DNA from: Candidatus Methanoperedens sp.
Lineage (GTDB): Archaea > Halobacteriota > Methanosarcinia > Methanosarcinales > Methanoperedenaceae
Length of the DNA: 32,000 nt
Direction of reading: 5' to 3'
NCBI GenBank assembly: GCA_041494705.1
Contig: JBGQBI010000003.1
Span: 296,637 to 328,636, forward strand
Each line of letters begins with the position of its first letter. Position 1 is the stretch's first letter. The position numbers and the translations under genes are program-made. Positions 1 to 32,000 of the stretch are shown in pieces. The notes below the pieces were generated by a model that had not been told where the DNA came from, made no database searches, and worked only from the letters and a program-made list of their open reading frames with translations.

Positions 1-1
1 G

Positions 2-220
2 CCCGGGCTCAGCAACAACGGAGGGAAAATAGTCATCGAGGGCAATACAAGCCGCCCCGGCAGCGAGATGGCAAAAGGCACAATAATCGTCAATGGAACT
101 GTGGATGAAATGATGCCTGTTTTCAAGGCCGAAGGCACGGAAGCCGTTGACGGCGTCACGTACAGGAAATATACGGGCGATGTAATAGTCAATGGCAAAG
201 GTGTTTTGTACGTGAAATAA
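2..220 (+). CDS. 3' end of a FwdC/FmdC-like gene (formylmethanofuran dehydrogenase subunit C-type GXGXG beta-helix protein), truncated by the window edge
   Basis: The frame is open from position 2 to TAA at 218-220. The translation PGLSNNGGKIVIEGNTSRPGSEMAKGTIIVNGTVDEMMPVFKAEG...GDVIVNGKGVLYVK shows repeated G-x-(I/V)3-x-G-N units typical of FwdC and the glutamate synthase C-terminal domain. Confidence 0.45.
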   Translation, partial: PGLSNNGGKIVIEGNTSRPGSEMAKGTIIVNGTVDEMMPVFKAEGTEAVDGVTYRKYTGDVIVNGKGVLYVK

Positions 221-233
221 TCATAAAAAAATG

Positions 234-249
234 TTCGTATTAATACGAA
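234..249. repeat. Perfect 16-nt palindrome TTCGTATTAATACGAA, 14 nt downstream of the FwdC-like stop; function unknown (terminator hairpin or protein-binding site)
   Basis: Read directly: ttcgtatt/aatacgaa is self-complementary over all 16 nt and lies in an AT-rich intergenic region. Confidence 0.8.
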
Positions 250-333
250 TTATATGCCATGATTTATTTAAATATAATTAAAAATAATAAACAAAAGGTA
301 TTTTAAGTATCAGCAACAAACTATTAACTAAAT

Positions 334-1176
334 ATGATAATGATTACAGCGATTGTAACGATGATGGTTACTGCCATCATTTCTACAGTGGCGCGTTATG
401 TTACATGGCAGATATCAGTTGTAGGTGACCCCTTCTATAAGTTCATAATCTGGCATATACTATTATTTTCAATTGCACTTGCTATATTTCTGGACAGACG
501 GCAAGGGTTCAAAAAAACAATCGGAATTGCGGGGTATATTGCACAAAAATATAATAAGACAAATAGAGAGGGCAAGATAAATGCAACAATGAATGCATAC
601 CATGAGCATGCCCAAAAACCCAAGCTCCAAAAAGTATTGCTGCCAATCGCGATAACGCTATTCATAGCATATATTCTTTCAGCTCATTTGTTATTTTTTG
701 CAATCGTCACTTCAGGTTCGATGGAGCCAACCTTTAAAAAAGGCGACCTCGTATTTATGCAGGATATTTTAATACAGCCAAAAGTCGGGGATATAATAAT
801 ATTCCCTGACCCCCAAAAAAATGTGGTTTCGAATAAACCGGTTACGGTAACGCACAGGATTATTGAGATAAATGGGGATACAATAAGAACAAAAGGTGAT
901 AATAATCCTAATACAGATAGCTGGAAAATCAATAAAAAAGATGTAATCGGTAAAGCCTTCATTATAGGTTCAAATCCCGCAGTCTTAAAAGATTTGGGTA
1001 GATATTTCTTACTGGATTTCAGGACAGACCAATACACGGAGGAATACCTTGCTATAGCAAAGACTATCCAGAACATGAGAAGCATGGGGCTGATGATATT
1101 CTTCGGATGTCTTGTAATGTATTTGTTCCTGTCAATAAGAGATTCACGTCCTTCAAGACATTTTAAAAGCAGGTGA
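334..1176 (+). CDS. Type I signal peptidase, archaeal/eukaryotic Sec11-SipW type (S26 family)
   Basis: It has the catalytic-Ser box SGSMEPTFKKGDLVF, the His box VTHRII, and GDNNPNTD, with TM segments before the Ser box and at the C-terminus. The first ~85 codons (two extra TM-like segments) may not be translated; an in-frame ATG at 589 would give a more typical ~195-aa enzyme. Confidence 0.75.
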   Translation: MIMITAIVTMMVTAIISTVARYVTWQISVVGDPFYKFIIWHILLFSIALAIFLDRRQGFKKTIGIAGYIAQKYNKTNREGKINATMNAYHEHAQKPKLQKVLLPIAITLFIAYILSAHLLFFAIVTSGSMEPTFKKGDLVFMQDILIQPKVGDIIIFPDPQKNVVSNKPVTVTHRIIEINGDTIRTKGDNNPNTDSWKINKKDVIGKAFIIGSNPAVLKDLGRYFLLDFRTDQYTEEYLAIAKTIQNMRSMGLMIFFGCLVMYLFLSIRDSRPSRHFKSR

Positions 1177-1270
1177 AAAAGATAAATCGATTTTTTTTTC
1201 ATAAAGTATATAAACTATTCCAATAATTAATTTTAAAAACGATTTTAATCTTGAAGGTCTTGTAATATAT

Positions 1271-1303
1271 AAATTAATAGAAGGCATACAAATTAATAGA
1301 AGG
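1271..1303 (+). repeat. Two direct copies of AAATTAATAGAAGG (1271-1284 and 1290-1303), immediately upstream of the TTG start at 1312
   Basis: Read directly; the copies are 19 nt apart. The second copy runs into AGGGG, a possible ribosome-binding site. Confidence 0.8.
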
Positions 1304-1311
1304 GGTCGGAT

Positions 1312-2304
1312 TTGGCGAATTTAGAAAAAATAATTGAACAATTAATAAGTAAACCCGAGTCATATACTATCCAGAGGGACTCGCTTGATACATATATCAA
1401 GGAACATCATATGTGTCTCAATCCTTTCGCCGACAAGATTATTGATGATAAGATGTTCATCAATAAAGATGAAATTGTCTGCAACAGGATAATGCGGGCT
1501 GCCAGGCACAACCAGTCAAGCCTGATGATATTAATGGGCCCTACAGGTTCAGGGAAGAGCGAAAATGCCGACTTTATCGTAAGAAACCTGCCTCCCGAGT
1601 TTATTTTCTGGTATAACCAGATATATGGCCAGAGCTCGATACAGCTTGCTACATCGATAATCGGCGACCTTGACCCCAACTATCTGGCCCAATTATCCAC
1701 AGCAGACAGGGAAATGATTCTTGACATATATGATGATGTCTTAAAGGCGCTTGTTAAAAATAACAAGAAATTATTCTGCATATTCGACCAGGGGGAGCAT
1801 TTCTCAAAAGATGCTTTTGAACTTATCACCAATTCCACCAATCCTTATTATGCAGCAAACAGGGCGTTTACGGGTTTGATCCTCGCAGTTCCACGCTTTG
1901 AAAAACATATTGAAGAATGGACTGAAAGTCTTGATACAATGTTAAGAAGGGCTCTTATACGCGAATATACCAGGCCATTTACAGTGTCCCAGCGACTTGA
2001 ATATATAATACGCGCCCTTGTTTCCAGTAAGAAAAAGAGCTATCATGAATTAATGAAAAAACGCGATTTTGACCCTTTCGATGAAGATGCCATTTTATAC
2101 TTGATTGAAAAGAGTGAAGGACATCCAAGCACTCTTAACAGTCTATGCTATATCTCACTGGAACTTGTGTCTGCAATTTCACCAGACGCAGTAATAACAG
2201 AATCTATTGTTCAGGAAGCCTGGACTAAATTCCCGAATAAAACAATCCATCACGACGCTATAAACTGGTATAAAGAGAAAGGTCTATACCAGAAGCAAGA
2301 CTAA
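1312..2304 (+). CDS. P-loop NTPase, ExeA/GspA-like (AAA_22-type) ATPase
   Basis: Walker A is MGPTGSGKS. N-terminal LNPF...MF, a Walker B-like FCIFDQGEH, and the C-terminal EGHPSTLNSLC motif resemble the ExeA pattern (G-x-PR-x-x-N-x-L-C). The ORF-track start is TTG at 1312. An ATG at 1411 (MCLNPF...), preceded by AAGGAA, is an alternative start. Confidence 0.55.
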   Translation: MANLEKIIEQLISKPESYTIQRDSLDTYIKEHHMCLNPFADKIIDDKMFINKDEIVCNRIMRAARHNQSSLMILMGPTGSGKSENADFIVRNLPPEFIFWYNQIYGQSSIQLATSIIGDLDPNYLAQLSTADREMILDIYDDVLKALVKNNKKLFCIFDQGEHFSKDAFELITNSTNPYYAANRAFTGLILAVPRFEKHIEEWTESLDTMLRRALIREYTRPFTVSQRLEYIIRALVSSKKKSYHELMKKRDFDPFDEDAILYLIEKSEGHPSTLNSLCYISLELVSAISPDAVITESIVQEAWTKFPNKTIHHDAINWYKEKGLYQKQD

Positions 2305-2307
2305 AAG

Positions 2308-3579
2308 ATGCCAGCAATGGAAAAAAATAATGCACGCTATTCAAGCAAAAGAATTAATATCGATTCATTATTAAAAAAGGAAGATGCTTATATCAGTAAG
2401 AAACTGGATTTGAACAGCCTGCTTGGGGCACCTGAATCCACCCGTACTCGGGTTTTACAGCCTGTTCATGGACAGGATAAGAAGGTCAGGCACATCTCGC
2501 CCGGCGAATATATAGTCGTAATAAGCATGATCCTTACCTCAATATATCTGCTGGTTACATCATTTTTCCCTCTTGTATACAATATTGTCACATCTTTTGA
2601 ACCTATAAATTTCCTGATGAATTTACTATACTTCATTCTGGGAATCGGGAGCCTCGCTGGCGCTTTTTTAGTACTTAAAAAGGGGACGCATCTTGAACAT
2701 ATAGCAAACGATACTTTTGATGAAGTGGTTTATAAACGCCTTGAGCCCGTACTGCGTGATGTGGCCGATGTTCAGGTAGGATTGACCGATGTTCATTCCC
2801 AGCTGGAAATGATGAACCTGAATCTTGAAAAAATAGGAAAGGTCAAAGAAACGGTAACCCGGGAAATCCACCAGGAAGCTGCGCCGGCCCAGACTTCGAT
2901 GTACATTAAATACATCGTATTAATCAATGTCACGCTTGCCACATTTTTATTCATGCTGCAATACCCGCTGGAATATATTCCCTATGCAGTTACCATAGTG
3001 TATATTGTCTGGTGGGCAGTAATTACTGCCGAATTCAAGCTCTGGAATGTGGAATCGGTATGGATGTGGGTTTTTGGTCCGATTTTAGTACTCCCGGTGT
3101 ATTCGATTATCATGAACGCCTATCTGCGTGATTACCAGATGTTCGGCTCATTGTTCATCGGGCTTGTCATTTATGTTTTCGTATATTATTCATGGTGTTC
3201 CAATATGGTACGGGGCGTGCTCCCTCTTGACCTTCATATAGCCCTCGCGGAATTAAAAAAGAAACTTAAAGAAAAACCTGAAGAAGAAACACCTAAACCC
3301 AAGATTACAATGCCCCGTATTGAATTGAAAATGCCTTTTAAATTTAATTTATACCATCTTGGAATTTCAATGGTAATAGGGTCAATTATTCTATTCGCTT
3401 CTGCCTGGTTCGGTTTTTCTATAGAGCACAATTTAATACCCAATGTCTCGTGGAAAAACTTTGGCTTGAATGAGTTTACGTGGAAACCTCTGTATTCCTA
3501 TGCCTTAACCCTCTTGGGTATGCTTTTCCTCGGGCTGGGTTTCAGGATATTGTTGAAATTCCGGAGGAGCCAGGATTGA
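2308..3579 (+). CDS. Polytopic membrane protein of unknown function (~8 TM segments, central coiled-coil-like loop, Lys/Glu/Pro-rich linker)
   Basis: This is a 423-aa ORF starting 3 nt after the ATPase stop. It has long hydrophobic stretches (YIVVISMILTSIYLLVTSFF, LLYFILGIGSLAGAFLVL, IVLINVTLATFLFML, VYIVWWAVITA, WVFGPILVLPVYSII and others). I recognise no family. Confidence 0.55.
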   Translation: MPAMEKNNARYSSKRINIDSLLKKEDAYISKKLDLNSLLGAPESTRTRVLQPVHGQDKKVRHISPGEYIVVISMILTSIYLLVTSFFPLVYNIVTSFEPINFLMNLLYFILGIGSLAGAFLVLKKGTHLEHIANDTFDEVVYKRLEPVLRDVADVQVGLTDVHSQLEMMNLNLEKIGKVKETVTREIHQEAAPAQTSMYIKYIVLINVTLATFLFMLQYPLEYIPYAVTIVYIVWWAVITAEFKLWNVESVWMWVFGPILVLPVYSIIMNAYLRDYQMFGSLFIGLVIYVFVYYSWCSNMVRGVLPLDLHIALAELKKKLKEKPEEETPKPKITMPRIELKMPFKFNLYHLGISMVIGSIILFASAWFGFSIEHNLIPNVSWKNFGLNEFTWKPLYSYALTLLGMLFLGLGFRILLKFRRSQD

Positions 3580-5318
3580 AGAGACTCATTATCTTAATCA
3601 TTTTTTTATTATTGTGGCCAGCTGTTTGCGCTGCTGAAAAAATAAATGGTCTGGATGTTGAGTGGGAATCCGGGACATCATATACCCTTAGCTGGACGAA
3701 TCCCACAGTCACCGTAGGAGATTATGTCATACGGGTTTTTGATTTTGACTGGAAGGGAAATGCGGTCATATCAGTTACAAGAAAAGGCGTGACCCAGAAC
3801 GGAATAATATCCAACCAGGGTGAAAACTTAGTTATGGATTTTACAGGAAATAGCACCACTTTCCAGGGAATCCTGATTGGTATGGGAGATGTTTCAAATT
3901 ATGTATCCATCCCTGGAACCATCCCAATCAACGTTGGAACATTCCCATGCTGCCCTCAGGCCACTATCAGTATTGCGGTCTCAAAAGATCTTACCCAAAA
4001 AAAACCGGTATTGGAGCTTGATATGGAAACGAACTGGGATGGAGGTCTGGGTAGAATATCAGATATGAATTTTGAAATCAAAAATACTGGCGACGCAGAT
4101 CTTTCCGGGGGCAATGTTACGATAAATTTAGACGGCTTAATACCCGCCAATGATAGGCAATTATCAGATAATGCATTAACATATAACCCCAAAAAAGGTA
4201 TAGTAACCAAAGGATGGAGCACTCCGCTTTTAAGGAATAATTCGGTCTATTTTAATATATCGGTAAAGTCACCAGTCCCGTCGAATAAAACATCCTTTAC
4301 GATTTCAGGTCAGAGTTATTTTAAGGATTCAAGCGGTAATCTGTATTCTGCAACGAAGTCTGAAACCGTCTCCCTTACCCCTACTTTCAGTTTAACGAAA
4401 TCAATAAGCCAGTATTCGATTCTTGGCGATAGGTCGTATGGGGATATCGATAAATTCTTCGCTCTTAGTAATGTGAGTGTTGTAAATTTAAATGTTGCGA
4501 ACACGCAAAGCTATTCATTAAAATCGGTGACTCTCACGGATACCGTGATGAATGATTTTGATTTAATAAACGATTCCATAGCCCCAACAAAAGATTTTAA
4601 ATTAATAAATAATAATACATTGCAGTGGGTTTTTGACCTTAATTCAAGTGAATCGAGGGAATTTAAATACCATTTAACCGCCCGGAAAATAGGAAGTTTT
4701 ACAGCGCCTGGTGCGGTGGCGCAGTGGAATGCATGGGGAGTTACCGGAAAAGCTTCTTCAAACATGCCTGCAACACGGGTATATGGTGTTTATGTGGTAG
4801 TGACCAGGAAAACTGATAAAACCAATCCAAAGTTGAACGAAAGCCTGAATGTAACAACTACATTGGAGAATATAGGCGACTTTCCTGCGGGATTTAATGC
4901 AACGGATATTCTTCCGAAAAATACCACATTCATTTCAGGAACCACGACCTTCAGCGGTTATTTGTACCCCAAGTCTGAACCTGTTTCTTTCAATTATAAT
5001 TTGTCCGTTGATAAACCGGGTGATCTGGAATTTCCATCACCTGTAATCACTTTCTGGAAAAAAGATTATGATGGGTCATTTGGTGTAATACCCGGCAATA
5101 AAATCACGGTCATCGGCCCCTCTCTCTTAGCAGTGGCTGCCGCGGCTTCAGGCCAGGCCAATATCTCCCAGGCTCCCACAGCCACCCCCATCCCCAAGAG
5201 TTTGCTTGATATCATAGATGAGAAGGTTCCCTGGCTTGAGGGCGCTGTCCCGATAATCATGTTAATTGTTGCTATTATTTTAATGCTTATGCTGCATGTT
5301 ATTAACAGGGAATCATGA
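3576..5318 (+). CDS. Secreted, C-terminally membrane-anchored cell-surface protein with DUF11/CARDB-like repeat domains and many N-glycosylation sequons
   Basis: A TTG at 3576 gives M-KRLIILIIFLLLWPAVCAA|EK, a textbook signal peptide, and overlaps the upstream TGA (TTGA). Repeated beta-domain signatures are present (FEIKNTGDADLSGGNVTINLDG, LNVANTQSYSLKSVTLTD, TTTLENIGDFPAGFNATDILPKNTTFISG). A Thr/Pro/Ala linker and a C-terminal TM helix (VPIIMLIVAIILMLMLHV) follow. Confidence 0.65.
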   Translation: MKRLIILIIFLLLWPAVCAAEKINGLDVEWESGTSYTLSWTNPTVTVGDYVIRVFDFDWKGNAVISVTRKGVTQNGIISNQGENLVMDFTGNSTTFQGILIGMGDVSNYVSIPGTIPINVGTFPCCPQATISIAVSKDLTQKKPVLELDMETNWDGGLGRISDMNFEIKNTGDADLSGGNVTINLDGLIPANDRQLSDNALTYNPKKGIVTKGWSTPLLRNNSVYFNISVKSPVPSNKTSFTISGQSYFKDSSGNLYSATKSETVSLTPTFSLTKSISQYSILGDRSYGDIDKFFALSNVSVVNLNVANTQSYSLKSVTLTDTVMNDFDLINDSIAPTKDFKLINNNTLQWVFDLNSSESREFKYHLTARKIGSFTAPGAVAQWNAWGVTGKASSNMPATRVYGVYVVVTRKTDKTNPKLNESLNVTTTLENIGDFPAGFNATDILPKNTTFISGTTTFSGYLYPKSEPVSFNYNLSVDKPGDLEFPSPVITFWKKDYDGSFGVIPGNKITVIGPSLLAVAAAASGQANISQAPTATPIPKSLLDIIDEKVPWLEGAVPIIMLIVAIILMLMLHVINRES

Positions 5319-5950
5319 AAGCTGAGAATATTATCGGCTTAGCGATTCTGGTGGTATTCGGACTTATTGTGGGCATACTATTCTCTGTTTATTCGCATGA
5401 TAAGCAACTCAATATTAAATCTGGTAAAACGCCAGGATACCCCAATAACACGCAAATCAATGGCGACAAACAGGTCGAGGGTAACACCCAGGTTTCGAAC
5501 TTTACAGAGCTGGTTTCAAATGGAAAAAACATTTGCGAAGGATGCCATCTTTCGGGAAAGAAAATCTATCCCCAGGCATACCAGGTAAAACAGCACGTCG
5601 AAGGGGGCGCATATTGCCTCGAATGCCATACGATTGACCATAAAGTGCATCCCATGAGCCCGAAAGATAAAAACGTGACCTGTGAAAGCTGTCATGGGGC
5701 AGCATCCCCACAGGTGCCAACTTTTCGCAACGGTACAATATCATGCGCAAATTGCCATGATTACCCTGACCCGCTAAAGCCAAGCAATGGTAATCTTATT
5801 GTGATACACCGCGAGAGAAATGTGGATTGTATAAAATGCCATCTGGATTCAACTGCCTCTTGTCTTAAGTGCCATAATGAAATTAAAAGCGATGATAAAT
5901 GGACAAAAAGGCTTAATCATTTCAATACGATTGTGAAGACAGCCCAATGA
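5315..5950 (+). CDS. Membrane-anchored hexahaem c-type cytochrome
   Basis: Six CxxCH motifs occur in 211 aa: CEGCH, CLECH, CESCH, CANCH, CIKCH, CLKCH. There is an N-terminal TM anchor (IIGLAILVVFGLIVGILFSVY). The ATG overlaps the upstream stop (ATGA at 5315-5318). Confidence 0.85.
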   Translation: MKAENIIGLAILVVFGLIVGILFSVYSHDKQLNIKSGKTPGYPNNTQINGDKQVEGNTQVSNFTELVSNGKNICEGCHLSGKKIYPQAYQVKQHVEGGAYCLECHTIDHKVHPMSPKDKNVTCESCHGAASPQVPTFRNGTISCANCHDYPDPLKPSNGNLIVIHRERNVDCIKCHLDSTASCLKCHNEIKSDDKWTKRLNHFNTIVKTAQ

Positions 5951-5985
5951 TTTGTTGTTGAGAATTTTGATATTTCCCAAAATGC

Positions 5986-6031
5986 TTATATATAATGAAC
6001 ATAATTGTACATCAATGTACTAATATGTACA
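5986..6031 (+). promoter_or_regulatory. Putative trp promoter: TATA-like TTATATATAA (5986-5995) followed by three TGTAC(A/T) boxes at 6006, 6016 and 6026 (TrpY-type TRP boxes)
   Basis: Read directly: TGTACA 6006-6011, TGTACT 6016-6021, TGTACA 6026-6031, spaced exactly 10 bp apart. The outer boxes sit in a 10-nt inverted repeat, AATTGTACAT (6003-6012) and ATGTACAATT (6025-6034). The element lies 12 nt upstream of the trpC ATG at 6043. Confidence 0.5.
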
Positions 6032-6042
6032 ATTTGATATCT

Positions 6043-6801
6043 ATGCACCCGATAATCAATGAAATACTGGAATCAACACAAAAAAGAATTCCGCTTATCA
6101 CGGATTTTCAAAAAAAGAATATGACAGCGCGGAATTTCCGGGAAAGCATTGAAACTATAAAGATGAAAAACCGGATTCCGGTAATCGCAGAAGTGAAACC
6201 TTCATCCCCGACAAGATTTATCAGGAATGTAACCCCGGAAGATGCAGCCGGGATTGCAATGCAGATGGAAGCAGGCGGTGCGGCGGCGATATCCGTGCTG
6301 ACAGAGCCGCAATTTTTTAAAGGAAGCCTTGAGAACTTAAAAACCGTCAGGACTGCCGTAAAAATCCCTGTGCTGAGGAAGGATTTTATCATAGATAAAG
6401 CCCAGATTCAGGAAGTAGAGAGCGATTTGCTCCTGTTGATTGCAGGGATTCTCGGCGATAAACTGGCTGATTTTGTGGATGAGACCCTGTCATCAGGGCG
6501 CAAACCACTTGTCGAAGTGCATAATGAAAAAGAACTTGAAAATGCGCTTTCTACAGACGCCGATATCATAGGGATAAACAACAGGGACCTCACCACGATG
6601 AAAGTTGACATAACAACAACCGAAAAGCTGGCGCCGCTTATCAACGGCAGGATAATTATCAGTGAAAGCGGGATATCGAGCCGCGAGGATGCCGTCCGTA
6701 TGATAGACGCCGGAGCCGACGCTATTCTAGTAGGAACATCTATTATGCAGGGAAATATTTACGATAAAACATACGAATTAGTTCATGCACTGGACAGGTA
6801 A
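6043..6801 (+). CDS. trpC: Indole-3-glycerol-phosphate synthase
   Basis: The translation carries IGPS motifs (VIAEVKPSSP, ISVLTEPQFFKGS, PVLRKDFI, IGINNRDL, ISESGI). I prefer the ATG at 6043 (MHPIINEIL) to the ORF-track start at 5995, which would translate through the promoter-like boxes. Confidence 0.9.
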   Translation: MHPIINEILESTQKRIPLITDFQKKNMTARNFRESIETIKMKNRIPVIAEVKPSSPTRFIRNVTPEDAAGIAMQMEAGGAAAISVLTEPQFFKGSLENLKTVRTAVKIPVLRKDFIIDKAQIQEVESDLLLLIAGILGDKLADFVDETLSSGRKPLVEVHNEKELENALSTDADIIGINNRDLTTMKVDITTTEKLAPLINGRIIISESGISSREDAVRMIDAGADAILVGTSIMQGNIYDKTYELVHALDR

Positions 6802-6816
6802 AAACAGGGAAAAAAT

Positions 6817-8004
6817 ATGAAACAGGAATTGAAAAAAACCAAATTCGGCAAATACGGCGGGCAGTTCGTACCTGAGGTATTGATGCCTGCCATCGAGGAA
6901 TTGACAGAACAATACGAGAAATACAAAGACGACCCTGTTTTTAATGAGGAACTGGATTATTACCTGCGGGATTTTGCAGGACGCCCTTCTCCATTATATT
7001 TCGCAAAGCACCTCAGCAGGGAATACGGCGTCAGGATTTACTTAAAGCGCGAAGACCTTATCCACGGCGGCGCGCATAAATTGAATAATACTCTCGGGCA
7101 GGCTCTCCTGACCAGATATATGGGGAAAAAAAGGATAATAGCAGAGACTGGAGCTGGCCAGCACGGCACAGCCTGCGCGATGGCTGGCGCAGCTTTCGGC
7201 ATCAAGACCGAGGTTTACATGGGCGCCAGGGATACGGTGCGCCAGCGCATGAATGTTTACAGGATGGAATTAATGGGAGCAAAGGTCATACCAGTTAAAA
7301 GCGGCTCGCAGACCCTGAAAGATGCTATCAATGAAGCGATGCGTGACTGGGCGGCCAATGTCGAGACTACCCATTACATGATTGGCTCCGTGGTCGGCCC
7401 GCACCCTTATCCCACGATGGTGCGCGATTTCCAGAGCGTCATAGGAAAAGAAGTCCGCACACAGATTATGGAAAAGGAGGGAAGATTCCCTGATTCCATT
7501 GTCGCATGCACTGGCGGAGGCAGCAATGCCATGGGGATTTTTTATCCTTTCATCGAGGATGATGTTGACCTCTTCGCCGTTGAAGCGGGCGGAAGCGGTA
7601 TGAAAGTTACCGATAAGGAAGCACTCCACTCGGCGACCTTGTGCACGGGTGAAGAGGGTATTCTTCACGGGATGCACACGAAGGTTCTCCAGAATAAGTA
7701 CGGGCAGATACTCGAATCAAGTTCGATAGCTGCGGGTCTTGATTATGCAGGCGTTGGCCCGGAACTTGCCTATCTGGCGGACATCGGGAGGATTAAACCC
7801 CGAAATTCCATGGACAGTGAAGCGCTCGATGCGTTCCATGACCTTTGCAGGCTTGAAGGCATTATACCGGCGCTTGAATCTTCGCATGCCCTGGCATATG
7901 TCAAAAAGGCGGCATCGTCGGGGGAACTCGGTGATATTGTTGTAATTAATATTTCAGGAAGAGGCGACAAAGACCTTGAGACCGTGATGGGGATGAAAAA
8001 ATGA
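6817..8004 (+). CDS. trpB: Tryptophan synthase beta chain
   Basis: Motifs present: [20 protein letters not shown] (PLP lysine), [16 protein letters not shown]. Confidence 0.95.
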
Positions 8005-8786
8005 AGATGAGCGATAAGTTCAACGAGCTAAAGAAGAAAAAAGAAGGCGCGTTAATCGCTTACATCTGTGCCGGAGACCCCACGCCTGAAGCTACGAAAG
8101 AATACGTAACCGCGCTTGTAAGGGGCGGCGCCGATATTATTGAACTCGGGCTTCCATTCTCAGACCCTACCGCAGACGGACCCACCATCCAGGCCGGGAT
8201 TGAGCGCGCGCTCAACGGCGGTATGACGCCGGATATTTATTTTAAGACTGTCGGTTCCCTTAAGGTTCATATCCCGCTTGTGGTAATGACTTACTACAAC
8301 CTTATTTTCAAAAGAGGCCTTGAAAAATTCGTGAAAGACTGCATCGCATCCGGGATTTCAGGTATTATCGTTCCCGACCTTGCAGCTGAAGAATCCGGCG
8401 AACTTGCAGGATTCTGCAAACAATACGATGTCGACCTCATTTTCCTTGTGGCTCCCACGACCACGGAGTCGAGGATGAAAAGGATACTGGCAGAAGGGAC
8501 GGGTTTTATCTATCTCGTTGCGCGCATGGGTGTTACAGGGGCTCGGAAGGATGTCGCAGCTTCCACGCGCGAACTGGTTGAAAGGGTGAAGACCCAAACT
8601 CCGAAAGTAGTCGGATTCGGGATATCTAACGGCAAACAGGCTTCGGAAATCATACGCACGGGAGCGGACGGGGTAATCGTAGGGTCTGCATTTGTGGATA
8701 TTATTGCAGGTGGGAAAGATGTTCCAGGGAGGCTTGAGGCGCTGGCGAGGGAGTTGAAGGATGGGATACGGTCAGCGAGTAAATGA
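8001..8786 (+). CDS. trpA: Tryptophan synthase alpha chain
   Basis: Motifs present: [31 protein letters not shown]. The start overlaps the trpB stop by 4 nt (ATGA). Confidence 0.95.
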
Positions 8787-9409
8787 TTGAGGCCGAATCA
8801 AAAGCAATATTAATCATATCCCGCAACAATAAAAAAACAATGTTTGAAGATATAAAAGAATTCATAAGGGATGCGCTAAGCCCACTTGCAAAAAAGATAA
8901 CCGAGATAAATCCAAACACATTAACCCTTTTCGGGCTTTTACTGAGCCTCATTGCAGGATTCTTTTTTGCAAAGCGCGAGGTTTTACCCGCAGGAGCTTT
9001 TCTTCTTGCCAGCGGATTTTTTGACTCACTCGACGGCCTGGTTGCTCGCGAGAACAAAAGAATTACCCGGTTCGGCGGTTTTCTGGATTCCGTATGCGAC
9101 AGGTTTGGCGATGCGGCAGTGATTATAGGGGCGATTTACGGCGGCCTTGCTATTATTTCCCCTTTTCCCGACTGGTTTATCGGCGTACTTGCGATATTTG
9201 GTTCGCTGATGGTGAGCTACACAAGAGCGAGGGCAGAAGCTGCAGGCGCAAGCGCATCAGTTGGCATCGCGGAACGTCCTGTACGAATGATAATCTTGAT
9301 TGCAGGCGCTTTTCTTGACATTGTCAACTGGGCGATTCTTTTTGTGGCAATACTTTCCTTCATTACAATCTTCCAGAGAATCGCACATGTCAGAAAGGTA
9401 CTGAAATAA
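8783..9409 (+). CDS. CDP-alcohol phosphatidyltransferase, probably archaetidylinositol-phosphate synthase
   Basis: It has the CDP-alcohol phosphatidyltransferase motif DSLDGLVAR-x8-GGFLDSVCDRFGD, is multi-TM, and lies adjacent to an inositol-1-phosphate synthase gene. The start is either 8783 (ATGA overlap with trpA) or the ATG at 8840. Confidence 0.8.
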   Translation: MIEAESKAILIISRNNKKTMFEDIKEFIRDALSPLAKKITEINPNTLTLFGLLLSLIAGFFFAKREVLPAGAFLLASGFFDSLDGLVARENKRITRFGGFLDSVCDRFGDAAVIIGAIYGGLAIISPFPDWFIGVLAIFGSLMVSYTRARAEAAGASASVGIAERPVRMIILIAGAFLDIVNWAILFVAILSFITIFQRIAHVRKVLK

Positions 9410-9454
9410 CAACTTTTAAGTCAGATAACGATTATCACTGAGAGGGTATTAAAA

Positions 9455-10519
9455 ATGGCAGGCATTAGAATAGCAATCGCAGGTATTGGTAATTGCGCTT
9501 CATCTCTTATCCAGGGTCTTGAATATTATGACCCTGTAAAAAAATCCGATAAACTCGTCCCGGGATTAATGCATAATTCCCTGGGCGGGTATCTCATCTC
9601 GGATATAAAACCTGTTGCTGCTTTTGATATCGACATGCGTAAGGTGGGAACGGACTTATCCGAAGCTATTTTTTCAGAACCCAATTGCACTAAAAAGTTT
9701 TCCGATGTACCTAATCTGGGTGTTGAAGTAATGAAGGGCGAAGTGCTGGATGGCGTTGCGCCTCACATGAAGGAATACTTCAGGGTGGACAAAAAACAGA
9801 AACCTGTTGATGTAGCCTCGGTCCTGAAAAAGACAAAAGCTGACATATTGATCAATTACTTGCCAGTGGGTTCTGAAGAGGCAGTGAAATGGTATGCTTC
9901 GCAGGCTCTTGAAGCAGGATGCGCGTTCATAAACTGCATTCCTGTATTTATCGCATCAGATAAGCAGTGGGCTGACAAATTCAAAAAAGCGAAACTCCCG
10001 ATAATCGGGGACGATATAAAAAGCCTTGTCGGCGCCACGATAGTTCACCGCGCCCTTACCCAGATGATAGTGGACAGGGGTGCAAAAATCGACAGCACGT
10101 ACCAGTTGAACATAGGCGGAAATACGGATTTCCGGAACATGACCGACCAGTCAAGATTAAAGTCCAAGAAAATCTCAAAAACCGAATCAGTCGCTTCGCA
10201 AATTCCGTACGACGCGTATGTTTATGCAGGCCCGAACGGGTGCATCGACTGCCTGAATGATAACAAGATATGCCACCTGAAAATTGATTTTAAGCTCTTC
10301 GGGGATGTCCCGGCTTATATTGATTTGAAACTCTCGGTGGAGGACAGCCCGAATAGCGCAGGCGTGGTCGTGGATGCCATCCGTGTCGCGAAAATAGCGC
10401 TTGACAGGGGCATCGGAGGACCGATATTACCCGCATCGGCTTATTTCATGAAGCACCCCCCAGAGCAGATGCGTGATAGCGAGGCGCGGGAGCAGCTTGA
10501 GGAGTTTATCAAGGAATAA
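9455..10519 (+). CDS. myo-Inositol-1-phosphate (inositol-3-phosphate) synthase
   Basis: The N-terminal Rossmann signature IAIAGIGNCASSLIQGLEYY matches prokaryotic Ino1-type enzymes as I remember them. At 354 aa the length is typical. Confidence 0.8.
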   Translation: MAGIRIAIAGIGNCASSLIQGLEYYDPVKKSDKLVPGLMHNSLGGYLISDIKPVAAFDIDMRKVGTDLSEAIFSEPNCTKKFSDVPNLGVEVMKGEVLDGVAPHMKEYFRVDKKQKPVDVASVLKKTKADILINYLPVGSEEAVKWYASQALEAGCAFINCIPVFIASDKQWADKFKKAKLPIIGDDIKSLVGATIVHRALTQMIVDRGAKIDSTYQLNIGGNTDFRNMTDQSRLKSKKISKTESVASQIPYDAYVYAGPNGCIDCLNDNKICHLKIDFKLFGDVPAYIDLKLSVEDSPNSAGVVVDAIRVAKIALDRGIGGPILPASAYFMKHPPEQMRDSEAREQLEEFIKE

Positions 10520-10529
10520 ACGTTTTATT

Positions 10530-11861
10530 TTATTGCCCTATAACCCGCATTTTTGAAACCCTCACCGTCGGCGTAATCACATTCCCCACATTCCGAACAT
10601 CCATCCCCACGCCGTCGATAGTCCTTAAAAGCTCGAAGATATTCCCGGAAATCATCATAGACTTGATGGGCGAAGCAATCTCGCCATCCTTTACCAAAAA
10701 CGAATTTCTCGCCTCGACTGAGAAATCACCCGAAATTGGATTGGCTGTATGTGCTCCTATTACAGTATTGACAATAACGCCGTCTTTTGTCTCGCCAATC
10801 ACATCAAAAGAAGGATGTTCAATTATCAGGTTGCGTATTCCTATCGATGGCGTCGAGGTGTACGAGCCGCGCACCGCATTGCCAGTGCTTTCTCTTTTTT
10901 CTTTTCCTGCAGTGTAGCAATCGTAAAGGAAAGACGACAGAATACCTTTATTCACAACAGCGATTTTCCGGGACGGCGTACCCTCGTCGTCGCACGAGGA
11001 TGTCCCCAGACCACCGGCGAGCGTTCCGTCATCGATAATAGAAAGGTCATCAGCTGCAATGCTGCTATTGATTTTCCCGACCAGCGATGAACGTCCTTTC
11101 TGGACATTATCCGCGTTTAATGAAGTTACAAGTGTATTTTCAAGAATATCTGCAAAAGCTAGGGGCTCAAGAAGCACAACAGTATCACGCGTTTCCGTGT
11201 TTATTCCGTTTCTTGACCGCGAAGCAAGAGTGGAGGCTTTTTCACCGATTTTATAAAAATCAATGTCAAGCTTCCGGGACATGTCAAATTCAGATGCCGT
11301 CGAAAGAGGCGTATCCTGTGTTGCTGTATCCACGGTCGCCTGGATGGCCGTATCCTCTTCCTGAACCTCAATGCCGTTTGAGTTCAAAACAAGTTTAGTT
11401 GAACTCCCGCATGAGAAATGCCCCGAAGTGGGCGAAACCGTGGGAACGGATTTTACACCTTCTATCATCATGGAAGCATAATCCATACATGATTCAATTT
11501 CAAGAGCCGCAAGCTTCTTATCAAAAATGCCTGCAACTTTTGCAGGTTTGCTTTTTTGCGGAAGACCTGACCACTGCGGGTCGCTGCCCCTGACTTTAGC
11601 GGATTTTACCGCGAGATTGCAGGCCTCTTCAATGCGCTGCTCATCATTGGTGCTTGAAAAACCCACCGCGCCTTTGACTATAGCCCTTATCCCGATGCCT
11701 GAAACCATGCTCTCTTTGGCGAGGTCGATTACATCCCGGTGTATGTCGATTGAGATAGACTTGCCTTTTACGCAATAAATCTCGGCTTCATCTGCCCCGG
11801 CATTTCTTGTGAGCAATAGTGCCTTATGCGCTATTTCAAAAATATCCTTCATGGGAACCAT
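10530..11861 (-). CDS. TldD/PmbA-family metalloprotease / modulator
   Basis: The 443-aa ORF has family-typical C-terminal segments (GNAVRGSY, GAHTANPISGDFSVEA, ISGNIFELL). It is convergent with the inositol synthase gene. Confidence 0.8.
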   Translation of the reverse strand: MVPMKDIFEIAHKALLLTRNAGADEAEIYCVKGKSISIDIHRDVIDLAKESMVSGIGIRAIVKGAVGFSSTNDEQRIEEACNLAVKSAKVRGSDPQWSGLPQKSKPAKVAGIFDKKLAALEIESCMDYASMMIEGVKSVPTVSPTSGHFSCGSSTKLVLNSNGIEVQEEDTAIQATVDTATQDTPLSTASEFDMSRKLDIDFYKIGEKASTLASRSRNGINTETRDTVVLLEPLAFADILENTLVTSLNADNVQKGRSSLVGKINSSIAADDLSIIDDGTLAGGLGTSSCDDEGTPSRKIAVVNKGILSSFLYDCYTAGKEKRESTGNAVRGSYTSTPSIGIRNLIIEHPSFDVIGETKDGVIVNTVIGAHTANPISGDFSVEARNSFLVKDGEIASPIKSMMISGNIFELLRTIDGVGMDVRNVGNVITPTVRVSKMRVIGQ

Positions 11862-11956
11862 TAATTAAAATTAAAGCATGATAAACTTTGCCCACATTAA
11901 ATTAAATAAAACTTTTGTGCCTCTAAAATATCATAGCGAACTTATGTGCATACCTA

Positions 11957-12616
11957 TTATAAGCTGCATCTTCGAACAACCCCAAAGCCACGGGAAACAG
12001 ATTTGCCAATACCAAGATATTCAGGTATCATGAAGTTTATCTGAAATTCGCCCTTAAAACCAATGAGAGGAATGCCTTTTGAATAAACTTTTATGGGTGA
12101 TACTTTTGTTCTTACTTTAATTTGGTTAAGAACGACGTATCCGAGAGACTTGGAAATTGAGAGAAGGTTTCCTGCAAGGATTTGATGTAAAAGTTTCACT
12201 TTGTTCTTTGGATCGAATTTAATATAGGAATCATAATTTATCTCATTCAAAGCTATCCAGGGAACAATAAACATATACTGCATAAAGCTATCAGAACAAC
12301 CAAATTCCTGGCTTTTTTCAATTATCTGACGTTCTTCAATTTTGTAAGTCATCTTACCAAGGATAATATCTTCGATATCCCAGGAAATTTCTTTTAAAAT
12401 CTCAGCCCCTTCATCAATTCCAAGTATTACCGGCGTACCTTCAATTATCTTGTATTGCACTTTCGGATATTGGTAAGAGTTCTTACCATTTTCTGCATGC
12501 TGGTGCAGAATAGGATAGTCTTTGAACCTGTTTCCGATGAAGCCCCGCAGTTTCTCAGGGCTTTCAGTTACAGGGTCTTTGGTTTTCAGTATTAGGGTTA
12601 GGGTCTGGATGTCCAT
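11957..12616 (-). CDS. cas6: Cas6-family CRISPR endoribonuclease (paralogue associated with the type III-like module)
   Basis: The C-terminal glycine-rich RAMP loop is IPEYLGIGKSVSRGFGVV. The N-terminal part (LRGFIGNRF...ILHQH...YQYPKVQYK) is collinear with the second cas6 at 22966-23658. Confidence 0.7.
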   Translation of the reverse strand: MDIQTLTLILKTKDPVTESPEKLRGFIGNRFKDYPILHQHAENGKNSYQYPKVQYKIIEGTPVILGIDEGAEILKEISWDIEDIILGKMTYKIEERQIIEKSQEFGCSDSFMQYMFIVPWIALNEINYDSYIKFDPKNKVKLLHQILAGNLLSISKSLGYVVLNQIKVRTKVSPIKVYSKGIPLIGFKGEFQINFMIPEYLGIGKSVSRGFGVVRRCSL

Positions 12617-12680
12617 TTTTTTAGTGTTCTACACTGATTCTATATGGCGCCTAAGTCATATATAGTTAAATTATTATATT

Positions 12681-13478
12681 TCATATTTGTTTTATTTTTA
12701 TATCTACCTTTCCAAATCCCTTTGACTTGTAACCACCAATGGTTTTTATGCTTGCAAAGCGGTCAATAATAAACTCCTTGATGATCGGATCTATTGACCG
12801 TGGATGTCCTGCAAGCCATGCATCTCCTCCAGTATAATCTTTAAGATTTCTCGCTTTTCCAAGTTCTCTATCTCTAACAGTGTCTTTAATTATAACTGTC
12901 AAGGTACCCATGAATTTAGCACCGTCAGGCACCAACTGGTATGGTCTATTTGTCCCCTGCTTTACGGTCTGGATTGCCCTATCAATATTTGCCGAATATA
13001 GTTCATTAACCGTTGTTTTGGCATACAAAAACGGCACTTTTACAAATCCCTCAAGTCCGTTTGCGCCAAGGAAATAGCAAACCGGACAAATTTCGTGCAA
13101 TGCTTTGCATTTTCTATCGCAGGGATAGTGACAGCCATCTCCTTTGATATCCCCTCCGGTCGGCTGGAATAAGTTATAGAATCTATATAACCCATTCACC
13201 ACAAGCTGATTTTCATCAGGAGAAAGCTTTGTTGAAGGTATGCAAGGCTGAAGATTTTTATCCGTCCATTTTTTTTCAGCCCTATTAAAATAGGTATCAA
13301 TCAGGTATCTCTCAATCTCACAGCGGTAAGCGCCTTTGAGGGTAGAACCCGGAACAACCGCCTTATTGCCCACAAGGGCTATCGGGTTATCTATTCCCGA
13401 TAAGGGACTTGCTATCCCCCCGATTCGAATAGGTTCTAAAGTTGTCAATTCAATTTCAAATTCTTTCTGTTCAATCAT
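12681..13478 (-). CDS. cas7: Cas7-like RAMP backbone subunit (Csm3/Cmr4 family) with a Cys-rich insertion
   Basis: IGGIASPLSGIDNPIALVGNKAVVPGSTLKGAYR matches the Csm3/Cmr4 N-terminal pattern, including the Asp used for target RNA cleavage. The C-terminal G-rich loop is IGGYKSKGFGKV. A Cys cluster (CHYPCDRKCKALHEICPVCYFLG) sits in the middle. Confidence 0.7.
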   Translation of the reverse strand: MIEQKEFEIELTTLEPIRIGGIASPLSGIDNPIALVGNKAVVPGSTLKGAYRCEIERYLIDTYFNRAEKKWTDKNLQPCIPSTKLSPDENQLVVNGLYRFYNLFQPTGGDIKGDGCHYPCDRKCKALHEICPVCYFLGANGLEGFVKVPFLYAKTTVNELYSANIDRAIQTVKQGTNRPYQLVPDGAKFMGTLTVIIKDTVRDRELGKARNLKDYTGGDAWLAGHPRSIDPIIKEFIIDRFASIKTIGGYKSKGFGKVDIKIKQI

Positions 13479-13482
13479 TTTC

Positions 13483-14502
13483 TCAAACCTCCGTTATACT
13501 TATCAAACTTTTTATTATAAACCGTGCAGTTTTTCTGTCTATAGATGGATATTTTTCAATGATTCCAAGTACATGAAGAAGCGTTTCTGCCTGTTGCCTC
13601 GTATCCCTTCTGTTCTTTCTCTCCAACAAAAATGTCCTGGTCATGGTTAACCCCTCCCTTTCGAGAATATCCCCAACTGTATTCTGAAACTTATTTGATA
13701 AATACCCAATTTTTACATTTTTCTTTATTTCTTCAATGACCTTTGCCGCAATATCTTCCGTTTCTGTATTCATTGTTTTGTCACTCTTTGTTTTTAGTAA
13801 AAATCCTGGCGCTTCAACCATGCTGCCTTCAAACAATGAAAGCACATACTTACCTTCTGTTTCGGATGTCGGTTCAAAAAGATATCCGAAATTTGCGTTT
13901 TTCACCTTTTTAATTCCAAAAACATCATGCAAAAATCTGGTTGGCTTACCTTCTTCAAGTACATTTTTAATATCCTCTTTTCCAGCTTCAAAATCCGCAT
14001 CATTAAGCTTAAAAAGTGGCAATCTGGTATTCAATTCACCCTCTCTGGAATCGGCACATGGATCAGTTCCCTTAAAATTCAATTTGCACTCCCCAAAACC
14101 TTTGGATTTCAATCCACCCATCCAGAAACTTATCTCTCCTTTCTGGGACCATATCTCTTTCACATCTTCATTTTCTTTAAGATACACCTCGCCTTCCACA
14201 TTGTAAAGATATTCGGTATATATAGGAATAATACTTGTTTCAATTGACCTGTTTCGTGGAGAATAAGTGAGTGTCTTAATGTGATTCTCCCTGAACTCAG
14301 TCTCATCCTTAAAAAGAAAATGTCCACATGCATGGATTTGCTTTGACTTACCGGCATTTTTACTGTTTCCAAATTTCGCCTGAAGCGCACCTGTAATCTG
14401 GCTATAAGGAATTGTTGTAATAACAGGGCGATACTGTCCCTTTTTAAACCTTTCTCCCAGGATGAGCAGATCAGAACTAAAACCAAACTTAAGGATGTTC
14501 AT
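13483..14502 (-). CDS. cas5: Cas5-like RAMP (Csm4/Cmr3-like) with a ~95-aa predicted-helical C-terminal extension
   Basis: The N-terminal TIPYSQITGALQAKFG is a Cas5-type signature, and the G-rich loop is MGGLKSKGFGECKL. The C-terminal region (TEDIAAKVIEEIKKNV...RQQAETLLHVLGIIEKYPSIDRKTARFIIKSL) is helix-like. Its start overlaps the Cas10-like stop by 4 nt. Confidence 0.55.
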   Translation of the reverse strand: MNILKFGFSSDLLILGERFKKGQYRPVITTIPYSQITGALQAKFGNSKNAGKSKQIHACGHFLFKDETEFRENHIKTLTYSPRNRSIETSIIPIYTEYLYNVEGEVYLKENEDVKEIWSQKGEISFWMGGLKSKGFGECKLNFKGTDPCADSREGELNTRLPLFKLNDADFEAGKEDIKNVLEEGKPTRFLHDVFGIKKVKNANFGYLFEPTSETEGKYVLSLFEGSMVEAPGFLLKTKSDKTMNTETEDIAAKVIEEIKKNVKIGYLSNKFQNTVGDILEREGLTMTRTFLLERKNRRDTRQQAETLLHVLGIIEKYPSIDRKTARFIIKSLISITEV

Positions 14503-16520
14503 TCTTCATCCCCCATGATTTTTGCATATGTCAAAATTGTTTTAAAATCAATCTTTTTATCCTGCGCTCTGATTGGCTCAAAAGCATTGTAAACTCTATA
14601 ATCTCCTCTATCATAAACAAGAACCTTTGCCAATTTCTCTGAGGTCTCCGATATCTTGGCAAGCTTATGAAGCTGCTTGGAGGCAGGTATTTTGAAATCT
14701 TTTATTAAGACTTTGAGCTGGTTTAAAGTGAGGTGCATCCCACCCCTTCCAATCAAAATAACATTCACATCATTTTTTGGGTTCTCAAGGATTTTCCAGT
14801 GCCTAAAAAAGGCAAATTTTACATTGGATACTGAAATTGAGAGGGTAACTGGAGATTTTTGTTCCTTTAGCTCGGGGAAGCACTCCATAAATATGTTACT
14901 ATATATTTCCAGGATATCTTTTATCTGGCTTATTTTTTCGAGTTTGATACAAAGAAAATCATTAAGGATAGGCTGGAAGTTCTCGGTTTTAAAATATTCT
15001 TCTAAATTTTTGTTGAAATTTTTGAGGAATAAATCATAATCTTTCTGGAATTCAGCAAGAACGGAAAAGCGTAGTTCAATTTTTTCAGAGATTGCACCTT
15101 TAAGGGTATTTTGGATATATTTGTCAAGTAGTGTTTGTAATGTTTCTGCCAGAGATTCAATATCCAGATTAATTTTGATCCAAGCAATTTTGGAATTAGG
15201 TTCTTCTTTATACCATTGTTCAATTTTAGGAGCAGGTGGCTCTTTTCTAAAATCTCTAATAGAATAGCAACTTTCACAGAGGTGTTCCGTTATTCCGCTT
15301 TCTTCATCGTTCCAATCTTTTTCTGCTGGATGCATTTGACAGATTTCACAAAGCTTATTGATTGTGATTGATAGATTACCATAATAATTGCTTATAGGAA
15401 AACGGCTCTCAAACTCCAAACGGTCTTTATCTAACTCTTTTAATTTGTTTGTTTTTAAGTTGATATCCGGTATTTTTTCAAGGTTTACCCGTTGTTTTTT
15501 GATGCTATTTTCAAAACGTTGAGATTCTTGTTCTTTAATTATTTTCGGTGTAAGATTTGCATATTCCAGGATCGTATTTGCTCCTTCGATATTAACAATG
15601 AAACCTCTTTCTATAAAGGGTTTAACAAGTTGTGTAATTGATTCATCTGGAGGGAGTAACGCCAAGAATTGAGTAGAAGTATTAAGGATAATATTATCAT
15701 TTTGTGAAAATTTAGATATTTCATTATTTAAAATTTGAAAAATATGTAAATCCTTAACTCTAACAGGATAATGTGGAAATTTAATCTGAACCCTTATGAT
15801 ATTTAAATTCCACTTTTTTCTGGCGTCATTTGGACTGTTCGCAGTTTTACCTCCAAAGGAGAGAGTACCTTTAGAGACTTCTTTGGTATTTGCTTCGAAG
15901 AATCTAAACAGCTTTCCAACAAGGTTTGAATGAGTAAAAAGACTGGTAATATTCTTAGGTGGTTCAAAATCTTCTGGTCTCTCCAGCATATTTTTATTAA
16001 AATTCTGGAAATATTGCTCTTTATCTTGAACAACATTTGTAAAAGCAACCAATGATTTAAAATCATTCTCAGAAGAAAATAGTTTAATTTCTTCGTTGTA
16101 AGGCTTCCACAACTTTAAGAGAGTCCTGTTTTCAAATTTAATATCAATTTTTCCAATCTCTTTATTTGTCAAAGTTCTTGAAATAGATGATGCCATATAA
16201 TCAGCTAAACATTGCAAAAAAACTGGATACTCTTTCTTCTTTTCTGCATATTCTGAGATCAAATCCTTTGTTGATTTATCTGGAGGATCATGGTGATATC
16301 TAATATTTTTGTATGTAAGGGTTTCAGTAAAATTTACTCCAAATAACCTCAGATAGTGTAATTCTTCACCTGTTTCCTTATTTATGCATAAAAAATTGTG
16401 GTTCCAATCTATTTTTTCAATAGGAATACCAAGTTTTTGCGAAATAAATTGCCTAATCCAATAACTATCCACAAGCTTCCCAATATCATGAAGTTCTGGA
16501 ATAATTTTATCCTCAGACAT
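14499..16520 (-). CDS. cas10: Small Cas10-like type III large subunit with an N-terminal HD domain and no GGDD cyclase motif
   Basis: HD motifs are ELHDIGK, RYHHD and LADYMASSISR. The Cas10 Palm1-type SLFTHSNLVGKLF is present, as is the treble-clef zinc finger CEICQ-x23-CESC. The Palm2-like IAWIKINLDIESL has N-x-D instead of D-x-D. No GGDD or GGDE occurs anywhere in the 673 aa. Confidence 0.75.
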   Translation of the reverse strand: MSEDKIIPELHDIGKLVDSYWIRQFISQKLGIPIEKIDWNHNFLCINKETGEELHYLRLFGVNFTETLTYKNIRYHHDPPDKSTKDLISEYAEKKKEYPVFLQCLADYMASSISRTLTNKEIGKIDIKFENRTLLKLWKPYNEEIKLFSSENDFKSLVAFTNVVQDKEQYFQNFNKNMLERPEDFEPPKNITSLFTHSNLVGKLFRFFEANTKEVSKGTLSFGGKTANSPNDARKKWNLNIIRVQIKFPHYPVRVKDLHIFQILNNEISKFSQNDNIILNTSTQFLALLPPDESITQLVKPFIERGFIVNIEGANTILEYANLTPKIIKEQESQRFENSIKKQRVNLEKIPDINLKTNKLKELDKDRLEFESRFPISNYYGNLSITINKLCEICQMHPAEKDWNDEESGITEHLCESCYSIRDFRKEPPAPKIEQWYKEEPNSKIAWIKINLDIESLAETLQTLLDKYIQNTLKGAISEKIELRFSVLAEFQKDYDLFLKNFNKNLEEYFKTENFQPILNDFLCIKLEKISQIKDILEIYSNIFMECFPELKEQKSPVTLSISVSNVKFAFFRHWKILENPKNDVNVILIGRGGMHLTLNQLKVLIKDFKIPASKQLHKLAKISETSEKLAKVLVYDRGDYRVYNAFEPIRAQDKKIDFKTILTYAKIMGDEE

Positions 16521-19015
16521 TTACTCACCCTTTAAGGAAAAATTGCTACAATTAATGACTTAACTCGTACTTATTCTATATAACAGTTCTCATAAATTAA
16601 TGTTTCAGTTTGTCTTTTTAAAAACTAGTTTTTTCTGAGAACCAATTGAATAAAGCGATTGTAGATTACAATTTACATAATAATGTTTCAATCCTTGTTT
16701 TAGTGGATGTGCCTCTTGAATTAAAAATCTATTCATGGATGGTGAAGAAGGGTTAATGTTTCAATCCTTGTTTTAGTGGATGTGCCTCTTGAATGCTGAA
16801 TGGAAACGGCTGGGGTATCGCAAAAGCGGGAGTAGAGTTTCAATCCTTGTTTTAGTGGATGTGCCTCTTGAATGCAACAGCTTATAGCAGAATATGACAA
16901 TAAACATAAGTTTCAATCCTTGTTTTAGTGGATGTGCCTCTTGAATATAACTGTATGTCCTCGATGTCATTCGTGGGCGAGGAGTTTCAATCCTTGTTTT
17001 AGTGGATGTGCCTCTTGAATATTATCAAGAGTTCCTGAAAACGCAAAATATCTGGAAGTTTCAATCCTTGTTTTAGTGGATGTGCCTCTTGAATGTCAGG
17101 GAACGGGAAGAACGAAAACGGGAAGTTCTGGTTTCAATCCTTGTTTTAGTGGATGTGCCTCTTGAATGAGAAAGAGATTGATGATGATATTTTCGCTATT
17201 GGTTTCAATCCTTGTTTTAGTGGATGTGCCTCTTGAATTCTTGATTGCCCGGATGGATCTATTAATTGAACAGAAGTTTCAATCCTTGTTTTAGTGGATG
17301 TGCCTCTTGAATTGCAAAAATCTGGTTTGAATTATTCGGCATTACTACGGTTTCAATCCTTGTTTTAGTGGATGTGCCTCTTGAATGAAGAGTTTTGTAC
17401 AATGCAGCAAGGGCGTAATGAAGTTTCAATCCTTGTTTTAGTGGATGTGCCTCTTGAATCTTTCAGTTCATCTGTTTTTTCAACTGCTTTGATGTTAGTT
17501 TCAATCCTTGTTTTAGTGGATGTGCCTCTTGAATCCCTCTTCACGGAAGGAAAGGCAGGAGAACTACAGTTTCAATCCTTGTTTTAGTGGATGTGCCTCT
17601 TGAATAGTTGAAAAACCCGTGCCCGCTTGCGAGAATGTCAGTTTCAATCCTTGTTTTAGTGGATGTGCCTCTTGAATATGACAGCTCCAACAATTCCGGA
17701 TATCTTTGTATGTTTCAATCCTTGTTTTAGTGGATGTGCCTCTTGAATAATTATCGAAAAAACCTTATACGCCGACGAAACAGGTTTCAATCCTTGTTTT
17801 AGTGGATGTGCCTCTTGAATTATGCTCTGGTGATATCATGGTCTCGAGAGCATATGGTTTCAATCCTTGTTTTAGTGGATGTGCCTCTTGAATGTCTTTC
17901 TGTATTCCATCAAGTCCACGATCCTGAGTTTCAATCCTTGTTTTAGTGGATGTGCCTCTTGAATCTGATCCGTTTTTTTTATTCCCTGGAAGAACACCAG
18001 GGTTTCAATCCTTGTTTTAGTGGATGTGCCTCTTGAATTTTCTATGGTGTGTGCGGTCAGGCCCCTGACCTGACAAGTTTCAATCCTTGTTTTAGTGGAT
18101 GTGCCTCTTGAATCGGGTATGCGGTTTCATAATCACGCCTGAACCTTAGTTTCAATCCTTGTTTTAGTGGATGTGCCTCTTGAATGCCTCGAATCCGCGC
18201 AAGGCGTCGGATATCGTGGGTTTCAATCCTTGTTTTAGTGGATGTGCCTCTTGAATTCTTTTTCAGCAACAGGAGGAACACATGCCACAGAGTTTCAATC
18301 CTTGTTTTAGTGGATGTGCCTCTTGAATCCGCCCATATAGCGCAAAACAACCCGCCCATCTGGGTTTCAATCCTTGTTTTAGTGGATGTGCCTCTTGAAT
18401 TCAAGCGTCTGCCGCTCACGGACTATGAGAAGGCAGTTTCAATCCTTGTTTTAGTGGATGTGCCTCTTGAATTATATTGCTTTTTTGGTGCGACCACAAG
18501 AGATATAGTTTCAATCCTTGTTTTAGTGGATGTGCCTCTTGAATAATATTTTAGAAAAGCATGTCGGCAGGCATATCAAGTTTCAATCCTTGTTTTAGTG
18601 GATGTGCCTCTTGAATACAATCAAGAAGTCATGTACATTCTCAGTCTACTAGGTTTCAATCCTTGTTTTAGTGGATGTGCCTCTTGAATGAAAAGCAGGA
18701 GGAGTGGAAGCCTATATATATATAAGTTTCAATCCTTGTTTTAGTGGATGTGCCTCTTGAATCCGAGCGCAGCGGAAATTATCTCATTTGAAATAATAGT
18801 TTCAATCCTTGTTTTAGTGGATGTGCCTCTTGAATAATCAGGTGCAGGAGCGCCGTAATCGAATCCTTCATGTTTCAATCCTTGTTTTAGTGGATGTGCC
18901 TCTTGAATTACACCTTTTTCCCCTTTTGAATTGGTACATTTTTGTTTCAATCCTTGTTTTAGTGGATGTGCCTCTTGAATAGGCTCGATGATAAGAACTC
19001 TCCATGCGAAAGCTG

Positions 19016-19052
19016 GTTTCAATCCTAGTTTTCGTGGATGTGCCTCTTGAAT
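19016..19052 (-). repeat. Variant CRISPR repeat (repeat 33 from the left) with two substitutions
   Basis: GTTTCAATCCTaGTTTTcGTGGATGTGCCTCTTGAAT: plus-strand position 12 is T>A and position 18 is A>C. Confidence 0.95.
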
Positions 19053-19086
19053 ATCCAAAGTCCGAACATAACTTTCCAAGCTTACA

Positions 19087-19123
19087 GTTTAAATCCTTGT
19101 TTTAGTGGATGTGCCTCTTGAAT
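19087..19123 (-). repeat. Variant CRISPR repeat (repeat 34 from the left) with one substitution inside the 8-nt handle
   Basis: GTTTaAATCC...: plus-strand position 5 is C>A, so the sense-strand handle becomes ATTTAAAC instead of ATTGAAAC. Confidence 0.95.
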
Positions 19124-20789
19124 ATAGCGGGTATATTTATATAGTGTCTAACCAATGTTGTTTCAATCCTTGTTTTAGTGGATGTGCCTCTTGAATGTCC
19201 GAAGCGGATCAAGCGCGTGGACTGTGGCTTCAGTTTCAATCCTTGTTTTAGTGGATGTGCCTCTTGAATTTTCTCAATGGAAGTGCGTACAAGAACAATG
19301 TGACGTTTCAATCCTTGTTTTAGTGGATGTGCCTCTTGAATCCTTGAGGGTGAGTAGCGAGGCTACCGCATATTATAGTTTCAATCCTTGTTTTAGTGGA
19401 TGTGCCTCTTGAATTCAGGTACATCCCGCCGAAGCTGCACCTGTTCCGCGGTTTCAATCCTTGTTTTAGTGGATGTGCCTCTTGAATCTCCGGCTGCCGG
19501 GCAAAGCGGCCATTGTTCAAAGTTTCAATCCTTGTTTTAGTGGATGTGCCTCTTGAATCTGGTTCATGAAGGGATACCCGATTTCAAGGAGCTTAGTTTC
19601 AATCCTTGTTTTAGTGGATGTGCCTCTTGAATGTACATTTATGAATTGGAAGTAATCGTTAAACTTGTTTCAATCCTTGTTTTAGTGGATGTGCCTCTTG
19701 AATACGGCGGAGATAGCGTCTTCGGAGTACAGTACGAGGTTTCAATCCTTGTTTTAGTGGATGTGCCTCTTGAATCCCATATGATTTTTTCAGACAGTTT
19801 CAGCGCAGGTGTTTCAATCCTTGTTTTAGTGGATGTGCCTCTTGAATTCCTCAATCGAGGAAGTCAGCCGGGCAGAAATGAGTTTCAATCCTTGTTTTAG
19901 TGGATGTGCCTCTTGAATGAAGCGGATCAAGCGCGTGGACTGCGGTTTCGTGAAGTTTCAATCCTTGTTTTAGTGGATGTGCCTCTTGAATGCCCGGCAG
20001 CGCGGGAGCCGCAAGCGCGAACAACAGTTTCAATCCTTGTTTTAGTGGATGTGCCTCTTGAATTTTGTCGTGAAGAAATGGCGGAAGCAATGTGGAGGTT
20101 TCAATCCTTGTTTTAGTGGATGTGCCTCTTGAATTACGCTCATAAATCCTCAGGAGGGATTGATTCAAAGTTTCAATCCTTGTTTTAGTGGATGTGCCTC
20201 TTGAATGAAGAGGCGACCGCGCGGTTGAAGGAGTTCATGAAGTTTCAATCCTTGTTTTAGTGGATGTGCCTCTTGAATACAAGGAATATCAATGTTGATT
20301 CCACAGAGAAAAAAAGTTTCAATCCTTGTTTTAGTGGATGTGCCTCTTGAATCAGGACGGGGTTTGTAGTGTGCAGGCCCTCGAATACCAGGGTTTCAAT
20401 CCTTGTTTTAGTGGATGTGCCTCTTGAATGCGCTGAACGCATACAAGGGAAACGGCTTTCTGGAGTTTCAATCCTTGTTTTAGTGGATGTGCCTCTTGAA
20501 TTTTTGGTACCATTCCTTATCCTAGGAACGAGAAAGTTTCAATCCTTGTTTTAGTGGATGTGCCTCTTGAATCATCTGCGATATGGTTGTTTGGTAATCA
20601 GACAAATGGTTTCAATCCTTGTTTTAGTGGATGTGCCTCTTGAATTGTGATCTCGCTTCCGGAACTCGCCTCATCACCGAGTTTCAATCCTTGTTTTAGT
20701 GGATGTGCCTCTTGAATTCCAGGTTCCTATAGGATCGGTGTAGAGAATATTAGTTTCAATCCTTGTTTTAGTGGATGTGCCTCTTGAAT

Positions 20790-20897
20790 AGCACGAATTT
20801 TCGGCTATTTGGGTCAAAATACGTGTTATTATGGCTTATTTCTTGTGCTCAAAATTCTTGGTGCAAAATTATAGAATGGTTTATAAAGACAAGAAAA
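20790..20897 (-). promoter_or_regulatory. Probable CRISPR leader with a TATA-like element
   Basis: This is a 108-nt AT-rich spacer between the cas4 stop (20898) and the last repeat. The minus strand carries CTTTATAAACC (plus-strand tttataaag at 20880-20888) and CTATAATTTT. Its position is consistent with the inferred array polarity. Confidence 0.55.
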
Positions 20898-22770
<1,873 letters not shown>

Positions 22771-22965
22771 GTTTATTCCCCCTGAACGCTTTGCGATTTT
22801 TGCACCGCAGAGAACGCAAAGGACGCAAAGATTATGCTTTATATTGTCATGTTGTTTTCGTTTCTTAATATATTAACCGCAGATAAACGCAAAACTTTAT
22901 GAAAGTTTTATCAAACGAGGGGTATGCTTCGCATACCCCAACACTGCGTAAACCGAAGTTTCGGT
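22771..22965 (-). promoter_or_regulatory. Unusually long (195 nt) cas6-cas1 intergenic region with three hairpins, a TATA-like element and repeated ACCGCAGA-N-AACGCAAA motifs; probable terminator plus internal regulated promoter
   Basis: The hairpins are AAACCGAA-GT-TTCGGTTT (22950-22967), GGGGTATGC-TTC-GCATACCCC (22919-22939) and AAAACTTT-ATG-AAAGTTTT (22891-22909). The motif ACCGCAGAGAACGCAAA occurs at 22804-22820, followed by ACGCAAAG at 22823-22830, and ACCGCAGATAAACGCAAA occurs at 22876-22893. TTAATATATTAA is at 22865-22876. Confidence 0.35.
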
Positions 22966-23658
22966 TTATGAACGCAGATGCCTGATTGCATAAGGCTCCT
23001 CTTTTGCCAGACCTTTAACAGCCCCGAAGCCTCTTGAAACTGATTTCCCGATGCCAAGATAATCAGGTATGAGGAAGTTGGTACAGAATCCTCCGATGAA
23101 GGTCATCACGTTTACGTCTTTTAACCTGCTTTTCCTGATATTTACATCAACATCGCATTTTATCTTTTCGGGTACCTGATAATCTAAAGATTTTGACACG
23201 GAAAGAAGGTTCCCAATGAGCGTTTTTCTAAGGAATTCATTTCTATCCTCATGACTCTTAAGACCATAGTACTTCATGTAATTCTCCTGGTTGAGCGCAA
23301 GCCATGGCGTGGCGAACTCGTAGGAATGTATCTTTTCCGAAATCCCAAACTCCTGGTTCCTGACAGAGATGCCCTTCTCTACGATCTCATAAACCTCCTC
23401 GCCAAGTTTTATTTCATCGTATTTATCATAAACCAGTTTTAAAACGTCGGCGCCGTCATTGATTCCGATGACCATGGGCGCGCCGTCTATCATCTTGTAC
23501 TGCACGAGGGGATAGCGATAGATGAGCCTGTCGGCGCTGTGCTGGTGGAGGAGGGAGTATTCGTTGAATTGGGTGGCGAAGAAGCCGCGAAGCTCTGCTG
23601 AGGTGCCCTGGATGGGGCGGGTGGAAGCGAGGGTGAGGGTGAAGGTTTTGAGGTTCAT
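22966..23658 (-). CDS. cas6: Cas6-family CRISPR endoribonuclease (paralogue linked to the adaptation and type I-B genes)
   Basis: The C-terminal G-rich loop is IPDYLGIGKSVSRGFGAV. It is collinear with the cas6 at 11957-12616 (LRGFFATQF...LLHQH...YRYPLVQYK). I prefer the ATG at 23658 (MNLKTF...); the ORF track uses an upstream GTG at 23670. Confidence 0.75.
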   Translation of the reverse strand: MNLKTFTLTLASTRPIQGTSAELRGFFATQFNEYSLLHQHSADRLIYRYPLVQYKMIDGAPMVIGINDGADVLKLVYDKYDEIKLGEEVYEIVEKGISVRNQEFGISEKIHSYEFATPWLALNQENYMKYYGLKSHEDRNEFLRKTLIGNLLSVSKSLDYQVPEKIKCDVDVNIRKSRLKDVNVMTFIGGFCTNFLIPDYLGIGKSVSRGFGAVKGLAKEEPYAIRHLRS

Positions 23659-23746
23659 ATTTTTATGCACTATGTTTTATCACTTTGGTCTGCTACTGCA
23701 TTGCGGCGCTGGGGTTGCGACCCCAGACCCCGGTGAGGCGCCGCCG
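23659..23746 (-). repeat. Copy 1 of a duplicated junction segment (AT-rich part plus a GC-rich part containing GGCGCCGCCG), immediately upstream of cas6
   Basis: ATTTTTATGCACTATGTTTTATCACTTTGGTCTGCTACTGCAT... aligns with 24779-24840 (TTTTTTTCATGCACTATAGTTATCA...CTTTGGTGTATG...TGCAT). Both are followed by GC-rich sequence containing GGCGCCGCCG (23737-23746 and 24852-24861). Confidence 0.5.
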
Positions 23747-23855
23747 ATGGCGGGGTTTTCTGTAAGCAGATTGTTACATGTTAACCAGTTTTGAAATTCT
23801 AGCGCTGCTATTTTTGATGCTTATTAATTTGTGAACATTTTCACTTATGAGGTCT

Positions 23856-24287
23856 TCAATCTTTAATTTCTATGTACTTGTCAATGGTCTCTATGAATTC
23901 ATAAAAATCCTTCAATTCTATATTTAGATAAGAATATGCCCTTGAATCATCTATATGTCCATATTGATGCACAAGCAAATTTCGAAATCCAACAAGTTCT
24001 TCAAGCCTGGTGGAAAGTGACCCTGTTATCACTCCATTTTCAGCAAGTTTCCTGATACTATCTTTACTATCGGTCGGTATTCCAAATCCTTTTTCAGATA
24101 TGATCAAATTACAGATGTCAAGTAAATTTTCACTTGCCAGTTGGAAAGCGCGTTCACACGCTCTTTTCCTCAGACCGCTGTTCAGGTATTCCTCTTTTTC
24201 TTCTGGAAGGTATTCCTCAAGTTCTCTCAGGTATTTCTCCAGTTCATCCATCTTTTCTAATATTCTATCTTTATCCAAGAATATCAT
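23856..24287 (-). CDS. hepT: HEPN-domain (DUF86 / HepT-type) toxin
   Basis: The Rx4H motif appears as GFRNLLVHQY. The 143-aa helical protein has a start that overlaps the stop of the upstream nucleotidyltransferase gene by 4 nt. Confidence 0.85.
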   Translation of the reverse strand: MIFLDKDRILEKMDELEKYLRELEEYLPEEKEEYLNSGLRKRACERAFQLASENLLDICNLIISEKGFGIPTDSKDSIRKLAENGVITGSLSTRLEELVGFRNLLVHQYGHIDDSRAYSYLNIELKDFYEFIETIDKYIEIKD

Positions 24288-24733
24288 CCCAATCTGGCTC
24301 TAACACGTTCCATAACATGCTTATGATAGTCCTTAGTGAGCCTTTTATATCGTTCATATTCTATATCATTTATCTTTGAAAGTGTTAATATGTAATACAT
24401 GTCCTGCGTGTAAAGCACCCTGCCTTCGAGAAATACCCTTTTGCGTATATAAACAGGCAGTTCATCAATGAATGAAATATCGATATTCTCAGGAACTGAA
24501 TTGTTAATGGATATCCTCTCTTTCAGGGGAATTTCAATATCATGTTTTGGTATGATACATATATCTATGTCGCTCTTTTCTTTTTCAGTTCCTCTGGCTT
24601 TTGAACCAAAAAGGATGATGGAATGAACAAGCCTGGACCTCTTGAGTTTTGAGATTGCCTCGTTTATGTCTTCGTTTGATATATTTTGGTCGTTCCTTTT
24701 TGTCACAGGGACAATTTGATTTTTCATTATCAT
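24284..24733 (-). CDS. mntA: Minimal nucleotidyltransferase (MNT / MntA-type) antitoxin
   Basis: It carries the GS-x-AR-G ... D-x-D signature (ILFGSKARGTEKEKSDIDICII) and is paired with the HEPN gene. Confidence 0.85.
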   Translation of the reverse strand: MIMKNQIVPVTKRNDQNISNEDINEAISKLKRSRLVHSIILFGSKARGTEKEKSDIDICIIPKHDIEIPLKERISINNSVPENIDISFIDELPVYIRKRVFLEGRVLYTQDMYYILTLSKINDIEYERYKRLTKDYHKHVMERVRARLG

Positions 24734-24778
24734 TCTCTCTGCTGTATAATTATTTAAAGACTGGCTCTTCTACATCTA

Positions 24779-24861
24779 TTTTTTTCATGCACTATAGTTA
24801 TCATTTTTGTTAACTTTGGTGTATGTAATTATTGCATGTCTCAGGAAATCCGGCGCCGCCG
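24779..24861 (-). repeat. Copy 2 of the duplicated junction segment, immediately upstream of mntA
   Basis: See copy 1 (23659-23746). The orientation is direct, and the two copies bracket the mntA-hepT pair. Confidence 0.5.
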
Positions 24862-24962
24862 CAAAGTCCCTGCGCGCCGTCTGTGATGCCGCGCCGCGCA
24901 TGGGTGTGGAGGATGGGGGGGGCGGGGATGCAGGCGGAGGCGAGGGTGAGGTTGAGGTTCAT
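24810..24962 (-). pseudogene. Decayed 5' fragment of a cas6 gene (50-codon remnant ORF) starting 10 nt after the cas3 stop
   Basis: The minus strand reads ATGAACCTCAA-CCTCACCCTCGCCTCCGCC..., against cas6 (23658 downward) ATGAACCTCAAaaccttcaCCCTCACCCTCGCTTCCACC.... The peptide MNLNLTLASACIPAPPIL...AQGLCGGAGF compares with Cas6 MNLKTFTLTLASTRPIQG...AELRGFFATQF. It ends after 50 codons, is far more GC-rich than its surroundings, and has no G-rich loop or rest of the fold. Confidence 0.55.
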
Positions 24963-24972
24963 GGTCCTAGTT

Positions 24973-27708
24973 TTAACAAATTAAATTTCCGCAGCCAGCT
25001 TTTTCTCTTTTAAATCCTGTTTTGCGATCGTAATAAGATTCCAATTCGTAATTATTGATAAAATTAAGTTCTCCGTCTTTAAAATCAGCGGCGTAATTCT
25101 TTGGGATACTGATCACATAATCATAAAATTGCTTTTTTATTTTTAAAAATTCTTTCCTTCGTTCAAGAGGATCTTTAATATCTCGGATTTCACAATATTT
25201 CTGTTTTACTTTTTTGGCATTATCATCATATACGTTTAACGTACCGTTCTCAACTTTCACAACGAATTCATTAGCTTTACTCCCATTGATAGTTAGTGTT
25301 ACTTTGGTTTTTTCAAAGTTAAGTGTTAGCGAAACATAATTATTTTCACTATACAATTTTATGGTTTTATTATCTTCAATTTTTTCTATTTTTGCTGTGT
25401 TTACACAGTCAATACCAAAATCCCGATTTAAGAGTTCTATGAGTTTTCCGTTGTGGTTTCCCGGAATTTCATCCCAGCTAAACAAAAACTCATCATCTAA
25501 CTCAACAAAAATGTCTATTTTATAAAAGTTGTCATCATCTATTAATTTGAAATCTGATATTGGTTTTCTCTTATTTCTATCAGGAGTTTTATCATAAAAA
25601 TATAAATCGTAAAGTGATTCAATAAGTTTTACTTCTGTTCCAGACTTTTCTTTTGCAGATTCAAAATACTTATTTATCAGCTCTAAAAAATCTATTTCGT
25701 AGAACTGAGAAGTGGTATTATCTTCATTATTAAATAAGTTATTAACTAAATGCAATAAAACAGGATCGTATATCTTTGTATATGAGGTTCCATTTTTCAA
25801 ATTCACTAAATGCATTTCTGCTTTATCAAATCGTTTATTTCTATTGCATCTTCCTGCGATCTGTATTATAGAATCTAACGGACCTCTATCACGATATACA
25901 CAATCACAGTCAATATCTACTCCCGCTTCAATTAGTTGTGTTGAAACAATTATGACCTTTTGATTGTTTTTTATCGCTTTTCTTGCGTATTCTATTCTTT
26001 GCCTTCTTTCTCTTGGAGTAATATTTGTTGATAAATAGCATTTTTTGAAAGGCAAACCTGATTTTTGGATTTTATCAGTTATTAAATTATAAAACTCTAA
26101 TGATGAACCAATTGTATTAAAAACAAACAGATATGAGTTTTTAGACCAATCATTCAACTCGTTACAGAATTCTATTACTTTTTTCTCGTTGGAATCTATC
26201 TTCAAAATTACACGGTTTAAATCTTCCGTCTTAAAGTAACTTTCATAATTATCTACAAGTTCTTTGTACTCTCCCTCCTCAAAAATCAATGGCTTAGTAG
26301 CGGTCATTAAAATAATTGTACAATTAAAATATTCAGTCATCCCAATTAAAACTCTTCTCACTAAATTCCAGTATTCTATAGGAATATTCTGTGCTTCATC
26401 TAAAATAATTATTGAATTTACAATGTTGTGAAACTTTTTTAAGCTCCTATTCTTGTATCCTATCAAGCTATAAAATAATTGAATAAAAGTCGTAACGATA
26501 ACTTCAGATTCCCAAGATTCAATTAAGGCGAGGCTTTCATCCAAATCTTCTTCCTTATCCATATTTTGCGTTTTATAAAAGATTTCTGAAAGATGATGAT
26601 GCTTTAAAAGATATGGACTCTCATTATTTTTGAAATCGCTAATTTGACTTAAAACTTTATCGAACACATCATAGTTTTGGTCTATAATACTTGTAAAAGG
26701 TAGTGAGTAGATAATCCTTGGTTCAAATTTTAAATTGAGATCATTTTTTAAGATTTTCCTTAGCTTCAAAGCAGCAGCGAAAGAAGTTAAGGTTTTACCT
26801 GTTCCCGTCGGCGCTGTCAGCGTAAAGATTTTCTGGCTTGCATTTTTAGGATCAGATATATTCGTTATTACTGAGGCTTGAATTTGAGCTCTAATGATGT
26901 TAATATTGCTTTTGTTTTCTTCTTTGATTTCAGGTTTGTTTAAATGTATTTCAACGAGATTATCTAAGAGTTCTTTTCTTTCTATTTTTCTGACACTGCC
27001 GGCGTGTTTTTTATCTGAATCTATCAAAATAGAATAAAAAAGCTGAACAAGAAAATAATATATTAGGTTTTTATTATCCGTCTCCTCAAAGGAGTGAAAG
27101 ATTTTAACTAATTCTTTAATTTGTGGTTTAATATCATCTGAATATTTTATTTCACCTTTGTATTTCTCGATATTAGAAAATATTTTTTTAGCGGATAGAT
27201 TGATTTTCTTAATTAATAACTCGTATTCATTAATTATTGAATCATAATTAATCCAAATATCCATTAATTGTCTGGATATATTTTTAAATCCGCCATCAAA
27301 TAATTTTTCTGAATCTATATCATTATTAATATCGTCCAAATCCAGATGGTGGCGCTTAACAACAAAATAAGCAATCAATGGAAGAAATTTATAAGGTATT
27401 TCATTTTCAAGTTTTTCTGTTTTTATATATTCATTCACCGCTTCAAATACAAACAATGCAGAAATTAGCCCATGATTTGTTACAGGATCGTTTTTATCAC
27501 TTAGTCCTTTCAGCTTTTCCTGGAAAAATGTTGTATATTTTCCAAAATCATGCGAAATACCTATGATATAAGATACATCTGCAAAAGCATTTATATTAAA
27601 TCCATCAAAATTTTTTAATTCAATTATTTCTTTACTTCTATCTCCCACAGACTGCAAGTGATCTTTTAAAAGAATCTTTTTGGGGTCTAAGTGAGAATAA
27701 AACTCCAT
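24973..27708 (-). CDS. cas3: Cas3 HD nuclease / superfamily 2 helicase fusion with an extended C-terminal region
   Basis: HD motifs are HLQSV, ISHDFGKYTTFF and VKRHHLD. The helicase motifs are TAPTGTGKT (I), IILDEAQ (II), MTAT (III) and QIAGRCNR (VI). At 911 aa it is longer than most Cas3 proteins I know. Confidence 0.9.
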   Translation of the reverse strand: MEFYSHLDPKKILLKDHLQSVGDRSKEIIELKNFDGFNINAFADVSYIIGISHDFGKYTTFFQEKLKGLSDKNDPVTNHGLISALFVFEAVNEYIKTEKLENEIPYKFLPLIAYFVVKRHHLDLDDINNDIDSEKLFDGGFKNISRQLMDIWINYDSIINEYELLIKKINLSAKKIFSNIEKYKGEIKYSDDIKPQIKELVKIFHSFEETDNKNLIYYFLVQLFYSILIDSDKKHAGSVRKIERKELLDNLVEIHLNKPEIKEENKSNINIIRAQIQASVITNISDPKNASQKIFTLTAPTGTGKTLTSFAAALKLRKILKNDLNLKFEPRIIYSLPFTSIIDQNYDVFDKVLSQISDFKNNESPYLLKHHHLSEIFYKTQNMDKEEDLDESLALIESWESEVIVTTFIQLFYSLIGYKNRSLKKFHNIVNSIIILDEAQNIPIEYWNLVRRVLIGMTEYFNCTIILMTATKPLIFEEGEYKELVDNYESYFKTEDLNRVILKIDSNEKKVIEFCNELNDWSKNSYLFVFNTIGSSLEFYNLITDKIQKSGLPFKKCYLSTNITPRERRQRIEYARKAIKNNQKVIIVSTQLIEAGVDIDCDCVYRDRGPLDSIIQIAGRCNRNKRFDKAEMHLVNLKNGTSYTKIYDPVLLHLVNNLFNNEDNTTSQFYEIDFLELINKYFESAKEKSGTEVKLIESLYDLYFYDKTPDRNKRKPISDFKLIDDDNFYKIDIFVELDDEFLFSWDEIPGNHNGKLIELLNRDFGIDCVNTAKIEKIEDNKTIKLYSENNYVSLTLNFEKTKVTLTINGSKANEFVVKVENGTLNVYDDNAKKVKQKYCEIRDIKDPLERRKEFLKIKKQFYDYVISIPKNYAADFKDGELNFINNYELESYYDRKTGFKREKAGCGNLIC

Positions 27709-27714
27709 ATTTCC

Positions 27715-28542
27715 CTACATGAACATTATGTTTTCAATCAGATTGCGCTCTCTTTCAGAATACTTTACGGAAAAACAAGATGCGTCTTCTTTCAATTTTA
27801 CTTTCATAACGTCACCTTTAACTTCCATTACATATTCTTCAGGCGGTAAGGGAGTTCTATCACTTAAAAAACCTGTAGGCATTTTTTCTGTATTATATTG
27901 TAGATTATTATCATCAAAATCAAGTTCCACTTCCCTTAACTTACAGACACTATTCAACTCAACCTTTCGATTTTGATTTCTTGATACAGTACCCTCATCA
28001 ATGTAATCTATGGATGCTAAAAATTCAGTTAAGCCCATATAAGGAGGATATACAAATCTCTGCCCCTCTAATCGTTTTTTCAATTCATCATATTTATCTT
28101 TAAGTTCCACATGATAAAAAAAATATATCCTGTATGTTAACTCTTCACAACTATTTTCTGGAAGCAGAATCTCCAAGGGGATTTGAGTAGGTGCCCCCCT
28201 TGTTCCGGTTACTAATGCCTCAAAAGAGTATTTACTATGTTTATCTGTTTTTGTTTTAATATAATTAACACTCTGCATCAATTTCCTAACTCTTTTTAGC
28301 ATTGAAACTGCAACGAAACATTTATCACTGCCAAATTTTTCATAGTATGTTTCTTCTTTATTTTTTGTGTGTCTTTCACTCGGCAGTCCCAAAAGCCCTG
28401 CAATTAATCCAACAACAACCGTTCTTGGTGGAAATAAATAACTTAAAGAGGATGAGTTAGTATAATATTTCCTAAAGTGAGCCATTGGTCCCCTAATGTC
28501 AAAAATTAATACTTTCTCTGGATTGAAGTCATTAATGGACAT
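27715..28542 (-). CDS. cas5: Cas5 (type I-B)
   Basis: The N-terminal FDIRGPMAHFRKYYTNSSSLSYLFPPRTVVVGLIAGLLG is the canonical Cas5 signature. Confidence 0.85.
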   Translation of the reverse strand: MSINDFNPEKVLIFDIRGPMAHFRKYYTNSSSLSYLFPPRTVVVGLIAGLLGLPSERHTKNKEETYYEKFGSDKCFVAVSMLKRVRKLMQSVNYIKTKTDKHSKYSFEALVTGTRGAPTQIPLEILLPENSCEELTYRIYFFYHVELKDKYDELKKRLEGQRFVYPPYMGLTEFLASIDYIDEGTVSRNQNRKVELNSVCKLREVELDFDDNNLQYNTEKMPTGFLSDRTPLPPEEYVMEVKGDVMKVKLKEDASCFSVKYSERERNLIENIMFM

Positions 28543-28544
28543 TT

Positions 28545-29618
28545 TCAGCTTTTTGTTGATTTTTTGGTTTCCAGATTCTGGCTCGGCAGTTGTACGATTT
28601 GTATCTCTGCATTTTTTAGCTTTAACTTCCCATTCTCGTTATTCCAGCCATGAACTCTTAAATCAGCGTTTTTCCAGAAATGGATTTTAGAGATTTTATC
28701 CTTACATTCATCTAACTTTTCACACAGTTTGCTTAGGTCTAATTTATATTCATCTGGTGAGCGTAATTTTGCGGTCTCATCAAAAAGCATTTCTTTACCT
28801 TGCTCGTCTATTATCTTTACATACCTTCTTAAATCACCAAAGAAAAAATCTGAAGAATTATATTGTATTCGGATATACAATAAGGGGTGTTGCTCAAACT
28901 TACTCCTTGAGGTCGCTTCCAACGGTATCGCATGGATCATTGCATCATCAAATAACTCGATATCCTTGTTTGTAAGGTTCGTAAAATATGCTCTTTTTGC
29001 ACTGATTATACCATGAAACGCAATTAAAGAGTAATCAACACGATAATCTTTGCCCATTGCGCCAGAACCTTTTTCTGATTCTTCCTCTTCGGTTGTTTTT
29101 CCAGTTTGAAAATGAGATGTTATACCATTTGATTCCATAGGTCCTGTTACCTTGTTTAAAGAATGACCCCAATTAAACTGGATAGGTCCTGTAAATGTAA
29201 CATTTCCTTTTCTGTCTTTAAACATTACATCTGGAATAATAGCACCAAACATTCGTACATCAATAGCTTTATCCAAGAACCCATTAATTTGGTTGTCATC
29301 AATTTCTATTTTATCCTTGTCTTTTACATTCAATATCATAGCCAAACTTTTTTTAGCGTTTACAACAGCCCCTCCACTTTTAGAGACAAATATTATTGTC
29401 GTTTCATCTTTTTTATAATCTCCCAAATAATCTCTGATATATCTTTTCAGCCGTACATCTGATACCAGGTTTATGTTCCTATGATAATCCATTCTCGGCT
29501 TATTTTCATCATCGGGGTCCCCATTAGGATTGCACATCCGAGCATCATAAATAAACAATATTTCACTGTTATTTTTGGGTTTAACGCCACCGCTCTCTAT
29601 TTCAGTTTTATCCGTCAT
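28545..29618 (-). CDS. cas7: Cas7 (Csh2/Csd2-type, type I-B)
   Basis: It has ILFIYDARMCNPNGDPDDENKPR (the NPNGDP signature of the Csh2/Csd2 Cas7 family) and MFGAI. Confidence 0.9.
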   Translation of the reverse strand: MTDKTEIESGGVKPKNNSEILFIYDARMCNPNGDPDDENKPRMDYHRNINLVSDVRLKRYIRDYLGDYKKDETTIIFVSKSGGAVVNAKKSLAMILNVKDKDKIEIDDNQINGFLDKAIDVRMFGAIIPDVMFKDRKGNVTFTGPIQFNWGHSLNKVTGPMESNGITSHFQTGKTTEEEESEKGSGAMGKDYRVDYSLIAFHGIISAKRAYFTNLTNKDIELFDDAMIHAIPLEATSRSKFEQHPLLYIRIQYNSSDFFFGDLRRYVKIIDEQGKEMLFDETAKLRSPDEYKLDLSKLCEKLDECKDKISKIHFWKNADLRVHGWNNENGKLKLKNAEIQIVQLPSQNLETKKSTKS

Positions 29619-29619
29619 T

Positions 29620-31895
<2,276 letters not shown>

Positions 31896-32000
31896 AGTTT
31901 CGATACCTGTATTCAAGCTATTATCACCAGCCACCTGTTTTTAATGCATTTAATTTCTGCAAATTCATCCGTTTTTTATGCGGTTGATTATTTTGTAAAC

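Follow-up and report, generated by a model that had tools for sequence, protein, structure and literature searches.

Genes and repeats at the locus

The stretch of DNA analysed here, referred to as the window (32,000 nucleotides), belongs to a Candidatus Methanoperedens-like archaeon and carries on its minus strand a module of four intact and tightly coupled open reading frames encoding proteins of 673, 339, 265, and 219 aa (Table 1). The first two genes overlap by 4 nt (14499-14502), 4 nt (13479-13482) separate the gene for the 339-aa protein from cas7, and a gap of 64 nt (12617-12680) lies between cas7 and cas6b. Coordinates, sizes, strand, and junctions of the original prediction were reproduced exactly, and the roles it ascribed to the four products, together with the type III nature of the effector module, agree with profiles, Pfam assignments, and structural matches. 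The genes are indeed AT-rich, with GC content of 0.32-0.39 vs 0.45-0.52 for housekeeping genes located at 7-12 kb. It also holds at the level of open reading frames that the module contains neither stand-alone cas11 nor a second Cas7-family gene, the 265-aa protein being its sole RAMP/Cas7 product, and that CARF, SAVED, Csx1, and Csm6 domains are absent among the 21 larger window ORFs scanned. Pfam and NCBIfam gave nearly no matches for the two largest proteins.

Table 1. Features of the type III module and of adjacent CRISPR loci in the window
Feature	Coordinates	Strand	Basis
cas10 (III-F), 673 aa	14499..16520	-	PADLOC, AF2, Foldseek, phmmer
Fused cas5-cas11 gene, 339 aa	13483-14502	-	ORF call, PADLOC
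Cas5 domain (Csm4/Cmr3-like RAMP), residues 1-238	13789..14502	-	PADLOC, AF2, Foldseek, phmmer
Fusion linker, residues ~239-249	13756..13788	-	Low pLDDT and junctions of relatives
Cas11 (small subunit) domain, residues 246-339	13486..13767	-	PADLOC, phmmer, AF2 helices
cas7 (III-F), 265 aa	12681..13478	-	PADLOC, Pfam, Csm3 alignment, phmmer
cas6b, 219 aa	11957..12616	-	Pfam Cas6b_N and Cas6b_C
Region between array trailer and cas10	16521..16684	-	Read from sequence
CRISPR array	16685..20789	-	Repeat analysis
Type I-B system (context)	20898..31812	-	Pfam; order as in Methanoperedens locus L010
I-B cas4	20898-21497	-	Pfam
I-B cas2	21494-21835	-	Pfam
I-B cas1	21802-22770	-	Pfam
I-B cas6b	22966-23670	-	Pfam
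HepT/MNT pair	23856-24733	-	Pfam
I-B cas3	24973-27708	-	Pfam
I-B cas5	27715-28542	-	Pfam
I-B cas7	28545-29618	-	Pfam
I-B cas8b	29620-31812	-	Pfam

The CRISPR array consists of 57 copies of a 37-nt repeat, mostly identical, with spacers of 34-42 nt. Read on the minus strand, the repeat is ATTCAAGAGGCACATCCACTAAAACAAGGATTGAAAC, so that array and module have the same orientation, as proposed, and the trailer end of the array lies 164 nt upstream of cas10. On the transcribed strand the repeats end in ATTGAAAC, which is expected to form the 5′ tag of 8 nt, and a near-identical repeat is located directly upstream of cas10f in three related loci (L005, L009, and L010). The AT-rich segment between the trailer and cas10 bears a TATA-like element, TTATATAG, about 45 nt 5′ of the cas10 ATG and a Shine-Dalgarno (SD) motif GGGTGA 4 nt 5′ of it, so that it might possibly serve as the module's own promoter. 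Placement of the module within a type I-B supercluster was substantiated by Pfam analysis of the neighbors. This I-B system presumably shares the array with the III-F effectors and would provide Cas1, Cas2, and Cas4 for its adaptation.

The module nevertheless has its own Cas6, as predicted. The 219-aa protein matches both Cas6b_N (PF17955, 1.3e-31) and Cas6b_C (PF17262, 8.7e-36). Its identity to the Cas6b of the neighboring I-B system is 43%, vs 78-95% to the Cas6b proteins encoded next to the III-F modules of L005, L008, L009, and L010, and such III-F-linked proteins form a lineage separate from the I-B-linked ones. By homology, it is the pre-crRNA endoribonuclease dedicated to the III-F module.

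Effector proteins and the fusion of Cas5 with Cas11

The 673-aa protein aligns with the PADLOC profile Cas10a|Cas10f over positions 2-584 of 585 (5.3e-96), its AF2 model (pLDDT 89, pTM 0.89) has Csm1/Cas10 chains as all of its best 49 Foldseek matches (top 5e-11), and phmmer relates its residues 1-633 to residues 1-620 of the Pseudothermotoga III-F Cas10 (2.4e-49); lack of Cas10 homology, which had been named as a potential objection, is thus not the case. In the alignment of 31 sequences the N-terminal HD motif ELHDIGK (H11 and D12, with H76 and D107) and the zinc finger (C391, C394, C415, and C418) are invariant, while the position of GGDD is occupied by GRGGMH in the window and by IGKGEM in the family consensus. 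Judging from these motifs, the cyclase/polymerase palm is inactive and the HD motif intact, just as originally suggested. The cas10 gene is mosaic.

The 265-aa protein is recognized by the PADLOC model Cas7_IIIf (4.4e-59) and by Pfam RAMPs (1.7e-5), and is homologous to Pseudothermotoga Cas7 (phmmer, 8.9e-27). Its D30 within the motif GIDNP was aligned on GGIDNP of Thermococcus onnurineus Csm3 (6iqw_C), at the position of the catalytic Asp. Conservation of this motif is clade-specific, Asp or Glu being found in most of the clade with short Cas11. This single Csm3-like Cas7 is presumed to form the multi-copy backbone.

Two regions are distinguished in the 339-aa protein. Residues 3-238 match Cas5_IIIf of PADLOC (7.1e-41), and homology to Pseudothermotoga Cas5 was detected by phmmer (2.7e-21), while residues 253-336 are recognized by the Cas11f model PDLC01224 (2.2e-16), which is labelled "CAS-III-F; effector_SS" and also matches stand-alone Cas11 of L011 (8e-32) and L005 (1e-22). 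In the AF2 model residues 1-235 are beta-rich, helices across 247-338 make up a six-helix bundle, and residues 240-249 have pLDDT values under 50, the linker being modelled as disordered. With phmmer, the C-terminal part is related to the stand-alone cas11 (103 aa) of L005 (1e-36) and to genes of 92-121 aa in L011, L012, L048, L054, and L015 (4e-13 to 6e-6); about 22 stand-alone representatives of approximately 85-130 aa match only residues 247-337 of the 339-aa protein. The Cas11f match and the similarity to the L005 gene contradict the statement that the module has no Cas11 and "nothing else" beyond the listed components: on this sequence evidence, the "missing" Cas11 makes up the C-terminal part of the 339-aa protein, fused to Cas5.

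The way in which the fusion arose can be traced at the junction. In L005, whose Cas10 is 68% identical to that of the window, a cas5 gene of 244 aa ends with TAG, followed after two codons by the ATG of cas11, all in a single frame. The same junction of the window has no stop, and the frame continues from cas5 into cas11. Cas5 thus carries Cas11 as an in-frame C-terminal extension, its own stop codon having been lost. The linker contains the SD-like GAGTGA 7 nt 5′ of an in-frame ATG (Met243), and the fused relatives L008 and L010 retain AAAGGGTGA 4-8 nt before their in-frame ATG; the ATG of Met243 is, as this arrangement indicates, the ancestral cas11 start codon. Fused state was observed in 23 of 119 Cas5 clusters, and the same fused ORF in several independent assemblies, which speaks for its being genuine. 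In L005, as in about 80% of family clusters, Cas11 is separate, and a crude tree shows at least 8 changes between the two states. The fusion is a polymorphism of gene architecture inside the family rather than its boundary. Its recurrence, the ribosome-binding site (RBS) and ATG surviving in frame within the linker, and the catalytic Asp in Cas7 of this clade may be regarded as mildly new.

Assignment to subtype III-F and rival explanations

With III-F criteria drawn from secondary sources and profile labels, we consider it highly probable that the module is a member of this defined and naturally minimal subtype, composed of cas10f, a cas5-cas11 fusion, cas7f, and cas6b. PADLOC III-F models were the best match for each region of all effector proteins, which bears out the view of III-F as the closest known subtype. 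The order cas10-cas5-cas11-cas7 with a single Cas7 gene, as in the window, is shared by all complete loci in the set of 48 related ones from genomes, Cas11 being encoded on its own (92-207 aa) or as an extension of Cas5 (the window, L008, L009, L010, and L014); several Methanoperedens-like genomes have the same layout, with nucleotide identity of 75-91%. The order also holds for L056 of Pseudothermotoga, which encodes cas10, cas5, cas11, and cas7 products of 660, 208, 194, and 282 aa, matching the same PADLOC III-F profiles as the window, with its Cas11 recognized by the family HMM (5.9e-28). Pseudothermotoga lettingae is the organism of the named III-F reference (PMC8036902). The HD motif combined with inactivated cyclase is consistent with III-F as described in PMC11229360, and intact HD, dead cyclase, single Cas7, and lack of CARF/SAVED are all published III-F traits. 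Thus the window shares with III-F the profiles, collinearity with the reference, HD and dead palm, one Cas7, and no CARF/SAVED, and differs in one trait, cas11 as a separate gene (drawn so for the reference). The module appears reduced because III-F is minimal by nature and because its Cas11 is fused to Cas5.

The original prediction offered instead an undescribed, further-reduced type III subtype devoid of Cas11. A stand-alone cas11 ORF is absent from the module and Pfam with NCBIfam are nearly blank on the two largest proteins, which is in its favor. Yet the Cas11 domain is there, homologous to stand-alone III-F genes and split in frame in L005, and the result named in advance as counting against this proposal was obtained: all effector proteins score confidently within one defined subtype, III-F. 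Given Cas11 on Cas5 and gene-for-gene homology to the Pseudothermotoga locus, the proposal is not supported, and we reject it as scarcely credible.

Subtype III-H is a further candidate, though we regard it as very improbable. Reported as a new type III subtype (Altae-Tran 2023) and named thereafter (Makarova 2025), it combines a Cas10 that has active HD but dead polymerase with a single Cas5 and a single Cas7, which is the gene count initially seen in the window. Our comparison relies on this published description; the III-H reference is RPGO01000026 of Ca. Argoarchaeum ethanivorans. That archaeon is in the same broad group as Methanoperedens. By description, III-H is distantly related to III-F and resembles the window also in its minimal effector, absence of a cOA pathway, and archaeal hosts. 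However, Cas11 is described as replacing the C-terminal domain of Cas10 in III-H, whereas in the window it sits on Cas5, and Cas10 follows the III-F Cas10s nearly up to its C-terminal end; the short Cas11 profile matched is labelled CAS-III-F, and cas11 stands as a gene of its own in close relatives. Furthermore, III-H is said to have no conserved Cas7 aspartates and no adaptation modules, whereas the window keeps D30, aligned with the catalytic Asp of Csm3, and links the module to array and adaptation genes. Searching GTDB species genomes for PE[LMI]HDIGKL, a near-invariant motif of the family, gave no Argoarchaeum locus, and no Argoarchaeum protein is named among the matches listed in three protein searches.

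Decay deserves consideration as well: the module could be a degenerating or domesticated remnant, in which the fusion is a step of gene decay and HD or Cas7 activity is lost. Dead cyclase, AT-richness relative to housekeeping genes, mosaic cas10, and frequent flips between fused and unfused states (at least 8 on the crude tree), which could mean relaxed constraint, are compatible with this scenario, but four intact and tightly coupled ORFs, conserved HD, zinc-finger, and Cas7 motifs, the Cas11 domain conserved within fused proteins, the adjoining array with 57 mostly identical repeats, and the layout maintained across Methanoperedens-like genomes make it about as hard to accept as III-H, if not slightly harder.

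Proposed mode of action and comparison with known systems

Direct observation covers synteny and gene order, homologies, limits of domains, states of motifs, and the junction of the fusion. A literature search found no experiment on any III-F system, the classification lists "DNA?" as the target of this subtype, and RNA-activated DNA cleavage by HD is a prediction in the literature too (PMC8036902); every mechanistic step for the III-F module of the window is accordingly set out by analogy. Cas6b would cleave each repeat 8 nt short of the 3′ end, yielding crRNA with the 5′ tag, which Cas5 would hold beside Cas10 while copies of the single Cas7 polymerize on the guide. Cas11, tethered to Cas5 and possibly also free, may cover the other face along with the helical C-terminal part of Cas10. 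Once a complementary transcript has paired with the guide, the HD nuclease of Cas10 is expected to be activated and to cut single-stranded DNA nearby, and D30 of Cas7 would probably cut the bound RNA every 6 nt. No cyclic oligoadenylate would be made, and therefore no collateral CARF-effector arm is anticipated.

One Cas5-tethered Cas11 per complex would be too few for a canonical multi-copy filament on guides of about 35 nt. Two readings of the fusion, which even jointly are rather doubtful, may be considered here. Retention of the linker RBS (GGGTGA or GAGTGA) and of the Met243 ATG, with loss of the stop not being neutral, could imply a two-product gene; one mRNA would then supply the Cas5-Cas11 anchor, present once in each complex, along with free Cas11, present there in several copies, and the small-subunit filament would be nucleated by the tethered one. 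Alternatively, the complex might contain a single tethered Cas11 as in III-Dv, which would make such modules fixed-length, minimal, HD-armed III-F variants cleaving RNA via D30 of Cas7.

The best Foldseek matches of the fusion model came from III-Dv, namely chain A of 767-770 aa (8s9v, 8s9x, and 8s9u), followed by Cmr3 (6s8b_H and 3x1l_B), Cas5 of I-A and I-D, and Csm4 (6ifr_B). Chain A is a Cas7-Cas5-Cas11 fusion subunit (PMC11026444). III-Dv of Synechocystis PCC 6803 (PDB 8S9T, 8S9U, 8S9V, and 8S9X) resembles the window in having Cas5 and Cas11 on one polypeptide with a flexible linker, but sequence identity is only 8-11%, and it differs in the N-terminal Cas7 domain on the same subunit, further Cas7 fusions, Csx19, the lack of repeated subunits, a fixed 37-nt crRNA, and accessory Csm6 and Csx1. 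With the III-A Csm complex (Csm1-Csm5) the module shares the Csm1-like fold of Cas10, Csm3-like Cas7 with GxDNP, and the expected 8-nt 5′ tag, whereas III-A has Csm5, Csm6, and active cyclase instead of the inactive cyclase and Cas5-fused Cas11 of the window. The III-F reference from Pseudothermotoga is similar in gene order, HD with inactivated cyclase, one Cas7, and no CARF/SAVED, homology being established by direct comparison for Cas10, Cas5, and Cas7 and via the family HMM for Cas11. The window module possesses its own cas6b and an adjoining array, whereas most III-F loci are reported without arrays (PMC12669027). Its Cas11 of about 90 aa is fused to Cas5, vs a separate protein of 194 aa in the reference (about 190 aa in its clade), and the catalytic position of Cas7 is occupied by Asp, vs Lys in the Pseudothermotoga clade. 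The longer Cas11 and the Lys of that clade thus set the window apart as a distinct branch within the family.

Gene content and genomic setting

The six-frame ORF list recovers the four minus-strand ORFs of the module, which overlap by 4 nt at the first junction counted from the 673-aa ORF and are spaced by 4 nt and 64 nt at the next two, exactly as the original prediction had described them. Its further statements on composition and layout hold equally: GC content across the module is 0.32-0.39 versus 0.45-0.52 in neighbouring housekeeping genes, the 673-aa ORF starts 164 nt downstream of the last repeat of the CRISPR array, and no CARF, SAVED, Csx1 or Csm6 domain was detected among the larger ORFs scanned in the window. 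Since each repeat read on the minus strand has ATTGAAAC at its end, the array and the four genes are transcribed in the same direction. Two variant repeats lie adjacent to each other in the middle of the array; the 55 remaining ones are all identical, including the trailer-most; such identity is unusual at the terminal position.

Coordinates of the module, its surroundings and features of related loci
Feature	Sequence	Position	Strand	Remark
cas10 (673 aa)	window	14499-16520	minus	six-frame ORF list
cas5-cas11 fusion (339 aa)	window	13483-14502	minus	six-frame ORF list
cas7 (265 aa)	window	12681-13478	minus	six-frame ORF list
cas6b (219 aa)	window	11957-12616	minus	six-frame ORF list
5′ part of cas10	window	15068-16520		~1450 nt; HD, first palm, zinc finger
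Rest of module, from ~15070 to cas6b end	window	11955-15068		DNA 90.7% identical to L009, 84.8% to L010
Linker of fusion ORF	window	13756-13788		SD-like motif, in-frame ATG
Cas7 residues 27-33	window	13380-13400		includes D30
CRISPR array	window	16685-20789		57 copies of a 37-nt repeat
Variant repeats	window	19017-19053; 19088-19124		GTTTCAATCCTAGTTTTCGTGG... and GTTTAAATCC...; 2 and 1 mismatches
Type I-B system	window	upstream of array		cas8b, cas7, cas5, cas3, HepT/MNT pair, cas6b, cas1, cas2, cas4
HepT/MNT pair	window	23856-24733		toxin-antitoxin
Downstream genes	window	downstream of module		TldD/PmbA, inositol-phosphate, CDP-alcohol, tryptophan genes, cytochrome/BatD cluster
TldD/PmbA	window	10530-11861
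Gene cluster	window	1312-5950		AAA ATPase-like protein, 423-aa protein without Pfam hit, 612-aa BatD-domain protein, 211-aa multihaem cytochrome c
Gene order	L005			cas10 (684 aa), cas5 (244 aa), 103-aa gene, cas7 (265 aa), Mrr-domain gene, cas6b
Mrr-type protein	L005	9680-11149		Mrr_cat 5e-9
Mrr-type protein	L008	5657-7096		Mrr_cat 6e-8
Cas10f with insertion	L010	7998-10166		alignment columns 190-260

The toxin-antitoxin pair within the I-B operon consists of a HepT-like RNase and an MNT nucleotidyltransferase, and the related Methanoperedens locus L010 has a HepT gene in the matching position. On the other side of the module, TldD/PmbA was considered as a module gene and rejected, its adjacency not being conserved in the related loci L005, L008 and L010. 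The c7/c3-like cytochrome fits a Methanoperedens-type host, and two other proteins of the window, TrpB and inositol-phosphate synthase, share 90%-identity clusters with proteins of Ca. Methanoperedens MAGs. Scanning the module for sigma-70 promoters and terminators gave results at the shuffled expectation; this bacterial model is not applicable to an archaeon.

Cas11 as a C-terminal domain of Cas5

Subtype-specific CRISPR profiles were taken from the PADLOC library. The 673-aa protein matches Cas10a|Cas10f (5.3e-96, profile positions 2-584 of 585), the 265-aa and 219-aa proteins match Cas7_IIIf (4.4e-59, residues 6-263) and Cas6b (1.4e-69, residues 2-217) over almost their full length, and the 339-aa protein gives two matches, Cas5_IIIf (7.1e-41, residues 3-238) and Cas11f (“CAS-III-F; effector_SS”, 2.2e-16, residues 253-336). 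As these do not overlap, the small subunit, for which the original prediction saw no stand-alone gene, is present as a C-terminal domain of Cas5. Pfam/NCBIfam scans are nearly blind to the module (RAMPs 1.7e-5, weak Csx7/Csm3, and Cas6b only) and miss its two largest proteins, Cas10 and Cas5-Cas11, which public annotation lists only as “hypothetical protein”. PDB sequence searches gave no match for Cas10 or for a 14-sequence Cas11 profile, and for Cas7 only marginal matches, of use for motif alignment alone.

The origin of the fusion can be read from L005, a close relative (Cas10 68% identical) with separate cas5 and cas11. Residues 246-339 of the 339-aa protein match its 103-aa protein (1e-36), as well as stand-alone proteins of 92-121 aa in the same slot of five more distant loci. 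In L005, cas5 ends with ...FLTEGGEV-TAG, followed in the same frame by two codons and ATG-AAC-GAA (MNEQTDD...), and the window reads ...FLLKTKSDKT-M-NTETED... free of stops; the fusion thus arose because one stop codon was lost. An assembly or frameshift artefact was rejected, the identical ORF being present in four independent assemblies and homologous fused ORFs in 23 clusters. In an AF2 model of the fusion protein (pLDDT 78.6), residues 1-235 form a beta-rich RAMP body, 240-249 a disordered linker and 247-338 a six-helix bundle. The top PDB matches of the model are chain A of Synechocystis III-Dv (767-770 aa), which, judging by chain lengths and PMC11026444, we take to be a Cas7-Cas5-Cas11 fusion subunit; Cmr3, the Cas5 proteins of I-A and I-D, and Csm4 come next.

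The Cas5-Cas11 fusion is recurrent within the III-F family: the Cas11 domain is carried by 23 of the 119 Cas5 clusters, and on a neighbour-joining tree of the Cas5 domain, admittedly crude, fused forms lie scattered among split ones, requiring at least eight changes of state. Exhaustive search of 1.84 billion representatives yielded just 126 relatives at E <= 1e-3, comprising Cas5-only, Cas11-only and about five fused ones. In the literature searched, we found no description of Cas11 fused to Cas5 in III-F. Two proteins of 451-452 aa (P0353 and P0360), whose N-terminus (residues ~14-156) matches the Cas5 domain, exceed Cas5-Cas11 fusions by ~110 aa and may represent another or larger fusion.

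With a single tethered copy of Cas11, each complex would have fewer small subunits than canonical complexes contain. In the linkers of the fused ORFs from the window and the fused relatives L008, L009 and L010, an SD-like motif stands 4-8 nt before an in-frame ATG that marks the former cas11 start: AAAGGGTGA (GGGTGA type) in L008 and L010, also found at the cas10 start, and GAGTGA in the window and L009. Given that both elements are kept, free Cas11 could be translated from this internal start.

Assignment to subtype III-F

The module is a subtype III-F system with Cas11 fused to Cas5. Iterated HMMs built from the window proteins were applied to 48 genome loci retrieved by Cas10 alignment, and the order cas10-cas5-cas11-cas7 was found in every complete locus. 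The scan of genome contigs with the Cas10 family returned neither Ca. Argoarchaeum nor Pseudothermotoga; a Pseudothermotoga protein was reached by Cas7 profile search and contig look-up, the contig presumably being the P. lettingae TMO chromosome. The protein belongs to a locus with products of 660, 208, 194 and 282 aa, in agreement with Tlet_0097-0100, the four-gene III-F reference (PMC8036902). Between window and Pseudothermotoga locus, Cas10 aligns at 2.4e-49 (residues 1-633 versus 1-620), Cas5 at 2.7e-21 and Cas7 at 8.9e-27, and the family Cas11 HMM detects Pseudothermotoga Cas11 at 5.9e-28. Of two Cas11f profiles in PADLOC, both carrying the CAS-III-F label, Pseudothermotoga fits the long one (1e-82), and the Hydrothermarchaeum locus L011 (8e-32), L005 (1e-22) and the C-terminal domain of the window's fusion protein fit the short one; this places the short-Cas11 branch already within the curated III-F set. 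The factual part of the original prediction stands, and its interpretation, a possibly undescribed reduced type III, overshoots: the effector proteins match III-F profiles of PADLOC, and they have homologues in the Pseudothermotoga III-F locus.

Cas6b of the module belongs to a lineage travelling with III-F genes. It shares 43% identity with the window's I-B Cas6b, and III-F-linked copies (window, L005, L008, L009, L010) are 72-95% identical to one another and 43-48% to the I-B-linked lineage. The super-operon order of the window recurs in L010 (HepT, cas6b, cas1, (cas2), cas4; array; cas10f, cas5-cas11, cas7, cas6b; second array), and L011 has III-F followed by cas6, cas1, cas2, cas4 and array. 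A 479-489-aa protein with an N-terminal restriction endonuclease domain of Mrr type (Pfam Mrr_cat), encoded between cas7 and cas6b in L005 and L008 and absent from the window, may be a III-F ancillary nuclease.

Predicted activity and relation to known systems

In a 31-sequence alignment, the Cas10 HD nuclease residues E9, H11, D12, K15, H76 and D107 and the zinc finger C391, C394, C415 and C418 are invariant, and at the hairpin bearing GGDD in active Cas10s, the window has GRGGMH and the consensus IGKGEM. An active-looking HD, dead cyclase and absence of cOA effectors are the published traits of III-F (PMC11229360), so the “missing” ancillary genes require no special explanation. The 5′ part of cas10 is essentially unalignable to the Methanoperedens loci L009 and L010 at the DNA level (protein overall ~48-50% identical), the rest of the module is 90.7% and 84.8% identical to them, respectively, and DNA of L005 and L008 aligns with the window over the whole length at 75-80%; this mosaic suggests recombination swapping the N-terminal two thirds of Cas10. 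Two Methanoperedens Cas10f proteins (P0013 and P0016, 705-722 aa) have a ~90-residue insertion right after the HD domain, found neither in the window nor in other family members.

D30 of Cas7, which lies in GIDNP, lines up with the catalytic Asp in T. onnurineus Csm3 (GGIDNP) and with a III-D Cas7. Across the window and loci L005-L054, this catalytic position mostly reads G-[I/V/A]-[D/E]-[N/S]-P where Cas11 is short or fused (92-123 aa), with one His; where Cas11 is long (169-207 aa), the Pseudothermotoga type among them, it mostly reads E-K-K. At sequence level the family is cleanly split by Cas7 motif along Cas11 length, from which we infer that the window's branch probably still cleaves target RNA and that the reference branch may not.

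In the most likely mechanism, drawn up by analogy, Cas6b would cut the shared array transcript into crRNAs with an 8-nt ATTGAAAC tag; Cas5 and Cas10 would cap the tag, several Cas7 copies would coat the guide and Cas11 would line the target-strand side. Binding of a transcript would switch on the HD ssDNase, RNA would be cut by Cas7 D30, and cOA would not be made.

The value of these results is mainly corrective: a seemingly radically stripped-down type III locus is an instance of III-F, and its features do not overturn current understanding. As no experimental study of III-F was found in the literature searched, the Methanoperedens clade offers useful material, including a branch with the Cas7 catalytic Asp. 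Its natural cas5/cas11 pairs, fused in some members, split in others and ~70% identical, could be used to examine what sets Cas11 stoichiometry, and a dedicated Cas6b, a large array and the adaptation genes of I-B form a complete context in which reconstitution would be straightforward.

The only serious rival, a III-H identity of the module, appears very improbable. Subtype III-H, with a reference from Ca. Argoarchaeum, has Cas10 with active HD and dead polymerase, one Cas5 and one Cas7, the Cas10 C-terminus being replaced by a diverged Cas11 and the Cas7 aspartate not conserved (Altae-Tran 2023, Makarova 2025); it is set apart here by description. By that description its Cas11 sits on Cas10 and the Cas7 Asp is lacking, whereas in the window Cas11 sits on Cas5, D30 is kept and the proteins match III-F-labelled profiles. 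The nearest structural counterparts are chain A of Synechocystis III-Dv for the Cas5-Cas11 model and, for the AF2 model of Cas10 (pLDDT 89, pTM 0.89), the Csm1 chains in III-A complexes (E 5e-11 at best, TM ~0.5); unlike the window's branch, the Pseudothermotoga-type reference III-F lacks the Cas7 catalytic Asp.

Follow-up and report, generated by a model that had tools for sequence, protein, structure and literature searches.

A Cas10 protein with conserved HD nuclease motifs and a degenerate cyclase site, probably the large subunit of a type III-F CRISPR-Cas module next to a type I-B system

Results

A probable type III-F module adjoins a CRISPR array and a type I-B system

We analyzed a stretch of DNA of 32,000 nucleotides (hereafter the window) and conclude that the open reading frame at 14499..16520 is very probably cas10, encoding the large subunit of a type III-F module that also comprises cas5-cas11, cas7, and cas6b. 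This Cas10 would have kept its HD nuclease domain and lost its cyclase site, and the module would share a CRISPR array with a type I-B system. The loss of the cyclase with retention of the HD domain is already known for III-F, a rare subtype, and our interpretation is therefore not new: it matches the published description of a subtype with an HD domain, a lost cyclase, and no effectors (PMC11229360, PMC12409355). The locus consists of the following features:

11957..12616, minus strand: cas6b of the III-F module, 219 aa (Pfam Cas6b_N and Cas6b_C, PADLOC Cas6b)
12681..13478, minus strand: cas7 (Csm3-like), 265 aa (PADLOC Cas7_IIIf, E = 4e-59)
13389-13391, minus strand: putative catalytic aspartate D30 of Cas7 (GIDNP, aligned with DLDNP of Thermus thermophilus Csm3)
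13483..14502, minus strand: cas5-cas11 fusion, 339 aa (PADLOC Cas5_IIIf, E = 7e-41; Cas11f, E = 2e-16), with a Cas5 RAMP core at aa 1-238 and a Cas11f helical bundle at aa ~247-338 (bundle at 13495-13746)
14499..16520, minus strand: cas10, by profile of subtype III-F, 673 aa (ORF and translation, PADLOC, AF2, Foldseek)
16685..20789, minus strand: CRISPR array, 57 repeats of 37 nt and 56 spacers
20898..31812, minus strand: complete type I-B system upstream of the array, with cas8b, cas7b, cas5b, cas3, an MNT/HepT toxin-antitoxin pair, cas6b, cas1, cas2, and cas4 (PADLOC and Pfam)

The cas10 gene and its assignment

The cas10 ORF is no chance occurrence but a real gene. Its start codon is ATG, and the original prediction had located it correctly while remaining silent on its strand, which we fix as minus. 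A word-indexed search returned 67 homologues of the protein, a search of 1.84 billion proteins returned 323 representative clusters, and synteny is kept in 40+ loci. The identical sequence is already public, where it is annotated as 'hypothetical protein', and the closest named relatives come from metagenome-assembled genomes (MAGs) of Ca. Methanoperedens.

We identify the protein as Cas10 because it matched the PADLOC model 'Cas10a|Cas10f' over its full length (E = 5e-96, profile positions 2-584 of 585) and because, in a Foldseek search of the PDB with its AF2 model (pLDDT 88.5, pTM 0.89), the best 50 matches were all Csm1/Cas10 (best E = 2e-11). PADLOC alone recognized the protein, as Pfam and NCBIfam gave zero matches even at E <= 0.1. 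A PDB sequence search with the family profile yielded marginal matches only (8bmw_K, 1.7e-4; 8wfx_A, 0.47), and hhalign runs that set the family against individual Csm1 or Cmr2 sequences were not informative. The claim that the protein is among the smallest of its kind did not survive comparison, since family members are between about 576 and 766 aa long, which places 673 aa mid-range; T. thermophilus Cmr2, which has no HD domain, is also shorter, at 584 aa.

The zero Pfam and NCBIfam matches and the ambiguous name of the PADLOC model leave room for an origin outside subtype III-F, namely III-H, the Cas10d of type I-D, or the Cas10-like large subunit of type IV-C. Of these, III-H is described as a distant relative of III-F that likewise pairs an HD domain with an inactive cyclase and is found in archaeal relatives of the hosts observed here (PMC12669027). 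The neighboring genes argue against such an origin. All four effector parts, Cas10, Cas5, Cas11, and Cas7, matched III-F profiles in PADLOC, and the matches of the latter three were strong and specific to III-F. As in III-F systems, one Csm3-like Cas7 is encoded with a Cas5 and a small Cas11, the latter as a domain fused to Cas5. Cas7 resembles Csm3 and not Csc2 or Csf2, it retains its catalytic aspartate, and a Cas11f domain is encoded, both unlike III-H; the cas3 gene of the window is part of the separate I-B operon. We thus regard an origin in another lineage as very improbable, and subtype III-F, to which these profile matches point, as the likely assignment. Types IV-C and I-D (Cas10d) were rejected on profile evidence. 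III-H was also considered for relatives of the type found in locus L003, whose Cas7 is devoid of the aspartate and in which a longer gene separates cas5 from cas7. Because this longer gene matches the long Cas11f profile and III-F profiles match the remaining proteins, we assign both sub-groups to III-F; relatives in loci L003 and L005 match the same III-F profiles as the proteins of the window.

The AF2 model of Cas5-Cas11 (pLDDT 80.8) gave Foldseek matches to Cmr3, Csm4, and Cas5. In most relatives cas11 and cas5 are separate genes, and they are fused in loci L001, L002, L004, and L010. The fusion is confined to one clade, mostly Methanoperedens.

The HD domain, Palm1, and the zinc finger are conserved

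Cas10 has the domain order HD, Palm1, zinc finger, degenerate Palm2, and short helical D4. The parts outside Palm2 are located as follows:

16146..16520, minus strand: HD nuclease domain, aa 1-125 (H11-D12...K15, H41, H75-H76, D107, S114-R115)
15561..16028, minus strand: Palm1 region, aa ~165-320 (motif PED..P..NITSL.TH and R254/D257)
15267..15350, minus strand: treble-clef zinc finger C391-x2-C394 ... C415-x2-C418 (aligned to the CxxC...CxxC of Csm1)
14502..14726, minus strand: short C-terminal helical domain, equivalent to D4, aa 599-673 (AF2 model)

The translation contains the HD motifs ELHDIGK at aa 9, RYHHD at aa 74, and LADYMASSISR at aa 105, which had been proposed to be intact. Among 188 family members, the HD residues listed above, H11, D12, K15, D107, and R115 among them, are kept in 96-100%, except for H41 and H76 at about 85%. 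The HD residues pair one-to-one with the Csm1 invariants H15, D16, K19, H38, H70, H71, and D94, and hhalign against the Csm1 family aligned the LAD..AS motif with a probability of 95.9%. The domain thus has all catalytic residues expected of a III-F Cas10 (H11, D12, K15, H41, H75, H76, and D107), and HD DNase activity is predicted.

The Palm1 motif PED..P..NITSL.TH, whose residues are 97-100% conserved in the 188 family members, is a general Cas10 motif that also aligns to the III-D Cas10 8bmw_K. The cysteines of the zinc finger are invariant in the family. An hhalign comparison with a Csm1 family of 31 sequences (probability 87%) paired aa 192-433 with Csm1 212-434; this alignment covers Palm1 and the zinc finger and ends before Palm2. 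For the C-terminal domain, the predicted size of about 85 aa was approximately right, as the model shows ~75 aa (about aa 599-670) in six short helices with pLDDT values of 63-87, which makes it about half as long as the D4 region of the aligned Csm1 sequences. Although this domain was described as Cas11-like, the real Cas11 is located at the C-terminus of the Cas5 protein.

The cyclase site in Palm2 is degenerate

Three positions within Palm2 are relevant here:

15156..15170, minus strand: remnant of the D-x-D of strand 1, N451-L452-D453-I454-E455, where strand 444-452 of the model ends
15068..15077, minus strand: recombination breakpoint at codon ~482-485 (blastn and protein identity profile)
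14958..14969, minus strand: lost GGDD site, I518-L519-N520-D521, in the turn of hairpin 515-519/522-527 in the model

The original prediction stated that D-x-D is replaced in the string IKINLDIESL and that PILNDFLCIK occupies the place of GGDD. Both strings are present, at aa 448 and aa 517, respectively, and D453 and D521 nonetheless survive. A string search of the whole protein confirmed that it contains no GGDD or GGDE, and not even GGD. At sequence level, the GGDD motif is therefore absent or inactivated, as in subtype III-F. In the Csm1 family alignment, by contrast, D550 and D552 of D-x-D and G627, G628, D629, and D630 of GGDD are invariant. A cOA-producing Cas10 combines an invariant D-x-D with GGDD or an accepted variant that has the second glycine; the accepted variants listed in PMC11229360 are all absent at the ILND position. 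We based the residue equivalence to Csm1 on the order of secondary structure elements and on weak profile alignments, and its register may be off by a few residues, because Palm2-only hhalign runs were very weak (probability 0.2-1.6%) and put the hairpin elsewhere than the model topology does. The hhalign placement of GGDD opposite K529-Q532, where helix 532-547 starts in the model, was set aside.

The remnants are relaxed throughout the family. Among the 188 members, position 453 is Asp in 63%, position 455 is Asp or Glu in 51%, and position 451 is mostly Ser, Asn, or Thr; an acidic residue occupies position 520 in 37% and position 521 (Asp or Glu) in 72%, and glycine is absent at 518/519 in 185. 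With GGDD changed to ILND and D-x-D to NLDIE, the cyclase site appears degenerate, and the complex would be expected to make no cyclic oligoadenylate (cOA).

D453 and D521 could still form a cryptic site that binds metal and either yields a non-canonical nucleotide product or acts as an allosteric nucleotide sensor controlling HD. Within the two remnants, conservation is highest at these positions, and both acids occur in the protein of the window. Judging from the model, the Palm topology should bring D453 next to D521, and in class III cyclases and GGDEF enzymes the metal site consists of one acid of strand 1 and one of the hairpin. Four acids are present at the remnant positions in 20 of the 188 relatives, for example, in P0007 and P0008 with DLD plus ILDDF. 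The conservation of both positions is, however, far below that of the catalytic residues of the same proteins (96-100%) and of the Csm1 invariants. The acids at 453 and 521 co-occur no more often than expected (Fisher p = 0.39, 188 members), and neither remnant is kept as an acidic pair across the 188 relatives. Moreover, both glycines are gone in nearly all members, no cOA-sensing effector lies nearby, and the recombination breakpoint separates the two half-sites. A cryptic site of this kind is therefore unlikely in our judgment, and we favor the loss of cyclase function.

Profile searches (including Pfam, NCBIfam, and PADLOC) of all ORFs of at least 100 aa in the 32-kb window revealed no CARF or SAVED gene, and the locus is thus free of cOA-sensing effectors within the window, as described for III-F. 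The prediction of a type III effector that does not synthesize cOA, fitting the absence of CARF genes, holds because the HD residues are conserved, the GGDD glycines are lost family-wide, the acids are relaxed, and CARF and SAVED genes are absent.

cas10 is a recombinant

The cas10 gene is of recombinant origin, and its sharp breakpoint lies within Palm2. From this breakpoint down to position 11955, blastn aligned an unbroken block with 90.7% identity to L002 and 84.8% to L004, and upstream of the breakpoint within cas10 it found no DNA similarity. The breakpoint falls between the Palm2 half-sites of D453 and D521. One could combine these observations and propose that the Palm2 pocket is not inert, with D453/D521 binding metal or nucleotide as an allosteric switch of HD or for a product other than cOA, and that the swap of the N-terminal HD-Palm1-zinc finger cassette among III-F operons that are otherwise ~91% identical in their DNA reflects an arms race, for example with anti-CRISPRs, over this cassette. 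We give this proposal little chance of being correct.

The array and the integrity of the module

The III-F module lies directly downstream of the array of 57 repeats, and the I-B system adjoins its other side. The minus-strand reading of the repeat ends in ATTGAAAC, and Cas6 enzymes leave 8-nt tags; the array is therefore probably transcribed in the same direction as the cas genes. With 56 spacers and 55 of 57 repeats identical, it suggests an active locus. We infer that the array is common to the III-F module and the I-B system. Repeats of the same kind are found upstream of cas10 in the related loci L001, L002, L004, and L003. The cas6b genes of the III-F module and of the I-B system (22966-23670) share 43% identity.

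Alternatively, the module may be a decaying or repurposed remnant, a crRNA-guided RNA-binding complex that no longer provides nuclease-based immunity and serves, for example, as a regulator. One of the three type III activities is lost, the minor filament is reduced, in that D4 is short and Cas11 amounts to one domain attached to Cas5, and the recombinant nature of cas10 also counts toward decay. All ORFs of the module are intact, however, and the stop of cas10 overlaps the start of cas5-cas11. Residues of the HD domain, the zinc finger, and Palm1 are under strong purifying selection in ~190 members from many phyla, Cas7 retains D30, and the adjoining array appears active. Decay or repurposing is thus a very doubtful explanation, and we retain that of a functional III-F module.

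Discussion

Subtype III-F reportedly has Pseudothermotoga lettingae Tlet_0097-0100 as its type example in the 2020 classification by Makarova and colleagues. The module described here shares with published III-F systems the set of cas10, cas5, cas11, and a single cas7, an intact HD domain, an absent cyclase motif, and a CARF-free locus (PMC11229360). It differs from them in the fusion of Cas11 to the C-terminus of Cas5, encoded separately in most relatives, and in having its own cas6b, a large array, and an adjoining I-B adaptation module. Arrays are reportedly lacking at most III-F loci (PMC12669027).

Compared with Csm1/Cas10 of type III-A (for example, T. thermophilus TTHB147 and PDB 6IFN, 6O7D, 9G9E), the Cas10 of the window shows the same succession of domains, from HD through Palm1, zinc finger, and Palm2 to the helical C-terminal domain, and it shares the HD motifs and the SL..H helix motif. 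It is, however, ~130 aa shorter with a D4 of about half the size, carries ILND and NLDIE in place of the invariant GGDD and D-x-D, and gave no detectable match to PF22335, PF01966, and PF18211, which Csm1 contains. Type III-H is similar in its HD domain, inactivated cyclase, lack of cOA effectors, reduced architecture, and archaeal hosts (PMC12669027). Its Cas7 is devoid of conserved catalytic aspartates, and a diverged Cas11 replaces the C-terminal domain of Cas10 (Makarova et al. 2025, PMC12669027), whereas here D30 of Cas7 is kept and the Cas11f domain resides on Cas5. Type III-C likewise has an inactivated cyclase site and no known effectors, and half of its members retain the HD domain (PMC11229360). 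It is, however, Cmr-like, with several Cas7 paralogues and a Cmr5-type Cas11, unlike the single Csm3-like Cas7 found here.

According to the model we propose, Cas6b would cut the pre-crRNA and leave an 8-nt 5' tag, and the crRNA would assemble with Cas10, Cas5-Cas11, and several Cas7 subunits. The resulting complex would bind complementary invader transcripts, and Cas7 would cut the bound RNA by means of D30. Binding of the target RNA would activate the N-terminal HD domain of Cas10, which may then degrade nearby single-stranded DNA. The complex would produce no cOA, with no CARF or SAVED effector encoded nearby, and the I-B system supplies cas1, cas2, and cas4. All biochemical activities, the stoichiometry, and the use of the neighboring array are inferred in this model.

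The known picture remains unchanged, as published surveys already give III-F with a retained HD domain and lacking cyclase and effectors. The locus also appears to be a case in which a type III module and a type I-B system draw on common crRNAs; the archaeal genome that carries it has Methanoperedens MAGs as its closest relatives. As the literature searched yielded no experiments on any III-F system, this compact, signalling-free type III effector of three effector proteins could be a useful minimal model. It offers its own Cas6b, an array of 56 spacers, and a Cas5-Cas11 fusion that would fix one copy of Cas11 per complex. Such a system would allow the activation of the Cas10 HD domain by target RNA to be studied free of cOA signalling.

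Gene identity and locus organization

An ATG-started open reading frame (ORF) of 673 codons spans window positions 14499-16520 on the minus strand and is a genuine gene. The original prediction had located this ORF correctly but without its strand; the plus-strand translation of the same interval is full of stops. All strings quoted in the prediction were found (ELHDIGK at aa 9, RYHHD at 74, LADYMASSISR at 105, IKINLDIESL at 448, and PILNDFLCIK at 517), and GGDD, GGDE, and even GGD are absent from the whole protein. Pfam and NCBIfam scans did not recognize this large protein; the PADLOC profile Cas10a|Cas10f matched it over the whole profile length (E = 5e-96). An identical protein, annotated as 'hypothetical protein', is already present in NCBI, JGI, and Logan data, and the nearest named relatives come from Candidatus Methanoperedens MAGs. 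A word-indexed search returned 67 homologues. When 1.84 billion representatives were searched exhaustively with a profile, 323 clusters passed E <= 1e-3, of which 228 also passed E <= 1e-30. Thus, the family is small, sharply bounded, and stays separate from canonical Cas10. It ranges from about 576 to 766 aa, which puts the 673-aa protein in mid-range; as it is also longer than Cmr2 of T. thermophilus (584 aa), it does not belong to the smallest Cas10-like proteins, as had been proposed. The CRISPR-Cas features of the window are as follows.

31812 down to 20898, minus strand: complete type I-B system, in transcription order cas8b, cas7b, cas5b, cas3, MNT/HepT pair, cas6b, cas1, cas2, cas4
20789 down to 16685, minus strand: CRISPR array, 57 repeats of 37 nt, 56 spacers
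16520-14499, minus strand: cas10 (PADLOC Cas10a|Cas10f)
14502-13483, minus strand: cas5-cas11, 339 aa (PADLOC Cas5_IIIf, aa 3-238, 7e-41; Cas11f, aa 253-336, 2e-16)
13478-12681, minus strand: cas7, 265 aa (PADLOC Cas7_IIIf, 4e-59)
12616-11957, minus strand: second cas6b (PADLOC Cas6b)

The start of cas5-cas11 overlaps the cas10 stop. The Cas6b proteins of the III-F module (11957-12616) and the I-B system (22966-23670) are paralogues with 43% identity, one per module. The single array lies between the two systems. Its repeats are identical in 55 of 57 cases, the imperfect ones being internal, at 19016 (two mismatches) and 19087 (one mismatch), while the repeats at either end of the array match perfectly. 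In the minus-strand reading, the final bases of the repeat are ATTGAAAC, which we take to be the usual 8-nt Cas6 tag, so that the array is oriented as both cas operons. Repeats of the same kind also occur upstream of cas10 in four related loci (L001, L002, L004, and L003). The toxin-antitoxin pair between cas3 and cas6b of the I-B operon (23856-24733, minus strand) encodes a HepT-like RNase (143 aa) and an MNT nucleotidyltransferase (149 aa). Flanking trp genes, an archaetidylinositol-phosphate synthase, and a multihaem cytochrome suggest an archaeal host. The interval 3480-5950 encodes a 612-aa protein containing a BatD/DUF11-like domain and, after it, a 211-aa cytochrome c of the multihaem c7/c3 type, an arrangement that would fit a Methanoperedens or ANME-like host.

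Cas10 retains the HD domain but not the cyclase motifs

An AlphaFold2 model of the Cas10 protein, built from a 53-sequence alignment, reached a mean pLDDT of 88.5 and a pTM of 0.89. The top 50 Foldseek PDB matches were all Cas10/Csm1 chains from type III-A complexes (best E 2e-11); a TM of ~0.5 is what one would expect for a protein built of several mobile domains. The model shows the order HD, Palm1, zinc finger, Palm2, and a short C-terminal domain.

aa 1-125: helical HD domain
C391, C394, C415, C418: CxxC...CxxC zinc finger
Palm2: strand 444-452, helices 454-472 and 485-510, hairpin 515-519/522-527, helix 532-547, and strand 558-566
aa 599-670: short six-helix C-terminal domain

Profile-profile comparisons against 31 aligned Csm1 sequences gave a probability of 95.9% for the LAD..AS motif in the HD domain and of 87% for Palm1 plus the zinc finger (NITSLFTHS opposite VSLYDHLRL). 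The HD motifs are intact, as predicted: H11-D12, K15, H41, H75-H76, and D107 are the counterparts of the invariant Csm1 residues H15-D16, K19, H38, H70-H71, and D94. The short C-terminal domain is genuine (~75 aa), but the recognizable Cas11 of the system is found elsewhere, as a helical bundle at the C-terminus of the neighboring Cas5 protein.

In the Csm1 alignment, the zinc finger is followed by strand 1 with a terminal invariant D-x-D, helices, a hairpin with the invariant GGDD, a helix, and a strand with T-x-S-x-G. The model has the same order of Palm2 elements. In it, the D-x-D place where strand 1 ends is taken by N451-L452-D453-I454-E455 and the GGDD place in the hairpin turn by I518-L519-N520-D521; the later strand reads P557-V-T-L-S-I-S. 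Palm2-only profile alignments, with probabilities of 0.2-1.6%, were too weak to set the register, and the equivalence with Csm1 residues is therefore topological and uncertain by a few residues. Nevertheless, no register could restore GGDD, because residues 516-523 contain no glycine and just one Asp and one Asn.

More decisive is conservation in the family, for which 188 members of >= 550 aa were aligned to the family profile. H11, D12, K15, D107, R115, H197, R254, D257, and the four cysteines are 96-100% conserved. At the putative cyclase site, Gly is missing from 518/519 in 185 of the 188 proteins. Acids occupy position 520 in 37% and position 521 in 72%; Asp is found at 453 in 63%, and an acid at 455 in 51%. 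This pattern is that of a site freed from catalytic constraint. Although unlikely, a residual metal site may persist in the degenerate Palm2, as one Asp survives in each half-site (D453 and D521) and 20 of the 188 relatives carry four acids at these positions (e.g., DLD plus ILDDF). Against such a site, acids at 453 and 521 do not co-occur in excess among the 188 members (2x2 table 94, 33, 41, 20; Fisher p = 0.39), and the glycines are missing in nearly all of them. The predicted loss of both cyclase motifs thus stands insofar as GGDD and a conserved acidic pair are absent, with the qualification that an Asp remains in each half-site.

The cas10 gene as a probable mosaic

Cas5-Cas11, Cas7, and Cas6b share 91%, 94%, and 95% identity with their counterparts in the Methanoperedens locus L002, but Cas10 just 48%. 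Around residue 480, its identity profile leaps from values of 15-55% to values of 70-92%. Blastn revealed an unbroken 3.1-kb block of 90.7% DNA identity from window position 15068 down to 11955 (L002 1966-5094) and no similarity upstream of 15068 within cas10. L004 shows the same breakpoint at 15077, with 84.8% DNA identity in the block (L004 9597-12730), whereas L001 is uniformly about 80% identical to the window. The breakpoint (15068-15077, cas10 codons ~482-485) lies inside Palm2, between both remnant half-sites. The conserved block comprises the 3' third of cas10 with cas5-cas11, cas7, and cas6b; the divergent 5' two-thirds encode the HD domain, Palm1, the zinc finger, and the start of Palm2. 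Judged from these comparisons, cas10 is a recombinant gene. In L001, the closest GTDB relative (uncultured archaeon LFW-280_3_2, 1814-3811), cas10 is split at ~residue 594 into ORFs of 582 and 82 aa, reflecting either an assembly frameshift/stop or a real split just ahead of the D4 domain.

Predicted activities and subtype assignment

In line with the original prediction, no ORF in the 32 kb matches CARF, SAVED, or other cOA-sensor models. Cas7 keeps D30 in GIDNP, aligned to DLDNP of T. thermophilus Csm3, which makes RNA cleavage plausible. We infer that the module would not synthesize cOA and would act through an HD DNase and a Cas7 RNase. At aa ~115-135, Cas7 (12681-13478) also carries a Cys-rich insertion, CHYPCDRKCKALHEICPVC, resembling a zinc-binding motif.

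Under the 2020 classification, III-F is reportedly built from cas10, cas5, cas11, and one cas7; its HD domain is intact and its cyclase inactivated. Published surveys already describe III-F as keeping the HD domain while cyclase and effectors are missing (2024, PMC11229360), and they say of III-C and III-F that they 'lack an active Cas10 cyclase' (PMC12409355). The observation is confirmed and its interpretation supported at the bioinformatic level; a feature that defines the subtype has thus been correctly found again in a further member, and the novelty is low. According to the 2025 classification, arrays are absent from most III-F loci, with exceptions, and the distant relative III-H has non-conserved Cas7 aspartates and a Cas11 in place of the Cas10 C-terminus (PMC12669027); the window locus shows neither feature. 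The literature searched yielded no experimental work on any III-F system, and a 2020 review called the subtype still uninvestigated (PMC7694759).

In a second III-F sub-group (L003, L011, L015-L042), whose proteins all still match III-F profiles, KKAP replaces the catalytic Asp motif of Cas7, and a longer Cas11f gene (about 190-205 aa; PADLOC PDLC01223) lies between cas5 and cas7 (L003 10731-11348 and 11341-12198). The replaced Cas7 motif suggests that the sub-group has also lost RNA cleavage.

In the modeled Cas5-Cas11 of the window (pLDDT 80.8), a RAMP core (aa 1-232) precedes helices at 247-338; the Foldseek matches of the model are Cmr3, Csm4, and Cas5. Most relatives (L005, L006, L007, L009, L012, L048, L054) encode separate Cas5 (about 200 aa) and Cas11 (about 90-120 aa) proteins. 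The two are fused in the window clade (L001, L002, L004, L010) and in about 25 of 119 Cas5 homologues; the fusion is limited to this mostly Methanoperedens clade and a few more distant cases. We conclude that the locus is a III-F member with a lineage-specific Cas5-Cas11 fusion, which would set Cas11 at one copy per complex.
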